The notes under the pieces were generated by a model. That model saw only the letters and a list, made by a program, of their open reading frames with translations, ran no database searches and was not told the origin of the DNA. A stretch of 64,000 nucleotides of DNA from the IMG/VR virus record IMGVR_UViG_3300042453_003986, positions 14,042 to 78,041 of that record, one strand, 5' to 3'. Within the stretch, counting starts at the first letter, position 1. The number at the start of each line of letters is the position of its first letter. The stretch is from a virus. Positions 1 to 64,000 of this stretch are shown here, one piece after another. The translations under genes and the position numbers were made by a program.

Positions 1-198
1 TGCCGTAGGCTGAGCCTGTGCAATAAAGTCCAGCGCCAGCGTGGTCTTACCGTGGCCGGGATCTGCTAGCAACTGCACAAGCAGACCGCCGCGAATGCCC
101 CCACCAAGAGCCTGATTGAGTGACTCTACACTTGAGCGGTAGTACGTATAGTCTACCGGAGCATCCCCAAAACCCATACCCGAAGAATCAAATTTCAC
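1..198 (-). CDS. RecA/UvsX-like recombinase, N-terminal part (runs off window; not in ORF track)
   Basis: Manual translation from a GTG overlapping the polA stop gives MKFDSSGMGFGDAPVDYTYYRSSVESLNQALGGGIRGGLLVQLLADPGHGKTTLALDFIAQAQ. This is the RecA-type LxxALGGG motif followed by Walker A. Confidence 0.8.
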   Translation of the reverse strand, partial: MKFDSSGMGFGDAPVDYTYYRSSVESLNQALGGGIRGGLLVQLLADPGHGKTTLALDFIAQAQPTA

Positions 199-2114
199 TT
201 GTCATACCTCATACTAATTGCGGGATCGACAATTACGCTGTTTCCTAGTTTTGGAAGTACCTCCCGCGCGGCTTCTTCCATTGCCTCCTTTAGTATAACA
301 CGAGCTTCAGGAGCATACAACTCTGTAGACTCTACAATAATCTCGTCGTGCACGGTCGATACAATAACCGCCCGTTTACGCTCTAATCGATCGAACGTCT
401 TCACAAGCGCAAGCTTGACCATCGTTGCAGACAACGCTTGAATGGGGAAATTGCTGCCCTCGCGCTCTGCCGCCGCACGCACCCACTGGCGAAAGAATTG
501 ACTCGTATCCCACCAACGCCGCCGACCATAACTGTCCGCAACAAACCCGCGAACAATTACCGAGCGCGAGCTCTGTTCAAGCCATTGGGTGGCTTGAGGA
601 AACAAACGATGCCAGTCCTTGATAATTGCCTCAGCCTTGGGAGCGGCAATCTTTACCCCCAGCGGACCGAGCTGAATAGTCATCTGCTTGGCCAAACTCT
701 CCGCGCCGACTGAGTACGCAATCGAGTAGTTGACCATCTTGGCGACGTCGCGCCAAATCTTAAACGGGTGGCTCTTCTTGTTCTCGTTTGTAATATCCTT
801 TACACCAAGGACATGTTTTGCCACGTACGTGTGTAAATCCTCTAAGTTAGTGATAAGCCCCTCGTCTCCACTCGCATCTGCGATGATCACCAGCTCAATA
901 GTCGAGTAGTCAGCGATAATCAACCGGCGATTTTCTTTGGCCACTTGAAACGCGTGACGAATAGAGTCGTTGATGTTTAGACTCTTCATCTTCTGATCGG
1001 AGGGGATGTTCTGCAGGTTCGGTGCAGAGCTGCTAAAGCGCCCAGTGGCAGCCCCGATTTGTTTGAACGTGCAGTGCACCCGCTTTGTTACCGGATTTTG
1101 CATCTGCTGCAGCCCGACGACGTATGTAGAATGGAGTTTTTTCGCCCCCACGAGGTACGCGTATAAGCGCAGCATTTGATTCTCGTAGCGGCCAAACGCG
1201 TCTACAGACTCAAGAAGATCCCCATCGTTTACCAAGTCCTCCAGTCGATAGTCCGGAGCAGTCTTGCGGTTCCTAAAATCCCACTCAGTCAAGCTCCGCG
1301 CGCTAAGACTGTCGGTATCTATGCCCAACGCGTTAAAGACACGAAGCATTTGCTTCGTTGAAGACGTGTTAATGACCTGCACTCCCTCACGACTTACAAG
1401 CACGCACTCAGCAAGCCCTGACTGCAGCACCATGTCCTGAAGAGCCCGATCAGCGCGCTCAATGACATCTTGAAGTACTGGCTCCAACTGGGCCAAATGC
1501 GCGGCGTTCAAGGGCATACCGTAGTACTCCATCATGGCAACTACGGGCACTAAGCGCATCTCCAGCGAGTATACTTTTAACAGTTCATTCTCTGTAAGAA
1601 GCTGCAAGTGTAAAGGGTATAGACGACGAAGATACACTACGTCAGCGGCCGCGTAGTCTATCTGAGCCTGCGTTAGCGAAGTAAACCCATCAGTAAACCC
1701 ATCACGTACTGTCTTATCTACGTCCTCATCAAATCGACGCTTTACAGTCGCCTGTAAGCTGACTCGCTCATTGAGTCCCGCAGTCAGTAAACTCTCAGTA
1801 ACCATCGTGTCATGGACGTTCTGCAGCAGATACCGCCCAAAGTGAAACAACACCTTAAGGTCGAATGTTGCGTTGTGCAAAACCTTGACGGTACGTTGTT
1901 GCGTCAGCAATTCTTCAAATTCCTGCAAAGAGTCTAAAGGCAGCTTAGTGTAGTCGTAGACGTACACTTCCTGTTCGTCGGCGATCTGCAAAAGCAGCAA
2001 ACGCATTGAGTAGGGGTCTAGGCCTGTAGTCTCGGTATCGATGTACAGTACCGCAGCGCGAGACAACTCCTGCACAGATTGAGTAAGCTCAGCAACATCA
2101 GAAATCAGTTTCAT
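195..2114 (-). CDS. polA: Family A DNA polymerase with 3'-5' exonuclease
   Basis: Exo motifs IDTETTG, HNATFDL and YAAAD; TGRFSSSAPNLQNIP; motif A DYSTIEL; motif B RDVAKMVNYSIAY; motif C VHDEI. Confidence 0.95.
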   Translation of the reverse strand: MKLISDVAELTQSVQELSRAAVLYIDTETTGLDPYSMRLLLLQIADEQEVYVYDYTKLPLDSLQEFEELLTQQRTVKVLHNATFDLKVLFHFGRYLLQNVHDTMVTESLLTAGLNERVSLQATVKRRFDEDVDKTVRDGFTDGFTSLTQAQIDYAAADVVYLRRLYPLHLQLLTENELLKVYSLEMRLVPVVAMMEYYGMPLNAAHLAQLEPVLQDVIERADRALQDMVLQSGLAECVLVSREGVQVINTSSTKQMLRVFNALGIDTDSLSARSLTEWDFRNRKTAPDYRLEDLVNDGDLLESVDAFGRYENQMLRLYAYLVGAKKLHSTYVVGLQQMQNPVTKRVHCTFKQIGAATGRFSSSAPNLQNIPSDQKMKSLNINDSIRHAFQVAKENRRLIIADYSTIELVIIADASGDEGLITNLEDLHTYVAKHVLGVKDITNENKKSHPFKIWRDVAKMVNYSIAYSVGAESLAKQMTIQLGPLGVKIAAPKAEAIIKDWHRLFPQATQWLEQSSRSVIVRGFVADSYGRRRWWDTSQFFRQWVRAAAEREGSNFPIQALSATMVKLALVKTFDRLERKRAVIVSTVHDEIIVESTELYAPEARVILKEAMEEAAREVLPKLGNSVIVDPAISMRYDK

Positions 2115-2424
2115 GTAGCACCTGCATCGTTATACGAGTACCATCTACAAACACCAACGCCAACCCGTCGGCTACACCGACAATAGTAAAATCTTCCCGA
2201 ACTACGCAAAGCGGACAGTGGTCTTCGTACTCAAAAGCAATCACAGGCGGCGTGTACGCCTTTCCTGTATCCGCAGTCCGTTTCTTGGGCGGATACGGAA
2301 GCGCAGTCACTGACTGCGCCCGTACATCTACCAACTTGGCGGCAAAGCGGTACAGGTCTTTTACGTTAACCCGCACTTTCTGCCCTACGAGACCCGCATA
2401 CGGGGCCTTATCCACCTTCACCAT
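2098..2424 (-). CDS. Hypothetical protein
   Basis: 108-aa ORF overlapping both neighbours in the replication operon. Confidence 0.6.
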   Translation of the reverse strand: MVKVDKAPYAGLVGQKVRVNVKDLYRFAAKLVDVRAQSVTALPYPPKKRTADTGKAYTPPVIAFEYEDHCPLCVVREDFTIVGVADGLALVFVDGTRITMQVLHETDF

Positions 2425-3016
2425 CGATTATCTCCTTAAACGCAGCTAACGTCAGGACATAGTATACCACAAAATCAATCACTAGCACCATTGGGTACTG
2501 AAGTGCTTTTGTCATGATGGTTCGATACAGCGGCACAGTCTTGATGGGCTTATTAAGCACAAAACGCGCCTCAGTCTTAAGAGCGTCTAGAGAACACACT
2601 TTGGCCAAATCAATTCCGCGAATAATCACAAAATCAGGAGTGTGATTATGGTAGTGGATAACGAGCACGCCAAATAAGGCACGCATCTGCTCGGCCTCTT
2701 GTTGAATTTTCTTCAGCCATAGCTTACTGATCTTGATGCAGGGCTGCCCCATTGCAAATTGCTCAGTAAGCTTACATTCTACTAAATAGCGTCCGGGACG
2801 TGTCGTAAACGGTACAACTACATCACCTTTAGACGCACCAGCCCCTGAAAGAGGCGTTCGATCCCCTGCTAAATACTTCGCTACTCTACGCTCCATCGCC
2901 TTTGACCGTTGCTTATTCAACCGGTTGCGCTCTCGCTTCTCTTCTTTGAGACGCTCAAGCGCAGCTGGTGACGTAATCGGTTTACTGACTGGAGGTGAAC
3001 TTTTGCGTTGGGCCAT
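2408..3016 (-). CDS. PD-(D/E)XK nuclease, Holliday-junction resolvase-like
   Basis: E(RRVAK)...SGAG..KGDV...LVECK pattern; replication context. Confidence 0.7.
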   Translation of the reverse strand: MAQRKSSPPVSKPITSPAALERLKEEKRERNRLNKQRSKAMERRVAKYLAGDRTPLSGAGASKGDVVVPFTTRPGRYLVECKLTEQFAMGQPCIKISKLWLKKIQQEAEQMRALFGVLVIHYHNHTPDFVIIRGIDLAKVCSLDALKTEARFVLNKPIKTVPLYRTIMTKALQYPMVLVIDFVVYYVLTLAAFKEIIDGEGG

Positions 3017-4178
3017 GAAAAATCACCGTACTTACGGCAAGTTTGCCGTTCCTATTCTTATGAAATCGTAAGTTAATCGCGCGATTGCCATTTGTGTCTG
3101 GAAACTCGTCGATAGGCGACATCTCGATAACAGTGTCAGCCACCTGAGATACTTCGCCCGAGTCACGCACGGCGTCAAGTCCTTCTCCACCCTTGTTCAT
3201 CTGCGAGAGGAGTACGACTGCCAAGTTGTGTTCCTTGGCAATCTCCTTAAGATGAACTGCAACTTCCCCCAAATCCTGATTACGGTTGCCGTTAGCGTGG
3301 TGCCTCACAATCTGGAGATAGTCCAGAAACACCACACGACACCCTTGCCGAGCAGCCGCGGCAATCTCCCGCCGGATAGTGTCCAGCGTCACCGTTGGGT
3401 CGTCAATGACAAACATCGGCAACGTCTGCAAGTAGATCACTACCTCTTCAATTCGTGCCGCAGCGGCGCGGTCTACCCGACCGAATTGAATAGCCGTAGC
3501 GTCCAGCGACAATAGGTATGCTACCCAGCGAGAAATTAGCTGCTCCTTCGACATCTCCAACGAGAAGAACAAACTGCGCGTCTGGTACTGCCGCGCCATT
3601 TCTAGCATAGACTGCCCAACCAAGGCAGTCTTGCCGGTGCCCGGCTTGGCCATGACGATGTTCAACGTCTTAGGCAGCCACTCACCGCCCAACAGCGAGT
3701 CAAGAAACCGAATGCCTGTACGCGTAAAAGAGTACGTACCGTCCAACTTCCGCCCAAGGTCGCCCAGCATGCGCTGAGCTCCGGGAATGAGCGTCGAGTC
3801 GTGCGTAGGAGAAACGGGGTCAAACGCCAAAACCTTCTCCACACGCCGCTCATCAGGCTCGTACTTCGTAGCCTCTGCGGCGAGTACGGTCGCTGCGTTG
3901 TGCAGCTGGCGCCGACGCGCTATACGTGCAAGCTCCTCCAGCAGGGCTCGCGATGAAGCAGTAGCAGGCACAAGCAGTTCTGGAGGAATCTGACCCGCGA
4001 ATGCGATGTGCAGAACCTCAAAACTTAGCTCACCGTAACGAACATAGGCTTCCTTTAAGGCCACAAAGTAGTGCTGCCGCTCCTCCGTAAACACAGCAGA
4101 GCTTACATTGTGCATAAGTTCTGGATTCTGGATAAACGAGGTAAGCAATCGCCACTCAGCTGCTTGATCTTGGTACAT
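2982..4178 (-). CDS. DnaB-like replicative helicase
   Basis: Walker A AKPGTGKT, FSLEMS, FLDYLQ, LSQMN, DSGEVSQVAD, KNRNG. Confidence 0.95.
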   Translation of the reverse strand: MYQDQAAEWRLLTSFIQNPELMHNVSSAVFTEERQHYFVALKEAYVRYGELSFEVLHIAFAGQIPPELLVPATASSRALLEELARIARRRQLHNAATVLAAEATKYEPDERRVEKVLAFDPVSPTHDSTLIPGAQRMLGDLGRKLDGTYSFTRTGIRFLDSLLGGEWLPKTLNIVMAKPGTGKTALVGQSMLEMARQYQTRSLFFSLEMSKEQLISRWVAYLLSLDATAIQFGRVDRAAAARIEEVVIYLQTLPMFVIDDPTVTLDTIRREIAAAARQGCRVVFLDYLQIVRHHANGNRNQDLGEVAVHLKEIAKEHNLAVVLLSQMNKGGEGLDAVRDSGEVSQVADTVIEMSPIDEFPDTNGNRAINLRFHKNRNGKLAVSTVIFHGPTQKFTSSQ

Positions 4179-5085
4179 AGCCGTGTCTCCTCATCAACAC
4201 TGCCCAATTAGTATAGGGCAGCGAATAACCTAAAAGCGACATAAACATCTTCGGACCCTTAGTCAGGATATAGGTGTCCACATCCATTTTACTCCCAGAA
4301 AGCGGTAAAAACAAGATGTTGCACTCTCCAAGGCGCTGGGCTAGCGTGTCAACAGCGGCGTACACATTCTCCGCAACTGCACGATCAGCCTGCGAATCAA
4401 ACATAATCACACGTGTCTGCTGCTGGTACAAACTACGCAATCGCCAGCGCCAAGTGTTGATTCCCGGAAGAGCTACAGCAGAAACGCCGATTTGCTGGCA
4501 CACTAGCGCCTTTATCTCCCCCTCAGTAATCACCACAGTCGCTCCAGTCGGTGGCCGCTGTCCCTGAGGCACATAGGGCCATTCATCTGCTCCACGAAAC
4601 GCCGCCCGTCCGTAGGGACCCTTATATCGTACTTCTGCCTCAGGATCGAGTGACCGCCCCCGTAAGTCGGTCACCTCGCCATCTGGGCTTATATAAGGGA
4701 AAATAATACGGCTCGCCAGCACAGAGCTTCCCCCGTTAGTTGCAATACCTGCATCGCGAGCAATGCTGTCTGTGTACAGCGGATGCGGCCCCGCGGGGCA
4801 GTACCCAATCTGATTCGCGTCAATAATACGGTCGGTAATCCCTCGCGTATGTAAGTATGCGCGAGCTTCTGGAGTAAGGCAGGCGTGGTAGTAGGCCGCG
4901 CACTGTCGATAATACTGTCGAATACCCGCCAGATTTTCTGACACCTTTAGGAGCTGGCCTACTGACTCATTACGAGCCCCTTTGGTGTAGCCGCAATTAA
5001 AACAATGCTCTACCCCGTTATCAGGGGTAACATACAAGTTGTGTCCGTCACACTCTGGACACGTCGCTTTGTATCCTCTTGCCAT
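4156..5085 (-). CDS. DNA primase (Zn finger + TOPRIM)
   Basis: CPEC...HCFNC zinc finger, YLHTRGI, RIIFP, GR, ITEGEIKA, FDS; adjacent to the helicase. Confidence 0.9.
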   Translation of the reverse strand: MARGYKATCPECDGHNLYVTPDNGVEHCFNCGYTKGARNESVGQLLKVSENLAGIRQYYRQCAAYYHACLTPEARAYLHTRGITDRIIDANQIGYCPAGPHPLYTDSIARDAGIATNGGSSVLASRIIFPYISPDGEVTDLRGRSLDPEAEVRYKGPYGRAAFRGADEWPYVPQGQRPPTGATVVITEGEIKALVCQQIGVSAVALPGINTWRWRLRSLYQQQTRVIMFDSQADRAVAENVYAAVDTLAQRLGECNILFLPLSGSKMDVDTYILTKGPKMFMSLLGYSLPYTNWAVLMRRHGYVPRSSS

Positions 5086-5095
5086 GAATGCTCCT

Positions 5096-5142
5096 AAAAA
5101 AAAAAAAAGAAAGCAGCGGCAGGAAACTTCCTGCCGCTGCTT
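5096..5142 (-). terminator. Intrinsic terminator after SSB-like gene
   Basis: 15-bp inverted repeat AAGCAGCGGCAGGAA/TTCCTGCCGCTGCTT (5111-5142) followed on the minus strand by a long T tract. Confidence 0.8.
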
Positions 5143-5149
5143 CGCGGAC

Positions 5150-5962
5150 TTAGAACAGCTCGTCAGCGACTTCCGCCTTAGCGGGCGAGGCTTGGGGTGC
5201 CTCCAGTGCTTGCATGTTCGGAGCTAGTGGAATACGGTAATCCTTGACCACCGTATCGTACTCCTCACCGGCGAGCAAAGCCTTAACCGCTTGAACAGGC
5301 CACGGCTTGCAGTATGCAAACAAGTCGTATACCCGTGCGTACGCTTCGGGGTCCAACACCGTGCGATCAGCTGCGTGTACAGTGATAGTACGCTTCGTCA
5401 AGAGACCCTGACCAACAGTGCGGATTTGAAGGTCGACTGTAGACAACGGGATCAAAGCACCCGTCTCTTCGTCAAACGTCGTCCGCGACAAGTCGTCGAG
5501 ATCGTTAAACAAGCCACGGCCACCACGCTGGCTAACTGAACCCTTGAGCACGACCACTTCGTTGCGACGAGTAGGGCGCTCGGCAATCTCCTTGCCCTCT
5601 ACGACGTACTGGTTCATCGAGTTAGGGTAAATAACCCCGTTTTCCCGGCGCACTACCAGCGTTTTGTCGTACACGTTAATGAAAGCTTGCAGCTTCACAC
5701 CTTCAGCAATTTGAGGGGGAAGAAGACTGCGCGTCTGTTCGTCAACAAAAACAGGACGACGAATTTCCTTGTCATTGCGCTTGAAGGTCATCCACGCCTC
5801 CAGCACCACAGGACCCATCAACGGGAGCTGTGGATTTGCGGGATCAGGCAACAGACGAATGCGGCGGCTGCCCTCGCGCAAGTCCAGAAACGGCAGCGAG
5901 TTGTTCGTAGTAGCAGGCATTCCTTTGAGGTTCGCGGCTTGCTTCAGCATCTCATCAAACAT
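5150..5962 (-). CDS. Putative single-stranded DNA-binding protein
   Basis: IRLLP motif near the N-terminus, acidic-hydrophobic C-terminus (ADELF), and position upstream of primase/helicase. Confidence 0.55.
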   Translation of the reverse strand: MFDEMLKQAANLKGMPATTNNSLPFLDLREGSRRIRLLPDPANPQLPLMGPVVLEAWMTFKRNDKEIRRPVFVDEQTRSLLPPQIAEGVKLQAFINVYDKTLVVRRENGVIYPNSMNQYVVEGKEIAERPTRRNEVVVLKGSVSQRGGRGLFNDLDDLSRTTFDEETGALIPLSTVDLQIRTVGQGLLTKRTITVHAADRTVLDPEAYARVYDLFAYCKPWPVQAVKALLAGEEYDTVVKDYRIPLAPNMQALEAPQASPAKAEVADELF

Positions 5963-5967
5963 CGGGT

Positions 5968-6114
5968 TTACTCCTTCGAGGCGATCTCTCTCGCCATTGC
6001 ATTGAGTCCGTCCATTACTATTCTTCGGACTACGGGATTGACTATACCATGATCTTCAAGCCGTGTCAAGATACGTTTGATATATTTTTGAGCGACATTA
6101 CTCGGAGATACCAT
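5968..6114 (-). CDS. Small hypothetical protein (48 aa)
   Basis: ATG at 6114 preceded by GGAG; MVSPSNVAQKYIKRIL... Confidence 0.5.
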   Translation of the reverse strand: MVSPSNVAQKYIKRILTRLEDHGIVNPVVRRIVMDGLNAMAREIASKE

Positions 6115-7276
6115 CGACAATCTCCATAAACTGATTAGCGATATTCTTCCAGTTAAACTTGTCTTTGCGCATGTGCAAATAGCCAAGGTTTCCAAGGTGA
6201 GTCCGCCGGTTGCGATCGGTGTATAAACGATGCAAAGCAGCAATAGCGCTTTCCATCTCAGTAATGTGGTGCACCGTGTTCAAGCCACGGTCAGTCAAGA
6301 ACGGAACTGGGTATACTTCTGCATACTCGCAGTTATCCTCTGGCCACTCCGCAAGGGCCGAGTGACGTGGAATAATCACGGGTAGACCTGCGGCCATCGC
6401 TTCCGCGACCGGCAAACACCACCCTTCAGCCATCGTCGTAGTGAAGAAAACGTCAGCAGCATTATAAATCCAGTTGATCTGCTCAGCGGGTAATCCCTTA
6501 TCTGGGCGGATGTGTGGAGAACTAATCGCCAAGCGGTCAGCAATGCCTAAGTACTCCGCCCACTGAATAATGTCAATACCAAAATCATGGAGCGACCCAT
6601 GATAATAGAATTTAACACTTTTCGGCAGGTTGTACCGCTTCACCCATTCGGCAAAGTAATACATGGTCATGTCAATTCTCTTGCGTGGCTGGTTTCGTTG
6701 AAGACAAAGTACGCAATACACGTCTTCGTCCATCTTCATCTTTTTCCGTACTTCCTCGCGAGATACTGGGCGAAACGTCTCAGTGTCTACCCCATGAGGG
6801 ACAATGTACAACTTCTTAATAATATCGGCCGTCTTTAAAATCTGTTCGAGACCGAACTGTGTATACGTAACCACTGCATCATACTTAGAGAGCCCTTCAA
6901 CAAATTCCTTCTTAACGTTTTCTGCGTCTACTGGCGTATACGCAACAAACTTTGAAGAGACCTTGTCGCGAATTTGCTCAAACTGCTCGGCGTATTGCAT
7001 GCAAATCCACGGGTCGTTAAGCACAAAAACAACGTCAGGCTGGATGCGCGTAATAAGTTCGTTTAGTCGAGAAAAACCCCAGATGTCCCCTGCCGCAGCA
7101 GCCGGATACACTTTTAGTCCTTCGCAAAGCGGATCGTAATCCCCATGATAATTAACTCCCAAGACGTGAACCTCGTACTTCTCTCGAAAATACTTAATAA
7201 GGTTCGTGCTTACCACTCCAAATCCGGTCTGTATAGGAAAGTCTCCTACATACAGCATTTTGAGTTTCTCTGTCAT
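6098..7276 (-). CDS. GT-B (GT4-like) glycosyltransferase
   Basis: TGFGVVS, VPHGVD, RNQPRKR, YNAADVF..TTMAEGWCLPVAEAMAAGLP. Start at ATG 7276 after AGGAG. Confidence 0.9.
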   Translation of the reverse strand: MTEKLKMLYVGDFPIQTGFGVVSTNLIKYFREKYEVHVLGVNYHGDYDPLCEGLKVYPAAAAGDIWGFSRLNELITRIQPDVVFVLNDPWICMQYAEQFEQIRDKVSSKFVAYTPVDAENVKKEFVEGLSKYDAVVTYTQFGLEQILKTADIIKKLYIVPHGVDTETFRPVSREEVRKKMKMDEDVYCVLCLQRNQPRKRIDMTMYYFAEWVKRYNLPKSVKFYYHGSLHDFGIDIIQWAEYLGIADRLAISSPHIRPDKGLPAEQINWIYNAADVFFTTTMAEGWCLPVAEAMAAGLPVIIPRHSALAEWPEDNCEYAEVYPVPFLTDRGLNTVHHITEMESAIAALHRLYTDRNRRTHLGNLGYLHMRKDKFNWKNIANQFMEIVDGISE

Positions 7277-7283
7277 AATTCTC

Positions 7284-7856
7284 CTAGTAAACTTTTGTTC
7301 CAATTATCACATTTAGCGGCTGCCTGCTGGCAGTAGGCTGCGCTATACGTGTCTTAAATAAGGTGTCAAGCTCTCCCTTTAGTAGCTCTAACACCAAGCG
7401 GGATGACTTTGCAGACTCGGCGTTAGTGTATCGGATGTCCTCAGTCGACCACGAATAGTAGCTATTTGAGTTTCCGGTAAATTTAGACAAGTACGCCAAA
7501 TACGCTGCAGCTAGCACTAACGCGTCCTCATCATCCTGCTCTAAAGTAGGCGGATAGGCCTGCGTAAACTCTAGAAAAGGGTTTCTAAACGCACTGCCAA
7601 TCGACAGTCCGCTGGGTATCGCTCCAAACCCATCAACGGTATTGGCCACCGCAAACCCTTGAGGAGCTTCCCCCGCGACGTAAGTATCTGCACCGACAAC
7701 CTGATATTTACTTTTCCAGCGGCTCATAAGAAAGCGGATGGCTGAAGAAAGACAGGTTCTAATGTACGTGTCCGAATATTCCGTAGCGTCTAGATCCCCT
7801 AAACGAATACGCACTGCGTCGATGTACCCATCGAGATTAGTTGGTGAAGTAAGCAT
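7284..7856 (-). CDS. Putative head-tail connector/adaptor
   Basis: N-terminal IDAVRIRLGD..YSD and SWSTEDIRYTN, resembling phage head-completion proteins. Confidence 0.5.
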   Translation of the reverse strand: MLTSPTNLDGYIDAVRIRLGDLDATEYSDTYIRTCLSSAIRFLMSRWKSKYQVVGADTYVAGEAPQGFAVANTVDGFGAIPSGLSIGSAFRNPFLEFTQAYPPTLEQDDEDALVLAAAYLAYLSKFTGNSNSYYSWSTEDIRYTNAESAKSSRLVLELLKGELDTLFKTRIAQPTASRQPLNVIIGTKVY

Positions 7857-7870
7857 AATCCTCCTAATTG

Positions 7871-7900
7871 ATTATACGCGATAAAGATAAAAAATGTCAA
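7871..7900 (-). promoter_or_regulatory. Sigma70-type promoter
   Basis: On the minus strand, TTGACA-18 nt-TATAAT followed by an AGGAG RBS. Confidence 0.75.
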
Positions 7901-8163
7901 ATAATTAAATACTCTGGAGGGTCCGGTATAACTACCGTGTCTAGGTCAGGAAATATCTCAGGGATACTTCGTATAAACGCACGATAATTTCTGCACTCAA
8001 TAATCTGCTCGTCTGTCAAATCTACATCAGGTAACTGGGTCCAGTCCGTTTTACTTAGGACTCCTATCCTAAACGCTTTTAGTTCTAACCTTCTTGCCTC
8101 AAGACGTCGGTCTTCGGATAAATTAGGATCTACACACTCAGAGTTTTGAAATTGATAAATCAT
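7897..8163 (-). CDS. Tail fibre assembly chaperone
   Basis: R...L.KTDWTQLPDV...YR..IR.IP...P.PP motif, directly after the tail fibre gene. Confidence 0.8.
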   Translation of the reverse strand: MIYQFQNSECVDPNLSEDRRLEARRLELKAFRIGVLSKTDWTQLPDVDLTDEQIIECRNYRAFIRSIPEIFPDLDTVVIPDPPEYLII

Positions 8164-11100
8164 TCAACCTCCTCAACCGTATCACAACGATATGTAAAAA
8201 ACGGGATTCTTACAGCCTTGTTACCTGTGTTACTCCATGTTAAAAGATTAAATCGCGAGTATAGCGCCCAATAGTCATTAGCAGGTACAAAGCGTATAAA
8301 CCCAATATCCGCTTGAGCTGTCCCTGCAATAATTACATTGCAATGTGCGGCGCTATATGTTTCAAAAAAGATCGAATGTCTAATTGGAGGATACACCCAG
8401 AAATATGTCTGGGTTGAGGTAAGTTGAAGAAGTCCCGCTGAAAAAGATACCTGATTTCCCGCCCACATAAAAGTGACGTTAGTGGTTACTGCACTATTAC
8501 CCCCGGATATTTGCAGTAAGCTACTAATGTCGTACCAGCGGTTTTCTTCAAAAAGGTACGGGATATAATGAAATATTGGGTAGTCCAGTGTCAGTAACTT
8601 AGGAAATCGCCGCCAATCCTCCTTAGAGTGATCGTACACTGCATTAAAAAGCGAAGACCACGTCACTCCTGCACTGTTTTGCTCCAATGCCTTTTCGTTA
8701 ACTACCATCGCGTAGCAATTACGAACCCATATGCTGTTGGAGCTTCCTGTAAAGCAAACTTGGCACTTTAAAGAAGTTTCAGTAGAATTTACATAGACTA
8801 CGGTAGAAATCTGTACCCACTGTCCCGTTGTAGTAGTTGCTGTTCCAGAAGTAGTACCAACGTTAGTTTCTATAGAACAGTAGGCGGTATTTGAGGAACT
8901 TTCAAGATAAACCTCGGCCGAAAATCGAACGTGTTTTCCGGCAAAATCATTTAAGTTTCTTGCGGTAACATCTTGAAAAATCATAGAAGTTCCGGTACCA
9001 AGCGGTACTACTTTTAGATTTGCATATATAAGCTTCGCAAACATCTGCCGCACAGCTCTAGTAGAGAGATAATTAACTCCCTTATCTGACCACCAAGTTA
9101 AGGCGTTAACGCGCCCGCTAAACCGTTGATTACCGTTACCTGCGCATCCAATGCCAAATACATTCGAGGTGGTAGAAGCGCGGCTAGTTGCTCCATTATC
9201 CACATAAGCTTTTGTACCATTAACCCATAGCACTAGTCGGTTTATTCCGGGGTCTTTAATATACTGAGCTACGACATGGTACCATTTTCCTGTCTGTACA
9301 AGATGAGGGTGGGTTAATGTTATAACACCCTGCCCACTAGGTAATCTCAGTTGGAAGTAAAAGTAGGAATATCCGTTATTTCCTTGAACGCCTACAGTGG
9401 TTTCGTTGTTGTCGGAGTCATAAAACCCACAGAAGCTTTGTTGATTACTTCCTGAAGTAGGAGGGGCAGTGGCCTGTACTACTGCAGACACGACAAACCC
9501 GTTAGCGTTGTTCATTACTTGACTACTGTCCGTGTAAGTAAAGTAGTTAGCGGTACCGTCAAAAGTCGGAGAATACGCCATAGGACTTTTTCTACTACGT
9601 GTCACGGTGCCCGTCTGGGTAGCGGTTTTAGAAGTACCAGAGTAGTCTAGTGCGTTTCCGCTGGCCTCATTTAAGTACCAATTACCGCGCATTATAAAAT
9701 TGTTTTCTAGTTCTTTAATGCCTGCGTAATCTGTGGTAATAAACGCGCCTCCAAGTAGTTCCGTAAAGTTATCTTGAAACCAGTCGTCAGGAAGTGCCCC
9801 GTATCCAGACTGACTGTTATTGATAAAAGCTCCGTTACTAAGTAAGTTTGGCTGAGGGGCTAGACCAGAAATAGTGTTACTAAACTTAACGGGCACATCT
9901 GCAAGGACTGTCTCAGAGGTTACTGTCAGTAGAGGAGACTCAAAAGTAAATGGAGCGTCACCTACTATTTTGTTCACAACAAAATTTGCCGAGTTAACAG
10001 AAGTGGGTATTGCTAAAGTTAGTTTAGGTTCAAGTCCGTTACCGCTAACTGTAATTTTGTTGTTAAACATTGAAATAAGCCCTGAGGCAGCGCTGGATGC
10101 GGTTGAAAGCAGTAAACTACTCCCCACAGTTGATTTTGAGTTTAAGTATAGTCGATTTGTGGCAGTACTTAAAAAATACTGCCGTCCGCTTTCTGAAGGA
10201 AGCCAACCAGAATCAATAGAAGTGGTGTTGTCATTACCGCCGTCAACAGTAAAACCGGGTCGATAATACTGTTGCTGTCCTATAATCGTACTGTAGCGCG
10301 GGGTTGCATAATCGTAGTATACGGGAACATAAGCGCCGCTAATAAGCGTAGTAGCATCGTAGTAATAAGAAGCAAATTTAATCGAGTTCACATCAGGGGG
10401 GTACTGCTGAACATTAGAAATAACGTCTGTACCCGACTGCCCTCGATAACCCGGGGGAGCTACTGTGACGGGATTTTTAAAGGCTAAGCCGCTTGCGTTT
10501 AAGATCGTATACTCACCGCTTCCAACATATAAGCGACCGTTATCTCCAATACTTATCCCGCTGTTCACTACCAGTGTGCCCATGTTGGCCGCTATTGCAT
10601 CTAGTTGATCTACTTGCAGTTTGTCCGATGTAATAGTACCGGCAGTTATTAAAGCACCCGAAATTGTATTGGCGGCGATTTGACCGCCCGTGATCGTACC
10701 CGCTTGAATTTTACTAGCCGTCAGTGTATTGTCTGCAATTAAAACTCCTGAAATTGTACCTGCAACAATTTGAGCACCGGTCAAAGTACTGTCTGCAATC
10801 TGCCCTGCAGTAAGTGTTTTTGAAGCTAACTTATCAAATGTAATAGTGTTTCCGGCAATTAACGACCCTGAGATGGTGCTCGCGGTAATCCGATTTCCGG
10901 TAATAGACCCGGCCGCAATCTCGTTCGATGTGATAGTGCCGGGAGTAATTAACACGCCGGACACAGTTCCATCAAGAATTTTTGTACCGGTAATACTCTT
11001 GTCTGGAATGTCAGGACTTACCACAATACTTTCACTGACTTGTAATGCAATCGTGTCAATAAAGTCAGCTGACACGTGATATGCTTTAATCGCGTTAACT

Positions 11101-11666
11101 TCAAGATCAAACGCGCCTGTGGCTTTTCTAGGAAGTATTTGAGAAATAGAATAAGTACCGACTCCCGAGTGTACGATTGTAAACGCTCGATTAAACACAG
11201 GCAGAGGCAGCACTACGTTAATTTGCCCAGTTCCTGCAATAGGGAATAACAACTCTGTATATGCTATAGGAGCGTCATCATATTTTGTGGGAAAGTACAG
11301 ATCAGTGCGCTCCGCTGTCCCGGAAGTAGTGTACGGAACCCCGTAAAAATTTGGAACAGGGTCGTTTAACGACTCCCCGATCAGGACACCTAAAGAAATA
11401 CCAGAGCCGCTAAGAATATTTAGCGACACGCTTCCAATCCGCTCAGTACGGTTCATTATTACTGCGGTAGAGTTAAGCCCACCGGAGTACACAAAATACT
11501 GGGTTTCGTCGTCAGTTAACAGCACATTAGGATCGAGCGATCCTGAGTGAGCCGGCCAACTAATTGCTAGTGGCCACTGCACTGCACGACGCGTAGAAGA
11601 ATCTACGTACGTGTAGTCATTAGTAGACCCCGCAACGTCTGGAAAATAAGAATCAATCATGCCCAC
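8160..11666 (-). CDS. Tail fibre / receptor-binding protein with LamG-like domain
   Basis: About 12 tandem 10-aa I(T/S)GxxIxxGT repeats; LamG/concanavalin-like segment (GKWYHVVA..LWVNG..FSGRV); followed by a chaperone gene. Confidence 0.8.
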   Translation of the reverse strand: MGMIDSYFPDVAGSTNDYTYVDSSTRRAVQWPLAISWPAHSGSLDPNVLLTDDETQYFVYSGGLNSTAVIMNRTERIGSVSLNILSGSGISLGVLIGESLNDPVPNFYGVPYTTSGTAERTDLYFPTKYDDAPIAYTELLFPIAGTGQINVVLPLPVFNRAFTIVHSGVGTYSISQILPRKATGAFDLEVNAIKAYHVSADFIDTIALQVSESIVVSPDIPDKSITGTKILDGTVSGVLITPGTITSNEIAAGSITGNRITASTISGSLIAGNTITFDKLASKTLTAGQIADSTLTGAQIVAGTISGVLIADNTLTASKIQAGTITGGQIAANTISGALITAGTITSDKLQVDQLDAIAANMGTLVVNSGISIGDNGRLYVGSGEYTILNASGLAFKNPVTVAPPGYRGQSGTDVISNVQQYPPDVNSIKFASYYYDATTLISGAYVPVYYDYATPRYSTIIGQQQYYRPGFTVDGGNDNTTSIDSGWLPSESGRQYFLSTATNRLYLNSKSTVGSSLLLSTASSAASGLISMFNNKITVSGNGLEPKLTLAIPTSVNSANFVVNKIVGDAPFTFESPLLTVTSETVLADVPVKFSNTISGLAPQPNLLSNGAFINNSQSGYGALPDDWFQDNFTELLGGAFITTDYAGIKELENNFIMRGNWYLNEASGNALDYSGTSKTATQTGTVTRSRKSPMAYSPTFDGTANYFTYTDSSQVMNNANGFVVSAVVQATAPPTSGSNQQSFCGFYDSDNNETTVGVQGNNGYSYFYFQLRLPSGQGVITLTHPHLVQTGKWYHVVAQYIKDPGINRLVLWVNGTKAYVDNGATSRASTTSNVFGIGCAGNGNQRFSGRVNALTWWSDKGVNYLSTRAVRQMFAKLIYANLKVVPLGTGTSMIFQDVTARNLNDFAGKHVRFSAEVYLESSSNTAYCSIETNVGTTSGTATTTTGQWVQISTVVYVNSTETSLKCQVCFTGSSNSIWVRNCYAMVVNEKALEQNSAGVTWSSLFNAVYDHSKEDWRRFPKLLTLDYPIFHYIPYLFEENRWYDISSLLQISGGNSAVTTNVTFMWAGNQVSFSAGLLQLTSTQTYFWVYPPIRHSIFFETYSAAHCNVIIAGTAQADIGFIRFVPANDYWALYSRFNLLTWSNTGNKAVRIPFFTYRCDTVEEVE

Positions 11667-14044
11667 GCTCCTGCAATAGTAAATACTAGTCCGGGAATCA
11701 TTTTATAGTTACTGTCGTAAAGAACAGAGTAGTATAAAATTTTTCCTTTTGCGTCCGTGACCGGGTGAAGAGCCGTAACAAGATACACGGTTGCGCTAAT
11801 TTTTTTACTAGCGGTGTCTCCCGTAACCTGACGGACTATAGAAGAAAAAGTTTCTTGAGCTACAAATCGACCAAGCAGCGGATTAAGGCCACGCGATGCA
11901 AAACTTCCTTGTAGGTCTAGCGAGACTAAATAAGGATTTGGCATACGGTTTTGATAAAAAACAGTTGTCGACCCGACTTTTTTAGACACTGCCACTACCG
12001 CCTGATCTAGTAAGTATCCGTATTGCTCATTTATTTGCCCAAATCGGCGGAAAAATAGGCGCGTAAAAAACGACGTGTTTGCCATAAGTAACATGCCTGT
12101 CACGCTGGTAGGAAGTCCATTGTCCGAAACAACACCGTTTAAAAAAAGCGATTGTTTTGTTAGTTTCACGCTGACTTCTTGCATTTTAGAAAGATCAGAA
12201 GAAAAGGGAGCAGCTGTAATTGACTGAGCTAGTCCTGAAGCTGAAAAGCTAAGTGCTTTAGGCGTGATAGTTGAGGAACCATTAAGAGCCAAAAACGAGT
12301 ATTTTGGAAACCATCTTTTGTACGCGGTTTCATAATTTGCTTCAGGCCTGCTTACTCGCAGTGGGTTTGTGTACGTCGTTGCAGGAGAGTAAACAGTACT
12401 TGCGTCTTTAATAAAAGATCCTTGTGCAACAGTCCGTGTCAATCGATCAAGCAGCTTTACTTGTATTCGTGTTGCGGTCAAGAACGGCCAATAAACGGAA
12501 CCTTCTGGATAATTCAACCACTCAACAAGAAACGAATAAGTGTGCAATTTTGTTTTTGGATCATACGCTTGTGAAAAATTAGTCAACGTACTCACTGCTT
12601 TTTCAGGAGCGAGCGTCTCTACTGTATCATACTGTTGGTCTACTTGGTTTACATTTGTAACTAATCGACAAAACCGCAGTCTTCTGCGAAGATTTACAAA
12701 GTTTTTACTATAGCGGACATTCCGTACAACCTTGTTAGAGTTACTTAACGTCGACACGATTGTAGCGGAGTGTTGAGGGTTAAATAACGCCTCGCTTGTA
12801 GTCATTACAGTTAACTCGGCCATTTCGTTTCTGTAAGCTGCGTCAGTTATTCCGTAACCGCTTACGGGCACAACCCGATCAATAAGCGTGTCAGTATTGT
12901 TGTCCGCTCGAATATGCAACATCGAAAACGCAATAGGCGTTTTTGAAGTAACCTCTGTAGCAAAAAACAGACGACCATCAGTAGAAATTGCTCCTACGGC
13001 GTAAGGATAGTTGCCAAAAAACCAAGACTTTACAGTAATCGGACTAGCAGTTACCGGATCTACATAAAGCCCTAAGTTTACCGGTTCTACAAGCTCCAGC
13101 GAATACCCTAAAGGTTTGTAGGTATACGTTGCATACACGCTCGGGTATTGATCGGTATGTGTTTGTTGTGCAAGTTCAGTAAAAAACTGTTCATAACCGG
13201 CAGAAACAACCAGCTGTTGTGTTGTTGCAGCGGGCATAAGTGTAAAGTCCTGCTGAAAAATTTGATTGCTAATTTCTGTTTTTACTGTAAACACTATGGG
13301 TCTGCGTACTCTGACATCTACAATAAAGTTTTCGTTGACTGACGAGAGTTTAAAGACAGCATCTTGCGGAGCAAAATCTTCTTTTAGGTATGTCAGCAGA
13401 TCGCGCATGGATAAAGAACTAGTTATAGAAAATGCAGGACGTTCACTATTAAAGTAATAATACGTAAACGTCAACGGGATCGCAACTGTGTACAAGTTTG
13501 CTACGACGTAATTAAGCAACGCTTCTGCTGTGTATTGCTGCTCTTCTGTCTGAGCTACTGAGTAATACGCAAAAGCTTCTTGAGCACGGGTGTTAAACAC
13601 ATGCGCGATTAGTTGCGATACCCCGCGACGAGACAACGTTAATCGGTAATTTTTAAGGCTGTCTCCAATAGAGTTTTCAGTAGCAGAAAGTGTGAAAAAT
13701 TGAAAGTCTGCATTATCGCGACTAAACTCTTGGCTAAATCCCTCAAAAACAGGAAGAGTTAGTACCACTTTTTGTAAGGCTTCTACGTCTGGGTTGTAAC
13801 CATAAAAATGAGTTGTCGTAAAGTAGAACGACTTTACAAATCCAGCAACAGGCACTGCTTCAACAAGCTGGAGATTTTCAGCACGCTCTAGTAGCAGCGT
13901 AAGTCGTGCAGCTGACTGATTATCTAAATAGTTACTAGACTGAAACGCATACTGCGTGTCTTTTAAAAACTCGTTAATATCTGGATACTGGGCAGGCCGC
14001 TGTATTTGCGCGTCTAGCCTGAGAAGTGATTTCTTTTTAGACAT
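11657..14044 (-). CDS. Putative tail/baseplate protein
   Basis: 795 aa, beta-rich, in the tail operon. Confidence 0.55.
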   Translation of the reverse strand: MSKKKSLLRLDAQIQRPAQYPDINEFLKDTQYAFQSSNYLDNQSAARLTLLLERAENLQLVEAVPVAGFVKSFYFTTTHFYGYNPDVEALQKVVLTLPVFEGFSQEFSRDNADFQFFTLSATENSIGDSLKNYRLTLSRRGVSQLIAHVFNTRAQEAFAYYSVAQTEEQQYTAEALLNYVVANLYTVAIPLTFTYYYFNSERPAFSITSSLSMRDLLTYLKEDFAPQDAVFKLSSVNENFIVDVRVRRPIVFTVKTEISNQIFQQDFTLMPAATTQQLVVSAGYEQFFTELAQQTHTDQYPSVYATYTYKPLGYSLELVEPVNLGLYVDPVTASPITVKSWFFGNYPYAVGAISTDGRLFFATEVTSKTPIAFSMLHIRADNNTDTLIDRVVPVSGYGITDAAYRNEMAELTVMTTSEALFNPQHSATIVSTLSNSNKVVRNVRYSKNFVNLRRRLRFCRLVTNVNQVDQQYDTVETLAPEKAVSTLTNFSQAYDPKTKLHTYSFLVEWLNYPEGSVYWPFLTATRIQVKLLDRLTRTVAQGSFIKDASTVYSPATTYTNPLRVSRPEANYETAYKRWFPKYSFLALNGSSTITPKALSFSASGLAQSITAAPFSSDLSKMQEVSVKLTKQSLFLNGVVSDNGLPTSVTGMLLMANTSFFTRLFFRRFGQINEQYGYLLDQAVVAVSKKVGSTTVFYQNRMPNPYLVSLDLQGSFASRGLNPLLGRFVAQETFSSIVRQVTGDTASKKISATVYLVTALHPVTDAKGKILYYSVLYDSNYKMIPGLVFTIAGAWA

Positions 14045-16662
14045 TAAGGCAACTCCGTTGTTTCGGCCGCGTAATAAACGGTCCCTTTAAGATAGTATCT
14101 CTGGCCATAATGAAGGCTTTTTAGCGAATCAAACCCAATTACGACTGTTTCAATGTCTTGCCCTACTATAGACTGCTCGTCAGTAAAAGTAAACCGCAAC
14201 TCTCCCGGAAAAAATCCGCGCGGATTGTCTCGGTAAACTGACTCAAAACCGTTCCAACCGATTGACACATTTTTACCGCGCACGACTAAATAGTCGGCTT
14301 GCCGTGTCTGAGAAAAGTAGATTAGCTCAGAATCGATAGAAGTAAAGGATAAGTTATTGTTTCTTCCCTCACCCCCTGCATATTGCCGCTCGTACTGTCG
14401 GTACATGCTTTTAGGGTTAGTCCAAAACAAGGGCACGTTAGCCAATCCGTTGTCTTGCAAAAGCAAGGAATGCGCTTGATTTTGTAACGTGTTAATTTGA
14501 TTTAAGTGGCTTAGCAACCCAGAATAAGCTAACGAACCAAACGAGACTAGTTTTTGATAGGTACTTACTACGTAGTCAGACTTAAACACTGCGGCTTCTA
14601 CAAAGCGCATAAGACCAATGTATGAGGCTTTGTTATATGCGGGGCTGTAGTTTAAAAAAGTATCTACGGCTGCGTCTGGGGCTACTCCTGTATTTGCACT
14701 TTCTTTTACCTGTATATTAAGACTTGTGTACCCGCCGTCAAAGTAACCCACTGCCGAGTTACTTAAGCCGGAAATGTACGCGGCGTAGAGCGCGGGCACG
14801 TAGCGCTCGCCAGAACTGGCCGTCATGGTAAAGTTAAACGTATCTGTATACATGTACGCATTAGGTAGTAGTCGACTACCTAAAAATAGTGATTGCGTTG
14901 TTCCGATTGGTTGCGTAGATTCTGCTGAGTAGTACGGCACGCCCGCGTCCAATACAGACGGGCGAAGAAAGTAAAACCCACCAAATTGTTCAGCTCCTGC
15001 TGTTTGATGTGTACTTAAAAAAATACCATCTCCCAGCAAAAACCCGCTTGGTGCCAAAGCAGCCTCTTTAAAGCAATCGTATCCAGTGCCCAAACCTGTG
15101 TACAGTCCTGATCCGGCGTAAAAGTGTGTAGTAACCAAACCTCCGCCTGCTTTGTACTGAGCAGTGTACGGACCTGCAAAGCGCACAAATCCTCTACGTA
15201 CACGCAAATGGTTTAAGTTAGTAGAGTCTAAAGGTAAAAGTCCTGTGTACGTTACTTTAGATAGCTCGGCAGTCAAAGGAGGTACTTGAATAGCGGAGTT
15301 TGTGTACGCGGTACTTCCGCTTACGTAATCGTCGCTAAGCGACAAAGCCTGATCCCACTCAGGGAGGTTACTTGCAAATGGGCGTAAATCAGTACTTCCA
15401 CGACGAGTTTTTCGCGGTATTTTATACGAGGATGGCGACGACGCCGTAAAAGGAACAATTGCTTGAATATTAAACGCGCTTGCGGGGTTTACATTGGTTG
15501 TGTACGACAGCCGAAGGGTGTCTTTTGTTGTAAACTGCTTTTGAAAATAGTAACGAGCCTCTTCTGCAAATACAGAATGCTTTAAAAATTCTGCGTCGGT
15601 ATCAAGACCAAATCTTTCTAGGTAGGATCGCCATTCATCGTTGTACTGACTAAACGCGCTGGCATAGCTCGCGTTAGCTGTAATCTGGTCCCATAACGCC
15701 GCTCGCAGAGGAGAATCGTATTTACGCAGCCGATCAACAAGATGTTTTTGATTTGCGGCCAACAAAGGTAGCTGGTCTAATCCAGTAATTGTGGGTAAGG
15801 CTTGCCAGCTAAATGGAGTAATTTCATGCTCAACGTGTGCGTACACCATACTAAAATAGTAAGATGTACCCTTTGTTTCCCAAGTCCGCAATTGGCCCGG
15901 TTTTCCTAGTCTAAACTTTACAGTCACTACTTCACCGGGTACAAAATTAAATGAAGACAAATCTAGCTCGTATTGATGGTACCCCTCGCTTGAAAGCTGC
16001 GGTGAGTTTGGCACCCAATACTCCGCAGAAGTTGGCGAACCTACAGTAAAAGGATCTCCAGTATCTGAGGTAAATTTAAACGTCGGAACTTCTGTTCCCG
16101 GGTGCGTGCTTTCCGCTGTACGTGAATAACTCCATCGCCGCACGTACGGTTGAAATTTTTCTAAGTTAATTGCTTGCTGAAGAGGGACGTCAGTGTACCG
16201 CAAAATTAAATATAGACTAATATCCGTGTCTTTAAATGTATTCTTGTTGTTGTAATAGACACTGTTGATGTCTGCAAGATCAATTCCATTTAGATACCGG
16301 TATTCTGCTTGCGTGTCTGCTTTCGGTTCTCGAATTGGGTAAGTCTGAAATCCAAGCTTTAATCGCTTCATACCGGTTCGGTACAAAAACGACCCTTCCC
16401 AGACTTCTAAGTTTGAGACTTTTTGCTCGATAAAATAGCGATCATCGTAAGTATCCGTGTTTTCTAGATCGCCTGCTTTTGTGTCATAGTTAAGCAGCCG
16501 AAAGTACGGCGGAGCAAAACGCCAATGAGCCAGAAACAGCTTAGTAGGGCCTTTTACAATTTGCTCTAAAAAGGACGCATTTTGCATAAGGTTATTTAAG
16601 TCCTGCGCAGACACTTCTTGCCCGTTAACAAACTCCGGTACGGGAGTTAATCCAAATATCAT
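14044..16662 (-). CDS. Putative tail protein
   Basis: 872 aa; N-terminal FVNGQEVSAQDLNNL motif typical of tail appendage proteins. Confidence 0.55.
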   Translation of the reverse strand: MIFGLTPVPEFVNGQEVSAQDLNNLMQNASFLEQIVKGPTKLFLAHWRFAPPYFRLLNYDTKAGDLENTDTYDDRYFIEQKVSNLEVWEGSFLYRTGMKRLKLGFQTYPIREPKADTQAEYRYLNGIDLADINSVYYNNKNTFKDTDISLYLILRYTDVPLQQAINLEKFQPYVRRWSYSRTAESTHPGTEVPTFKFTSDTGDPFTVGSPTSAEYWVPNSPQLSSEGYHQYELDLSSFNFVPGEVVTVKFRLGKPGQLRTWETKGTSYYFSMVYAHVEHEITPFSWQALPTITGLDQLPLLAANQKHLVDRLRKYDSPLRAALWDQITANASYASAFSQYNDEWRSYLERFGLDTDAEFLKHSVFAEEARYYFQKQFTTKDTLRLSYTTNVNPASAFNIQAIVPFTASSPSSYKIPRKTRRGSTDLRPFASNLPEWDQALSLSDDYVSGSTAYTNSAIQVPPLTAELSKVTYTGLLPLDSTNLNHLRVRRGFVRFAGPYTAQYKAGGGLVTTHFYAGSGLYTGLGTGYDCFKEAALAPSGFLLGDGIFLSTHQTAGAEQFGGFYFLRPSVLDAGVPYYSAESTQPIGTTQSLFLGSRLLPNAYMYTDTFNFTMTASSGERYVPALYAAYISGLSNSAVGYFDGGYTSLNIQVKESANTGVAPDAAVDTFLNYSPAYNKASYIGLMRFVEAAVFKSDYVVSTYQKLVSFGSLAYSGLLSHLNQINTLQNQAHSLLLQDNGLANVPLFWTNPKSMYRQYERQYAGGEGRNNNLSFTSIDSELIYFSQTRQADYLVVRGKNVSIGWNGFESVYRDNPRGFFPGELRFTFTDEQSIVGQDIETVVIGFDSLKSLHYGQRYYLKGTVYYAAETTELP

Positions 16663-16665
16663 AGA

Positions 16666-18372
16666 TCACCATGACAAGTTACGCACGTCTGACGAAACGT
16701 AACCTGACCCTATTATGTAAAATGAAGACCTTGGAGATATGTCGCTTATGTCTACGCAAGTAATATCCATAAGGGCTCCTGTTTTTTTCGTGGATATTCC
16801 AACAACCTTAAAATAACCGTTTATGCCGTATGCAGAACTCGCTATTTGTATACGATCTCCAATACGTATGTTTGGGTTGAAGACTACGTCTACCAGCGTG
16901 TGCTCAGGTCGAGGTTTTTTATGTAAATAAGAAACTACGTCAAGCAGTTTGTTTGCTTGCTCACGCGATTGAATATACGGATTTTCGGCGATACTAATTT
17001 CACGAAATCCGCTCGGAATTACTCCTGCCTGCACAAGCCCCGAAAATTGAATAGGAATATCTCGTCGTATAGTAATTTGTTCTGAAGCTTCTACTGCAAC
17101 ACCAAACAGTGTAATCTGTGCTAAATAAAGCGAACGAGCTGGATCATCATTAAAAACTTTTACGTGAAGATACTGCGCCGGAACTCGTGTTGGGTCGGAC
17201 TCGACACCCCACACTCCACTAGTGTACGTAGGTCGTGGGTAGTATAGCGACGAAAGTCGTGGAACTTTTAAATTTGTACTGGCCGTCTCCCCAGTATAAT
17301 CAACCGCAGTAATAAAATCGCGACTGTTAATGTACTCATCAACTCCAAAATATCCCCCACTGGCCCCGTACGAAAGTCCACTAGCGTAATACGTTGGGTT
17401 AGTCAGTCGATCTACCGGCTGCTGCAACTCAATTTCGTGAGTATATTCTTCATTATACTGTAAATACACGCCGATTGAGCCTTCAAACACCGATTTATTT
17501 GGACCAAGATACCTTGGAGTAAACGTAATGATTGCTTTTCCAAAAGTAGTCGCAGCTTCTTCAGCGACAGTCAGCTGACTAAAGTGGCTGTCAGTAAGAG
17601 TGACCCCGTTAAATTCCTGTGCAAACGAGTGCGGATTAACAAACCGCACAACACCGTAAGTATCCTGAGTTAGTTGACCGCCTCCAGCCGCCGCAAGCAT
17701 AGCAGCATCTTCACTGATATTCTCTTGGTTTAACCACGTAAAACGCGGTATAATCGGCGAGCTATCTGCGTCATACCAAAAGCGGGGAACTTCCTCGACA
17801 AGATCAAAGTACGCTTTGTACTTGTAAGGACGCCCTCCAAGCAACCAAAATATTTTGTTAAGCGTACCGGTGTAAAACCCGCTTAACGTCGTAGGGTCTT
17901 GATTTGTTACATAAGCTGCCCAACCGCTGCTTACAGGGTATACTGGATCAGGAATTTTAGTGGCTACCGGATGGTTTTTCCATAGCGGCGTAATCTCTTT
18001 ATAATACTCTAGGTATTTCAAATATCCGGAACATCGAAATGTTACAGTTGCGATGTCTTCAGTACGCGCCTCAATAAATCCCGAAAAAATTGGAGTGTAC
18101 GTCACTCGGTCTATTGAAGAGTAAATTTTTACGTTTGCAAATCTCCAATTATACGTAAATTGTGTGACTTGCGTACTGTTGTTTTTCGCCAACACAATTG
18201 AAGCCGTAGGAGTTGCTGTTCTTCCTAAAGATATTCCCGCTGTAAAGTCAATTTCAGTGCTTTGCTGGACGTCCGCCGAAACAACTGCTTTTGGCAACAC
18301 TAAGTAGTTAGAATTATCTACATTCTGTCCAAGAGGAGCGATGTAAATTCGGTAGTCTAGTAGATAAATCAC
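16666..18372 (-). CDS. Putative tail-tip/hub protein
   Basis: C-terminal ENPYIQS...NPNIRIGDRI..YFKVVGI hub-like pattern; two genes downstream of the tape measure. Confidence 0.6.
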   Translation of the reverse strand: MIYLLDYRIYIAPLGQNVDNSNYLVLPKAVVSADVQQSTEIDFTAGISLGRTATPTASIVLAKNNSTQVTQFTYNWRFANVKIYSSIDRVTYTPIFSGFIEARTEDIATVTFRCSGYLKYLEYYKEITPLWKNHPVATKIPDPVYPVSSGWAAYVTNQDPTTLSGFYTGTLNKIFWLLGGRPYKYKAYFDLVEEVPRFWYDADSSPIIPRFTWLNQENISEDAAMLAAAGGGQLTQDTYGVVRFVNPHSFAQEFNGVTLTDSHFSQLTVAEEAATTFGKAIITFTPRYLGPNKSVFEGSIGVYLQYNEEYTHEIELQQPVDRLTNPTYYASGLSYGASGGYFGVDEYINSRDFITAVDYTGETASTNLKVPRLSSLYYPRPTYTSGVWGVESDPTRVPAQYLHVKVFNDDPARSLYLAQITLFGVAVEASEQITIRRDIPIQFSGLVQAGVIPSGFREISIAENPYIQSREQANKLLDVVSYLHKKPRPEHTLVDVVFNPNIRIGDRIQIASSAYGINGYFKVVGISTKKTGALMDITCVDISDISPRSSFYIIGSGYVSSDVRNLSW

Positions 18373-18788
18373 TGTTCCACCAACCGAAAAGAAACATTGT
18401 AGTACGGTTTGTTTAGTAGACTAACTGTAATCGCGGCTACCGACTGCTGCCATGAATTAGGCTCGATAAGCACCCGGTACTCTTGGTTGTCCATTCCAAA
18501 AACTAGATCGGTGCCAGCCGCGCTGGGGGACAGGTAAAGCTGCTGCAACGTAAGCACCGTAGCTAGCGGGTAGCTTGGAGCTCCAGAATAACAAATGTAT
18601 TCCCACGCAAGATCCCACGAGCGTTTGTGCGCACGATGTAAGTAGCTATTTGACCCGTCCACCGCCGTCAAAAACTCGCCGATGTTTGTAATCGAAGAGG
18701 CAACGCTCGAAGCTTTTAAGTCTGTATAAAAAGCAACCCCTCCGATATACCCGCTAACGTAAATAGGCTTTAGTGTGTAATTACTCAT
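18369..18788 (-). CDS. Putative distal tail protein
   Basis: 139 aa directly after the tape measure; ends VSFRLVEQ. Confidence 0.5.
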   Translation of the reverse strand: MSNYTLKPIYVSGYIGGVAFYTDLKASSVASSITNIGEFLTAVDGSNSYLHRAHKRSWDLAWEYICYSGAPSYPLATVLTLQQLYLSPSAAGTDLVFGMDNQEYRVLIEPNSWQQSVAAITVSLLNKPYYNVSFRLVEQ

Positions 18789-18797
18789 TTTCTCCCT

Positions 18798-18856
18798 TAA
18801 TAGTGGATAGGCTACAGCCTATCCACTATTATACTGTATTTTTATGTTTAGTTCAA
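18798..18856 (-). promoter_or_regulatory. Promoter overlapped by a perfect 16-bp inverted repeat
   Basis: Minus strand TTGAAC-17-TATAAT (18856-18828); IR TAATAGTGGATAGGCT-ac-AGCCTATCCACTATTA (18798-18831). Confidence 0.55.
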
Positions 18857-18857
18857 G

Positions 18858-21800
18858 TTACTGAAGAATACCTTGCCCGCTAGGCATTGGAAAAGGGCGA
18901 TCCTTCGGTGGTTTAGCAGGACTTGTAGTGGACACCGTGTACACGCGCAATGCTTTTCCTTCGGGAGTATCCACGCTGTAAGCATCGAATGCAGTAGGAA
19001 CTTCCCGCGCATTAACCGACAGCTGCGCTTTAAGTGTCTTTGCTTCCGGAGTTTCGGTAGAACCGTACAGAGACAAGGCAAGTCGATTATTTGCGGCGCT
19101 TGCAAGGTTATTAGCTTCGTCAAAACGGCCTCTACTTATCAATCCTTCAACAGCAGTCATATCGTTAGTATACTGCATAATCGCAGCTACACCTTTAGCC
19201 ATAGTTGCCGGTACTTGTGTAGCGATTTCTGTAGCTGCATCAGTAAACGAGCGAACTAAATCATCTTTTTGTCTTGCAAGGTTAATCAGCGCATCTTCAA
19301 TTTGTTGCTTTAGTCCAATATTAAAATCTTCATATTGATTGATAAGACCACTCATTGTAGTACTTGTAGTTTCTTCAATGTTAACGTACCCTTGAGTCCA
19401 GAAGTCTGACCACAGCGGGGCAACGTCAATCATGTTCTGCAATTCTCGGTTAATCTGTTGAATCTCTTCACTTAATCGTTGCTGCTGTATGTTAAAGTCA
19501 GAAAGCGCCCTTGCAGCTTGCTGAATTTGCAAAGGATCTCCTGATTGTTGGGCAGCCTGCATATTCTGCACAAGACCTTGGTACTCAAGACCCGAGTAGC
19601 GCTGCTGACGCAACAAATCCTCTCTGCGTAAACGCAAAGCCTTTTCAGATTCAGCTCGCTGAATCATCGTGGCCACTTGCTGGTCTGCAAACTGCTGTGC
19701 CTGTGCACCGCGTTCTGGGTCTCGGCCAAGCAAAGCAGCCTGTGCTTGAAGATTTGCGCGAGTTTCCGGATCAGCAGTCTTCATTAGCTCAGTCATTTCG
19801 CTTACTACTTGATCTCGATATTTAATAACCTGTGCCCATGCGGCGTCTCGGCCAGCTAAATCAGTGATTGGCAAGCGGTCGTATGCGGTAAAGGCTTTTT
19901 CAAGCAAAGCAGTAGACTCGCTAGAATAGCGCCCTTGAAAGCGCAAAAACGCTGCTGGGTTGCTTTGCTCCGCTTGGTCCGCAAACTTCTTACCTGCTTG
20001 AGCTACTTGATCAATTTTTCGTCGGTCCGATTCAGCCATGTTAGCTGAACCAAGCTGACTGTAGTTTTGAGCAAGAGACTGTCGTTTACTCAACTCTCTT
20101 TGCTGTACCGCTTGCACCATTTGCCGTGTAGCGTTTAAATGGATTCCTTCAAGCTGACGAAACGCGTTTCTTGTAATATCCTCTAGCGAGCGGTTATGGT
20201 TAATGGCCAGATCGCGCATTTGCGTATTATGTTGAAAGTTTCGTTGAGCTAGCTCCGTCTGCGCTTGAATACCCATACTATACACGTTCATCAGTTCAGC
20301 AGGGTTCATTAGTGAAGTGATTGACGCATTACTCGCAATCATGTTTGCATACGCAAGACGGCCTCGAGGTCCTGACGTATAAGGTAGCTGCATTCCAGCT
20401 AGTCGGTCTGCTCCTCGAGCAACCCGCGGGTCAATAGGTTGAAAAGCTCGACGCATTTCGTAGTAGGGGATCTGTGCCAACTGCGCGCTGCTTGAAGCCT
20501 GCGGTAAAAACATTTGCTGACTAATCATAGAACGCCAATCAAGCCCGGAGATTCTGCGCATTTCGTTAAGAGCGAACAATGGGTCACCGTTAGACATGTA
20601 GTCGCGCAGTGTATTTGCTGCCGAACCTGCCCTGCTAAATCCGGCTACGTAGTTAGCAAAAGTAGTCTGAAAAGTTGAAACATATGGACCCATCAATTCA
20701 GCCATTGATTTGTTGTGCTTGCTAACTGCGTTAAACGTTTTAATGCTTTCTTCAACTGCATCATTAAGTGCAGACTTTGCGCCTTCATCAGCAAAACTTG
20801 TACGCATAAACTGCGAGTTCATGACCTGAGACGCACTAAGAGGCCCAGCCGAGCCAAACAATCCCATAGCATTGTTTAGTGCTGTTTGTTCAGCAAACGT
20901 ATTAAATCGTTGCTGCTTTCTTTGCAACTCTTGATCGAATTGCTGGTCCATATACTCTTTTGCTTGTACTTGATAAGTTGGATCATTTAGCAAGCGTTGA
21001 CGCATTGCGTCACTATAGGTTTTTATCTGCTCAGAAGTTAAAAAGCGCGCCATCTGTGTTGCGGTTAACTGCGTAGACACACCTTGAGCAGCTTGTGCAG
21101 CCTCTCGATAGTCTCTCCCAAGGACTGCAGGGCTTTCCAAAAGACCTAGCGCTTCTAATTGATTGTTGTTAAGCCCTAGCTCAGAAGGAGTAATGCCGAG
21201 TCCGTATTTTTGTGCTAACTGTATAATATCGGCATTGTCAATCAGTTCATTACCAACGCCTATCAAACGCTGCGATTCTTTACCAACCGCAGTGTCTCTT
21301 AAATTAGCGTCTTGAGCAAAAGCGAGAGACTGTGTAAGAGCTTCTGTAAGAGAAACCATCTCTGTTCCGTCGGGACTAAGCACCACAGTGCCTAGTATAC
21401 TTTTACCTTGCTCATCTTGTTGGTTGTACAGCTTTTCAATCGCGGTGGAGGCTTCGTCATAAGCAGCTTGCGTAAGTCCTGACGCAGCAAGGGCTTCTGA
21501 AATTTTGGTGTTGGGTATAAAACGACCGCGAGTTTTCTTAAGTTCATTGTTAATAAGTGTTTCGCGATTGCCCGAAAAACCTGCGTTTGCCAAGTAAACG
21601 GAGTCAAATTTATTTTGCATTCTTTGATTTTTTTCAAACTCTGTTTGCATTTTATACAGCTGTCGCATTTTTTCAACACTGACGTCGTTTAAGTCGATTG
21701 CTCGCGTAATTAAAGCGTACCCACCGGCTGCTACTCCGGCCCCGAGAGCTGCCAAGCCTGCAGTTCCTACAATTCCTGCGCCAGCTGCCGCAGAAGCAGC

Positions 21801-24800
21801 AGCGCTGCCTGCAAACATTTTACTACCAGCTAGCGCGCCTATTGTGGCATTGGTGAGCATACCGCCGCCGACCGCAGTGCCGACAGATCCCGCAGTACCT
21901 CCGATACCCCCAAAATAAGTCTGCATGTAGTATGCTCTCTTAACTTCATCAGATATAACCGGAAGTCCTCCAAGACCTGCTTTTGCAGCGGCTTCGTTTA
22001 CTACGCCAATGCCTTGATCAGCTACAAAACTAGCAAAGCTGTTGACTGCTTGGTTGTCAGTCATTGCTCCGGCAATACCTCGCGCGATAAGCTCTGAATT
22101 TATCATTTGCCCTTGTTCGTTGTAAACAACAGCTAGCGTACGTCCATACTTATCAAAACCCCCAGCCTCGTACGTAATGTTTTCATTCTCTCTTAAACCA
22201 ACTTCTACTGCTTTAGACATTGCCTTTATAGCTGCTTTTGATCCAGTTTCCGGTGCGTCAATTCCAACTAAACGCACTCGTTCTCCGCTAGTAGTACGGA
22301 ACGTATCTAAGTCAGTAACTTTACCTATTGTTGCTCTCTTTAACGAGGCGCCTGAGCGCGACGCACTCTCAACTCCCGACGCAATTAAACTACCAACAAG
22401 AAAAGTTGAAGGAGAAGCCAGCGCCGTAAGAATTCCCGGTCTAAATGCCCCGCCCGCTCCTCGTGCTACTTCGTCTATCATTGCTTTTTCAGCATCCGCC
22501 TTTAACTCTGTAAACCTGTCTGACTTAATCATTTGCTCGTAGCTCATGCGATTAGTGGGAAGAAGTTTGCGCTGATTTACAAACTCTTGGTAGGAAGCGT
22601 AGTCCCCACCCATGTCACGAGAAGCTTGCATAAGAGCTTGCTCAGTCGTCATGCCCTTAAACAGCCGATTAGCTTGAGCCATGTTTCGAAACTGAACGCG
22701 TTCTTCAGGTTTCATATTTTCTAAAAGACGGTACGGAGAAACTAAAGGAGTAACTCCAGTAGTTTTTTGGTAGCTTGCGGCTGCTAAGGCAATTTCGTCG
22801 TTAGCTTCCTGAAGTACTTTATCTACCTGCCGCGTAAAAGTAGACAAATCCGGAGCGTACATGTCTACGTCAGCAAGTTTAGAAAGTGCTTTTGAACCGG
22901 TAAACTTTAAACCTTCATCTCGCATTAGGTTAATGGTGCTGGTGTCGGCCATCTCACCTAAAACCGAACTAGGTCCTAGAATCGATTCTAACAAGGGTGT
23001 TGCAACTCCAACTGCAAACTCTGAAACTTTAATTCCCATCGTTTCGAGACGACCCAGCATTTTGTCGTACTGTGCAGCTCTTGAGTTTGCTGCTTCGTTA
23101 ATTAGTTGGTCAGTCACCCCCATTTGTGCAAGAACTTCATCTAGTTTATCCAGCATTTCAGTAGCGTTACCTATGTCAATTTTAGACAAGGCAGACCGGT
23201 TAATTTCAAACCTGCGTGAAAGCGACGCAACATTACCAGACAAGAACTCTTTAATAGCAATGCTCGCCCCCTCCATGCCTTGTGCAGGGTCAAAAGCCGC
23301 CAACTTTCGGGCTACGTTTACTACTTGACTGATGTCTACACCGTAAGCATTTGTAAGCGGAATAAACGAAGTAATATTGCCGATGTTAGACGTCAGGGAT
23401 CCTCCGAAAAGAGCCTGCTGTTCTGAAGCGGCAGCAACTGCCTTGTTAAACACTCCTTGATCACGCGACAAACCCCTAAGAGACGTCATACTTCGTACAG
23501 CGTTTAATGCCGGAGAAGCTGCTTGATCAATTATTCCAGCAATCGTACTGGGTAAACTTAACGCGCTCATCGCCGTCATACCAAGCGTTTGAATATCCCT
23601 GATGCGCGATGCGGCAAAAAACAATGGATCGGCAAAAGGAGTTTGGTTTCTTGTTTGCTGCGTGCGGCTCATCACGTTCTGCAGCTTTTGCAGTTCTTCG
23701 AGACCGATAGGTGCACCCGCGTTACCTAAGTCTTCTTGCAGACGCTTAAGGTCCTCGGCGCTAGCTTCAATAAGGTCAATTCTTCCACCATTTTCAGTAC
23801 GAGCTTGAAACCGCATTGAGCGATCATTGTACATAATGTCCGCGCCTGCTTGCCCAAATCTTTCTTGTGCGTACTCTTTAAGCAACCTTCGTTGAGTAGA
23901 ATCGCGCCGTAAACCAAAGAATCCCGGCCGACCTGCTGCCGCTTGTAGCTGCTCTTCCAGCACACTCATACGCTTACGTTCAGTAGCTTCAATAACTCCA
24001 GCAGTAGGTTTAATGTAGTCAGTCTGCGATGCTCTAGATGTAAATAAAGTCAGAGCGGACATTGCACTTTGTTTTTCCGCGTCAGTAAGTGTAGTACTTG
24101 CGGTAACTCGTTCTTGTAAATCAGCCGCAACTTTTGTTAGCTTTGCAAATGCAGTAGCTGCTTCAGTCAGGTTTGCGTCGTCAGCAGCTTGATTTAGCTG
24201 ATTTAACGCAGCTGTAAATTCACGGACATTATCTGGTTCTGCTGACGCAAGACCAGACACAACAGTACTTAGTGCATCAAGTTCAGTCGTGTCTCTTAAC
24301 GCGTCAACAGTGGTTTTAATTAACTCAGCGCGGCCTACAGCAAACGTCTGTCCGTTAAGCTCACCACCTGCAAGATCAAAAGCAGTTCGAGCTGATCCAA
24401 GAACACCTTTTGCAGTTAGCATTGCGTTTTTTCGAGACTCGTTGGCTACTATGTCTCGCTTTCGCTTGTCGGCTTCATCAACGCGTGCTGCTTCTCGAGC
24501 AGCTGCCTCATCTTCCCGTGCTTTGTTTCGCGCTGCGTTATCAATGGAAGTTTGATCTTTTGAAACAGCAGTCAACGTATAGTAACCCTGCTCTCGTGCA
24601 GATTGCACTGTGCGGTTTAACCCGTCTATTTCAGACTTAGCCGCTTTAGCCACATCTTCCGGAAGAGTCGACGTGTCTAAAGTGTCTACATACTGCTTAA
24701 CTAGCCCTGCTATTGCTTCTAGTCGACTACCGAAATTTGCTGCTACAGCGGCTTCGTTAGCAGGGTCGATCATCTCATCGATGGCCGATTTTAAAGCCAC

Positions 24801-27800
24801 TCGAGGTGCTTCAGCAGCGGTGCCCGCAGTGTACTTGTCAGTCTGCAAAACGTCTGACTGTATCAGTCTAAGCGACTCTTTAATAAAGTCGCTGGTTTGT
24901 TGCTTAAGCTGTTGCTGAGCAGCAGCATCATCAAGCCCCGCGAATTGTCCTCGGCGTTCTTGAAAGTTGTTGCGCAAAACGCTGAGTTCGTTTTCTCGTG
25001 CGAGTAATGCAGGGTTTTTGCCGTAGTAGCCGCCACCGCCTCCTCCTCCAAAACCACCACCGCCAAAAACTGCTCCGGGAGCAGATTGAATATTTTGCCG
25101 CGCAACTGAACCAGCGTGGTAATTTTCTATTGTAAGTGGAGAACGGCTTTTAGATGAAACAGCTTCTTTAGTAAGAATTTGCTTAACTTCAATAGACCCC
25201 AACGATGCACCTGAATGTAAACTTAAGTTTACATTTGTTGCGTTAATTGTAGCTTTTTCAATAGAAGCAACTTCTAGATTTCTAGCGTCTAAATTAGTAA
25301 TTGTTACAGGGCCGCTAAACTCAGCACCGCCACTAATTGTTGCAGAGACTGCTCCGCCACCGCCACCACTTCCGCTTCCGCTGCTTCCAGAACCTACGGA
25401 CTCGGCACTCTCGTGTTTTTTACGCGATTCTTTTCCTGAAGCTCGAGGTTTACGTGTTCTTGTGGAAGTTATCTCTCCGGCCATTTCGGCCACAGCTTTA
25501 TCGTCTAAAGTGGACTCTACTACAGTTACAGAAGATTCAGGTGTATCGGAAACACTAGCTACGGAGGGCTCGCTTACAGCTAATTTTTCTTCTTCATACG
25601 CTTCTTTTTTAGTGGTGATAAGCTCAAGCGCAGAAACAGCTTCGCTTTTTTCTGCAAAAGCCGCCTCTTTTTCTGCAGTTGCTGCAGTTACCACGGTCTC
25701 CATTTCTTTAAGTGTTTGCTCAGCCTTGCGTAAATTATCTTCCCCGTGCGCAACCTTTGCATTGATGCTGATTAACCTGCTGGGGTATTTTGCATATCTC
25801 CTAGTCATCCAATCTTTTATTTTTTGCACTCTAGCCACGTAGGCACTTGCATCGTTGACCGCTTGTTCTTGACGTTTTAGTTCTTCACTACTTTGGGTTG
25901 CTTTTTCTTCAGCAATACCTATTAACTCATCTGCGCGAAGCACCCTTTCTGCAGCGGCTCCCCTTTCCCCAGTCAACGTTGCTTTTGTTATGTCTACTCC
26001 AGAAACTTCTGCTGGTTTTCGCTCAGTACTCGGTCGAGCAGTTATTGTGGGTGCTGTCGCATCTGTCAAAGCACTTGCTAGGACAGCGGCTCCTGCTGCT
26101 GCGGGTGTAGTAACCTTATCCATGTCGCCATGTGCGGAGAACGATCCCCAGCGAGACAGCAAGCTTCTAAGAGCCGCCGGGTCTAAGCTCATATCTGCCG
26201 CACCTACTAAACTGCGAAGGTATGAAAACGCTTCAGTTGTATAGCGAGAAGCTCCTACACCAGCCGGTCCTTTTCCGACGACGCTACCAGCTACAGAGTT
26301 AAACAAGTTGTATACAGTGTCTAAACTACCATCAACACGGTAAGGATCAAACATCGAGGTAACTTTAGCGGCCTCGTCTTGCATTCTTCTTAATTCTTCA
26401 GGGCTTATTTCTGTGTCAAGCGTATGGCCGAACATAGCAAGCACGCTTTTTATGTAGTTTTGATCGGTAATCGGCCGATTCTCGCTGTCAAATAGCTGTA
26501 ACTCACCTTTTCCGCTTATACTCGCAGTTTTTAGTGCGTCTAATCTACGCGCATGTGCTAGCATGTATGCTAAGTTTGCTGAGGTTTGTTTTACTTTATC
26601 TGTTGCATATCCTCTACGAGCGGTAACTAACGGCTGAAGTAATTTCTTTTGCTCATCAGTCAGCTGCGACTGAGCAAAAAATCTTTTTAACATGTTTTTA
26701 GAAAACTGGTCGGCGTTGCTTTTTTGCTCTTGCTGCGCTTTTACCAGCTCGTGATACAAACGCACATTTAAATCAGTGTCGTAAGCAGCTTCGTGAAGCC
26801 GGGTAGGATCATACTCTAATCCAAACAGTGTAGCTAAACTTCCCAATGTGCGTGATCCGGGCAGCTGTAGCTCATTAGCCATCTGCAGCGTATCTACTGC
26901 TTGATTTTGTACGATTGTCGGCACATTTTCAGCACCGCCGAATAAAATAGGTAAGTCAAACTCTTTAATGTTATGCCCAACAATTGTTTTACCGCTTTCC
27001 GCCGATCGTTGAAGGCGACTTCGAGCTTTCTGTATTTCTTTGGCACTAAGAGCAGGTCCTTCTTTTGACCCCATAGTAGACTGAACTTCAGTTGCAAAAG
27101 CACCAGTCGCTGTTTTACCTCCACCGACTGAAGCAAACTCGAGAATTTGTGCAGTTTCTCCGGGTTTCGGTATAGTAGTTTCTAGGTCAAACCCTACAAC
27201 GTCGATTACTGCTGCAATTCCCGCATCTATAGTATCTCGTCTTTCTTTACGTGCTGCATCTTCTCTGTCTCGCTGTTTTTTAATCACGTTATCTAGCTCA
27301 TCTTGCTTTTTTTTAGTTAACTCATCGTTTTTGTCTCGTCTTTCTTTACGTGCTGCATCTTCTCTGTCTCGCTGTTTTTTAATCACGTTATCTAGCTCAT
27401 CTTGCTTTTTTTTATCTAACTCATCTATATTATCTCGTCTTTCTTTACGTGCTGCGTCTGGCTCGTCTCGTCTTTCTTTACGTGCTGCATCTTCGCTGTC
27501 TCGTTGTTCTTTAAGCGCTGCGTCTTCTTTATCTCGTTGGCTTTTAATTGCCGCGTCTAGCTCATCTTGCTTTTTTTTATTTAACTCATCGTTTTTGTCT
27601 CGTCTTTCTTTAATTTCTGCGTCTGACTCGTCTTGCTGTTCTTCTGCGGCTAAGCGCGAAACTAAAGCGTCTCCCACTTGTTTTTGTATTTTTTGGGCTT
27701 GACTTACTGTGCGGTTCATCTCCTCCTTGGATGCCTGTGCTTTTTGATAGTCTTCCAGTGTTCCCCCGAAAAGGTGGACTTCTCCTACTATTTTTGATGC

Positions 27801-30800
27801 AGCATCGTATTGCTTGTCAAGCTGATCGAGCTCTGCTAGAGCGCTTTCTACTTCAGGCGGAATTTCTTCTCCTATATAAAACCTTTTTAGGTATTCTGCA
27901 AAGTAGTGTGGATTGGCCCATGTTGTTTGTATGTCTTCGCCCGAGGCCTGTACTTCTAGTGCTAGTGCTTTCATTTTACTTTTTTCTTTACGTGCTGCAT
28001 CTTCTCTGTCTCGATATTCTTTAAGTGCAGCTTTTCTTTCGTCTCGTTTTTCTTTACGTGCTGCGTCTTCTTCGTCGCGTCTTTCTTTAATTTCTGCATC
28101 TTCTTTATCTCGTTGGCTTTTAAGTGCTGGTTCTTCTTTATCTCGGTATTCTCTAAGTGCAGCTTCTCTTTCGTCTCGTCTTTCTTTACGTGCCGCGTCT
28201 TCTTCGTCGCGTCTTTTTTTAATTTCTGCATCTTCTCTATCTCGGTATTCTCTAATCGCTGCTTCTTTTCTGTCTCGTCTTTCTTTACGTGCTGCATCTT
28301 CTTCGTCTCGTCTTTTTTTAATTGCTTTATCTAGCTCGTCTTGCTTTTGTTTAGTTGCAGCAGTTCTGCCGCTTGTTGAGGCTGCAGAAGTGCCACTTCT
28401 TCTTTTATCAGCGGCAACTTCTGCCGCAGCTATTTGCACTGCGTCAGTAATTTGCGCTTCTTGCATTCCTTTACCAATTTCACTCGTAGCTAAAGCTAAG
28501 CCCGGGTTTGTTTCTTCCTGAAGTACTGCAATAGCTTCGTTAATAATTGCACGGTCCGCAGCGGGCAAACTTGCAATAGCCCGATCTAGAGCTCTGCCTG
28601 AAGTTCGCGGGTTCATTATCATAGCAAGCGCTTGGAAAGAAGCGGGATCAGTTAGTTCCGCAATTGAAGCAAGCAAGTTACGGATGCGCACATCTTTTGC
28701 AATCATTTCTGGTTTGTCACCAGTCAGGTTGTAGTCTTGCGGCAAACTTGCGTACAAAATCTTTAAAAAGTCAACAAGCGGTTCAGCACTAGGTTGATTG
28801 GTTACTAATTGATGAGCTTTGCGTATTTGTGCGTTTCGCTCGTACTTTCGGTATTGCGAATAGTCTGCCTGCTCTTGCATAGTAAGGCTATCGCCGCGAC
28901 TTTTCTTTGCTTGTAGCATTTGAAGTGCACGTCTGTTTTCAGCCTCGTCAAAATTCTCTGGTAAAGCGTAGTCGCTTTCTCTAGCTCTTTGGAGGTAAGA
29001 AGCAAGTGCCTGCGTAGTAAACTCACGGTCTGCTTCTGTAGGACCCACAGCTTCTTGCTCGGCCATGTCTTGCTTTAGCAACAACGTATCAAATAAAGCA
29101 TTCATTTTTTCATCGTCATAGTCAAGGTCAAAGCGCAGTTGCTGATAAAGAGGAGACGAAGTAATAAGACGAGTCAGCAGGCGTGCTGCTTGCGGACTGC
29201 TAGTTTCTTTCCTTTGCCTGTACAACCCTAACAACGAATCTTTAGGGTTAATGTTCAACTGTGAATAAAGATACTGCCTTCTTCTAAACAAGCTAGTGCG
29301 CAGTCTTTCTGCAGCTACGCGCGAAACTAACGCGTCTCCCGCTTGTCTAGGTATTTTTGCAGCTTGAGCTTTTAAGCTTTCAATCTGCTGGTCGATTGTT
29401 TTTAAAGCAGTGTTTACTACCTGTGGATCTTCTTGCTCCGCTTCTTTTTCTAGTTGCATTAAGTAGCTTATTTTAGCGTGATAGTCTGCATCTGCAGGAA
29501 CAGTGCCCGCACGAGCTGCTTCTCGCAAATCTGCTAACTCTCTTCTAATTTTTTCTAAACGAACAGGAGCAGCAGAAGCCGCTATGCTTTTTCTTTCCTG
29601 TAATTTAGCTTCAACCTGCTCTTGAAGCTGTGCTAACTCTGTTTGAGCGCTTTCTAGTTCAGGTGGAATTTCTTTTCCTGTAAAAGACTGACTTAATGCT
29701 GTCGCGATGTCTTTTGGTTCTGTACCCTCTACTCTCGCAACCCATTCGTTTGGTAGTTTATAGTAGTCAATGCCTACTACAGGGTAAGATACTGATCTTT
29801 TTGTATCATCCCTTTTTTCTTCTGCAAGTTTTTTGCTATGCTTGAGAAGCCCGGTGTAGTGTTGGCGTTGAATCTCACCCAGTGCGTACTGCCTTTCATG
29901 TTCTATCGACTTTGCGTTGATTTCGGCTTGTCCGAGCTCGAGCTTAAGTGGCTGAAGGTCCATAGAGACGTTAAACTTGTCGTAGTCTGTTTCTGTATCT
30001 TGGCCCTCTCTATTTTCTATAGCTGCTATCTGGGTTTTAAGACTTTGTATTTTTTCGTTAACTGGAGAAATTTCTTCATCTGCTGCTTTATTGACTTGAT
30101 CTTTTTTCTTTTTTGCTTGAGTTTCTATTTCGTTTATTTCGGTTTCATACGCGTTTATTTCAGCTTCTAGCTTTAGTATGTCTTCTTTAGCGGACTGGAC
30201 TTCCCAAGACGTGCTCGAGTCCTTAGGAAGCTCAGCAAGTTGTTTTTGAGCTGCTTTAGAAGCTTCTGCGGCACTGTACGACGTGTCACCAAACAATAAA
30301 GTGTCTAAATCAAACGCAGAGCGACGGTATGTTTGATCAGAAACCTCAACGCTACGTACCATTCGTGCAAGTGGCGTACCTTTAATAACTTCTTCAACAA
30401 AGTCGTCAACTGCGTAAGAATCACGCATTTCTGCTTGAGGATCAAAGCTAAGGGCTCCTTGTGCTTCAAATCCTTCTGAAGCTCGTCCGTAGAAAACCGA
30501 GCTTTCTTGTGCGTACTGAGCCGCGCGGATTCTTCGCTCTTTTTCCAACTCTAAAAACTTATCGTATTTACCTCGTTCTTCTTCAGTAAGCGTCTCTGCT
30601 CTTTTAAATATTTGCTCTGCCAGCTTCTCTTTTTCTTTACTGTCGGTTTCATAAAAAGCTCGATTATGTAATTGCTGCAGCTCTGCAGGTATGGCACTTT
30701 CCGCATCTTGGTATTCTATTTTTCGCCGCATGCGTGCGAGAAAATCGTCAGTACCGAAACCCTCGTCAAGACCTACATCAGAAAACCTGTATTTATTAAA

Positions 30801-33800
30801 GGCTTCTTCACGAATAGCCAGCTCAGTGCCTAGCTGAGCTCTTTGTTGACTAGATAAGTCATCTCTGCTTAACTGAGCGCGCAACCGCTCAATAGGTGCC
30901 ATTGGTCGTTCTTCGTCATCTATAGCAAGTTTTGTGCGCTTAATTTGGTCCTCAAGGTAGGTAATTGACGCTTGAGTAGCGCCGTTTACGCGCAACACGG
31001 CCAATTGATCTTGTAAGTTTCGCAGCTCGAGCAGTCGTTTTTGCTTTTGAGCTGTCCGGCGTTCAGGGAAAACACCTACTGCTTGCCGAAGCTGCTCACC
31101 AGCTGCCTGTGCGACTGGATACCGCTGCTGCGCCAGCTCTTCAATAGTTAATGGAGCTTGCTCTTGTTGTCTGCGGACTTCAGCTAATTGATCTTGTGTG
31201 CCAAGTATAGCTGCCATGAAGTCTAACGGAGATTCAGCCATCTCAGCCGCCGAAGCGCCGCTGGCTAAATACGTTAAACCTTGTACAAATGTATTATTTG
31301 GGTTGTTTAGTTCCTCTGCAGAGAGCATTTTATACGTTTTTGACAGCTGTAAAAACTCAGGTGCCACTGTGTCTGATTCTAATATTTTACGAGCTTCTTC
31401 AGGAGAACCTACGCCAAGCACACCGCTAGCATACTGCGTGTATGCTGCTTGCAGCATTGGGGAAATAGCCTGAAGAATACCGCGCATTCTTTCCACAGTA
31501 GAATCTTTTTTAGAAGCCGCCGCAAGACCCTCTCGTGCACGAGAACTGTTCAACACTTGTGCAATACCGGGTGCTACTTTAGCAATTTCTTCAAGTAAAA
31601 AAGGCACTTCTTTAGCAGGCACTGAAGACAGTGATTTCACGATACCTAGCAACGGCAAGTCTCGGCGGCCTACGTCGGTCATCGCATAAAAAAGTGTTTG
31701 CAGGTTATTTAAAGTCATCTGCGGATTTGTTGCGTAAGCTTCCCGAGCTCGCGTAACGTCAAAATTCCCGCTCTCGTCTAAATAAGCACTGGCAATTTGC
31801 GCGGCGGGTAGACTTCCTCCAGCAGAACCTCTCTGCACACCTAGTCCAAAGTAATCAGAAAAAAACTCTAGAGCGGCATACGGTTGGCCTCCAGCTGTGC
31901 GCTCTCGAGCACGCTCAAATCCTTCTATACCCAATCCTTTAATTTTTGCGATTGGGTCGGCTGTTCTCCCGTCCTCTGAGGTGTAACCCGCCAGTGCATT
32001 TTCAAGGTACACTGCGCTGCTTTGCGTTTCGTAAGGACGTTCTCTTCCCGCTAATCCTTGTTCTTGAAGATTTTGAAGCAGACCAGCTGCATAGTCTACA
32101 ATTTCTGGTGCTGCCGCAGGAAACGGAGTAAAAACGTGACTTCCATACAGTGTCGCTAAAGCAGTGTCGATGCTAATACCCTCTCCTGACTGCACTCCGG
32201 TGACAAGGTAAGCGCGCTCTTGTGGGCTGGTCTCGCTTGATGTTATTTTTCTTACAAAGGCTATTTGGTTTTTTACCTCTCGAGCACGATGGTTTAACAA
32301 CGCTCGAGATTCGCCGCTAGCTGCCTGTACAGCCTCTCTTTCAAGTTTTACACTCTGTCGTTCTAAATCCTCTAAAAGGCGCTGTATAAACAATTGAGCA
32401 GGAGTAATTTCAGTGTCCTTTGAAGATTCTCCAAAAAGCTGTGCAACAAATTCTTCTGGATCCGCACTTACATCTCCGTTTTGTACATAATTATTGATAA
32501 GTTCCGCTGCGTACAGGTTACTGACTTGCTGCACTCCTCCAGCGCCGCCAAACATGCTTGTAAACGACTTTCCAGTAATTCCACCACCGAGCACGCCCGA
32601 ATATGTAGAGGCTCTTTTTGTAGCTTGCACAGCTGGAGCAAACTGCTCTGCAAGAGCGCGAGGTAGCTGCACTGCTTTACCTCCAACGGAAACAGTTACT
32701 ACGTCTTTTTTCTCGATCTGCTCTTGTACTATTTTTCTTAACTGGGTAGTAGCAGCTTCTGCACTAAGAAGAAACTGAGTCGGAAAAACTGCACTACTTT
32801 GGAATCCAGTAATTTGAGAGCCTACTTTAGTGTCAATACCCTGTGCTTCTTGCCTGTATCGTCTACGCGGATTTAAGTTTTGAACAAACGATTCTATTGC
32901 CCTAAATGTGCTAGAAAATCGCTGAGTAATTGCAGAATTTACTTCGTCAGTATGGTCTGTATCGGTGGAGAGGTACACTGTTGCTCGTCCGTCGTCAGAC
33001 AAGATGTCCTCGAGTCCCACTTTTAACGTCTGCTCAACTTGGTTCACGCCTTGAGGAGGGAGAGTCCGTCCAGCTGCAGTCAATCGTTTAGTGTTTACGA
33101 CTGCTTGACGTAGGATTTTACGAAGCCGGTTTCCTACATTTTCTGTAAGCTTGACTACTGCACTGGCCGTTCCTCCAACTAGCTGTGGAGCTGTCATTCC
33201 CCCGCCCTCTAAAGCATAGCCGATTGAAGAAAGCATTGTCGAAGCTATTTGTTTTAACAGTGCAGAAATTTGCTCTTGTACATCTTTTTCGTCAGGCGCT
33301 TCTTTAAACGTTTCTTTAATCGCATTTTTAAGCACTGTTAAGTCTGCCGTTGCTACTGCTTTGTACAAGGAAGGCTGCTCTGCTTCAGGTACTGTAGTTA
33401 AGTAATCTTTCAACAATGCGGCAAACGTTTCATAGTCTTTAGAACTATTTCGCAAGCTTGGAGAAAACCCAAAAACGCGCCTAAACAAAGAGTTGTCTAT
33501 TGAAAAGTTGGAAGGACGTTCCGAATAAATAAGCGGGACTGGTCTTTCTGCGGGCGCATCAGTGCTTTCCGTTTCTTTATAAAACCGACTGCGTCTGCTT
33601 GACGGTGCTGTAGATTCGGTTGGTCGTTCGGTGATTCTACGCGTGTCGGTTACCTCGCTCATCGAAGAAGCAGCCGTTTTTAAATCTCGCGTTACAGCCT
33701 GCACCATACTTTGGATAGTTCTAAGAGTATCCGCACGATCAGCTGGTGTAATAGCGTTGTTTCGAACGTCGTCCACAAACTGCTCTAACGCAAAAACAGC

Positions 33801-33983
33801 GAGAGTTACACGCTCTTGAAAATCTGATCCCAAACGCGCTGTCGGGTTTACTCGCTTAGCCTCAGCACCAAAATCTGCAGAAACACCAGACAGTGCGCTT
33901 TTAGCTTCCTCTGAATTTTTTTCAACAGCCGTAAGCAAGTTTACGATTTGCGTTAATTGACTAATTGTTTCTTCCATAATCAC
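18858..33983 (-). CDS. Giant tape-measure-like protein (5041 aa) with DEDDh exonuclease and thermonuclease domains
   Basis: Follows major tail and chaperone genes; helical and Ala/Gln-rich; TMP-like motif AFDPAQGMEGASIAIKEFLSGN..SLSRRF; embedded nuclease motifs. Confidence 0.85.
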   Translation of the reverse strand: MIMEETISQLTQIVNLLTAVEKNSEEAKSALSGVSADFGAEAKRVNPTARLGSDFQERVTLAVFALEQFVDDVRNNAITPADRADTLRTIQSMVQAVTRDLKTAASSMSEVTDTRRITERPTESTAPSSRRSRFYKETESTDAPAERPVPLIYSERPSNFSIDNSLFRRVFGFSPSLRNSSKDYETFAALLKDYLTTVPEAEQPSLYKAVATADLTVLKNAIKETFKEAPDEKDVQEQISALLKQIASTMLSSIGYALEGGGMTAPQLVGGTASAVVKLTENVGNRLRKILRQAVVNTKRLTAAGRTLPPQGVNQVEQTLKVGLEDILSDDGRATVYLSTDTDHTDEVNSAITQRFSSTFRAIESFVQNLNPRRRYRQEAQGIDTKVGSQITGFQSSAVFPTQFLLSAEAATTQLRKIVQEQIEKKDVVTVSVGGKAVQLPRALAEQFAPAVQATKRASTYSGVLGGGITGKSFTSMFGGAGGVQQVSNLYAAELINNYVQNGDVSADPEEFVAQLFGESSKDTEITPAQLFIQRLLEDLERQSVKLEREAVQAASGESRALLNHRAREVKNQIAFVRKITSSETSPQERAYLVTGVQSGEGISIDTALATLYGSHVFTPFPAAAPEIVDYAAGLLQNLQEQGLAGRERPYETQSSAVYLENALAGYTSEDGRTADPIAKIKGLGIEGFERARERTAGGQPYAALEFFSDYFGLGVQRGSAGGSLPAAQIASAYLDESGNFDVTRAREAYATNPQMTLNNLQTLFYAMTDVGRRDLPLLGIVKSLSSVPAKEVPFLLEEIAKVAPGIAQVLNSSRAREGLAAASKKDSTVERMRGILQAISPMLQAAYTQYASGVLGVGSPEEARKILESDTVAPEFLQLSKTYKMLSAEELNNPNNTFVQGLTYLASGASAAEMAESPLDFMAAILGTQDQLAEVRRQQEQAPLTIEELAQQRYPVAQAAGEQLRQAVGVFPERRTAQKQKRLLELRNLQDQLAVLRVNGATQASITYLEDQIKRTKLAIDDEERPMAPIERLRAQLSRDDLSSQQRAQLGTELAIREEAFNKYRFSDVGLDEGFGTDDFLARMRRKIEYQDAESAIPAELQQLHNRAFYETDSKEKEKLAEQIFKRAETLTEEERGKYDKFLELEKERRIRAAQYAQESSVFYGRASEGFEAQGALSFDPQAEMRDSYAVDDFVEEVIKGTPLARMVRSVEVSDQTYRRSAFDLDTLLFGDTSYSAAEASKAAQKQLAELPKDSSTSWEVQSAKEDILKLEAEINAYETEINEIETQAKKKKDQVNKAADEEISPVNEKIQSLKTQIAAIENREGQDTETDYDKFNVSMDLQPLKLELGQAEINAKSIEHERQYALGEIQRQHYTGLLKHSKKLAEEKRDDTKRSVSYPVVGIDYYKLPNEWVARVEGTEPKDIATALSQSFTGKEIPPELESAQTELAQLQEQVEAKLQERKSIAASAAPVRLEKIRRELADLREAARAGTVPADADYHAKISYLMQLEKEAEQEDPQVVNTALKTIDQQIESLKAQAAKIPRQAGDALVSRVAAERLRTSLFRRRQYLYSQLNINPKDSLLGLYRQRKETSSPQAARLLTRLITSSPLYQQLRFDLDYDDEKMNALFDTLLLKQDMAEQEAVGPTEADREFTTQALASYLQRARESDYALPENFDEAENRRALQMLQAKKSRGDSLTMQEQADYSQYRKYERNAQIRKAHQLVTNQPSAEPLVDFLKILYASLPQDYNLTGDKPEMIAKDVRIRNLLASIAELTDPASFQALAMIMNPRTSGRALDRAIASLPAADRAIINEAIAVLQEETNPGLALATSEIGKGMQEAQITDAVQIAAAEVAADKRRSGTSAASTSGRTAATKQKQDELDKAIKKRRDEEDAARKERRDRKEAAIREYRDREDAEIKKRRDEEDAARKERRDEREAALREYRDKEEPALKSQRDKEDAEIKERRDEEDAARKEKRDERKAALKEYRDREDAARKEKSKMKALALEVQASGEDIQTTWANPHYFAEYLKRFYIGEEIPPEVESALAELDQLDKQYDAASKIVGEVHLFGGTLEDYQKAQASKEEMNRTVSQAQKIQKQVGDALVSRLAAEEQQDESDAEIKERRDKNDELNKKKQDELDAAIKSQRDKEDAALKEQRDSEDAARKERRDEPDAARKERRDNIDELDKKKQDELDNVIKKQRDREDAARKERRDKNDELTKKKQDELDNVIKKQRDREDAARKERRDTIDAGIAAVIDVVGFDLETTIPKPGETAQILEFASVGGGKTATGAFATEVQSTMGSKEGPALSAKEIQKARSRLQRSAESGKTIVGHNIKEFDLPILFGGAENVPTIVQNQAVDTLQMANELQLPGSRTLGSLATLFGLEYDPTRLHEAAYDTDLNVRLYHELVKAQQEQKSNADQFSKNMLKRFFAQSQLTDEQKKLLQPLVTARRGYATDKVKQTSANLAYMLAHARRLDALKTASISGKGELQLFDSENRPITDQNYIKSVLAMFGHTLDTEISPEELRRMQDEAAKVTSMFDPYRVDGSLDTVYNLFNSVAGSVVGKGPAGVGASRYTTEAFSYLRSLVGAADMSLDPAALRSLLSRWGSFSAHGDMDKVTTPAAAGAAVLASALTDATAPTITARPSTERKPAEVSGVDITKATLTGERGAAAERVLRADELIGIAEEKATQSSEELKRQEQAVNDASAYVARVQKIKDWMTRRYAKYPSRLISINAKVAHGEDNLRKAEQTLKEMETVVTAATAEKEAAFAEKSEAVSALELITTKKEAYEEEKLAVSEPSVASVSDTPESSVTVVESTLDDKAVAEMAGEITSTRTRKPRASGKESRKKHESAESVGSGSSGSGSGGGGGAVSATISGGAEFSGPVTITNLDARNLEVASIEKATINATNVNLSLHSGASLGSIEVKQILTKEAVSSKSRSPLTIENYHAGSVARQNIQSAPGAVFGGGGFGGGGGGGYYGKNPALLARENELSVLRNNFQERRGQFAGLDDAAAQQQLKQQTSDFIKESLRLIQSDVLQTDKYTAGTAAEAPRVALKSAIDEMIDPANEAAVAANFGSRLEAIAGLVKQYVDTLDTSTLPEDVAKAAKSEIDGLNRTVQSAREQGYYTLTAVSKDQTSIDNAARNKAREDEAAAREAARVDEADKRKRDIVANESRKNAMLTAKGVLGSARTAFDLAGGELNGQTFAVGRAELIKTTVDALRDTTELDALSTVVSGLASAEPDNVREFTAALNQLNQAADDANLTEAATAFAKLTKVAADLQERVTASTTLTDAEKQSAMSALTLFTSRASQTDYIKPTAGVIEATERKRMSVLEEQLQAAAGRPGFFGLRRDSTQRRLLKEYAQERFGQAGADIMYNDRSMRFQARTENGGRIDLIEASAEDLKRLQEDLGNAGAPIGLEELQKLQNVMSRTQQTRNQTPFADPLFFAASRIRDIQTLGMTAMSALSLPSTIAGIIDQAASPALNAVRSMTSLRGLSRDQGVFNKAVAAASEQQALFGGSLTSNIGNITSFIPLTNAYGVDISQVVNVARKLAAFDPAQGMEGASIAIKEFLSGNVASLSRRFEINRSALSKIDIGNATEMLDKLDEVLAQMGVTDQLINEAANSRAAQYDKMLGRLETMGIKVSEFAVGVATPLLESILGPSSVLGEMADTSTINLMRDEGLKFTGSKALSKLADVDMYAPDLSTFTRQVDKVLQEANDEIALAAASYQKTTGVTPLVSPYRLLENMKPEERVQFRNMAQANRLFKGMTTEQALMQASRDMGGDYASYQEFVNQRKLLPTNRMSYEQMIKSDRFTELKADAEKAMIDEVARGAGGAFRPGILTALASPSTFLVGSLIASGVESASRSGASLKRATIGKVTDLDTFRTTSGERVRLVGIDAPETGSKAAIKAMSKAVEVGLRENENITYEAGGFDKYGRTLAVVYNEQGQMINSELIARGIAGAMTDNQAVNSFASFVADQGIGVVNEAAAKAGLGGLPVISDEVKRAYYMQTYFGGIGGTAGSVGTAVGGGMLTNATIGALAGSKMFAGSAAASAAAGAGIVGTAGLAALGAGVAAGGYALITRAIDLNDVSVEKMRQLYKMQTEFEKNQRMQNKFDSVYLANAGFSGNRETLINNELKKTRGRFIPNTKISEALAASGLTQAAYDEASTAIEKLYNQQDEQGKSILGTVVLSPDGTEMVSLTEALTQSLAFAQDANLRDTAVGKESQRLIGVGNELIDNADIIQLAQKYGLGITPSELGLNNNQLEALGLLESPAVLGRDYREAAQAAQGVSTQLTATQMARFLTSEQIKTYSDAMRQRLLNDPTYQVQAKEYMDQQFDQELQRKQQRFNTFAEQTALNNAMGLFGSAGPLSASQVMNSQFMRTSFADEGAKSALNDAVEESIKTFNAVSKHNKSMAELMGPYVSTFQTTFANYVAGFSRAGSAANTLRDYMSNGDPLFALNEMRRISGLDWRSMISQQMFLPQASSSAQLAQIPYYEMRRAFQPIDPRVARGADRLAGMQLPYTSGPRGRLAYANMIASNASITSLMNPAELMNVYSMGIQAQTELAQRNFQHNTQMRDLAINHNRSLEDITRNAFRQLEGIHLNATRQMVQAVQQRELSKRQSLAQNYSQLGSANMAESDRRKIDQVAQAGKKFADQAEQSNPAAFLRFQGRYSSESTALLEKAFTAYDRLPITDLAGRDAAWAQVIKYRDQVVSEMTELMKTADPETRANLQAQAALLGRDPERGAQAQQFADQQVATMIQRAESEKALRLRREDLLRQQRYSGLEYQGLVQNMQAAQQSGDPLQIQQAARALSDFNIQQQRLSEEIQQINRELQNMIDVAPLWSDFWTQGYVNIEETTSTTMSGLINQYEDFNIGLKQQIEDALINLARQKDDLVRSFTDAATEIATQVPATMAKGVAAIMQYTNDMTAVEGLISRGRFDEANNLASAANNRLALSLYGSTETPEAKTLKAQLSVNAREVPTAFDAYSVDTPEGKALRVYTVSTTSPAKPPKDRPFPMPSGQGILQ
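27230..28350 (-). repeat. 33-nt (11-aa) tandem charged repeats inside the giant protein
   Basis: Units such as DEEDAARKERR, DREDAEIKKRR and DERKAALKEYR; recurring nucleotide string tctcgtctttctttacgtgctgc. Confidence 0.9.
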
Positions 33984-34358
33984 CTACATAAATAATTTAA
34001 AAATTTGCTCTTCTGTTTCAAGAGCCTTTTTCTCGAGCTTCTCTAGCTCTTTTTCTTTTCGCCGAATGCTCGACTGGATAGCATGCGCTTTTGCTGAAAT
34101 TAGTGCGGCCATTTCTATATAGGTCACCAGTCCTACACGTTTAATGTGTAGAACTGATAGCTGTCCAGTTGAAAGAAAATGATCAATCCACAGTGCAAGT
34201 TCTTCTTTTGTTGCCTTAGCTTGGAGAACTAGTAGATGAATCCCTTTCCTTTTCGATAGCGGAGGTAAGATCGGCATCCTTCTGAAGTGCTTCGACAAAC
34301 TTGTCGAATTCGCCTTTGCTAATCTTCCCGATTGTCCAAATCTGCTCGCCAAGCTCAC
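33984..34358 (-). CDS. Second tail assembly chaperone ORF (possible frameshift extension)
   Basis: Overlaps the 3' end of the chaperone ORF in another frame, has no convincing start of its own, and abuts the tape measure start. Confidence 0.45.
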   Translation of the reverse strand: MSLASRFGQSGRLAKANSTSLSKHFRRMPILPPLSKRKGIHLLVLQAKATKEELALWIDHFLSTGQLSVLHIKRVGLVTYIEMAALISAKAHAIQSSIRRKEKELEKLEKKALETEEQIFKLFM

Positions 34359-34650
34359 GCACTACCTCCCCGTTAACGTCAAGCAGTCGACGTGCTTGCG
34401 AGATCGTCAGTTTTGGCCGAACGATGCCCTCCACCAGCGTATGCAAAGTAAACTCTGTATTATCAAGTTCACCGCTCTTAGTCGCCTGCTGGTTGATCTT
34501 TTCCATTTGTGCAAAAGTCAACGCGCGAATACGCACGCGCTTCTGCAATCCCCGAATAACGACATCTAGCTCGTTCGGTGCCGCCGCCTGTTCGAGTTCG
34601 TCGATACTCTCAAAATAGTCAGCGTTTGTGCCGACTGCAAAGTCAATCAT
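34216..34650 (-). CDS. Tail assembly chaperone
   Basis: Between major tail and tape measure; VRIRALT..GIVRPKLT motif; ATG 34650 after GGAGG. Confidence 0.7.
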   Translation of the reverse strand: MIDFAVGTNADYFESIDELEQAAAPNELDVVIRGLQKRVRIRALTFAQMEKINQQATKSGELDNTEFTLHTLVEGIVRPKLTISQARRLLDVNGEVVRELGEQIWTIGKISKGEFDKFVEALQKDADLTSAIEKERDSSTSSPS

Positions 34651-34665
34651 TGAAACCTCCATAAC

Positions 34666-34728
34666 AAAAAAAGTTCCCTCTACATAATAACACAAACTGT
34701 AATTGTTTGCTCATGTAGAGGGAACTTT
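34666..34728 (-). terminator. Terminator/attenuator after major tail gene
   Basis: 16-bp IR AAAGTTCCCTCTACAT/ATGTAGAGGGAACTTT followed by a T tract on the minus strand. Confidence 0.6.
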
Positions 34729-34736
34729 AAAAAGTT

Positions 34737-35171
34737 TTACTCGTAGTCGCCGGTGACTGCTGGGGCCGTGGTGAACCCGCCGTTGTCCATAAAGTCAAAA
34801 GAAATAGTGACTTGATCGTTGCTTGAGTTGGTCAGCTGGTAACCCGTCAAGATTGCTGACGGAATTACCATTGTGTAACCGCCTTTTGAAACTAGCTGCA
34901 AAGCGATGTACTCACCCGAGTTTGAAATGTTGATCAAACGAGTGTGCGTAGTCTGCTGATCGAGCGGAAGCGTGATCTGGAACGAGCCGTTCACACGACG
35001 CGAGAACGTAAACGAGTACATCTTACCGTTGTCGTTCAAAAACGGACCGGCGTCTACCTGCTGGGTTTGCAGAGAAGCCTGCCACTGGGACACAAATCGA
35101 ATGTTGTCATAGCCAGCGCCGCTGACCTTGGCCATACGCAGATAGCCCTCAATACCCTTTACAATTGCCAT
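34737..35171 (-). CDS. Major tail (tube) protein
   Basis: 144 aa, beta-rich, canonical position after the tail terminator. Confidence 0.7.
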   Translation of the reverse strand: MAIVKGIEGYLRMAKVSGAGYDNIRFVSQWQASLQTQQVDAGPFLNDNGKMYSFTFSRRVNGSFQITLPLDQQTTHTRLINISNSGEYIALQLVSKGGYTMVIPSAILTGYQLTNSSNDQVTISFDFMDNGGFTTAPAVTGDYE

Positions 35172-35252
35172 AGTTTAATTTTCTCCGTTTAAGCTGACGC
35201 TCGCTTTTTAATGTAAATAATTTAATACTCTACTGCGTCTGTAGAGGTGCAG

Positions 35253-35684
35253 TTAAGCAGCCGGCGTAACGTATGCTTCTAATCCGACCGCACTAGTGTA
35301 TACTGCGCGGTTATTAAGCTGATCTACAGGAAAGTAGTACGTTTTATACGGATACAACTGCACGTGATAAGGAATCGCAATGTTTGCTATACCAGACACT
35401 GTCAGCGGACCGTTAAGCAAGTTAAGGGTAGCTGCAAGGGTATCGGCCGCATCTGCCATTGACGAGGACACCGAGCGTAGAGTTACTAAGCCTTTCCATG
35501 CCGATTCTTGCAGCATTGGATACGCAATTCCTAGACTCGAGTCTGATTGATAAATAAGATAAGGATAGGCCACATCTAGTGGAGCGGTATTCAAAAACAC
35601 TCTGCCGCTATACGCAACTGACACCTGAGAAAGTGCTCGCGCTAGAATTCGCCAAATATTTGGATATAGTGCGTTTACTATCAT
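35253..35684 (-). CDS. Tail terminator protein
   Basis: GRVF..AP...YPYLIY motif; position. Confidence 0.65.
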   Translation of the reverse strand: MIVNALYPNIWRILARALSQVSVAYSGRVFLNTAPLDVAYPYLIYQSDSSLGIAYPMLQESAWKGLVTLRSVSSSMADAADTLAATLNLLNGPLTVSGIANIAIPYHVQLYPYKTYYFPVDQLNNRAVYTSAVGLEAYVTPAA

Positions 35685-36271
35685 GTAGATCTCCCAACGG
35701 AGTCTGCTACGGTCTTGGCTACGTACGCCTCAATTTGAGGCTTTGCTCTAGTAAAGTAAGCGTTTGCCGCTTTCTGTATGACGATGTCAGTAAGCTCAGA
35801 AAATTGCCTGCGAACTTCTGAAAGATGCTCGTCAGTGATTGCCTGAGTAACGGCTTTTTCTGCTACATATGTAAGCGAAGGTCCGTCTATTTTTTGAGCG
35901 GTGATTAACGAGCTGATTTCAGCGGCCATCTTGAATAGCTGTAAGATTGAATCGTCAATCAATGCGACGCGCAACGGGTTTTGCAAAACATGCTGATTTA
36001 CTGCTTCATCACCGATACGGTGCTTTAAATCTTGGTTTACCGTCTTAAATGCGACAAGTCGTTCACGATACTTTACGTTAGCCGATTGGTCACTCACACG
36101 CCCGCGACGATTTAGAATGCGTATTTCTTCGTCAGGACTAATGTTATCTAACGTGTCTAAGTACTCTTCGACATTCTTAATGACTACCGCTTCTAGTGCT
36201 TTACTGAGGTGGGTCGGACCTTGCTGTAGAAAAGCCACAAACTCCCGCAAGTCTGTAACTACGTCGGTCAT
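35681..36271 (-). CDS. Putative tail completion/neck protein
   Basis: Synteny between head closure and tail terminator. Confidence 0.4.
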   Translation of the reverse strand: MTDVVTDLREFVAFLQQGPTHLSKALEAVVIKNVEEYLDTLDNISPDEEIRILNRRGRVSDQSANVKYRERLVAFKTVNQDLKHRIGDEAVNQHVLQNPLRVALIDDSILQLFKMAAEISSLITAQKIDGPSLTYVAEKAVTQAITDEHLSEVRRQFSELTDIVIQKAANAYFTRAKPQIEAYVAKTVADSVGRST

Positions 36272-36642
36272 TGTGTCCTCTCGACATCAACAATAAAGGC
36301 TCCCATCAAACTGTGCTTCACGGGAACAACTACTAAATCAAATCGGGTTCCTGAATACACTATCTTGTCAGAAAGCGATAAGCTTGTTGAATAGGGCAAC
36401 TGGATTCTGAAGGAGGTAGAGCTGACCTGCAGCTGTACCTCCTCTGACTGGCCTGCCATGTTCGTAGTAAGGCGACCAGAACGATTGATCATGCGACAAG
36501 GCACCCCGCTTTCCGTAGTGTACGAAGTAGCGTATTCACCATCAGTAACGGTGTGCCCCGCAAAATGCTCAATTGTGCAGGTGTCCGTGAGCCACTGTTC
36601 GCTTTGCTGACGAATCACCGCGGCGTCACGTTGCAAGTTCAT
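36268..36642 (-). CDS. Head closure / head-tail adaptor
   Basis: DTCTI...PCR...IQLP...DKI pattern; synteny. Confidence 0.6.
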   Translation of the reverse strand: MNLQRDAAVIRQQSEQWLTDTCTIEHFAGHTVTDGEYATSYTTESGVPCRMINRSGRLTTNMAGQSEEVQLQVSSTSFRIQLPYSTSLSLSDKIVYSGTRFDLVVVPVKHSLMGAFIVDVERTQ

Positions 36643-37142
36643 GCAGACAGCTCCTCGGTACGTGCTTCAATAGCACGAATTTTTGTGACTGACACGCCTG
36701 AGTCTTCTGCGCGCTCTTTAATACGCGCGAGTGTGGTGAGACTAGTAAACCGCTTGAGAGCCTTCTTAAAGTCCGCAATCGATTTCATCTCTACAAGATT
36801 GACAATTTCGTCATCGTTGATAAAGTTTTCACTAATCTCGTGATTGTTTGTTCCTACGTACTCGCGTAACAACCCTTTATCTAGAAGAGTCTTATTAAGA
36901 CGGCGAAAAACCTTGTCCTCAGACTCCGAGTAGATTTCGATTACTTCGTTTTCGTAAACAAAGTTTACTCGCTTCTTACTCACTAGATCATAGTCACTTT
37001 CAGCAGTTGAAAGAGTCCACCCAATTTGAACACGTGGATCAGTTGGATCTGGCCGCAGTCCTGCGACAATGTTGACAGGAACTTTAGCATAACGCCGATA
37101 CACACTGTCACTTAGTGGTAGGTAAATGTTGTTTTTAGGCAT
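36639..37142 (-). CDS. Hypothetical virion-operon protein
   Basis: Directly after the capsid gene. Confidence 0.5.
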   Translation of the reverse strand: MPKNNIYLPLSDSVYRRYAKVPVNIVAGLRPDPTDPRVQIGWTLSTAESDYDLVSKKRVNFVYENEVIEIYSESEDKVFRRLNKTLLDKGLLREYVGTNNHEISENFINDDEIVNLVEMKSIADFKKALKRFTSLTTLARIKERAEDSGVSVTKIRAIEARTEELSA

Positions 37143-37150
37143 ACGTACTC

Positions 37151-38095
37151 CTAGGTAAGCTTAATTACGCCGATGTTTTCCGGCATATCTACTACCATAC
37201 CATAAGACTGGTAAGCATGCAAGACATAGTCAGGAGGCTGAATAGCATTATCGGTATAGTCCTGATAGCGCATGTCTCCGTAGGTAATAATCTCACCAGC
37301 GTTTTCGCCGATCACCAAAATCTTATCGTCAGGGATCAAGCGCTCACGCAAGTTCGGCAATTGGTTACGAAATACCTGAGGCAGTTCAATAATAGGCACG
37401 CCCTTGTAGGCGGCGATTCGATTGGTGTTCAAGTATTCCATAAGCTTGTCAGTTACTGGATAAGCAATCAGACCGCTTCCGTCCGTATAAGCATACTCGC
37501 GAAAACCGGCAAACTCGTACATAGGACGAAGAGCGCGGCGCGTGCCCATAATTGCACGAACGTTACCCGCTGTGTCCATCACGTTTTCAATCAATTCCTC
37601 AACGACAGCCCCCGTCAACGTGGCCGTTTCGACATAATGCGTAGGAGTGTCGATACTGTTCCACACCGTTGAAAGCAGCGTAAAGACCTTGGTGACCAAA
37701 GCATCGGTAATGTCCAGCTGCAGCTGATTACGCAAATCCTGAACAGTCTGCGTCTTGCCCTGCTGCACGTTCCACAAACTTTCGCGCACACCGCTAATCA
37801 AACGATCGTACACGTATGAATGGTAGTCGTGCAACTGAGTGGGCTGATTGGTAAGATGGTTCGTACCGGGGACCATTGACTGGACTGCGTAACGACCACG
37901 TCGAACGCGTTTAATGACGACGTCTCCCTCTTGGGCGTTACGCGTCGGCATAAAAGTACTAAACAAATCGAGCGTAAGATGCTGCGGCTCGAGCAACTCA
38001 ATGATGAGCTCGGCATAAGCAGACTTTTGGTTTGACGAAGTACCAGCAGTTTTTGCGACTTCGGCTACACTTTTTAGTAGTTCATTTTGATTCAT
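37151..38095 (-). CDS. Major capsid protein
   Basis: 314 aa after scaffold and decoration genes; YKGVPIIELP, IPDDKILVI and YGMVV C-terminal HK97-like pattern. Confidence 0.8.
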   Translation of the reverse strand: MNQNELLKSVAEVAKTAGTSSNQKSAYAELIIELLEPQHLTLDLFSTFMPTRNAQEGDVVIKRVRRGRYAVQSMVPGTNHLTNQPTQLHDYHSYVYDRLISGVRESLWNVQQGKTQTVQDLRNQLQLDITDALVTKVFTLLSTVWNSIDTPTHYVETATLTGAVVEELIENVMDTAGNVRAIMGTRRALRPMYEFAGFREYAYTDGSGLIAYPVTDKLMEYLNTNRIAAYKGVPIIELPQVFRNQLPNLRERLIPDDKILVIGENAGEIITYGDMRYQDYTDNAIQPPDYVLHAYQSYGMVVDMPENIGVIKLT

Positions 38096-38105
38096 TGATA
38101 ATCTC

Positions 38106-38636
38106 CTAGTTTAACTCGATGTATAGCATACCGGTAGCCGCTTGGTAGCTATCGACAATACCCACCGCATGGTTTGCCGTTGAAGTGTACGTAAACATAC
38201 CTGACGCACCTACAGCCACCATTGCCCCGGGAACACGGATGTTTGCGCTATCCACAAAACAACCTGAGGTAATCCCGACTTTTCCGCGATGGAGTGCGAC
38301 CAACTCACCCGAGTACACGGGCGGCTCTAGCCACATTGAACGCGGAACTAGATACTGAAGCTTGTCAAATACTGGATCTCCGTACAGACTACCGTCATTT
38401 AGGTTGTACACTCGAGTCGACGGCACCGTGTACATATCAGCATACGTAGGACGGTTAAAGTCGTCGGGAGGGAAAAAGGCCACATACACGCCTAGCGTGG
38501 TATTGGCGCTCGCATATGAAACACCGGGAAGATCATTACGAATACCCGAGGCCCCCACTACGACTGCGCGACCCTCCATTAGAGTCGCCGTTGCGACGCC
38601 TTGACGGCTCGCATTACTAGTTACAATTACAGCCAT
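38106..38636 (-). CDS. Capsid decoration/cement protein
   Basis: 176 aa, Gly/Ala-rich, between scaffold and capsid; AVGIV end motif. Confidence 0.6.
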   Translation of the reverse strand: MAVIVTSNASRQGVATATLMEGRAVVVGASGIRNDLPGVSYASANTTLGVYVAFFPPDDFNRPTYADMYTVPSTRVYNLNDGSLYGDPVFDKLQYLVPRSMWLEPPVYSGELVALHRGKVGITSGCFVDSANIRVPGAMVAVGASGMFTYTSTANHAVGIVDSYQAATGMLYIELN

Positions 38637-38646
38637 TTAATTCCTC

Positions 38647-40221
38647 TTACTTTGAATTTTTTAGTTGACGCAATTCCTTGGCCAACTGCTTGATACCCTT
38701 CTCTACCACATCATTTGAAGCCTGTGGCTCTGGAAGATCGGGCGCTTGGTTTTCTTGACGCTGACTCGCTTGTTCTTTCTTCATCGTGCGAACCATGTCA
38801 TGGAGCACTGTTTGAAGCACGTTGTCTTCCAGACCTTCGTAAAACGAAAGTCGTTTTTCTACCTCAGCCTCCGGAAAGACTTCTGCAAGAGCTTGTCTTA
38901 CTTTTTCTTTCCGGGCTTCGGCGCGGGCGGCATGCTCTGCTTGCCGGTAGGCTTCGACTTCTTGCCGTAGTTCATTGATCGTTTCCTCCTGATCCTTCAC
39001 TTGTTGAAGGAGTTGCTCTAGTTCTTTTTGCATTTTTTCCTCTGCTACACTAAGTAGTGGCGTTCGATTTCCATAAGCAGGAGTATCTACGATACACGTG
39101 CCTGCAAATGTAACGTTTTTTAACCAGCGGGTTCCTTCTCGTTCATCTACTTCCGTGTAATAGAGCTCCCACGAAGTTCCGATAAACGTACTGGCTCCGT
39201 ACTGTGCTTTTAAAAGATTGTAAATTCCGGGAAATTCTTGTTTCCATACAAAAGCTTTTGCTTTGACTACTTCTCGACCGTCTACTGTGTCGAGAAATGC
39301 CTCAGTAATAGCTCCGATGGGGTGTGCGGCTTCGTGACCTCCGTAAAAAGATACAGTGTCAGTTACATACGCACTGATCTTGAGAGGGGTGTTTACGGCG
39401 GTTTTTATAATGTTTTCGGCCTCTGTCCGCGGGATTCCCTCGCCGTTTTTATTCGGCTCAAAGTCGGTAAGGATGAGCTCTACTTCCTTCACGAACGGGT
39501 TCTCAACCTCAGACAAGGAAAACCGTAAAGAACCCCTCACTGATGCCGATGTTTTTTTGTCAGCTGCGTCCATTTGTCGTACTAATCGTGCAAACCATGC
39601 TCGACCAGCGGCTCCTCCCCAGAGAAGCCAGCTTACCCACGCTGGAGAATCTTTAGGAGCGTTCGCAAACCGTGCGTTTCTCCCGTAAAATCGATTACCC
39701 ATACGAGCTCGAGCAGGAGACACTGATTCTCCTTGTGCGTATTTTCTGGCCCAAAGTACGGTAGCAGATTCTAGGCCTTTACCGCTTAAGCCTTTCTCAT
39801 GCAGGGCTAGCCCTCGACGTGCTGCACTGCGTACTCCTGCCGGAGGAGAAAAGTTGATATTAGAGTATTTTGCAGACCACGAACGTTTTTGGGCACTTTC
39901 ACTCGGATCGTCTGAATATTCTTCTTCGTTTTCTTCTTCTTCTGGTTCTGCGGGAATCTCTACGTCGAGTTCTTCATTTTCGATCACCCAAAACTTACAA
40001 ATAGCGTCTGGCTCTAGCACACCCGCTACAATTGCGCAGCTGTTACTCTCTTTAGCAAAGAAAACACAGTTTGCGCACACCAGCCCTTGCTCTTTGAAAG
40101 GGTTATCTTGAGCAGGAGTATAGTGAGACCCGTCTCCGTCCATACCCCAGTTGAACTTACCATACTCATCCGTAATTTCAACGAGACTATCTATAAGTTC
40201 TTGTTGTTTTTCTGTAAGCAT
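38647..40221 (-). CDS. Prohead protease/scaffold fusion with extra N-terminal domains
   Basis: PNKNG..I, GH...PIG.I, TSWELY, FAGTCIVDTPAY protease-like core; C-terminal coiled-coil scaffold. Confidence 0.7.
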   Translation of the reverse strand: MLTEKQQELIDSLVEITDEYGKFNWGMDGDGSHYTPAQDNPFKEQGLVCANCVFFAKESNSCAIVAGVLEPDAICKFWVIENEELDVEIPAEPEEEENEEEYSDDPSESAQKRSWSAKYSNINFSPPAGVRSAARRGLALHEKGLSGKGLESATVLWARKYAQGESVSPARARMGNRFYGRNARFANAPKDSPAWVSWLLWGGAAGRAWFARLVRQMDAADKKTSASVRGSLRFSLSEVENPFVKEVELILTDFEPNKNGEGIPRTEAENIIKTAVNTPLKISAYVTDTVSFYGGHEAAHPIGAITEAFLDTVDGREVVKAKAFVWKQEFPGIYNLLKAQYGASTFIGTSWELYYTEVDEREGTRWLKNVTFAGTCIVDTPAYGNRTPLLSVAEEKMQKELEQLLQQVKDQEETINELRQEVEAYRQAEHAARAEARKEKVRQALAEVFPEAEVEKRLSFYEGLEDNVLQTVLHDMVRTMKKEQASQRQENQAPDLPEPQASNDVVEKGIKQLAKELRQLKNSK

Positions 40222-40979
40222 TAAGCACCTCGCACAATATGTACTTCGAGTGTTCCTGCAACTGAAGCAGCGGGAACAAAAGAAATAATGATTCCATTAG
40301 TCGGAGAGCTCAACGCGGGCAGATGTTTGAATGCCGCACCTGAAACAGCAGTGCTTAAAACTGCATAGCGAGCGTCTGCTGCTACAGCAAAGCTAGTCAA
40401 CAATAAGTCTGCTTCTAAAGCTCCGTAATCTCCGTACACTCTTAGCTCACCGCTTGCGGCTGACTTGAATGAAAAAGATACTGATCTCCAACCTGAACGA
40501 ATAAGCGGAACATACACAAACCGAGTGTTAGTTCTCGACGTATCAAAAAACGTACCGCTAATAGAAAGCGGAGACAGTGAGCCAGCATTAAACGAATCTT
40601 CAGTAACGTAGATGTCGTCATAACCGGTACTAATTGACGAGACTAGCTCATTAACGTGACCATCACCAGCTGTTTTTAAAGATCCCCGTGCAGTTAAGCG
40701 TAGCGGAGAAAGTTCGTCTTCAGCCAACTCAGTCAGTGTATTTGCGGTTGTTTCTCCGCGGTAGACACCGCCTACAGGTAAAACTGACTTATCAGCACTG
40801 TAGTTGTATGTATACCCAGATACTGCAAAATCTACTGGAAGTGGGGCGGTATACGTTCCCAGTGCTTGTCCTGAATCATCGCTGAGTACAAACTGCTGAT
40901 AATGAACAGTAACTCCGTTTTCCTGTAGTTCTACTGTAGCTAGATTAGAAGCACTAGTAGATGGAATTTCTAAGGGCAT
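40221..40979 (-). CDS. Hypothetical (probable virion) protein
   Basis: First long gene of the structural operon; AGGAGG RBS. Confidence 0.5.
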   Translation of the reverse strand: MPLEIPSTSASNLATVELQENGVTVHYQQFVLSDDSGQALGTYTAPLPVDFAVSGYTYNYSADKSVLPVGGVYRGETTANTLTELAEDELSPLRLTARGSLKTAGDGHVNELVSSISTGYDDIYVTEDSFNAGSLSPLSISGTFFDTSRTNTRFVYVPLIRSGWRSVSFSFKSAASGELRVYGDYGALEADLLLTSFAVAADARYAVLSTAVSGAAFKHLPALSSPTNGIIISFVPAASVAGTLEVHIVRGA

Positions 40980-41005
40980 AAAAGTCCTCCTAATAATGTC
41001 AATAA

Positions 41006-41395
41006 TTATTTGTCAGCTTTAATCTTATTCACAATCGACCTAACGGTTTCTCGAGAAACCGTCAATCCGTGAGAATAGCAAAGCTTTGTGATGTATCTAA
41101 TTGAAAAAGAGGGGTTGTAGATTGCACGAATATACGCTTCTATTGTTTCTGGATGACGAGGCCGTCCTCTCTGCCGGGAAGAACCGTATTGCGTTTGCAG
41201 GGAACTCGCAAAAAACAAGTCGGTGTAATCGGTAGATTCAAGACGATCTATGTAGTACTGCCGTTTTTGCAAGCGCACTAGTTCTTTAAACCAATCGGTG
41301 TCTACGTACGGACTATAGAGCGGATGACAGACTGAGCAAAGGATTGAAGAAGATGAACGAAGAGATTCGCACATCAAGCACTTATTAACATTCAT
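41006..41395 (-). CDS. Zn-finger/HTH protein, possible transcription regulator
   Basis: CLMC..CSVC, RGRPR, C-terminal SIRYITK..VSRETVRSIV HTH-like segment. Confidence 0.55.
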   Translation of the reverse strand: MNVNKCLMCESLRSSSSILCSVCHPLYSPYVDTDWFKELVRLQKRQYYIDRLESTDYTDLFFASSLQTQYGSSRQRGRPRHPETIEAYIRAIYNPSFSIRYITKLCYSHGLTVSRETVRSIVNKIKADK

Positions 41396-41547
41396 AGGTA
41401 TCCATTGACAAAAAATTTCGGCAATACTGCCGCTTCTATTTTACCAAAGCGGACTTTAAAAAGCAAGTAAAAACAAAAAATGCTGAAGATGAGCGGAATA
41501 TGAGTAAAATATAAGAAAATTCTCATCTAATTCTCATGAAAATGCTC

Positions 41548-41576
41548 TTGCGGAACTTGACAAGAAAAATTATAAT
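41548..41576 (+). promoter_or_regulatory. Sigma70-type promoter
   Basis: TTGCGG-17-TATAAT. Confidence 0.5.
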
Positions 41577-41783
41577 TGAACTACCCGAAACCCCTTAAAC
41601 CGTTAAAGAAAAAAGTTTTCAGAATAAATAGAAATATGCTTAGAAATAAGTAAGAATAAAGATCTCTTTAAAAATATGTAAATAAACAAATATACTTAAA
41701 TAAAAAGAAGAACAAGTAAACAGTAGTATTTAAGGAATAGTCTATCTATATATCTATATATAGATAGTGTTCTTTTTTTTTTT

Positions 41784-41812
41784 TTGAAATTTTGCCGTTT
41801 TTCCTGTATAAT
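41784..41812 (+). promoter_or_regulatory. Sigma70-type promoter for the mazG-nrdJ operon
   Basis: TTGAAA-17-TATAAT with an upstream T tract. Confidence 0.6.
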
Positions 41813-41880
41813 ACTTGAAGGGTTAGTCTTTGCTTGTGGTAGTCCGCTTTAGTTTCCGATTATTTTTTTTAAGGAGTTTT

Positions 41881-42222
41881 ATGCCTAATGTGTCTTTTGA
41901 GCAGTATGCTCAGTTAGTAGAGGATACTCGTGTGTATCCTGAAACGTATGCCGTCATCTATCCAAGCCTTGGTCTTGCAAACGAAGCAGGTGAAGTACTT
42001 GGAAAGGTTAAAAAGGCACTCCGCGATAACAACATTGATGCTCCGTTTACTCCGCAAGTAATCAGCGATGTTGCCGATGAGCTTGGTGACGTTCTTTGGT
42101 ACATCACTTGTCTTGCACGAGATCTGGGTGTTTCTTTAGATGAGATCGTAGAACGGAATTATGTAAAGTTAACGGATCGCAAAGCGCGAAACGTACTTAA
42201 AGGAAGTGGAGATAAGCGATGA
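41881..42222 (+). CDS. MazG-like nucleotide pyrophosphohydrolase
   Basis: LGLANEAGEV..KVKK..RD...DELGDVLWY...N..KL..R; ATG 41881 after AAGGAG. Confidence 0.9.
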   Translation: MPNVSFEQYAQLVEDTRVYPETYAVIYPSLGLANEAGEVLGKVKKALRDNNIDAPFTPQVISDVADELGDVLWYITCLARDLGVSLDEIVERNYVKLTDRKARNVLKGSGDKR

Positions 42223-42524
42223 ACTTAGTAAATGGGTCACAGCGCCCTGTACAGCGCTATACTGTAATCGGATGGGATGCGAACTCAGACGGATCGTTTT
42301 CTGTGGAGTTTGCCGTTACCAGTCCAAATCAAGAAGAGTACGAAGCGTATAGAATAAATATTCCGTTTCAGGGAGAAGATCCGGCGTTGTTTTTCGCCAA
42401 GCTCCGAAACTACATGGTTAGTCATGTAGCTTATTTAGACAGTCTTTCAGCCATTAAGCAGCAGTTGGGCGGGTTTACGTTTACCGACTGTATTATACAA
42501 GGAGTTTCCAATGTTTCTCAGTAG
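42219..42524 (+). CDS. Hypothetical protein
   Basis: ATGA-coupled to the MazG gene. Confidence 0.6.
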   Translation: MNLVNGSQRPVQRYTVIGWDANSDGSFSVEFAVTSPNQEEYEAYRINIPFQGEDPALFFAKLRNYMVSHVAYLDSLSAIKQQLGGFTFTDCIIQGVSNVSQ

Positions 42525-44625
42525 CTCATTTCTCGCCAAGTACGGCGACAACCCTCAGTGGCCAACTCTGCTGGGTCAGTTTGTATATCTCCGCACGTAT
42601 TCTCGATTTCTTCCAGAAGAAGGCCGCCGAGAAACGTGGAAGGAAACTGTTCGACGTGTGGTCGAGTACTCAATTGGTTTGGACAAACACAGCAGTCCCG
42701 ACCGTCTTACCGAAGAGGCTCGCTTACTTTTTGATTACATGTTTAACTTAAAGGTATTTCCTGCAGGGCGCACGTTGTGGACTGGAGGAACTGAAGCTGC
42801 TAAGCAGTACCCGATGTCCAACTTTAACTGCAGTTTTGTAGTGGTGGACAGCTTTACCGCGTTTTTCGATGCGTTCTATCTAATGATGCTGGGGACTGGC
42901 GTAGGTTTTCGTGTGCTTCCTGACGACGTAAAAAAGCTGCCAAAGATTGGCCGACTTGTGTATTCGGAAGTTCCGTACGTACCCGTTTCAAAAGCGGAGC
43001 GTGCTCAAGAGACGTCTGTGCGTGCCGTAGAGCCACACGTGTACGAAGTACACATTGGAGATACTAAGGAAGGCTGGGTTGAGGGACTTCGCGTGCTAAT
43101 GGAAAAAGCCGAAGTCGCTTACGAGGAGCGTGTTCCCGTTACTCTAGTGTTTAATTACAACAGCGTGCGTCCTGCTGGCGAGCCTTTGCGTGTCTTTGGC
43201 GGACGTGCTTCGGGACCTGAAGCTTTGCGCGATATGTACCGTCAAATTATTGCAGTAATCAACAGCGTTCCTGCAAAGCAGCACCGACTTCGCACCGTAG
43301 ACGCAATGGATATTATGAACTTGATCGGACAAGCGGTGGTAGTGGGCGGAGTTCGTCGTTCTAGCGAAATCACGTTGTTTTCTGTAGAGGATCAAAGTGT
43401 GTTGGAGGCAAAAACGGGTCTGTGGACCGATCCGGCAAAAGCCGACAAGCGCTATCGTGCAATGTCTAATAACTCGGTGTTTTTTACAGAAAAGCCATCG
43501 CGAAAAATCCTCGAGGATATTTTTGCCCGCATTATGGACAACGGAGAACCCGGATTTATCAACGCAGCCGCTGCATCAAAGCGCCGTAAGTGGTACGCTG
43601 GCACTAACCCGTGTGCAGAGATTTTGTTGGCCAACAACGGCGTGTGTAACCTTTCCGAAGTAAACGTTGCCGCTTTCGTAAACGAAGACAATCAATTTAA
43701 CACTCAAGAGTTTCTAGTCGCTGTTGCTCTTGCAACGCGGATCGGTGTCCGGATGGCTTCGGTTGACCTAGAACTTCCTCACTGGGATGCCGTGCAAAAA
43801 CGCGATCGACTGACTGGAGTTTCTTTGACTGGATACGTAGAAGCGATGAATCGCGTGGGCTTGTCCACCACTGAAGAAAGTGATGATTTATGCGACGTAG
43901 TGCTAGCGCAGGCACGTAAAGCTGCTCACGATGTCGCTAACAACTATTCGGCTCATCTAAAGATAACCGCTCCGCTGCTGACTACGTGTGTTAAGCCTTC
44001 TGGAACAATCGCACAGCTTCCAACAGTGAGCTCTGGTGCACACGCGTCATATGCTCCGTACTACATTCGCCGTGTACGCATTAGCAGCACAGACCCGCTG
44101 GCAAAGGCTATGCGAAGCCTTGGCTTTGTCACATATCCAGAAGCAACGTACGCGCTTCCGCATCAGTTTGAGGCGATGAGTTTGGAAGAGCGCACTGTGT
44201 TGATGCAAGAGGCAAAAACGTGGGTTATTGAGTTTCCGGTTAAAACGGCTGCACAACGCCCCGCTTCAGCAGAATCTGCACTTGAGCAGCTAAACCGTTA
44301 CTTTATTCTGCAGAAGCATTGGACTGATCACAATACTTCAATCACTGTGACAATCAAGCCAGAAGAGGTAGAGCAGGTAATTGACTTACTTCTTGAGCGC
44401 TGGGATGACTACATCGGTGTTTCGTTCTTACCCGCCTCGACTGGAGCGTATCCATTGATGCCGTACGAAGAAATTACGCAAGCGGAATACGAACGGCGCG
44501 CTGCTGGTATTGCAGACATCACAGGCGACGTGTTGACAGCACGTCTAGATATTTTTGAGTCTGGTGGAAATCCGGACGAGATTTTGGATTCTGATTGCGA
44601 AGGCGGCGCTTGTCCGATTCGCTGA
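42511..44625 (+). CDS. nrdJ: Class II (B12-dependent) ribonucleotide reductase, monomeric RTPR type
   Basis: YLRTYSR, GRTLW, FNC, GGVRRS, TNPCAEI, CNLSE, KPSGT, C-terminal CEGGACPIR. Confidence 0.95.
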   Translation: MFLSSSFLAKYGDNPQWPTLLGQFVYLRTYSRFLPEEGRRETWKETVRRVVEYSIGLDKHSSPDRLTEEARLLFDYMFNLKVFPAGRTLWTGGTEAAKQYPMSNFNCSFVVVDSFTAFFDAFYLMMLGTGVGFRVLPDDVKKLPKIGRLVYSEVPYVPVSKAERAQETSVRAVEPHVYEVHIGDTKEGWVEGLRVLMEKAEVAYEERVPVTLVFNYNSVRPAGEPLRVFGGRASGPEALRDMYRQIIAVINSVPAKQHRLRTVDAMDIMNLIGQAVVVGGVRRSSEITLFSVEDQSVLEAKTGLWTDPAKADKRYRAMSNNSVFFTEKPSRKILEDIFARIMDNGEPGFINAAAASKRRKWYAGTNPCAEILLANNGVCNLSEVNVAAFVNEDNQFNTQEFLVAVALATRIGVRMASVDLELPHWDAVQKRDRLTGVSLTGYVEAMNRVGLSTTEESDDLCDVVLAQARKAAHDVANNYSAHLKITAPLLTTCVKPSGTIAQLPTVSSGAHASYAPYYIRRVRISSTDPLAKAMRSLGFVTYPEATYALPHQFEAMSLEERTVLMQEAKTWVIEFPVKTAAQRPASAESALEQLNRYFILQKHWTDHNTSITVTIKPEEVEQVIDLLLERWDDYIGVSFLPASTGAYPLMPYEEITQAEYERRAAGIADITGDVLTARLDIFESGGNPDEILDSDCEGGACPIR

Positions 44626-44699
44626 CAAATTAACTCTGTAGTTAGTAGAGGGCAAGCTGTCTGTTTTGGGCAGCTTGTCCTTTCAAAGGACAGCAATAC

Positions 44700-45347
44700 A
44701 TGGCAAAAAGTCGTCGATTTCAGGAGATACTGGATAGTTACTCAGACAAGTATGACTTGGCTACGCTATCGTCTCCGAACGACCGAGCAAACCTTGAGAT
44801 GCTCATCAACAATCAAGTAATCGTTGAAAGTATTCAAGCAAAGCTTCAAGAGCTGACGGAAGACGATCCAGTGGAGAATATTGACATTATTCAGCGTTTA
44901 GGCTCGTCTCTTAAAGACATTATTGAGCGAAATTTGCAACTGGAGCGTGCACTTGCTCTTGATCGAAAGACTCGCAACACTAACACGTCTGAGTCGGTCG
45001 CGGAGTACCTTGTAAATTTAAAGCAGGTGGCTTTAGACTTTTTAGAGAAGCGCCTACTGCGCGTGTACTGCCCTGATTGTAAAATCATGGTTGCGCGTCT
45101 TTCGATTGTGCAAGAGCACAGCCCATTTTCACTTCGTGTCAAGTGCAGTCAATGTGAAAAAGATGTAATTATAGAGCGAGAAGAAAAAGACATCTTTTTT
45201 GACGTAGCCGACTCTGCGTGGAGAAGAAAGTACCAATACAAGGTTCAGAAGGCAAAGAAAACCGAATCTTCCATTGAAGAGGTTGAAGACGACCTGCTGC
45301 TTGTTGACCCTGAGGAGGACAGCGATGCTCATTCCGAAGCTCAGTGA
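44700..45347 (+). CDS. Putative terminase small subunit
   Basis: Directly upstream of and overlapping the large terminase; helical with CPDC..CSQC. Confidence 0.5.
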   Translation: MAKSRRFQEILDSYSDKYDLATLSSPNDRANLEMLINNQVIVESIQAKLQELTEDDPVENIDIIQRLGSSLKDIIERNLQLERALALDRKTRNTNTSESVAEYLVNLKQVALDFLEKRLLRVYCPDCKIMVARLSIVQEHSPFSLRVKCSQCEKDVIIEREEKDIFFDVADSAWRRKYQYKVQKAKKTESSIEEVEDDLLLVDPEEDSDAHSEAQ

Positions 45348-47922
45348 GGCCGAGTATGCTCTGTTAGAGGTGATTGAGGACCCTATCTGGCTAAACGAGT
45401 TTCTGCGGTCGACTAATTATGGTGACATGAACAAAAGTAATTGGCCGGCAGAGGAGTTTTCGTTTCGTCCGTATCAGCGTGAGCTGCTTACAGACCAATC
45501 GCCGCATATTGTAGTTACTGGGGGACGTGCTATTGGAAAGTGTCAGCCAGCACATGCACGCGTGTACACTACCGAAGGATACAAAACTATCACGCAGTTG
45601 AAGAAACAGCCGTCTTTTGTGACATACGGATACTCGGAAGAAACAAAGACATTTACTAAACGACGAGCGTACATTCGCAGGGACAAGTGGAAACGTTGTT
45701 TTCACATTAAGTCAGCGACAGCACGCGATCTTATCGTCACAGATGCTCACCCAGTCCTCACGCCTAAAGGGTACGTTATGGCTGGTCATCTGCGTGTCGG
45801 CGACCTCATTGCTACAATGAATCAGTTACCGACTGAGCACTGTCAAGACACAACGATGAAGTGGGCAGAAGCGCGAGCATTAGGTTACTTTTCTGTAAAC
45901 AGCTTATATGTCCGTTCTTCCGGAGGAATTAAGCCCAGATTTCGCAAGATTGAGGCGGAATTGCACGCAATTGCAGAAGATCTGTACTTGCAGGTAAGAA
46001 AGCTTGACGATGGCCGCGTATACTTAGATCGACTAAAAGCCAGCGGAGTAAAACATACCGTAACTCAGCTTCGGCTAGAGTTGGGTTTGCTTAAAGAAGA
46101 AGATCGTCGAGTAAACCGCCTTGACTGGTTAAAGACATACTCTTTACCGACAATCAAGGCATTTATTGAGGCTGCTTTTGCTCAGTACGGTAACTTGTCG
46201 TTAGACCGAGTATCTCTAAAAGTAACCAATCGGGCGTACGTAGAAGATTGGCGAGAAATTTTGCTATACTTCGGAGTTTCCACTACAATTACAAAATTAG
46301 CCGATCATACCGACGAACGTCATGACCTAGACATTGACGACAGCGTCTGGCTGCTGGAAACTGCTACAAAACGAGATGCTCGCGTGTTTTGGGGTCAGTT
46401 TACTCTGCCGGGTGTGGCTATTTCAGAAAAAGCAGCAGAGCCGATGGCCTCTGAATGGTTTCGATGGGAACCTATTACCGAAATCAGCATTACTAATCGA
46501 TTTAATTTGACCTACTCCATTCATGTGTACCAAGACGAAACGTACATTTCAGAAAACATCGTGGTGCATAACTCGGTCATTCTGGAAGACTTGTTGACGT
46601 ATCAGGTGTTAAATTCAAATATTGAATTTCCAAAAACACCTGAACAACTACTCGTTACGCCAAATACTTCGCAGATGACCCCATTACTGGATCGACTAGT
46701 GTTGAAGTTTACTACTTCTCCGATGCTAAAAGATTTTCTTAAAAATCAAATTAACCGATCAAAAGGAACGCTTGACTTTAGTATGGGAGCGCGACAGCAT
46801 CGTTTGTACGCACGTATTGCCGGTAGCAAAGAGGCAAACAACCTTGTAGGTCTGCACATTCCTAAGGTATGCGGAGATGAGTTCCAGCTTTTTTCTATGT
46901 CTGCGTTTAACCAGCTGCAGCCTACTATCAACACTTGGGAAAGCAAAGTACAGGAGGTATATTTCGGAGTACCAAACGGTATGCGAAATATGGCGATTTA
47001 CGTGCTAGACATGAAGATGGCCAAGTTTAAAAAGTACCGCATTCCTGCACCCAATAACCCGTACTTCACTCGCGATGACTGGAATGACGCGCTGGCAAAA
47101 TTTGGTGGAGAAGACAGCGACACCTTCCAACAACTAATTCTTGGCCGTCACGGCTCTCCTTCGTTTCAGCTACTTTCTCGCGATCAGATGAAAACGGTCC
47201 CGATTGACTTCTACCGGTATCGATACGCGCAAGCCGACAAAGAATCGGGTAAATCGTATCGAGATGCTCTTCCGGTCATTAAGCTTCCTCCTCACTTAGA
47301 TGTCGTATTCTCGATTGACACCGGATTTTCTGATCCAACAATTATCCAAGTACTTATCCGTACCGAGACTTACTGGGTATGCGTACGGCGATACCGTATT
47401 CAGCGCATCGACTATCCAGAGCAAGAACAGATTATTGACTACCTTGTAAAAGCGTATCTTCCCTCACTCGTGGCAGTAGACGTAGGTGCTGGAGGCGGTG
47501 GTGCAGGAATTATCCAAAGTTTGAAAACAAGGCCTGAGTATGCTGCGATGAACTACGCAAAGCGAATTCTCCCTGTGCAGTTTAATGAAAAAGTGGTGCT
47601 GGGTGCTGCGGACGAAATTGAAGTCAGTGAATCATTTAAATCGTGGGGCACTGGCGAGCTTGTCAAGAATATCTATAGCGGTAATTTAGTATTTTCTGAA
47701 GTAGACGCGGAAGGCATCTCGCAGCTTGAACGCTTGGCTCGTCAACGACGTACTAGCGGAGCAATGCACTACTTTATTACTTCGCCCCGAGGCTTTGGAG
47801 AGACAGCCGATGATCACATTTACGCAAGCTACTTATGTTTTATTGCCGCTCTTCGTGAGCCAAAGCAAGCGGCCTTAGTTCCGTCCTTGGCAAGGGCGAC
47901 CAGTCAATTTACACAGAGGTAA
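45325..47922 (+). CDS. Terminase large subunit with intein
   Basis: RPYQ, Walker A GGRAIGK|S split by the intein, GDE Walker B, GVPNG, SIDTGFSDPT nuclease, DDH. Confidence 0.9.
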   Translation: MLIPKLSEAEYALLEVIEDPIWLNEFLRSTNYGDMNKSNWPAEEFSFRPYQRELLTDQSPHIVVTGGRAIGKCQPAHARVYTTEGYKTITQLKKQPSFVTYGYSEETKTFTKRRAYIRRDKWKRCFHIKSATARDLIVTDAHPVLTPKGYVMAGHLRVGDLIATMNQLPTEHCQDTTMKWAEARALGYFSVNSLYVRSSGGIKPRFRKIEAELHAIAEDLYLQVRKLDDGRVYLDRLKASGVKHTVTQLRLELGLLKEEDRRVNRLDWLKTYSLPTIKAFIEAAFAQYGNLSLDRVSLKVTNRAYVEDWREILLYFGVSTTITKLADHTDERHDLDIDDSVWLLETATKRDARVFWGQFTLPGVAISEKAAEPMASEWFRWEPITEISITNRFNLTYSIHVYQDETYISENIVVHNSVILEDLLTYQVLNSNIEFPKTPEQLLVTPNTSQMTPLLDRLVLKFTTSPMLKDFLKNQINRSKGTLDFSMGARQHRLYARIAGSKEANNLVGLHIPKVCGDEFQLFSMSAFNQLQPTINTWESKVQEVYFGVPNGMRNMAIYVLDMKMAKFKKYRIPAPNNPYFTRDDWNDALAKFGGEDSDTFQQLILGRHGSPSFQLLSRDQMKTVPIDFYRYRYAQADKESGKSYRDALPVIKLPPHLDVVFSIDTGFSDPTIIQVLIRTETYWVCVRRYRIQRIDYPEQEQIIDYLVKAYLPSLVAVDVGAGGGGAGIIQSLKTRPEYAAMNYAKRILPVQFNEKVVLGAADEIEVSESFKSWGTGELVKNIYSGNLVFSEVDAEGISQLERLARQRRTSGAMHYFITSPRGFGETADDHIYASYLCFIAALREPKQAALVPSLARATSQFTQR
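45541..46572 (+). mobile_element. Intein (344 aa) in the terminase Walker A motif
   Basis: Starts CQPAHARV, block B VTDAHPVLT, ends YISENIVVHN followed by Ser; central LAGLIDADG-like remnants. Confidence 0.9.
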
Positions 47923-47926
47923 CACT

Positions 47927-49342
47927 ATGACTTTATCAAAAGCGGTGGCCGGGTTCAGCCCGAATCCGGTTTACACTTATAACCTAAACGTAGTTGGTTA
48001 CTACGATCCCCTGCAGGCTCCTTTCGACAACACTAAACGATACACGTACCACGAGCTTATTCGATTCTGTCGTTACTTCTTTGAAACAGACACTATCGCG
48101 CGAACAGTTATTAACCGTATGGTTGATATGTCGATTACGGAGCTACAAAACGAGCCGAGTGCAGATATTGACCGCACTGTCCAAGTGTTCTACGACGCAG
48201 TGGCTAAAAAACTTCAACCCTACTTAGAGATGGTTGCTCTTGAGTATCTCGTGAACGGGATGGCTGTTCCTGAGCTTGTGTATTCGACAACGATGCTTAA
48301 TCGGCTTGATCGGTCTCTTGGCCGAAAGCGAGTAGAGCTTCCCGAGTCAGTGTGGGTGCGTAATCCTTCAAATTTACGCCTTAAACGGCGTCCTGCTGGG
48401 ATGGAGCGTACAGTGTACCTCGAAATTCCCCCAGAAGACGTTGAATACGTTCAAAACAAAGGAAAACGCGCTGATGGTACTGAAGATGTCGAAGGGTATA
48501 AAGAGCTTGTCAAGTCATATCCTGAATATGTACGAGCGGTTGCAAAAGGCCAGCGCTTGTTTATGCTACCAAACGCGTACGTTATTTACGGAGATGTACT
48601 CAGCCACGCAGACTACCCCATTCCGCTGCTAAAAAATGCACTAAAAGCTATGCAGCACAAAGAGTATTTGAAGCTGATGGACCAGACTATTGTATCTCGG
48701 TCTATCGAACTTATTCGCCAAGTAAAAGTCGGTTCGGATGTTTTTCCTGCAACCGATGACGACCTCACGGCTACTAAAATTGCACTTGCCGAGGCAGCTG
48801 CTAGTGGAGACCGTGTATTTAACCTGTTTACTAACCACACTGTAGACATCAAGTGGGTACTTCCCCCGCTTGACGCTCTACTTAGCGATGTTAAGTATGT
48901 CGAGCCAAACGCAGAAATTTTTCTAGCGCTTGGGTTTCCTCGAGTGCTTACTGTCGGAGAATCGTTGCGAAGCAATTCGTCAGATAGTCGAATTGCCTCG
49001 TTGGGTCCTATGTCGCGGTTGTTGAGAATGCGCGAAAAATTGCTCCGTTGGGTAGAGTTTGTCTATCAGGAACTTGCTGAACGAAACGGCTTTACGGTTT
49101 GGCCGAAACCCGTGCTTAGTCCTGTGCAGTTCCAAGACATGACCGCTTTGACACAATTTGCTATTCAGGCTCAACAAGCAGGAGCGATCAGCAAAGATGT
49201 GATTGCTCAAATGTACGGAACTACCTATCAAAAAGAACTCGAAAAAATTCAGCAGGAGTCCGCGAATGATCAACAAGAGCCCGCAACACCAGAAGAACCT
49301 GATCCTTCCTCCGGGACAGGGATACCTCCTACGCAAGAGTGA
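47927..49342 (+). CDS. Portal protein
   Basis: 471 aa directly after the terminase; helical, CRYFF..D.IA..VIN pattern. Confidence 0.8.
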   Translation: MTLSKAVAGFSPNPVYTYNLNVVGYYDPLQAPFDNTKRYTYHELIRFCRYFFETDTIARTVINRMVDMSITELQNEPSADIDRTVQVFYDAVAKKLQPYLEMVALEYLVNGMAVPELVYSTTMLNRLDRSLGRKRVELPESVWVRNPSNLRLKRRPAGMERTVYLEIPPEDVEYVQNKGKRADGTEDVEGYKELVKSYPEYVRAVAKGQRLFMLPNAYVIYGDVLSHADYPIPLLKNALKAMQHKEYLKLMDQTIVSRSIELIRQVKVGSDVFPATDDDLTATKIALAEAAASGDRVFNLFTNHTVDIKWVLPPLDALLSDVKYVEPNAEIFLALGFPRVLTVGESLRSNSSDSRIASLGPMSRLLRMREKLLRWVEFVYQELAERNGFTVWPKPVLSPVQFQDMTALTQFAIQAQQAGAISKDVIAQMYGTTYQKELEKIQQESANDQQEPATPEEPDPSSGTGIPPTQE

Positions 49343-49976
49343 TGATACGTACAAGTCATTCATTGTACACACAACCAACGGAGCAGCTGGGTCAAAATCT
49401 GAAAACGAACTACGCTTTCTCGCCACATCTCGACTAGTTAGCGCACATTATCTCATTGGAAAAACTGGAGAAATCTTTCAAGTACTTGATCCGGAGTCGT
49501 ACATTGCGTGGCATACCGGAGCAACAGCATCTCCAGAGACAGCAAACCGAGCAAGCATCGGCGTCGAAGTCCACTTCACACCCGCAGAAATTGATTGGAA
49601 CGTCGAACTGTGGATTGGCTTGACCCGGCTAGCCCGCATATATCAGCATTTAGAAATCTTGACTCATCGAGAAATTGCAATCCCTAAAGGACGCAAAATT
49701 GATCCATCCGGAGTGACTGACGCGCAGTTTTCCGCATGGAAAAAATCACTTAATGAACCGTTGCTGACCGCACGACTAAAAGTAAACTCGAACGTACGCA
49801 GCAGTCCGTATCTTCAGGACAATATTGTACGCACATATCAAAAAAACAAGGTTGTACTAGTTCAAAAAAATCCAGTTTTAGGTGATACCGTTTACAATAA
49901 TGGCCAAGTATGGTATTATTGTAACTGGCTAGGCTACATACACTCTTCTCTAATCGAACTCGGAGGTGAGGTATGA
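49266..49976 (+). CDS. Endolysin: N-acetylmuramoyl-L-alanine amidase + SH3-like domain
   Basis: IVHTT, SAHYLI, AWHTG, SIGVE, THREI..RKIDP; C-terminal NVRSSP...W..GYIHSSL. Confidence 0.9.
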   Translation: MINKSPQHQKNLILPPGQGYLLRKSDDTYKSFIVHTTNGAAGSKSENELRFLATSRLVSAHYLIGKTGEIFQVLDPESYIAWHTGATASPETANRASIGVEVHFTPAEIDWNVELWIGLTRLARIYQHLEILTHREIAIPKGRKIDPSGVTDAQFSAWKKSLNEPLLTARLKVNSNVRSSPYLQDNIVRTYQKNKVVLVQKNPVLGDTVYNNGQVWYYCNWLGYIHSSLIELGGEV

Positions 49977-50305
49977 GCAGCGAATCGATGTATGCCGCAA
50001 TTTCGGCAGTTGTTTCTTTTTTGATCGCGTGGATTGGGTTTAAGAAAAGTTCTCAAGAAGCTGACGCACGCTTTCAAACCAATTTGCTGGCACGCATAGA
50101 AACGTTAGAGGACGACAACCAAGCGCTTCGTCAGAAAAACGAAGACTTGCTCCGCATTAACTTGGAAGAGCGACAGCGGCAGCTCGAGCTTGAGCGGAAG
50201 ATTAGCGTAATGGAGGATGAAAAATTACGCATGTTAGATCGCATTCAAGATTTGGAGCGTGTGGTAGAGGGCCTTCGAGCTAAATTGACACAAATGGAGG
50301 CATAA
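49973..50305 (+). CDS. Membrane-anchored coiled-coil protein (lysis cassette)
   Basis: N-terminal hydrophobic helix plus a long coiled coil, between endolysin and holin-like gene. Confidence 0.55.
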   Translation: MSSESMYAAISAVVSFLIAWIGFKKSSQEADARFQTNLLARIETLEDDNQALRQKNEDLLRINLEERQRQLELERKISVMEDEKLRMLDRIQDLERVVEGLRAKLTQMEA

Positions 50306-50739
50306 TGACCCTTGAACAAGCACAGCAGCTCTTTGATCTGCTTGTCGGTGTAGTAATTCCGGTTTTAGTTAGCCGCATCAAGTTGGTGGAGTGGCCAAGC
50401 CAATGGAAGTTTGGATTGGTCTTTGCGATGTCTTTGCTCGCTTCTGCGGTAGTGCCCGTCGCTACAATCAGTAATGAAGGCTTTGATTGGCAGCGCATGC
50501 TCGACTCGTTGGTTCTGATTTTCACAACTACGCAGGTAGTGTATCACAGTGCGTTTAAGCTGCTCGATACGGAAACGCAATTGAACCCTCGAGTAGCGCT
50601 GCTCCGCCTTATTAAGGAGCAAGTGGCATTTTACGTAGCCAGCCTTGATGACAAGGATGTTGCCGAAATTCTTGATCCCGAAAGTGACCGGGGTCTTAGT
50701 GTAATTTTTGACGACGTGACCTTGACGAACGAGGATTAA
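50305..50739 (+). CDS. Putative holin
   Basis: Two to three hydrophobic segments; in the lysis cassette. Confidence 0.6.
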   Translation: MTLEQAQQLFDLLVGVVIPVLVSRIKLVEWPSQWKFGLVFAMSLLASAVVPVATISNEGFDWQRMLDSLVLIFTTTQVVYHSAFKLLDTETQLNPRVALLRLIKEQVAFYVASLDDKDVAEILDPESDRGLSVIFDDVTLTNED

Positions 50740-50744
50740 GCAGT

Positions 50745-50789
50745 GTCCCCCTTACAGCAAAAGACCGCTTGTAAGGGGGACTTTTTTTT
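50745..50789 (+). terminator. Intrinsic terminator
   Basis: GTCCCCCTTACA...TGTAAGGGGGAC followed by T8. Confidence 0.8.
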
Positions 50790-50797
50790 GGAGGATT

Positions 50798-51157
50798 ATG
50801 ATTTCGCTTACTGAATTGTGGATTGTTGTAGGGCTTGCTGTACTGTTCGGTGTAGCTTACACGCTTGTAGTTCATTTTCTTAGCGGTCTAATGCGTCGAT
50901 TAGGTAATCATCCTAAAATACGCGCTGCATACCGCAAAATTTTACGCCGTCGGGCAAAAGGACCTAAGGATTATGGTGTGCCCGTGCTGCTCGAGGCGGT
51001 GCACACACCTACCGATCGGTACGTTGAGTATGTGTGGAACTCGCGCTGCTCTTCGCCTTATTTAATTTATGTCGACGGTATTCTTATTCGCTGGGCCGAC
51101 ACAAAAGAGCGCGGCCAAGCTATCTTTATTGAAACTGTTCAGGAGGAATCTTTGTGA
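50798..51157 (+). CDS. Hypothetical membrane protein
   Basis: N-terminal TM helix; GGAGG RBS. Confidence 0.6.
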   Translation: MISLTELWIVVGLAVLFGVAYTLVVHFLSGLMRRLGNHPKIRAAYRKILRRRAKGPKDYGVPVLLEAVHTPTDRYVEYVWNSRCSSPYLIYVDGILIRWADTKERGQAIFIETVQEESL

Positions 51158-51816
51158 TCGAATACGCTATTCCAACTCTTAATCAACTTCCTTGGGTTCG
51201 AGATAAGCACCTACCGTCTTTGGACTTTTCGCTGTTTTCAAGAGTTTCTCTAATCGTCAGCGAGATGGACGAGCAAAAGGCGGCTATTTGTCAAGAGCTA
51301 ATAACCCGCTATCCTTTGCAAATTACGTATGCTGATTACAATGTAGGGGTTGCTGGTTCTTGGAACGCGTTTATGTCGCAGGCAATGCTTCGTAACGCCC
51401 ACGCCATTATTCTTGCAAACGACGACATTGAGCATAAAGGAAAAGCATTGGCGAGTCTGTGCGAAGCGTTGAAAGACCACCCGTTTGCTTACATTGCTGC
51501 CCCGGCAAGTAATATGTATAGTTGCTTCGGCCTGCAGTTAAGTGTGCCTCGGTACGTTGGTATGTTTGACATCGAGTTTAGCCCGGCATACTTTGAAGAC
51601 AACGACTATGACTACCGTCTAAAACTCGCAGGAGTTCCCGTGCACCGCGTTGAGGGTGACTATTTTCACAAAGGAAGTGCTACTCTCGGTTTGTTTGATT
51701 GGCAGCGACGGCAGATGCACCACCATAACTTCCGTAAAAACGCGGAATATTACGTACGAAAGTGGGGAGGTATGCCCGGCGATGAACGATACACCGTTCC
51801 GTTCAATGGTGAATAA
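51154..51816 (+). CDS. GT-A (GT2-like) glycosyltransferase
   Basis: N.GVAGSWN, LANDD, G.FD..FSPAYFEDNDY..R, H.GS.T, Y..KWGG. Confidence 0.85.
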   Translation: MIEYAIPTLNQLPWVRDKHLPSLDFSLFSRVSLIVSEMDEQKAAICQELITRYPLQITYADYNVGVAGSWNAFMSQAMLRNAHAIILANDDIEHKGKALASLCEALKDHPFAYIAAPASNMYSCFGLQLSVPRYVGMFDIEFSPAYFEDNDYDYRLKLAGVPVHRVEGDYFHKGSATLGLFDWQRRQMHHHNFRKNAEYYVRKWGGMPGDERYTVPFNGE

Positions 51817-51820
51817 GATA

Positions 51821-52045
51821 ATGGTGACCCTTGTCATTGACCCGAAGACGTATAGCCACAACGAGCTTACGCTGCTGTTACGGACACTTGAGCGTGCGTG
51901 CCGCAGCGTGGGCTTTTCTGCATACTCTGCTGATCAGCTCGTTTGGCAAATCATTGTGGAGGATTTTGACGAGGCGTTTTGGAAAAAGATGGCCGACGCA
52001 AACAATTTTAAGCTGTACACACATTCGATGACGCAGCATTGGTAA
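51821..52045 (+). CDS. Hypothetical protein
   Basis: Non-overlapping 3' part of ORF 51650-52045. Confidence 0.45.
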   Translation: MVTLVIDPKTYSHNELTLLLRTLERACRSVGFSAYSADQLVWQIIVEDFDEAFWKKMADANNFKLYTHSMTQHW

Positions 52046-52050
52046 AGGAC

Positions 52051-52079
52051 TTGCAGATTCATTTGTTCTGTGCTACACT
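52051..52079 (+). promoter_or_regulatory. Sigma70-type promoter
   Basis: TTGCAG-17-TACACT with a TGn extension. Confidence 0.5.
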
Positions 52080-52115
52080 CTAGGCAGGATTCAGTTAACT
52101 TGAGAGGAGAACCTT

Positions 52116-52283
52116 GTGGATCTTTTCGCTACACGCTACTACATCCGCCGAAACAAAAACATTTGGGAGGTTTGGAAGTCGACGTTGCTGACTTCGCGAC
52201 TAATGGCATGGGCGTTAACCAAAAAAGACGCTCAGGCCATTTTGAACACACTCGCTCAGCGAGATCAGGAGTTTGAACAATGA
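52116..52283 (+). CDS. Small hypothetical protein (55 aa, not in ORF track)
   Basis: GAGGAG RBS, GTG start, MDLFATRYYIRRNKNIWEVWK...; ATGA-coupled to the next gene. Confidence 0.55.
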   Translation: MDLFATRYYIRRNKNIWEVWKSTLLTSRLMAWALTKKDAQAILNTLAQRDQEFEQ

Positions 52284-52885
52284 AGTATTCTGTAGATTCC
52301 CCGATTGTAGGTGCTCCACAGCGAAAGTGGGTAACGCAAGAGCATGTAGTAAACCGCATTATGCAGCGTATTCCTACACCGCTGTATACGCGGCACGATT
52401 TCGAGAAGTCGATTGTGCCTGCATACTTCCAAGTGTGTGAGCTCACCCTAGTAGACCCGTTGATCGCAATCGCGCAGTGTATGCACGAGACAGGGAACTT
52501 TACGAGCTGGTGGTCACAACGCCCCCGCCGTAATCCTGCAGGTATTGGAGTTACGGGCCATACCTCCGCCGCTCGCCCAGCAGACGTGACCACGTGGGCA
52601 TATGACACCGAGGCGCGGTTGTGGCGTGCGGGTCTTTCGTTTGCTTCGTGGAGTAGTGCCGTTGAAGTGCATGTAGGGCGTCTTGTAGCATACGCGCTGA
52701 AGGGGTCGGCACACACAAGCGCGCAGCGGTACTACAGCGAGCTTGCTTTGGCTTATCGACCGTTGCCAGAAAAGTACCATGGTTGTGCACCGACGCTTCG
52801 CGGACTTGGGGGCACATGGGCGTATCCGGGGTTTACTTATGCGGGTAGACTTGCAGCGTACGCAGACTGGTTAGCAGAAGGGTAA
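52280..52885 (+). CDS. Glucosaminidase-like (lysozyme fold) peptidoglycan hydrolase
   Basis: DPLIAIAQCMHETG..RNPAGIG..F.SW...L.GTWA.PG..Y pattern. Confidence 0.7.
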   Translation: MKYSVDSPIVGAPQRKWVTQEHVVNRIMQRIPTPLYTRHDFEKSIVPAYFQVCELTLVDPLIAIAQCMHETGNFTSWWSQRPRRNPAGIGVTGHTSAARPADVTTWAYDTEARLWRAGLSFASWSSAVEVHVGRLVAYALKGSAHTSAQRYYSELALAYRPLPEKYHGCAPTLRGLGGTWAYPGFTYAGRLAAYADWLAEG

Positions 52886-52894
52886 TCACCGGTT

Positions 52895-52980
52895 GCCGGG
52901 TTGGCGGAATGGCAGACGCGACTGTTTTAGGGGCAGTTGGGCTTACGCTCATGCGGGTTCGACTCCCGCACCCGGCACCA
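52895..52980 (+). tRNA. tRNA-Leu (anticodon TAG)
   Basis: Acceptor GCCGGGT/ACCCGGC-A-CCA; D arm GCGGAATGGCAGACGC; anticodon arm ACTGT-TTTAGGG-GCAGT; long variable arm; T arm GCGGG-TTCGACT-CCCGC. Confidence 0.92.
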
Positions 52981-52998
52981 CTAGAAAGGAATAACTGT

Positions 52999-53277
52999 AT
53001 GGAGATCATGGTGTACATTATCGAAAGCACTTCAGCTGAGGTAAGCGCGGTGCTTTCTATTCACGATGCGGGTAAGTATGAAGTAATTGACATCCGCACG
53101 CAGACGCAGCCTTCACCCAAGGGCCACCCATGTACGCTTGTGTACCGAGGATACCGCGGAGCATTTTACTGTGACGGTCTCGGTGACGCCCCAGCGGAGG
53201 CAATTGCGCACCTTCGCAACACCCGTGGTTTCCCATTTACCAGTCCGGTAAGCAGCGTTAAGTATCTTCGTGTCTAA
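52999..53277 (+). CDS. Hypothetical protein
   Basis: GAAAGGA RBS then ATG 52999, downstream of the tRNA. Confidence 0.6.
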   Translation: MEIMVYIIESTSAEVSAVLSIHDAGKYEVIDIRTQTQPSPKGHPCTLVYRGYRGAFYCDGLGDAPAEAIAHLRNTRGFPFTSPVSSVKYLRV

Positions 53278-53285
53278 GGAGTCAC

Positions 53286-53660
53286 ATGTACCATCTTACT
53301 TACTCCTCGTGTGAACTGATTGCCCGAGAAACAGACTACTTGCGGTTCGGCTTGTGGGGTTTTTACTGGAAGGAGCTGGAAAAAGATCGCAGGTACACTA
53401 CTGGTTACTTTTCTGTGCATGCTTATCGGAATCGCGAGCATGCTCCGCTTTACCTCGCGGTTGTCGCGGCTTCGACAGAAAGGCTCGGCACCGAGATTTT
53501 GACGCATACACCTAAAAAAGCGTGTAACTCGCTTGATGCGATTCACGCGTTAGTGGCCAAGCAGCTAAAAACGAAGGAGTATGTGGTAACCCCAGACTCC
53601 CAGCCTATTCTTTCGTGGTTTGAAGTTGTTCAGCACCAAGAACTTACGGAGGTTCGATGA
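53286..53660 (+). CDS. Hypothetical protein
   Basis: AAGGAG RBS; operon packing. Confidence 0.6.
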   Translation: MYHLTYSSCELIARETDYLRFGLWGFYWKELEKDRRYTTGYFSVHAYRNREHAPLYLAVVAASTERLGTEILTHTPKKACNSLDAIHALVAKQLKTKEYVVTPDSQPILSWFEVVQHQELTEVR

Positions 53661-54319
53661 TTAACAAGTATATTATTGACTGCAGCCACACACGCACCGA
53701 ATTGTGCAATATTGGGGCAGCGGCTGGTACCGACAAGTCGCCGTTCAGTGAAAATACGCCGAGTGGGCACAGACACGCGTACACTGCTGTATACGATCTG
53801 CTCTTTGGGCAGATTCGGAACGAGCTTATTACTGTCGGAGAGATTGGGATTGAGCGCAATCAGTCAATGCACATGTGGCGAGCGTATTTTTCAAACGCGT
53901 TTTTACTTGGGTGGGAGTACGATGAGCAAAAAATTGAGCGAGCGCGCGGTGCAGAGCTTTTTCGCACTGAATACCACTTTATGGACGTTCGCTCAGTAGA
54001 CTCAATAGTGCGGGGGTTTGAAGCTGACGGTCGACTTCTTGACGTACTGATTGAAGATTCTAGCCATGAATTTGATGATCAAGTTCGAGTGCTATCAGTA
54101 GCTCACCGATTTTTGAATCCCGGCGCTTACTTTGTAATTGAGGATGTCTACAAGCGAAATTCTGAGGCTGCTTACGAGGAGGCGCTGTCTTCAGTCTCTA
54201 AGTACTACAGTTCAATGTTTTTTGTCGAGCCACTACATCCGCTGCAGTACTCTGGGGATGCACAAAGCGATAAACTTTTGGTTCTTCGGCGAAACGAGGA
54301 TTACGTAGGTGATGTATGA
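53657..54319 (+). CDS. Class I SAM-dependent methyltransferase (sugar O-methyltransferase-like)
   Basis: GTDK..H.Y...Y, EIGI...S..MW..YF, DVLIEDSSH, LNPGAYFVIED. Confidence 0.8.
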   Translation: MINKYIIDCSHTRTELCNIGAAAGTDKSPFSENTPSGHRHAYTAVYDLLFGQIRNELITVGEIGIERNQSMHMWRAYFSNAFLLGWEYDEQKIERARGAELFRTEYHFMDVRSVDSIVRGFEADGRLLDVLIEDSSHEFDDQVRVLSVAHRFLNPGAYFVIEDVYKRNSEAAYEEALSSVSKYYSSMFFVEPLHPLQYSGDAQSDKLLVLRRNEDYVGDV

Positions 54320-54498
54320 AGATTGCAAACTGTCTTTGCCGTCAATGCCGCCTTAGCAGCCGCCGACGTCAGACGTATCTGAACCAACGGCGTGCAGCAC
54401 GCCGCAATGTCAAAGAGCGAATCCGCTACGAGACCCATCGCAAAGCGTACAACGAGATCGACCCTCCCAAAACGTACCGCGGGAAATATGCCGCTTGA
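54316..54498 (+). CDS. Small basic Cys-containing protein
   Basis: ATGA coupling; CLCRQCR; Arg-rich. Confidence 0.5.
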   Translation: MKIANCLCRQCRLSSRRRQTYLNQRRAARRNVKERIRYETHRKAYNEIDPPKTYRGKYAA

Positions 54499-54524
54499 CA
54501 ACTACTTAGTGGTTTAGGTACAAT
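54495..54524 (+). promoter_or_regulatory. Sigma70-type promoter
   Basis: TTGACA-18-TACAAT. Confidence 0.65.
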
Positions 54525-54583
54525 AGGAACAAAGCCTGCGTGAACTATCCTAGGCTATGGGCACGCAGGCTTTGTATAATTAC

Positions 54584-54645
54584 GGGGCGGTATATCAGTG
54601 GTAGAGAATTAGTGCGCGGGGTTCGATTCCCCGCCCGCCCCACCA
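54584..54645 (+). ncRNA. tRNA-like RNA lacking the anticodon arm
   Basis: GGGGCGG/CCGCCCC-A-CCA acceptor, D-loop AGTGGTA, T arm GCGGGG-TTCGATT-CCCCGC; only about 8 nt between D and T arms. Confidence 0.75.
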
Positions 54646-54773
54646 TTTTCGTGAGGTCACGAAATAGATACGAGGAGACAACTTCGTCAGGCGACTTGAT
54701 GAAGAGTTGTCAAAAGATACTCACTAGTGTGTTTTCATTTATACACGCCAGACCGGTGTGTAAAGGAGAAGAG

Positions 54774-55121
54774 ATGAACATTGTAAACTTGACGCCGCAC
54801 ACGATCAGCATTGTGCGGAAGGACGGGGAAACCATTCAAGTTGCTCCGACGGCTCCGGCCGCGCGTGTCCAGCAGCAGAACGTAGTGGTCGACGAGGTTT
54901 TTGGGATCGCAGTTAGCGCGGTGCAATACGGCGAGGTGGAAAACCTTCCCCCTCCTCAAGAGGGCACGATTTACGTCGTGAGTGCAGTGGTAGCACAGCA
55001 ATGCACCCTTCGTTCGGATGTGTATGCTCCTGATACAGGGCCGTCAGCGATTCGCAACGAAGCAGGGCAGATCACTGCGGTTCGTGGATTAGTAAGCACT
55101 GCGTGGGCCGCCCGATTCTAG
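54774..55121 (+). CDS. NLTPH-motif protein (possible Crn4-like ring nuclease)
   Basis: MNIVNLTPH...AR...LP.P..G.IYVVS..VA...R.D..AP...R...G.I..V..L; AAAGGAG RBS. Confidence 0.5.
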   Translation: MNIVNLTPHTISIVRKDGETIQVAPTAPAARVQQQNVVVDEVFGIAVSAVQYGEVENLPPPQEGTIYVVSAVVAQQCTLRSDVYAPDTGPSAIRNEAGQITAVRGLVSTAWAARF

Positions 55122-55133
55122 AGCAAATTCGAT

Positions 55134-55162
55134 TTGCATTCTATTTTGGGTTGTGATATACT
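55134..55162 (+). promoter_or_regulatory. Sigma70-type promoter
   Basis: TTGCAT-17-TATACT with a TGn extension. Confidence 0.65.
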
Positions 55163-55173
55163 ACGTATCAATA

Positions 55174-55223
55174 GGGATGGTTGCAGCACTTCTACTGCTC
55201 TATCAATGCAACAAAACCATCCC
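55174..55223 (+). ncRNA. Small structured RNA 1 upstream of the DUF2828 gene
   Basis: GGGATGG/CCATCCC terminal stem, TTGCA/TGCAA upper stem, loop GCAC...TCAA. Confidence 0.6.
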
Positions 55224-55233
55224 GCATAACAAT

Positions 55234-55292
55234 GGAGTGGGTGCAGCACACAACTTCAACCTTGTCAATGCACGACCAGTCAAACCCACTCC
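55234..55292 (+). ncRNA. Small structured RNA 2 (paralogue of RNA 1)
   Basis: GGAGTGG/CCACTCC terminal stem, GTGCA/TGCAC upper stem, loop GCAC...TCAA; compensatory changes relative to RNA 1. Confidence 0.6.
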
Positions 55293-55352
55293 GAGTATCT
55301 TATCTTCTGTGCACGGGATCCCTCGTGCACTTTCGATGCAAAGGAGTCTCGT

Positions 55353-56810
55353 ATGCTGAAAGCACTCGTACAGAATGAGACGGTCACCAACAACGGCATG
55401 GCGGCCTACCGCTCAACAAACTCGGCCTGTTTAGACCTGTTCTACAAGATCGGGGCAAGCCGCGGGAAGGACATCACTCAGCCGTTTTTTGCTGCCTATC
55501 AGGAAAACCGCGAATTAGCTCTTCGCATTGCCCTTTGGGCACGAGACGCACGTGGAGGTGCGGGCGAACGCCAAGTGTTTCGCGACATCTTGGTTATGCT
55601 CGAAGAGCTTGACCCAATGCTGGTGCGGCTCTTAATCCCACGCATTCCTGAGCTTGGCCGCTGGGATGACCTGCTGGTGTTCAAGACCAACTGGGTGAAA
55701 TCTGCTGTCTACAGCTTTATTGCCGTAGCCCTTGAAGCAGGGGATCGCCTCTGTGCCAAGTGGATGCCGCGAAAAGGCCCTGTCGCAGCGGAACTGCGGC
55801 GCGTATTGGGGAAGTCTCCTCGCGAGTACCGCAAGTACTTGGTAGAGCGCACCCATGTCGTAGAGTCGCAGATGTGCGCCCGTCAATGGGACCGCATCGT
55901 GTTCGACACCGTACCCAGCTTGGCTAGCGCCCGGTACCGCAAGGCGTTTTGGCGGAACGCCGAAGAGGCATACCGCACGTACGTTGAGGGCTTGGCCAAC
56001 AAGACCCGCAAGGTACATGGCAACTTGTTTCCTCACGACGTGGTTCGCTCAGTGCTCTTCTCAGAAGCCACTGATCCTGCGTTTCGCGCACTTGAGGAGC
56101 AGATGATCGAAGCGCAGTGGGCCGCTTTGCCGACCTACTTGCAAGATGCTCGTATTCTTCCGTTAGTCGACGTCAGCGGGTCGATGACCTCGCCGATTTC
56201 GGGGAAGCTGCGGGCGATGGACGTGGCCATTTCTTTGGGTTTGTACTGCGCAAGCAAAAACACTGGCCCATTCAGTGACTTGGTCATGACTTTTTCAGAG
56301 GTACCGACGCTGCTGTCTCTGGAAGGATCGGTCGTCGAAAAAGTGCGTCAGCTGGAGAGCGCTCCTTGGGGTATGAACACCAACTTTGCTGCCGCCTTGC
56401 AAGAGCTGCTGAGCCTTGCCCAGCGAGAGTCTGTGCCCCAGTCAGAGATGCCGGAAGTACTGTTGGTGTTGTCCGACATGCAGTTCGACTCGGTGGAGTC
56501 ATACCGCAGCAAGAAGACAACTGCTCTTGCAGAGGTACGTGAGAAATACGTGCTTCACGGGTACACGCCGCCCACGATCGTGTTCTGGAACCTCAAAGAT
56601 GAGGACAACGTACCGGCCACCCTGCGGCACGACAACACGGTCTTGGTAAGCGGCTACTCACCCGCGTTGCTCAAGAGCCTCTTGGCCACGTTACAGGCGG
56701 TTCGCGGACAGGACGCGCACGCTCGTACACAAGCGCTGCAGAACCTCTCGCAGGCCATGATGTACCTTACGGTAGACGTCCCACGGTACGATCCTCCGGT
56801 ATCCGTCTAG
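55353..56810 (+). CDS. DUF2828-family TROVE-like + vWA domain protein
   Basis: T.NG..ST.SACLDLF, ARD.RGG.GER, GRWDDL, AKW.PR, MIDAS DVSGSM, WGMNTNF, SDMQFD, IVFWNL, VSGYSP. Confidence 0.85.
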   Translation: MLKALVQNETVTNNGMAAYRSTNSACLDLFYKIGASRGKDITQPFFAAYQENRELALRIALWARDARGGAGERQVFRDILVMLEELDPMLVRLLIPRIPELGRWDDLLVFKTNWVKSAVYSFIAVALEAGDRLCAKWMPRKGPVAAELRRVLGKSPREYRKYLVERTHVVESQMCARQWDRIVFDTVPSLASARYRKAFWRNAEEAYRTYVEGLANKTRKVHGNLFPHDVVRSVLFSEATDPAFRALEEQMIEAQWAALPTYLQDARILPLVDVSGSMTSPISGKLRAMDVAISLGLYCASKNTGPFSDLVMTFSEVPTLLSLEGSVVEKVRQLESAPWGMNTNFAAALQELLSLAQRESVPQSEMPEVLLVLSDMQFDSVESYRSKKTTALAEVREKYVLHGYTPPTIVFWNLKDEDNVPATLRHDNTVLVSGYSPALLKSLLATLQAVRGQDAHARTQALQNLSQAMMYLTVDVPRYDPPVSV

Positions 56811-56870
56811 TCGACTAGCGCAACGGCCTCAGATTGGCCACCAGCCGCGATCTGCGGCACTTCTCCCTCT

Positions 56871-56902
56871 CCCCCTTACTCAGAGTAAGGGGGTGCTTTT
56901 TT
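56871..56902 (+). terminator. Intrinsic terminator
   Basis: CCCCCTTACT/AGTAAGGGGG hairpin then TGCTTTTTT. Confidence 0.75.
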
Positions 56903-57140
56903 GTGCCCGCAAAACGGCGCTGGTGATGGCCACGACCGAACGAGGGGCTGACAGGAGCAGGGGCCAAAACGGGTCGGTGGGTTTTTAAAATTTGTGAGGG
57001 TCACAGGGGAAATAGGGGGGAGACTTGTGACTACTTTGTGACTACCATGCACAGTAGTCAACGGTCAGACTAACAGTTAGTACTGACTGCTTGTGACTTG
57101 CAAATGTCAAGTCACCGACGTCCGCAGAAAGGACAGTACC

Positions 57141-57449
57141 GTGAAGATCATCATCCACCCCACCGCCACCGCCGACCTTGCCCGCATCCCCGCCGCCCAC
57201 ATCCTCGTCAGCCTCCGGGCTGACGGCATGTACGAGGTCTCGATCTCGGTCGACCCCGAGGTCGAGGTCTTCGAGACCATCGACCCCGAGATCGAGGTCT
57301 TCGAGACCATCGACCCCGAGATCGAGGCGATGGACGACGAGATCGAGGTCGCCATCGACCCTGAGGTCGAAGTCGACGTTGACGACCAGTATGAGTACTG
57401 GTACGAAGACGAAGACGACTGGGAAGTCGTCGACGTTGAGGTCGAGTAA
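57141..57449 (+). CDS. Highly acidic repeat protein
   Basis: GAAAGGA RBS + GTG; (I/V)DPE(I/V)EV repeats (30-nt tandem units). Confidence 0.7.
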   Translation: MKIIIHPTATADLARIPAAHILVSLRADGMYEVSISVDPEVEVFETIDPEIEVFETIDPEIEAMDDEIEVAIDPEVEVDVDDQYEYWYEDEDDWEVVDVEVE

Positions 57450-57450
57450 G

Positions 57451-57560
57451 CAGCGAAACACGTCTCACTCAGTGCGATTGAGTGAGACGTGTCTACGGTT
57501 GTTGCTCATAAGAGTAACGTAAAATTGATCCGTACTGATGAGCTGTTTCAGTATTCTTAC
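57451..57560 (+). ncRNA. Type II hammerhead ribozyme, copy 1
   Basis: CAGC-GAAA, 14-bp stem III, GTC site (cut after 57493), stem I TACGG/CCGTA, CTGATGA, GCTG; loop I TAAGAGTA pairs with 3' tail TATTCTTA. Confidence 0.92.
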
Positions 57561-57575
57561 AGCAAGGAGTTTGTC

Positions 57576-58016
57576 ATGTTGAAGTTGCTTAAGCTTGTGT
57601 TTGTATTCATCGTCCGCGCAATCATCGTCGCCGCAGCAGTCGCAGCGGCTGTCGGCACCATCGTCGAGCTTTCGCTCGGTGAGGGTGTTGGCTACTTGGT
57701 AGCTATTGTCCTCGGCGTCGTTATGCTAATCACGCCTGCTGTTGAGGCAGTCGTGCGGTCAACACAGCTCATCAAGGCGGGTAACCGCTTCGAGGCGGCT
57801 GTCGCAGCCTTCATGGCTGCGCAAAGCGAGTACGCCGAGCGCAAGGCGTTGGCTGAGGTCCGCGCTGAGTGGAAAGCAGTCCACGGGGTCCTCTGGGAAG
57901 TTGAAAAGTGGTACGGCTGTTCAGCAGCTGCAAAGCGGATGACCGCCGACGTCCAGTCACGCGTATTCGCTTGCGAGCGCGCACACGAGAACAGCCGGCA
58001 CGGCAACAACTGGTAG
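57576..58016 (+). CDS. Two-TM membrane protein, paralogue A
   Basis: AAGGAG RBS; two hydrophobic helices; LWEVEKWYGC. Confidence 0.7.
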   Translation: MLKLLKLVFVFIVRAIIVAAAVAAAVGTIVELSLGEGVGYLVAIVLGVVMLITPAVEAVVRSTQLIKAGNRFEAAVAAFMAAQSEYAERKALAEVRAEWKAVHGVLWEVEKWYGCSAAAKRMTADVQSRVFACERAHENSRHGNNW

Positions 58017-58025
58017 TTGTTGCCC

Positions 58026-58057
58026 CTGCAACGCTCACCTGCAGATATGGATGTGAG
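58026..58057 (+). ncRNA. Pseudoknot motif B, copy 1
   Basis: CTGCA-acg-CTCAC-c-TGCAG-atatggat-GTGAG. Confidence 0.6.
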
Positions 58058-58116
58058 AAGTATTGTCTGCGGACTACACAGTGTAGATCCGCTTAGCTCT
58101 TGAAAGGAGCACGGCT

Positions 58117-58350
58117 ATGCCAATCTACTTCATCTTGACCAACGGCTGTATCCGCGGCTTCGGCAGCGAGGAGATTTACCACATCGGGGTTGACCCCGAG
58201 GTGGAAATCAGCCAGCTCCGTCGGGGCGAATTCGTTCGCCTCGAGTGGAGCCTCTACCGCGTTATCTCGGTAGACGGGAACGAGGCTGTGTTGGCGCGGT
58301 CCAAGCGGTCGAAAGGCCGCTGGGCGCGCGCAACGCGCATCGGCCGCTAG
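58117..58350 (+). CDS. Hypothetical protein
   Basis: GAAAGGAG RBS; 77 aa. Confidence 0.65.
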   Translation: MPIYFILTNGCIRGFGSEEIYHIGVDPEVEISQLRRGEFVRLEWSLYRVISVDGNEAVLARSKRSKGRWARATRIGR

Positions 58351-58460
58351 CAGCGAAACACGTCTCACTCAGTGCGATTGAGTGAGACGTGTCTACGGTT
58401 GTTGCTCATAAGAGTAACGTAAAATTGATCCGTACTGATGAGCTGTTTCAGTATTCTTAC
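58351..58460 (+). ncRNA. Type II hammerhead ribozyme, copy 2
   Basis: Identical to copy 1, 900 nt downstream; predicted cut after 58393. Confidence 0.92.
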
Positions 58461-58475
58461 AGCAAGGAGTTGGTC

Positions 58476-58961
58476 ATGTCTACACTGTTCAAGATGATGT
58501 TCGTGTTCGTCACGATGGCGTTGCGTGCCATGGCGATCGCCATGGCGATCGCCATTCCGTTCGGGGTCGGCTACGAGTGGTGGTTAGGCCACGGCAGCGG
58601 ATACTTGATGGCTGCGGCCATCGTGGTCCTTCTGCCAACATTCGCTTTCCTCCACGGCCTCTGGGTCGTGGGGAGCCTGATCCTCGCGAGCAAGCGCCTT
58701 CAGGAGGAGTTCAACATCCTCCGCGACATGCTTGCGGAAGGCGCCGGTTGGAGTCTGCGGGAGCAGCTCCGCGACGTTGTCGACGCCCGAAACGCCGTCT
58801 TCCAGAATCTCTGGGAGATGGAGAAGTGGTGGCTTTGCGATGTGATCGCGCGCGACATGATGTCGCGCATCGATCGCGAACGCCGCACCCTCGAATACGC
58901 CGTAGAGCGTAACATCGAGGCGGCACAGGCACGTCGCAACTCCAGCGATTTCCGCTGGTAG
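58476..58961 (+). CDS. Two-TM membrane protein, paralogue B
   Basis: Same RBS context as paralogue A; LWEMEKWWLC. Confidence 0.7.
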   Translation: MSTLFKMMFVFVTMALRAMAIAMAIAIPFGVGYEWWLGHGSGYLMAAAIVVLLPTFAFLHGLWVVGSLILASKRLQEEFNILRDMLAEGAGWSLREQLRDVVDARNAVFQNLWEMEKWWLCDVIARDMMSRIDRERRTLEYAVERNIEAAQARRNSSDFRW

Positions 58962-58970
58962 TTGTTGCCC

Positions 58971-59002
58971 CTGCAACGCTCACCTGCAGATATGGATGTG
59001 AG
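58971..59002 (+). ncRNA. Pseudoknot motif B, copy 2
   Basis: Identical to copy 1. Confidence 0.6.
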
Positions 59003-59031
59003 AGTATTCACGTTTAGCCTTTAGAAAGGAG

Positions 59032-59217
59032 GTGAACACCATGTACGATCCCGACAAGGACGAGGTCATCGAGGAAGAGATGGCAGAGTTTTCAGCTCTT
59101 GAGCAGGTCGCAGCTGAGCTGCGCGCGCAAGGGCTGGGCTGGGAATGTCCCTACTGCTGCAGCGACGTCGCTGCAGCGATGGAGGCATGCCGCGAGTGCG
59201 GCTATCCCAGCCTCTAG
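59032..59217 (+). CDS. Small acidic Zn-ribbon protein
   Basis: GAAAGGAGG RBS; CPYC..CREC. Confidence 0.65.
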   Translation: MNTMYDPDKDEVIEEEMAEFSALEQVAAELRAQGLGWECPYCCSDVAAAMEACRECGYPSL

Positions 59218-59225
59218 CTGTCCGC

Positions 59226-59255
59226 CTGCAACGCTCACCTGCAGTAGGATGTGAG
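59226..59255 (+). ncRNA. Pseudoknot motif B, copy 3
   Basis: Same stems, shorter linker (taggat). Confidence 0.6.
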
Positions 59256-59286
59256 AAGCATTTGCGTCTAGCTTCTTGGAAAGGGG

Positions 59287-59499
59287 GTGAATAGCATGGC
59301 GCGATTAAGCCTCCCGATCATGGAGGCCGTGGCCTTGGCTCAGGTCCATTACGGATCGAACGCCAAGATCCGGCCGCAATGGTCGGCTGAGCACGCGCTG
59401 TGGGTAGTGGTGCTGCCACCCAACCCGCAGCGTGGGCTTGTCGCCGCAGCCTTCGAGGCTGCTGGCGTATTGGTGCTGGCCGAGATCCGGCCAGCGTAG
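59287..59499 (+). CDS. Hypothetical protein
   Basis: Purine-rich RBS; fits between spacers. Confidence 0.55.
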   Translation: MNSMARLSLPIMEAVALAQVHYGSNAKIRPQWSAEHALWVVVLPPNPQRGLVAAAFEAAGVLVLAEIRPA

Positions 59500-59557
59500 T
59501 TCGCCGGGGCGTACTCGTTACGTAGTGCGCAATGCGTAGCGAGTATGCTCCCTGTCC

Positions 59558-59586
59558 TTGCGGCCTTCATAGTATGCCGCTATAAT
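59558..59586 (+). promoter_or_regulatory. Possible sigma70-type promoter
   Basis: TTGCGG-17-TATAAT, the same hexamers as the promoter at 41548. Confidence 0.45.
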
Positions 59587-59666
59587 AGAATTACTATGAC
59601 CACTGCGGAATACAAGGTACCGTTCCGCGACCTTATTCTAGGTACCTGATGAAAGGAGCTTGCCGT

Positions 59667-59909
59667 ATGGCAAGTCTATTCATCGCGGCCTTGGCCGCAC
59701 TAGTGGCCGCATCGGCCACAGCCGCGTACTACCGCGGCACCATCGCCGCCCACGCCGCCGTCCGCTTGGCCTTGCGGGCCAAGCGTGCGGGCCGACGCGC
59801 CCGCGCCAGCCGCATTGCGCGCTGGCATCGCAAATCAGCGCTTCGCCGCGCTGAGGCGCGCGGTGCACGAAAGGCCAAAGCGCAGGTTCGCCTGCGCCTA
59901 GGCCTCTAG
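59667..59909 (+). CDS. Small membrane-anchored Arg/Ala-rich protein
   Basis: GAAAGGAG RBS; hydrophobic N-terminus and very basic tail. Confidence 0.6.
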   Translation: MASLFIAALAALVAASATAAYYRGTIAAHAAVRLALRAKRAGRRARASRIARWHRKSALRRAEARGARKAKAQVRLRLGL

Positions 59910-60038
59910 GCAGCCGGAGTAATGGGCGTGTACTCCGTTAACAAAACTCTGCCCACCATTGCAGACGTGATGCACCTGCGACAATGATCTTGCATCCTGG
60001 CCTACGGGCCAGCGAACGACGAGAAAGGAGGACGTCCT

Positions 60039-60161
60039 ATGGCTAGACTACACGGGTTACGGCTACCGTGCCCTCGTACGCCTAGCCGCAGTGCATGGCT
60101 AGTCCGCTTCTGGGCCCTCGCAGACGGACTGGCAGGTTACAGGAGGGCAGAAAGGAGGTAG
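60039..60161 (+). CDS. Possible 40-aa peptide (not in ORF track)
   Basis: GAAAGGAGG RBS; MARLHGLRLPCPRTPSRSAWLVRFWALADGLAGYRRAERR. Confidence 0.4.
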   Translation: MARLHGLRLPCPRTPSRSAWLVRFWALADGLAGYRRAERR

Positions 60162-60162
60162 G

Positions 60163-60576
60163 ATGATCGAAATCCTCCTCGCCTTGGTGTGCTACTCAGG
60201 CGGCAGGTGCGAAGAGCCCTCGTTGCCGATGGCATACGAGGCGGCGGTCGTCGCGATGTGCGAGAGCGGCGACACGCTACGATTGGGCTCCCTCGACTGG
60301 GAGGCCGTCAACGTCAACGCCGACGGCACGCGTGATACGGGCGCGTTCCAAATGAACTCGTATTGGGTGTGGTCCGGAGAGGACCGCTGGTTCATCAACC
60401 AGCTCGCGTGGGAATTGAAAATGTCCCCCGACACCCTGCTTGCAGCGTGGCCAACTGCAGGTGATGCGCCCCCGGCAGCGCAACTCAGGGCCTTTTATCT
60501 GTTATGGGACGAGGGCCGTGGCTCGTCCCATTGGGCGGCATCTCAGCACTGCTGGGGTCCGCTACTGGGGAAATAG
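60163..60576 (+). CDS. Secreted lysozyme-fold / lytic transglycosylase-like protein
   Basis: Signal-like N-terminus; CESG, N.N.DGT.DTGAFQMN..W, G.SHW....C. Confidence 0.65.
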   Translation: MIEILLALVCYSGGRCEEPSLPMAYEAAVVAMCESGDTLRLGSLDWEAVNVNADGTRDTGAFQMNSYWVWSGEDRWFINQLAWELKMSPDTLLAAWPTAGDAPPAAQLRAFYLLWDEGRGSSHWAASQHCWGPLLGK

Positions 60577-60578
60577 CT

Positions 60579-60800
60579 ATGTCTAATGAACATTACGTGC
60601 TTAGCGCACGTAGCCCAGAGTGGCTGGTCGCACAAATTCGCCGCGCAGGTCTCTGGGCACGTGTTGGCGAGGACTATGGGACGGTGATCGTCCCGGCCGA
60701 CCGGAAACGCCTCGCCGAAATCTGGAGAGCGCTGGGCGGCGGCCCTAGTTACCGCCCGTGGGAAATGCTGAGCGAAATCGACGGCAACTTCGCAGAGTAG
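60579..60800 (+). CDS. Hypothetical protein
   Basis: ATG 2 nt after the previous stop. Confidence 0.55.
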   Translation: MSNEHYVLSARSPEWLVAQIRRAGLWARVGEDYGTVIVPADRKRLAEIWRALGGGPSYRPWEMLSEIDGNFAE

Positions 60801-60806
60801 CTCAGC

Positions 60807-60838
60807 CCGCAAGGCTCACCTGCGGATATGGATGTGAG
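60807..60838 (+). ncRNA. Pseudoknot motif B, copy 4
   Basis: CCGCA/TGCGG (compensatory change) plus CTCAC/GTGAG. Confidence 0.6.
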
Positions 60839-60871
60839 AGTATTAGACGCGCAGAAAGAAAGGAATCTAAC

Positions 60872-61642
60872 ATGCGCACAATTTCAGCTGGGATGGGCTT
60901 CGGCCTGTCCATCCAAAACGGCCAGTTGGTTGGCCACAACATCAGCGTGGGGCGCTTCGCCTGCGACCACGTCGCGGCAGGTGCCGTGGGCGTCGCTGTC
61001 AACTCGGCTACGGCTGAGCTGACGGCGTTTGTCCGCCGCCCCAGCGAACAGCTCGGGGCGTTGGTAAGCAGGTTCACCGACGAAGTGTGCAAGCTCAACT
61101 TGTACATTATTACCGACGTAGCGGTCTCTGACCGCGCGATCGGTCTCATTGGGCAAGACGCTTACGGATACCGCTTGGTCGTGGTAGGCTACGCGGGCCT
61201 ACCGCATCAGTCGGCTGTCAGCGACCTTATAGTCGACGACGGTCGGCTGTTCCAGCCAGACCCGTCAACGACAGGGTGGCTACTTGCCGTCAAGTCGCCG
61301 CTGCGCTGGCAGGTCACTAACGTCGCTCCGGCGTTGACAGTCACCAACGAGTGGCTGTACTCTCCTGAGGGGGAAAAAGCGCCGTTTAGCCACTACAGTC
61401 CCGACACCGGGCTGGAGTGGACGCACTCCGAGTACCACGGGGAGTGCGTAGCGGCATACGCTGACTACGTAGCCACCCTGAACGGCGGCGTGGTCTACCC
61501 CTCAGCCAACTTGGGCAATCAGTACCAAGTGCGGTACATGCCCACATGGAGGGGCTGGAAAGACTTGGCCTTCGGTCATCAGTGCGGCATCGGCCGTGCT
61601 GAGGACGGTTCTGTGCACTTCTGGGGTACGCAGCCCCAGTAA
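60872..61642 (+). CDS. Hypothetical protein
   Basis: GAAAGGA RBS; 256 aa. Confidence 0.65.
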   Translation: MRTISAGMGFGLSIQNGQLVGHNISVGRFACDHVAAGAVGVAVNSATAELTAFVRRPSEQLGALVSRFTDEVCKLNLYIITDVAVSDRAIGLIGQDAYGYRLVVVGYAGLPHQSAVSDLIVDDGRLFQPDPSTTGWLLAVKSPLRWQVTNVAPALTVTNEWLYSPEGEKAPFSHYSPDTGLEWTHSEYHGECVAAYADYVATLNGGVVYPSANLGNQYQVRYMPTWRGWKDLAFGHQCGIGRAEDGSVHFWGTQPQ

Positions 61643-61647
61643 GTGCA

Positions 61648-61683
61648 CCGTGGAGTCGAGTAACCACGTTAAAATACTTTCAG
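61648..61683 (+). repeat. Intergenic motif D, copy 1 (36-nt exact repeat with 63037-63072)
   Basis: CCGTGGAGTCGAGTAACCACGTTAAAATACTTTCAG; CGTGG/CCACG stem. Confidence 0.75.
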
Positions 61684-61706
61684 TGTTATTAGTATGGAGG
61701 TGCGTT

Positions 61707-61808
61707 ATGTTGATCAACAAGTTGATGAAGGCAGGGTTTAAGCCCCGCCGGTCGACAGTGAACCGCTGGCTCGCTCCCGTGCGGAAGTTCCGCCGGGTAG
61801 TATGGTAA
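61707..61808 (+). CDS. Small basic peptide (33 aa)
   Basis: GGAGG RBS; MLINKLMKAGFKPRR... Confidence 0.5.
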   Translation: MLINKLMKAGFKPRRSTVNRWLAPVRKFRRVVW

Positions 61809-61818
61809 GGAGAAAACT

Positions 61819-62238
61819 GTGGAAAACATCATCATGCAGGCGGGCGACGAGGTCCGCGTGTACTGGAACAGCCGGAAACGGGTGTTTTCAGTACAAGTTC
61901 GCGACACCCAGAACCGCTGGGTCGTCGCCGGCTACACGAATAGCCTTGTGCTGACCGACGTCACCTTTACGGTGAGCAAGGCCGGGTTGGCCCGTGCTCG
62001 TCGCGAAGGTGTCAAGAATGTCCACGCCTATGTGCGTGGGACCGTGCCCGCTGATGATCTGTTCACGCGCTGGGGCGTGGACAACTGCACGGCCAGCGTG
62101 TACTACAGTTACCACGTCGGTAGCTTCCACACCCGCGCAGGTGTCCATATCGACGACGCACGGTACGCCGTGTTAGCCGTCGAAGACGCCCGCCCCGTCA
62201 TCCGCGTGGCCCCGGTCACTGAGGTGGCCGAGGTCTAG
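61819..62238 (+). CDS. Conserved phage hypothetical protein
   Basis: VRVY.N....FSV...L.DV.F.VS.AG..R..REG.KNVHA.V.G, recognised as a common phage family of unknown function. Confidence 0.65.
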   Translation: MENIIMQAGDEVRVYWNSRKRVFSVQVRDTQNRWVVAGYTNSLVLTDVTFTVSKAGLARARREGVKNVHAYVRGTVPADDLFTRWGVDNCTASVYYSYHVGSFHTRAGVHIDDARYAVLAVEDARPVIRVAPVTEVAEV

Positions 62239-62243
62239 TTCAT

Positions 62244-62270
62244 CCGGAGCAGGTAACCGGTCAACCTTGC
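62244..62270 (+). ncRNA. Pseudoknot motif C, copy 1
   Basis: CCGG-aGCAGGTaa-CCGG-tca-ACCTTGC. Confidence 0.55.
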
Positions 62271-62295
62271 GCTTTAGTAACAGTAGGAGTGTGCC

Positions 62296-62772
62296 ATGGA
62301 AATCAAGCTCACTTACCAAGTCACCGACACTCACGGCAATGCCGTCGAATTGGAGGTGCAGCAGTTGCTGCTGGCGGTTCCTTCCCAGAAGGAGCTGTTG
62401 GAATGGTGCTGGTCCGTTGTCCGCAACCAGCGTTGGGAGTTCGTCTCCCAATGGATACTGGAAGTTGACAAGGAGGTCGTGGACATCCCCGAGTGGGGGT
62501 TGAAATTCGTGCATACGTCCGTCACCAATGGCTTTGCCATCGAAGACGGTGGAGTCGAGGAGTCAGTCTTTTGGCTTACTAAGCCGTTCGTCTCCTTTAC
62601 GGCCGAGGAGCTGAGCAGTATTGAAAGGGAGTGGTCCCATCGAGATGATAACTGCGTGTACAAAGCACCCGGGATGCACTCGGGCGGCGTCCTCATGGAC
62701 GGCTTGCCCACCGGGGCGCCAGTAATCGAGTTGTCGGTTTACGTCCGCGACGTTTTGCCGTACAGCCGCTAG
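62296..62772 (+). CDS. Hypothetical protein
   Basis: AGGAG RBS; acidic, 158 aa. Confidence 0.65.
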   Translation: MEIKLTYQVTDTHGNAVELEVQQLLLAVPSQKELLEWCWSVVRNQRWEFVSQWILEVDKEVVDIPEWGLKFVHTSVTNGFAIEDGGVEESVFWLTKPFVSFTAEELSSIEREWSHRDDNCVYKAPGMHSGGVLMDGLPTGAPVIELSVYVRDVLPYSR

Positions 62773-62777
62773 TTTGT

Positions 62778-62804
62778 CTGGAGCAGGTAACCAGTTAACC
62801 TTGC
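62778..62804 (+). ncRNA. Pseudoknot motif C, copy 2
   Basis: CTGG-aGCAGGTaa-CCAG-tta-ACCTTGC. Confidence 0.55.
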
Positions 62805-62826
62805 GCTTTAGTACAAGAGGTGCATT

Positions 62827-63030
62827 ATGTGGCAACTTCTCTACGCAAACGCGCTTCTCGCTGTGTACATGCAGGACACCGCTAAGGTGCCTGCGTATCG
62901 GGTGGTGTTTAAGGGCGAGCAGAAGGTGTTCCGGGGGCCGAACGCTCGCTGGGACGCCGCCGCCTACATCCGTGAGCTGGACTGGGATACGTGGGCATCC
63001 ATGATTTCCCACGAGATTGACTGGGAGTAG
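62827..63030 (+). CDS. Hypothetical protein
   Basis: GAGGTG RBS; 67 aa. Confidence 0.6.
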   Translation: MWQLLYANALLAVYMQDTAKVPAYRVVFKGEQKVFRGPNARWDAAAYIRELDWDTWASMISHEIDWE

Positions 63031-63036
63031 TACTCC

Positions 63037-63072
63037 CCGTGGAGTCGAGTAACCACGTTAAAATACTTTCAG
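63037..63072 (+). repeat. Intergenic motif D, copy 2
   Basis: Exact copy of 61648-61683. Confidence 0.75.
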
Positions 63073-63093
63073 CTCTACTGTATGGAGGTTGTT

Positions 63094-63510
63094 ATGGAAT
63101 GGACACGAGGCGAGTGGGCAAACCGCGGCTACGTAGATAGCCGCCCCCGGCCGTTCGACGCCCCCGACATCCGGGCTACGGAGCAGCTGCTCCGCAACAT
63201 CAACCCGCAGACTCCGATCGACCCCGAAGGAGCGGTCGGATACTGGGAAGTTCCCAACTTCACTTACCGGCCTATTTGGGCACACGTCACCGTAGTGACA
63301 CCCCGTCGCTATGCGACATGGGAGGTAATGATGGTTCCGGTACGGGATCTCAAGTGGCAAGGCGACCCGAACGTCGAGCGCGCTATTGAGCGTCTCTGGC
63401 CCCGGGCTACGAGGACCGTTGTTTGGTGGCGTGGGTTTTTCGGGAACCGCACGCCGACCACTGTCGACTACGTCAAGCGGTTGCTCCACTACCGCAACGT
63501 CGTAGAGTAG
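63094..63510 (+). CDS. Hypothetical Trp-rich protein
   Basis: GGAGG RBS. Confidence 0.65.
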   Translation: MEWTRGEWANRGYVDSRPRPFDAPDIRATEQLLRNINPQTPIDPEGAVGYWEVPNFTYRPIWAHVTVVTPRRYATWEVMMVPVRDLKWQGDPNVERAIERLWPRATRTVVWWRGFFGNRTPTTVDYVKRLLHYRNVVE

Positions 63511-63515
63511 CTGTA

Positions 63516-63542
63516 ACGGAGCTGGTAACCGTATAACCTAGC
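63516..63542 (+). ncRNA. Pseudoknot motif C, copy 3
   Basis: ACGG-aGCTGGTaa-CCGT-ata-ACCTAGC; compensatory changes in both stems. Confidence 0.55.
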
Positions 63543-63564
63543 AGTGTAGTAAGAGGAGATTGTT

Positions 63565-63933
63565 ATGGGTTACAAAGTTATTGTGGTTTCGCGAAGTAAG
63601 GAAGTGTTCTCGGCGTTCACGCTGGACGTGTACCCGGTAGCTTCTCACGAGGAGGCTATTAAGCTGGTTGAAGATGCAGACCACAGTCTGCGCCAATCGT
63701 ACGCGTGGGTCCCCGGAGGGGATTGGTTCTACGCCGCGAACATCCTAGCCTTTGAGGTCACTCCTCGGGGCGACTGCGAGTTTGGGTTGCGGTATTTCTG
63801 TTTAACCGATGAAGAGGTCGCTAAGGAGTGTGCAGCGCGCAAAATGGACGTAGCTAAGTGTATGGAAACCCGCGCGGCTATACGCGCTAAGCCCGCGGAA
63901 CCGTACGCGTTTATTGCTCGGTTCAAGAACTAG
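63565..63933 (+). CDS. Hypothetical protein
   Basis: GAGGAG RBS; 122 aa. Confidence 0.65.
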   Translation: MGYKVIVVSRSKEVFSAFTLDVYPVASHEEAIKLVEDADHSLRQSYAWVPGGDWFYAANILAFEVTPRGDCEFGLRYFCLTDEEVAKECAARKMDVAKCMETRAAIRAKPAEPYAFIARFKN

Positions 63934-64000
63934 TTTTCCGAACGCCGATGAAACGTACTTTCGGCATACATCAAAGGAGGTACTCATATGGAGTACACAG

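Follow-up and report, generated by a model that had tools for sequence, protein, structure and literature searches.

Motif B, a near-identical element of 30 to 32 nt sited between small early genes, raises the question of what a repeated, knotted RNA does at the gene boundaries of a phage message. Its source is an uncultured 78-kb lake phage, of which a 64-kb stretch of 64,000 nt (the window) was analysed. Scanning the window with the pattern CYGCAASGCTCACCTGCRG, with up to three mismatches allowed, returned four copies, at 58026, 58971, 59226 and 60807, each of them on the + strand; the chance expectation is 0.04 matches, and four copies were reached in none of 100 shuffles. A covariance model recovered just these four in the window, and no further copy turns up anywhere in the 78,041-bp phage record. 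The initial annotation had listed four copies, and pattern scan and covariance model agree on every one of them.

Motif B is a covarying pseudoknot of the gene strand

Read 5′ to 3′, motif B comprises S1 (CUGCA), L1 (ACG), S2 (CUCAC), L2 (C), S1′ (UGCAG), L3 (AUAUGGAU; UAGGAU in copy 3) and S2′ (GUGAG), with loop bases fixed as A.G (L1), C (L2) and, closing L3, GGAU. Copy 1 (58026..58057, + strand) was called by pattern, covariance model and covariation alike; its S1 at 58026-58030 pairs with 58040-58044 and its S2 at 58034-58038 with 58053-58057, leaving L1 at 58031-58033, L2 at 58039 and L3 at 58045-58052, all on the + strand. Copies 2 (58971..59002), 3 (59226..59255, with an L3 of 6 nt) and 4 (60807..60838) lie on the same strand. 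Copy 4 has L1 AGG and carries S1 as CCGCA/UGCGG, the compensatory change from U-A to C-G (T-A to C-G in the DNA) to which the annotation had drawn attention.

The annotation had also read the element as an H-type pseudoknot and suggested a covariance-model search, which we ran in related uncultured phages; it gave 82 matches, 58 of them distinct. Across the 58 distinct copies, 99.5% of the cells at the proposed base pairs were paired, two-sided changes occurred at 6 of the 10 pairs (three in each helix), and helix 2 was 100% paired although it had been absent from the structure of the search model. This level of pairing was reached by 0 of 500 shuffles, and slid controls were all at most 57% paired. 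On the evidence of covariation in both helices, motif B is an H-type RNA pseudoknot with the interleaved order S1-5′, S2-5′, S1-3′, S2-3′. The first S1 pair is U.G in 12 copies and there are further G.U pairs, from which it follows that the folded molecule is the RNA of the gene strand, where all copies in the window and in relatives lie. Each helix is weak alone (S1, −4.4 to −6.4 kcal/mol; S2, about −3 kcal/mol), and nested folding of the four gaps, with a tool that cannot model pseudoknots, gave unremarkable z-scores of −1.8 to +0.8.

About 20 of the 31 bases are nearly invariant, among them the loop bases and the junction-proximal pairs, while the terminal pairs vary (58 distinct copies). 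The C directly 5′ and the A directly 3′ of the knot are nearly invariant as well. Such near-invariance is seen more at recognition or catalytic sites than in a simple roadblock, but it could also reflect copy-and-paste among the copies.

Distribution of motif B

Motif B is a real, uncatalogued knotted RNA fold. Rfam 15 returned no family at E ≤ 10 on it (searches of 7.2 kb and of a 361-nt piece with copies 2 and 3). Among matches to the sequence-only pattern, perfect pairing was confined to phage context (n = 46), where one further copy (L145:9624) has a terminal S1 pair of A.G. The remaining 70 metagenome matches, outside phage context, are not fully paired and look like chance. The pattern scan of 185,579 GTDB species genomes gave 52 matches, none of which pairs both helices, and it thus yielded neither a prophage copy nor a clue to the host. 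A blastn search of 57400-61700 against 50,697 phage records found no match, and the loci of Ro60-like genes in 80 other phages held no copy. No listed sequencing run is recorded as RNA. Four runs were compared with the operon as contigs only, without molecule ends. One of them, X24, guessed to be RNA and likewise contigs only, gave pieces of which four of the five listed are 34- to 40-nt matches with 3 to 6 mismatches.

Motif B lies just past stop codons

Each copy in the window follows the UAG stop of an upstream gene (58014..58016, + strand; 58959-58961; 59215-59217; 60798-60800) at 9, 9, 8 and 6 nt for copies 1 to 4, as the 6 to 9 nt first noted had implied. Among 76 distinct copies the spacers span 5 to 15 nt in all three phases, with 66 of them at 5 to 10 nt, and the stops are UAG in 56, UAA in 20 and UGA in none, a bias towards UAG that is operon-wide and not specific to motif B. 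The next start lies 28 to 88 nt 3′ of motif B in all 76 (in the window, ATG at 58117, 59041, 59296 and 60872). Behind gene family F1, motif B is kept in nine relatives that have at least six different downstream genes.

The 10 nt 3′ of motif B are 66% AU, compared with 48% in the surroundings, and conserved hairpins often follow. At copy 1, an AU-rich linker (AAGUAUUGUCU, 58058..58068), unpaired in the predicted fold, leads to a second conserved hairpin, hp2 (GCGGA-CUACA-CAG-UGUAG-A-UCCGC, 58069..58092), which occurs in the window only here and is common 3′ of motif B in relatives. A small GCUC/GAGC hairpin (58096..58110) follows and carries the downstream gene's ribosome-binding site, GAAAGGAG; all of these lie on the + strand. 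The TAGC..T..GAAAGG lead-in that had been ascribed to three copies is present in copies 1 to 3 and missing from copy 4, and it is in part this small hairpin holding the ribosome-binding site, with the stem CCUU/AAGG at copy 2. GCUCUU in the lead-in was considered as a boxA and rejected: it is confined to a subset, in which its covariation with the ribosome-binding site is that of a hairpin.

Gene junctions are shared with hammerheads and other pseudoknots

Hammerhead cores occupy two other junctions of motif B's operon. By direct reading (Rfam did not score it), a type II hammerhead motif lies in a neighbouring gene gap at 57449..57547 on the + strand, with GAAA, GUC (cut expected after 57493), CUGAUGA at 57535-57541 and three stems; an identical second copy lies at ~58349-58447. 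In the window, motif B sits inside a hammerhead-to-hammerhead unit, between two genes and not at the unit's end. A single operon combines hammerheads with at least five motif families, and motif B itself repeats up to five or six times per operon, ahead of unrelated small genes.

The occupants of a given junction are interchangeable. Ahead of gene F5, motif B is found in the window and in relatives L170 and L112, and a different small pseudoknot in L102, L134 and L155; ahead of F4, L006 has yet another small pseudoknot. Genes and motifs are also gained and lost as cassettes: the window has motif B–gene 58–motif B–F4 where L170 has motif B–F4, and L170 has F1–motif B–F28–motif B–F11 where L112 has F1–motif B–F11. 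A contig from one metagenome links the first copy to the second.

Discussion

With its fold, strand, position rules and interchange with other pseudoknots observed, we tentatively propose that motif B works on its own as a boundary element between genes of the message, probably by capping the preceding gene with a folded 3′ end or by insulating it. It would act in cis in the long early message and would be part of the upstream gene's 3′ end, in line with its tight spacing to the stop, its variable distance to the next start and its retention behind F1. Parked 5 to 10 nt past the stop, at approximately the edge of the terminating ribosome's footprint, the knot could stay folded while the upstream gene is being translated. 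The folded 3′ end would slow nucleases on the message of that gene and keep the ribosome-free gap structured, the AU-rich single strand behind the knot would be a candidate place for cutting the message, and the downstream gene would then begin with its own hairpins. We infer all of the steps that concern nucleases, cutting and stability, and a nuclease barrier would need unproven tertiary contacts because each helix is weak; hairpins known to block exonucleases are far more stable.

Phage early operons are punctuated by hammerhead ribozymes, and motif B may be a functional parallel of the hammerheads at the other junctions of its operon. Hammerheads of phage and prophage operons are, like motif B, structured RNAs that recur between small genes, on the same strand as the genes and directly past stop codons, and those that flank single prophage genes have been interpreted as serving to process long phage transcripts (Perreault et al. 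2011, PMC3088659). Motif B differs in having two 5-bp helices within 30 to 32 nt and neither a hammerhead core nor an Rfam match. Repeated intergenic folds that define separately stable message segments, as we propose for motif B, are familiar from the RNase III processing sites between T7 early genes and from the intercistronic or REP-type stabilising hairpins of puf and malEFG. These, however, are long hairpins (~20 bp or very stable), unlike the small pseudoknot of motif B, whose helices are weak. T4-type PeSL cassettes are likewise repeats flanking small early genes that are gained and lost as units; unlike them, motif B has no early promoter inside the repeat (no sigma-70-like site on the + strand), and unlike the tandem direct repeats of type III antitoxin RNA (ToxI-like), its copies are dispersed, one per gene gap.

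It is possible, if on the unlikely side, that motif B is instead a putative site for a trans-acting protein of phage or host that coordinates translation, stability or antitermination of the early genes, the T4 gene 32 leader pseudoknot being a comparable protein-binding case. The pattern of nearly invariant loops and junction-proximal pairs with variable terminal pairs would suit such a site, as would the several copies per genome within one operon and helices too weak for a strong barrier on their own. Many partner proteins would be needed, however, since relatives occupy these junctions with pseudoknots of other families, whose loops differ, and since one operon mixes families and hammerheads. 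No candidate partner gene was found, the small genes adjoining motif B having no Pfam or PHROG match.

We regard it as unlikely that motif B splits the early message, as the hammerheads would, whether as a self-cleaving ribozyme of a new and very small class or as a nuclease cut site. Phage gene-boundary slots are shared by different ribozyme classes, such neighbourhoods have led to new classes, and here motif B and hammerhead cores have a slot type in common within one operon; the near-invariant C and A that border the knot would also fit a putative cleavage site. But no Rfam ribozyme model scores on motif B, and the relatives' loci yield tRNA only. Motif B contains no hammerhead-like core bases, no CUGAUGA/GAAA, and no model match or catalytic core of the hammerhead, pistol, twister, twister-sister, hatchet or HDV-like kind. 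No natural self-cleaving class as small as its 30 to 32 nt is known to us.

The position past the stop might suggest a device acting on the terminating ribosome, whether by slowing or shaping termination at UAG or UAA, by blocking scanning or re-initiation, or through readthrough. Frameshift and readthrough pseudoknots are spaced at about 5 to 10 nt, the spacing seen here, and none of the 76 stops is UGA. Among viral pseudoknots just past a stop, motif B resembles the TMV upstream pseudoknot domain and the MuLV readthrough pseudoknot in being an H-type pseudoknot a few nt past a stop with the spacing of such stimulators. TMV and MuLV are eukaryotic RNA viruses, though, and motif B has no conserved in-frame extension: its spacers are out of phase, and the frames past the stop end early, short of the next gene and out of phase with it. 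No slippery site or extended frame is conserved 5′ of motif B, no conserved frame was found for a readthrough product, and the UAG bias is common to the whole operon. We consider this putative ribosomal role quite improbable.

A mainly DNA-level function, as a recombination linker that shuffles gene cassettes or as a promoter or operator, is very unlikely. Gene-plus-motif units have been gained or lost between the window, L170 and L112, and the contig that links copy 1 to copy 2 could be taken in the same sense, but that joint may be an assembly effect of a 45-nt repeat. Selection on RNA is indicated by the compensatory changes in two interleaved helices and by the U.G pairs, which on the opposite strand would become A.C. 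No sigma-70-like promoter was called on the + strand at the four copies, and a sigma-70 promoter at motif B was rejected as a candidate; no terminator-like site was called within the four window knots. A hairpin promoter of the N4 kind, recognised by a virion RNA polymerase, was also rejected: the 5,041-aa ORF has no PHROG match to virion RNA polymerase, the loops of the stems are 9 and 14 nt long, and covariation, with U.G pairs, extends to both interleaved helices. CACCUGCGG..GGAU appears to resemble the 16S rRNA 3′ end, and CUCACCU the anti-Shine-Dalgarno sequence; this likeness was treated as coincidence, S2 covarying away from it.

A ligand-sensing aptamer of the small-pseudoknot type (preQ1-I, RF00522; SAM-II, RF00521; SAM/SAH, RF01727; guanidine-III, RF01763) shares with motif B the H-type topology, a similar size (30 to 50 nt) and conserved loop bases, but it is extremely improbable, and the hedged likeness to SAM/SAH or guanidine-III that the initial annotation had seen did not hold as membership, because no Rfam model matches at E ≤ 10, L3 is N2-4 + GGAU and not A-rich, an expression platform is lacking, the ribosome-binding site lies 28 to 88 nt away behind other hairpins and not inside helix 2, and up to five or six copies per operon precede unrelated tiny genes.

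Motif B is an uncatalogued RNA fold, different from the hammerhead, much smaller and strongly supported by evolution, that fills a hammerhead-type slot and can be swapped with other small knots, which suggests that gene-boundary RNA modules are general and modular in phage messages. We are doubtful that motif B and the small pseudoknots with which it interchanges are protein-free functional RNAs of a kind undescribed in bacteria or their viruses, either a minimal self-cleaving ribozyme of ~31 nt or a phage counterpart of xrRNAs that stalls nucleases at every gene boundary. If the latter were true, motif B might armour the early message against host or phage nucleases, and if it works without protein it could serve as a compact gene separator for synthetic operons; as a 31-nt object, it is easily assayed for cleavage, nuclease stalling and insulation. 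The xrRNAs of flaviviruses and plant viruses (PMC5760640) offer the parallel of a protein-free knotted fold proposed to stop a processive nuclease; motif B is much smaller and has no three-way junction. Of 65 copies, 32 could form a third pairing, between the 5′ flank (GUYC) and L3 (GGAU), which shows no covariation; in the window it is absent from three copies and possible in one.

Results

All four copies of motif B, a pseudoknot of ~31 nt that the initial annotation had placed at window positions 58026, 58971, 59226 and 60807 (copies 1-4), were recovered on the plus strand against a chance expectation of 0.04 copies; a pattern scan found no further copy anywhere in the whole phage record, nor did a covariance model in the window. 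The H-type layout is S1 CUGCA, L1 ACG, S2 CUCAC, L2 C, S1′ UGCAG, L3 AUAUGGAU or UAGGAU, and S2′ GUGAG; the compensatory change claimed for copy 4 is present (S1 CCGCA/UGCGG). Exact and degenerate pattern scans also located the motif in four other IMG/VR contigs and about 16 metagenome loci, and these relatives include 76-94 kb contigs with the same gene order. The degenerate pattern fixed the conserved letters and left four base pairs free. In phage context, defined as after a stop and ahead of a GAAAGGA ribosome-binding site, 46 matches pair perfectly in both helices, the exception being L145:9624, with A·G at the terminal S1 pair. The 70 other metagenome matches, out of context and all in G+C-rich coding DNA, are not fully paired, and a scan of 185,579 species genomes gave 52 matches, none of them pairing.

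The covariance-model search suggested initially returned 82 copies (58 distinct) and upheld the pseudoknot: 99.5% of cells are paired across the distinct copies when the full fold is counted, six of the 10 pairs show two-sided changes, none of 500 shuffles equalled the real alignment in pairing or covariation score, and slid controls never exceeded 57% paired. The model's structure contained S1 only, yet the omitted S2 is 100% paired, through the variants CUCAC/GUGAG, CCCAC/GUGGG, CCCGC/GCGGG, CUUAC/GUAAG, CCUAC/GUAGG and CUCGC/GCGAG. S1 occurs as CUGCA, CCGCA, UAGCA, UUGCA, CCUCA, UCUCA and CCACA with matching partners. Nearly fixed are the first and third bases of L1 (the middle one being C, G or U), the L2 C, the GAU ending L3, and the flanking C directly 5′ and A directly 3′ of the knot. 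A distant subgroup (L094, L111, L175) reads UGGCA-ACU/ACG-CYCRC-C-UGC-GWCGGAU-GYGRG, keeping S2 with covariation while S1 is seemingly reduced to 3 bp.

Position rules were drawn from the 76 distinct copies that are preceded by a long ORF. The preceding stop is UAG in 56, UAA in 20 and never UGA; the spacer from stop to knot is 5-10 nt in 66 of the 76, and the next start lies 28-88 nt (median 55) beyond the knot. The window copies follow UAG by 9, 9, 8 and 6 nt, as the reported 6-9 nt spacing had it, and end 59, 38, 40 and 33 nt before the following start codon. Because the stop spacer mostly stays within a narrow range and the start distance varies more widely, it is the stop upstream that anchors motif B and not the ribosome-binding site downstream. 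The spacer of copy 1 (GUUGUUGCC) is exactly complementary to the codons that end the upstream gene (GGCAACAAC; window 58001-58023), a pairing that would give a 9-bp hairpin with UAG spread over its loop and first stem base; the hairpin immediately ahead of the copy 2 stop is a different one.

AU content is 66% in the 10 nt after the knot versus 48% around it. Many copies then have a conserved hairpin with a covarying lower stem, followed by a small hairpin that holds the ribosome-binding site and covaries as GCUC/GAGC, GUCC/GGAC and GUGUC/GACAC. The first of these, of 10-11 bp, lies at window 58069-58092 and recurs in L006, L170, L112, L104, L102, L134 and L155; its upper stem (CUACA-NNN-UGUAG) is fixed and its lower stem is GCGGA/UCCGC, GCGAA/UUCGC, GCAGA/UCUGC or GUAGA/UCUAC. 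It is usually 8-13 nt 3′ of motif B and stands alone at oriented position 10552 of L006.

The window represents bases 14042-78041 of the phage's IMG/VR record, which is complete (78,041 bp) and has a terminal repeat of 73 bp. The bulk of this genome is ~45% G+C and has its genes, one of them a 5,041-aa ORF, on the minus strand; about 30 small genes (57-60% G+C) form a plus-strand array that begins at ~56.9 kb of the window and crosses the record's ends to reach genome 1-6,500. A strong terminator-like hairpin (56871-56893) lies ahead of the array, and just upstream is a Ro60/TROVE-like gene (55353-56810), the only one of the ten genes around motif B with a Pfam or PHROG match. Stop usage in this early operon (window 56900-64000 plus genome 1-6500; 13 UAG, 5 UAA, 1 UGA) differs sharply from that of the remaining genes (12 UAG, 28 UAA, 29 UGA; Fisher P = 4e-5), and the relatives' early arrays are biased likewise (140 UAG, 57 UAA, 23 UGA). 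Recoding is ruled out as the cause, since late genes have no in-frame stops.

Gene and motif units are gained or lost among relatives. Motif B follows gene family F1 in nine of them, and the genes downstream of it there are of at least six kinds. At the junction ahead of gene F5, motif B is present in three genomes and a different small pseudoknot (CCC-UACG-CCUGC-G-UGGG-UGAGUAU-GCAGG) in three more; ahead of F4, a third kind is found in L006. The form CCC-UA[CU]G-CCUGC-G-UGGG-UGAGUAU-GCAGG occurs in L102 (before a 256-aa gene), L006 (position 11319), L134 and L155 (oriented positions); it has the ACG/AUG first loop in common with motif B and may be a distant relative. At least four additional motif families occupy slots of this type in the window operon. 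One gap motif (GUGGAG..AACCAC UUAAAA, 61645-61703) scores weakly as DUF805 RNA (RF03081; 24.1 bits against a gathering score of 51.1, E 0.53). By direct reading, two operon gaps, 57449-57547 and about 58349-58447, hold identical type II hammerhead motifs 900 nt apart, with complete cores (GAAA, GUC, CUGAUGA, three stems). Rfam hammerhead models did not score on either, even at E≤10, perhaps owing to the 31-nt loop I. Perreault et al. described prophage hammerheads on either side of single genes and suggested that long phage transcripts are processed there (PMC3088659).

Discussion

Because the knots are interchangeable and hammerheads share their slot type, we tentatively favor an RNA-borne function at gene boundaries, in which motif B would cap and insulate the 3′ end of the upstream gene as folded RNA and the exposed AU-rich stretch beside it would be a place for message cutting. 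Our confidence is limited by the weak helices (single-helix energies only -3 to -6 kcal/mol), the conserved loops, and the position of motif B in the window, inside a hammerhead-bounded unit and not at its end, which counts against a cap or insulator.

Strong loop conservation is no better explained by a barrier than by a site for binding or catalysis. A protein-binding site is rather unlikely, and a new ribozyme or cut site is more doubtful. Searches of 7.2 kb and 361 nt against Rfam 15 gave no match on any copy at E≤10, which excludes membership in known ribozyme families and in the small pseudoknot riboswitches (SAM/SAH, guanidine-III) to which the fold had been loosely likened; the relatives' loci matched tRNA only. 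From ribosome footprints, a 5-10 nt spacer puts the knot about at the mRNA channel entrance when the ribosome is on the stop codon, and the knot could therefore stay folded during translation. A ribosome-directed device is improbable. Readthrough products were rejected because post-stop frames end early and are not in register with the following gene. The first S1 pair is U·G in twelve cases and would read A·C on the opposite strand; the folded molecule is therefore RNA of the gene strand, and we consider a linker acting as DNA very unlikely. An N4-type hairpin promoter was dropped because no virion RNA polymerase match was obtained for the giant ORF and two interleaved helices covary; no promoter-like site was found at the copies. 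A riboswitch is scarcely credible.

Literature and catalogue searches found no entry or paper on motif B: structured punctuation of phage operons is a known kind of element, and this family of it is uncatalogued.

A marine metagenome contig (run X7) fuses copy 1 to copy 2, joining window 58023 to 58968 and omitting 944 nt. Either a natural deletion took place between these two repeats, or the junction arose in assembly from the 45-nt block in which they are identical. Copies of motif B also lie on both sides of a 58-aa ORF, missing from L170, that contains a near-perfect long palindrome (GCUGCAGCGAC / GUCGCUGCAGC) at window 59153-59181.

Follow-up and report, generated by a model that had tools for sequence, protein, structure and literature searches.

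Motifs C and D, found between small genes of an uncultured lake phage with a 78-kb genome (G000), are best explained as belonging to a single family of compact H-type pseudoknots that act in cis at the RNA level. In this family, S1 (4-6 bp) is followed by A, an S2 with terminal GG, NAA, S1', a loop with AAC at its end, and S2'. We collected 40 copies from four related uncultured aquatic phages (G000 and its relatives G001, G003 and G004), each genome carrying 8-17 of them; all 40 lie on the coding strand, and 39 were aligned. The family is wider than C and D and takes in elements of the first 5.6 kb (genome 1-5.6 kb) that the initial annotation had filed separately. In the phage and its relatives, small early genes form a long array in which the elements serve as punctuation.

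Copies and fold of motifs C and D

The window, i.e. the whole stretch of 64,000 nucleotides that was analysed, contains three copies of motif C, two of motif D and a looser relative of the family:

59915..59955 (+): looser family relative, outside the range initially annotated; S1 CGGAGT/ACTCCG, S2 TGGGCG/TGCCCA, L3 TTAACAAAACTC
61640..61648 (+): stop codon TAA (61640-61642) and 6-nt spacer GTGCAC ahead of D1
61649..61679 (+): D1; S1 CGTGG (61649-61653) with CCACG (61664-61668), 10-nt loop AGTCGAGTAA (61654-61663), A-rich linker TTAAAA (61669-61674), candidate stem 2 GAGTA (61658-61662) with TACTT (61675-61679)
62236..62243 (+): stop codon TAG (62236-62238) and 5-nt spacer TTCAT ahead of C1
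62244..62270 (+): C1 pseudoknot CCGG A GCAGG TAA CCGG TCAAC CTTGC; S1 62244-62247/62257-62260, L1 A 62248, S2 62249-62253/62266-62270, L2 TAA 62254-62256, L3 TCAAC 62261-62265
62770..62777 (+): stop codon TAG and 5-nt spacer TTTGT ahead of C2
62778..62804 (+): C2 pseudoknot, in the same register as C1, S1 CTGG/CCAG
63028..63037 (+): stop codon TAG and 7-nt spacer TACTCCC ahead of D2
63038..63068 (+): D2, with the same letters as D1
63508..63515 (+): stop codon TAG and 5-nt spacer CTGTA ahead of C3
63516..63542 (+): C3 pseudoknot, S1 ACGG/CCGT, S2 GCTGG/CTAGC

Motif C is a 27-nt H-type pseudoknot consisting of a 4-bp S1, an A, a 5-bp S2, UAA, S1', a 5-nt loop and S2'. Its three copies have the coordinates and letters first assigned to them, S1 varying as CCGG/CCGG, CTGG/CCAG and ACGG/CCGT. 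For S2, the 6 bp with a bulged T that had been drawn initially and a continuous 5-bp helix with one G-U pair can both be accommodated; the degenerate copy at G001 20892 favours the bulged-T version. The exact C core occurs three times in the window, where the sole other match needs 2 mismatches. Beyond the window, there are three further C copies in the same genome (at genome positions 921, 1453 and 5570, the first being near-identical to C3 including its flanks) and two in G004. One of the latter, at G004 6112, is the ortholog of C2 with S2 changed from GC../..GC to AT../..AT. A search of IMG/VR with the exact C-core pattern gave 67 single matches, about the number expected by chance, and the only true relative among them was L066 (G004).

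The two copies of motif D are exact, as initially described, with 36 identical nucleotides (61648-61683 and 63037-63072), and the exact D 30-mer occurs twice versus 0 expected occurrences. The D hairpin is solid: S1 is common to the family and covaries in the family alignment. The second stem proposed for it, GAGTA/TACTT, is a weak candidate; it can pair in both identical G000 copies and is lost in the sole other variant (G004 4205). That C and D belong together, as supposed at the outset, is borne out by intermediate forms in the relatives. In the copies at G003 57796 and 58421, a clearly covarying stem 2 accompanies the D hairpin CGTGG/CCACG and a UUAAAAAC loop, and the copy at G004 4716 has the GAGTAA loop end of D together with a 9-bp stem 2; because these intermediates link the two motifs, we consider C and D to be related. 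The looser relative at 59915..59955 starts 5 nt past a TAG, is followed by a further hairpin on its 3' side, and has a homolog at G004 1750 with S1 CGAGG/CCTCG.

Certain unpaired bases (A in L1, AA in L2 and AC in L3) are invariant while the stems vary, and GGAGG is frequent in the S2 5' strands. All matches of a strict family descriptor in related loci (19/19) were on the plus strand. Among 1.88 Mb of unrelated phage loci, the same descriptor gave 1 match versus 17 in the reversed-sequence control, and therefore a wide spread of the exact consensus could not be shown; a loose UUAAAC descriptor was likewise unenriched (384 matches versus 411 in the control). Cultured phages gave no match in a megablast search with the region or a tblastn search with the portal protein, nor did a portal search of the GTDB genomes reveal a relative. 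A search with a small neighbouring protein gave no relatives, and the DUF2828 protein of the phage is widespread, its 80 loci containing none of the motifs.

Covariation and genomic position

Both helices covary in a wider alignment, which bears out the initial description of motif C as a genuine pseudoknot. In the ungapped alignment of eight motif C sequences (A1), all 72 pair cells are paired (72/72, 100%) and 5/9 pairs changed on both sides, i.e. in a compensatory manner. Neither the observed percentage of pairing nor the covariation score was attained in any of 500 shuffles, and slid controls paired in 21-46% of cells. The second alignment (A2), a structure-blind MAFFT alignment of 39 copies from the four phages, has 91% of cells paired as compared with 68.6% in shuffles and 35-55% in slid controls, and 64 double-change cells versus 18.6 in shuffles. 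The result was the same when registers were fixed by sequence anchors alone (stem 2) or checked against swapped partners (stem 1). Pseudoknot-free folding of the spacers was unremarkable (z -1.25 to +1.39). Among the 41 best-supported variant places (there are 249 more), none falls inside a knot core, an observation on which no conclusion is built here.

The gene units of the array follow a common order: a stop codon (nearly always UAG), 5-7 nt, the pseudoknot, an A/U-rich linker, a strong Shine-Dalgarno sequence and AUG. The upstream stop is UAG in 34/39 aligned copies, and S1 begins 5 nt behind the stop in 21 copies, 6 nt behind it in 9 copies, and 4-7 nt behind it in 34/39. The initial annotation had placed all five elements 5-6 nt after a stop, which is correct for the three C copies (5 nt each) and D1 (6 nt), not for D2 (7 nt). 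On the other side, the distance between pseudoknot and Shine-Dalgarno sequence varies from 4 to 87 nt. The motif persists, with compensatory changes, at orthologous sites of G000 and G004 whose flanking proteins share 44-62% identity, and other family copies adjoin unrelated genes. The element is anchored to the upstream stop codon, and it is independent of the identity of the flanking genes.

The slot behind the stop codon is also held by other structures. Elsewhere in the array it is taken by a hammerhead-II-like element (57451-57551), which aligns end to end with Hammerhead_II with its core intact (25.6 bits, E 0.0015), and further by motif B and by looser pseudoknots.

Resemblance to coremin and other known RNAs

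The closest described element is coremin (xrRNA-C), together with its Watson-Crick variant xrRNA-WCC, from beny-, cucumo-, hypo- and other eukaryotic RNA viruses (PMC6546385, PMC10520033, PMC10321173). Coremin consists of a hairpin hp1 of 3-5 bp with the loop xG...AD and the spacer UUAAACUAC, loop and spacer forming a pseudoknot (PMC6546385; PMC10321173); in the spacer, A15-A17, C18U19 and A20C21 are essential (PMC6546385). The loop consensus is YGAD or YGNNAD, with a pyrimidine first, G second and A-D last, and the CGAGUAA heptaloop of Rosellinia necatrix hypovirus 2 is Xrn1-resistant (PMC10520033). Coremin stalls Xrn1 as well as scanning ribosomes and stimulates -1 frameshifting. A flaviviral xrRNA was found to block bacterial RNase J1 in vitro, too (PMC5760640).

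The phage elements share with coremin the principle of a short hairpin whose loop pairs with sequence past an A-rich spacer, resulting in a compact H-type knot. Their S1, with 4 bp in C and 5 bp in D, is of hp1 size and covaries. The phage loops mostly have G in second position and AA at the end, and the D loop ends in CGAGUAA, identical to the Rosellinia necatrix hypovirus 2 heptaloop. Regarding the UUAAA(C)U..-like coremin spacer, D reads UUAAAAUAC (8/9 positions) and the G001 copies read S1'-UUAAACUU, whereas C carries only UCAAC-CU. Both coremin and the phage elements occur in intergenic regions and near stop codons.

Two differences are defining. At the first loop position, at least 90% of the aligned copies have A, whereas coremin requires C or U there, and C and D lack the hairpin hp2 after the spacer which coremin needs for Xrn1 resistance. 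Folding of the five C and D spacers revealed no shared downstream hairpin of this kind; some relatives in G001 and G003 do carry a hairpin downstream of the knot. Furthermore, the loops of the phage family are longer (9-17 nt versus 4-8 nt in coremin), hold a real Watson-Crick S2 of 5-9 bp, and have an extra NAA linker before S1'. The setting is the mRNA of a DNA phage and not a eukaryotic RNA virus.

Clustered prophage hammerheads (Perreault et al. 2011, PMC3088659) are likewise structured RNAs repeated between small phage genes, but C and D lack a ribozyme core and have half the size. In a search against the 4227 models of Rfam (PreQ1, pistol, twister, hatchet and hammerhead included), C and D stayed below every gathering score. 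The best alignment for D1 was with the DUF805 RNA (RF03081, labelled cis-regulatory), at 24.1 bits versus a gathering score of 51.1; its consensus GUGG AGaCCAGAaA CCAC followed by UuaAAAA matches D at 19/25 positions. D2 and the C copies were not matched by this model, and of the 14 matches to a pattern built to accommodate D as well as the DUF805 consensus, none had a matching stem.

Proposed function and its alternatives

As our preferred reading, which we hold tentatively and at somewhat less than even odds, the family may represent a cis-acting RNA roadblock or insulator that punctuates the polycistronic early mRNA. The knot would lie just outside the footprint of the terminating ribosome and so would stay folded on a translated message. 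There it might act as a mechanical obstacle to machinery moving 5' to 3', the candidates being trailing ribosomes, an exonuclease of the RNase J type, and RNase E that scans from a cut made upstream. Decay or interference begun in one cistron would halt at the gene boundary, and the cistron downstream would remain stable and translatable in its own right. Hammerhead-like elements, which share this slot, could reach the same end via self-cleavage; for clustered hammerheads between prophage genes, cutting of long transcripts into gene-length mRNAs has been proposed (PMC3088659). The tight anchoring to the upstream stop fits a role in 3'-end protection of the upstream message, or in termination, equally well, and the strong preference for UAG is left unexplained by a roadblock.

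Rather unlikely, in our judgement, is that the knot serves as the site of a trans-acting protein, be it a phage or host RNA-binding regulator that shuts off the early genes jointly or an endoribonuclease cutting beside the knot (Cas6-like, or RNase III-like in processing the polycistron). The invariance of the unpaired bases next to variable stems and the presence of 8-17 copies per genome speak for such a site, as does a phage that invests in RNA biology with a TROVE/DUF2828 protein and a hammerhead-like element. However, the hammerhead-like element, motif B and the looser pseudoknots all use the same slot after the stop, and different structures in one slot suit a general structural function better than a single specific operator. 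Also, no candidate binding protein was identified, and the knot overlaps neither the Shine-Dalgarno sequence nor the start codon.

If instead the knot were a translational insulator or enhancer of the downstream gene, it would either sequester sequences that might base-pair with the ribosome-binding site or serve the 30S subunit as a platform, each cistron starting independently. In compact copies, the A/U-rich linker places the knot 9-14 nt ahead of a strong Shine-Dalgarno sequence; the S2 3' strand (ACCUUGC, UUUCC) looks like an anti-Shine-Dalgarno sequence and, with the C1 spacer in a nested fold, pairs with the real Shine-Dalgarno sequence, and GGAGG is often present in S2 5' strands. Yet it is the distance to the upstream stop that is conserved and not that to the Shine-Dalgarno sequence (4-87 nt), and many copies have further hairpins in between, so that we regard this function as quite improbable.

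Only slight credence is given to a new small self-cleaving ribozyme, suggested by the intergenic slot that the knot has in common with the hammerhead-like element; pistol, hatchet and twister-sister ribozymes were discovered via such association (PMC4604425). Motif C, however, comprises only 27 nt with about eight conserved unpaired bases, and no Rfam ribozyme family matches C or D, even at E values up to 10. We know of no natural self-cleaving class as small as 27 nt. The catalytic core considered in the initial annotation was not borne out, given the lack of a ribozyme match in Rfam and a size below that of known natural self-cleavers.

An element acting at the DNA level only (a phage promoter, a single-stranded-DNA hairpin promoter, or a recombination linker shuffling gene cassettes) appears very improbable as well. 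Near-identical copies exist (D1 and D2 over 36 nt; C3 and the copy at genome 921 with flanks), and in related populations contig joints and loose ends at spacer borders are compatible with repeat recombination. These joints may merely reflect paralogous copies or assembly ambiguity, though, and recombination may follow from the repeats without being what they are for. A duplex DNA site would not be expected to show compensatory change in two interleaved helices. A search of the complete genome for a T7-type RNA polymerase gave no PF00940 match, a weak negative as the control search found nothing anywhere. A double-stranded DNA promoter, raised initially as a possible refutation, did not hold, given the covarying helices, the confinement of all copies to the coding strand and the lack of a detected T7-type RNA polymerase gene. 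No copy is associated with a sigma-70-like site or a terminator-like site, there is no T run past the knot, and the stretch has no excess of promoters or terminators.

A ligand-sensing, riboswitch-like aptamer is harder still to credit. In the small H-type knot of preQ1-I (RF00522), a loop separates P2 from P1 and the 3' loop is rich in A, and the phage elements resemble it in being H-type knots with a multi-nucleotide L2 and an A-rich L3. Against this, neither PreQ1 nor any other riboswitch of Rfam was matched, narrow searches included, the Shine-Dalgarno sequence lies outside the knot with no expression platform, and there are many copies per genome before unrelated genes. The likeness to preQ1-I was not substantiated by a covariance-model match for the region, narrower cuts or the relatives.

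Least probable is a recoding signal causing UAG read-through or frameshifting at the gene end. H-type pseudoknots with such functions are those of the luteoviral BWYV type and of MuLV gag-pol. As in these (PMC10321173), a compact knot with an A-rich loop follows 5-8 nt past the decoded codon, where the ribosome entry channel meets it; the 5-7-nt spacing here, within the 5-9 nt of recoding stimulators, the strong UAG preference and the stimulation of -1 frameshifting by coremin point in the same direction. But the codon here is an ordinary gene-ending stop, with neither a slippery site nor an extended frame: none of the 11 stops checked is preceded by a slippery X XXY YYZ heptamer, most C copies have an in-frame UAA 18 nt later inside the knot, the downstream genes have their own Shine-Dalgarno sequence and AUG in varying frames, and the frame stays open as far as the next gene in D2 alone. 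Recoding was rejected, being largely refuted for C by the missing slippery site and the in-frame stops inside the knot.

In a bolder form, possible but doubtful, tailed phages might carry their own protein-free "xrRNA": a 27-40-nt knot of coremin-related design, fixed 5-7 nt behind a UAG, that would stop trailing ribosomes as well as bacterial 5'-3' decay by RNase J or by scanning RNase E. Combined with hammerheads, it would constitute an all-RNA system cutting the polycistronic early transcript into separately stable messages. The near-exclusive UAG before the knot raises a separate, testable question, namely whether there is a link to RF1-dependent termination. If the roadblock proves true, it would provide a very compact part for gene insulation in synthetic operons, and it would assign a concrete function to the structured RNAs beside ribozymes between phage genes, which were noted in 2011 and are still unexplained. 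With 27 nt, motif C would be among the smallest such RNAs known and, as a directional roadblock, the first RNA described from a bacterial virus that stops an exonuclease or ribosomes.

Structured spacers in a small-gene array

The window covers bases 14042-78041 of its record, a complete virus of 78,041 bp that has 73-bp terminal repeats and a G+C content of 49%. A search among cultured phages revealed no close relative; metagenomes with matching DNA contigs are of lake, estuary and marine origin. A plus-strand gene block extends from about 55.9 kb of the genome across the record end to about 6.5 kb. Its final ~13 kb (from window ~57,000 onward, continuing in genome 1-6,400) form an array of small genes with a G+C content of 57.5%, compared to 47-49% in the rest of the genome. 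Almost all array genes end with TAG, whereas the other plus-strand genes mainly use TGA and TAA. Past the stop lies a spacer of ~55-130 nt, with a structured element at its start and, at its end, a strong ribosome-binding site of the AGGAGG type and the ATG. Motifs C and D account for five of these spacers.

Features of the window and, in the last line, of unrelated contigs
18858-33983, minus strand: 5041-aa protein with SNase and DEDDh exonuclease domains
42511-44625: class II ribonucleotide reductase
45325-47922: 865-aa protein, weak intein match below the Pfam cut-off
57451-57551: motif A, hammerhead-II-like, starting directly at the stop codon
~900 nt downstream, in the spacer past the stop at 58348: second copy of motif A
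58,014-58,060; 58,959-59,000; 59,215-59,255; 60,800-60,840: motif B, a separate pseudoknot family
61649-61679 and 63038-63068: motif D (D1, D2)
62244-62270, 62778-62804 and 63516-63542: motif C (C1, C2, C3)
Locus L003, 247-270; also L007, L008, L016, L024, L059 and L064: minimal Watson-Crick knot

Motif B (CTGCA ACG CTCAC C TGCAG ..GGAT GTGAG) is kept in 4/4 phages, and its helix S1 covaries, with CCGCA/TGCGG in the window and TAGCA/TGCTA or CCTCA/TGAGG in relatives.

Fold and covariation of motifs C and D

Letters and coordinates of both motifs in the initial annotation proved correct on recheck. The C unit comprises 27 nt (CCGG A GCAGG TAA CCGG TCAAC CTTGC) and starts 5 nt past TAG. The gap of 5-6 nt after a stop codon, claimed for all five copies, applies to the C copies (5 nt) and one D copy (6 nt), but not to the other D copy (7 nt). 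Three more C copies lie outside the window in the same genome (at 921, 1453 and 5570) and two in a 41-kb relative, G004. When these eight copies, six plus two, are aligned without gaps, the stems covary as had been proposed: standard pairs occupy 72/72 cells, and five of the nine pairs are changed on both sides, including three in helix S2. The outer S1 pair is C-G, A-U, U-A or G-U, the second one C-G or U-A. None of 500 shuffles matched the observed pairing or covariation score, and sliding the partner columns reduced pairing to 21-46%, with only one double-changed pair. C1 and C2 are orthologous to their G004 counterparts, with flanking proteins 44-52% identical and knots differing by compensatory changes; other copies have unrelated genes on their flanks.

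An array of the same kind is present in four related phages: the present one, G001 (80 kb, portal 85% identical), G003 (83 kb, with the near-identical fragment G002) and G004; the relatives were located through the motif B pattern. We assembled a set of 40 elements built as S1 (4-6 bp), A, S2 (5-9 bp, GG end), NAA, S1', AAC-ending loop, S2', where primes denote 3' strands, and aligned 39 of them because D2 is identical to D1. In the structure-blind MAFFT alignment, AA-C (end of loop L2 plus first S1' base) and A-C (end of L3) are invariant, and the A of L1 and one T are at least 90% conserved. The covariation extends to this wider alignment: the four S1 pairs and the four S2 pairs nearest the junction are 91% paired versus 68.6 ± 1.8% in shuffles, with 64 versus 18.6 double-change cells, and slid controls are 35-55% paired. 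With the S2 register set by two sequence anchors alone, 33-36 of 36 are paired at positions 1-4, with at most six pair types per position, and the upstream complement of S1' averages 4.1 bp in its own sequence versus 2.0 bp after exchange of S1' strands among copies; both results make circular reasoning less of a concern. The family has eleven different combinations of S1 pairs.

The kinship of C and D is borne out by intermediates in G003 and G004. Two G003 elements (57796 and 58421) carry D's CGTGG/CCACG hairpin and the UUAAAAAC loop together with a clean covarying S2 (GTAAGC/GCTTAC versus GTCAAC/GTTGAC), and the G004 element at 4716 has a 9-bp S2 plus the loop end GAGTAA as in D. The two D copies match exactly over 36 nt. 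The stem 2 suggested for them, GAGTA/TACTT, pairs in both identical copies but is not retained in the one further D variant (G004, 4205), and no single S2 register provides at least 4 bp in both variants. D's own stem 2 is the weak point of the fold evidence. Locus L150 (genome 1-5,600) adds at least 11 after-stop family knots outside the window, three of type C and eight longer, the latter with loops such as GGCAA-CAGT-AACTT and TGAAA-CGT-ACTT. In many copies the 5' strand of S2 contains a Shine-Dalgarno-like GGAGG with tandem G-U pairs to UUUCC (L188, 7221-7255; L179, 12191-12226), in effect a putative SD:anti-SD-like helix sequestered inside the knot. No Rfam family matched C or D, the best hit being D1 to DUF805 RNA (24 bits, threshold 51).

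Position between stop codon and ribosome-binding site

In related loci, matches to a strict descriptor of the family were on the coding strand in 19/19 cases. S1 begins 5 nt past the stop in 21 copies and 6 nt past it in nine; the gap is within 4-7 nt for 34 of 39 copies. The stop preceding the knot is TAG in 34/39 cases and TGA in one. The 5-nt spacer is pyrimidine-rich (consensus U-Y-C-A-C, with TAGTCCAC repeated in three genomes), and anything from 4 to 87 nt separates the knot from the ribosome-binding site. No knot copy coincides with a sigma-70-like promoter or an intrinsic terminator. In G001, the gene leader following an internal promoter (TTGACG-17-TATAAT) is devoid of a knot, and the array's final gene is followed by a classical terminator and no knot, which marks the knots as internal punctuation.

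A phage promoter acting as duplex DNA, the alternative initially considered, is contradicted by the covariation of two interleaved helices; also, no T7-type polymerase gene was detected, a weak negative. Covariation by itself cannot tell RNA from single-stranded DNA, and it is the strand restriction and the place between stop codon and ribosome-binding site that point to RNA. A recoding signal was rejected: slippery sites are absent before the 11 stops checked, the UAA in L2 lies in frame 18 nt past TAG in most C copies, and the genes downstream carry start signals of their own, which lie in differing frames. The D2 spacer (63028-63096) is the sole one of 11 checked with the upstream frame open in frame into the next ATG; read-through of TAG would here join products of 67 and 138 aa. 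The data show an RNA knot that is conserved and fixed 5-7 nt past the stop of the upstream gene, on a stretch without detectable promoter or terminator.

In contigs of related populations (runs X3, X9), joins or breaks occur at spacer borders within window 61,700-63,570 (61700>63517, 61702>63090, 63567>62236). These could reflect cassette reshuffling among repeated knots, or paralogous copies combined with assembly ambiguity.

Likeness to coremin and proposed role

Coremin (xrRNA-C), an Xrn1-resistant RNA of eukaryotic RNA viruses, is built from a 3-5-bp hairpin with the loop Y-G-(N)n-A-D, a pseudoknot that joins this loop to the spacer UUAAACUAC and is Watson-Crick paired in the 'WCC' variant, and a second hairpin, hp2, needed for Xrn1 resistance; in the spacer, the three A's and CU are indispensable (PMC6546385, PMC10520033, PMC10321173). 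The phage knots have in common with it the hairpin, a second loop base that is mostly G, the A-A at the loop end and the helix between loop and spacer. A UUAAA(C)U-like spacer is present in D and in G001 copies; C has only UCAAC-CU. Nearest is D, with the loop end CGAGUAA, a heptaloop demonstrated to resist Xrn1 (PMC10520033), and the spacer UUAAAAUAC. However, loop position 1 is A instead of a pyrimidine, the loops are much longer and include the NAA linker, and C and D have no hp2, so that the knots, coremin-like in their predicted design, are outside the published definition. The minimal knot of unrelated IMG/VR contigs (TCGAG CTCC CTCGA TTAAAC GGAG, 1 nt past TGA) is the simplest form of the coremin-WCC design. 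Xrn1 stalls at coremin, which also blocks ribosome scanning and promotes -1 frameshifting. In vitro, a flaviviral xrRNA stopped a bacterial enzyme as well, RNase J1 (PMC5760640).

A structure 5-6 nt beyond the A-site codon is located at the mouth of the ribosome's mRNA channel, and a terminating ribosome need not unwind a knot at that distance. The knot would remain folded on the translated message and could stop machinery arriving from the 5' side, be it an exonuclease, a scanning endonuclease or ribosomes; such a block would isolate the downstream cistron. We tentatively favor this folded roadblock as a possible role, which does not account for the UAG preference and the conserved 5-nt spacer. 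Of its main rivals, a recognition site for a protein or nuclease seems unlikely, and a translational insulator of the downstream gene is quite improbable.

We found no description of such knots in phages in the literature, and a strict-descriptor search through 1.88 Mb of unrelated phage DNA did not turn up the exact family consensus; we can show a clade-level knot family in four aquatic phages. The after-stop slot of the knots is also taken, twice in the array, by the hammerhead-II-like motif A with an intact core. It aligns end to end with Rfam Hammerhead_II (CGAAAC, GUC and CUGAUGAG intact); long inserts in stems III and I keep its score at 25.6 bits, short of the gathering score of 37. Clustered intergenic hammerheads of prophages were proposed to cleave long transcripts into gene-length mRNAs (PMC3088659), which, together with the hammerhead-like element in the knot slot, supports a shared role in 'message punctuation'.
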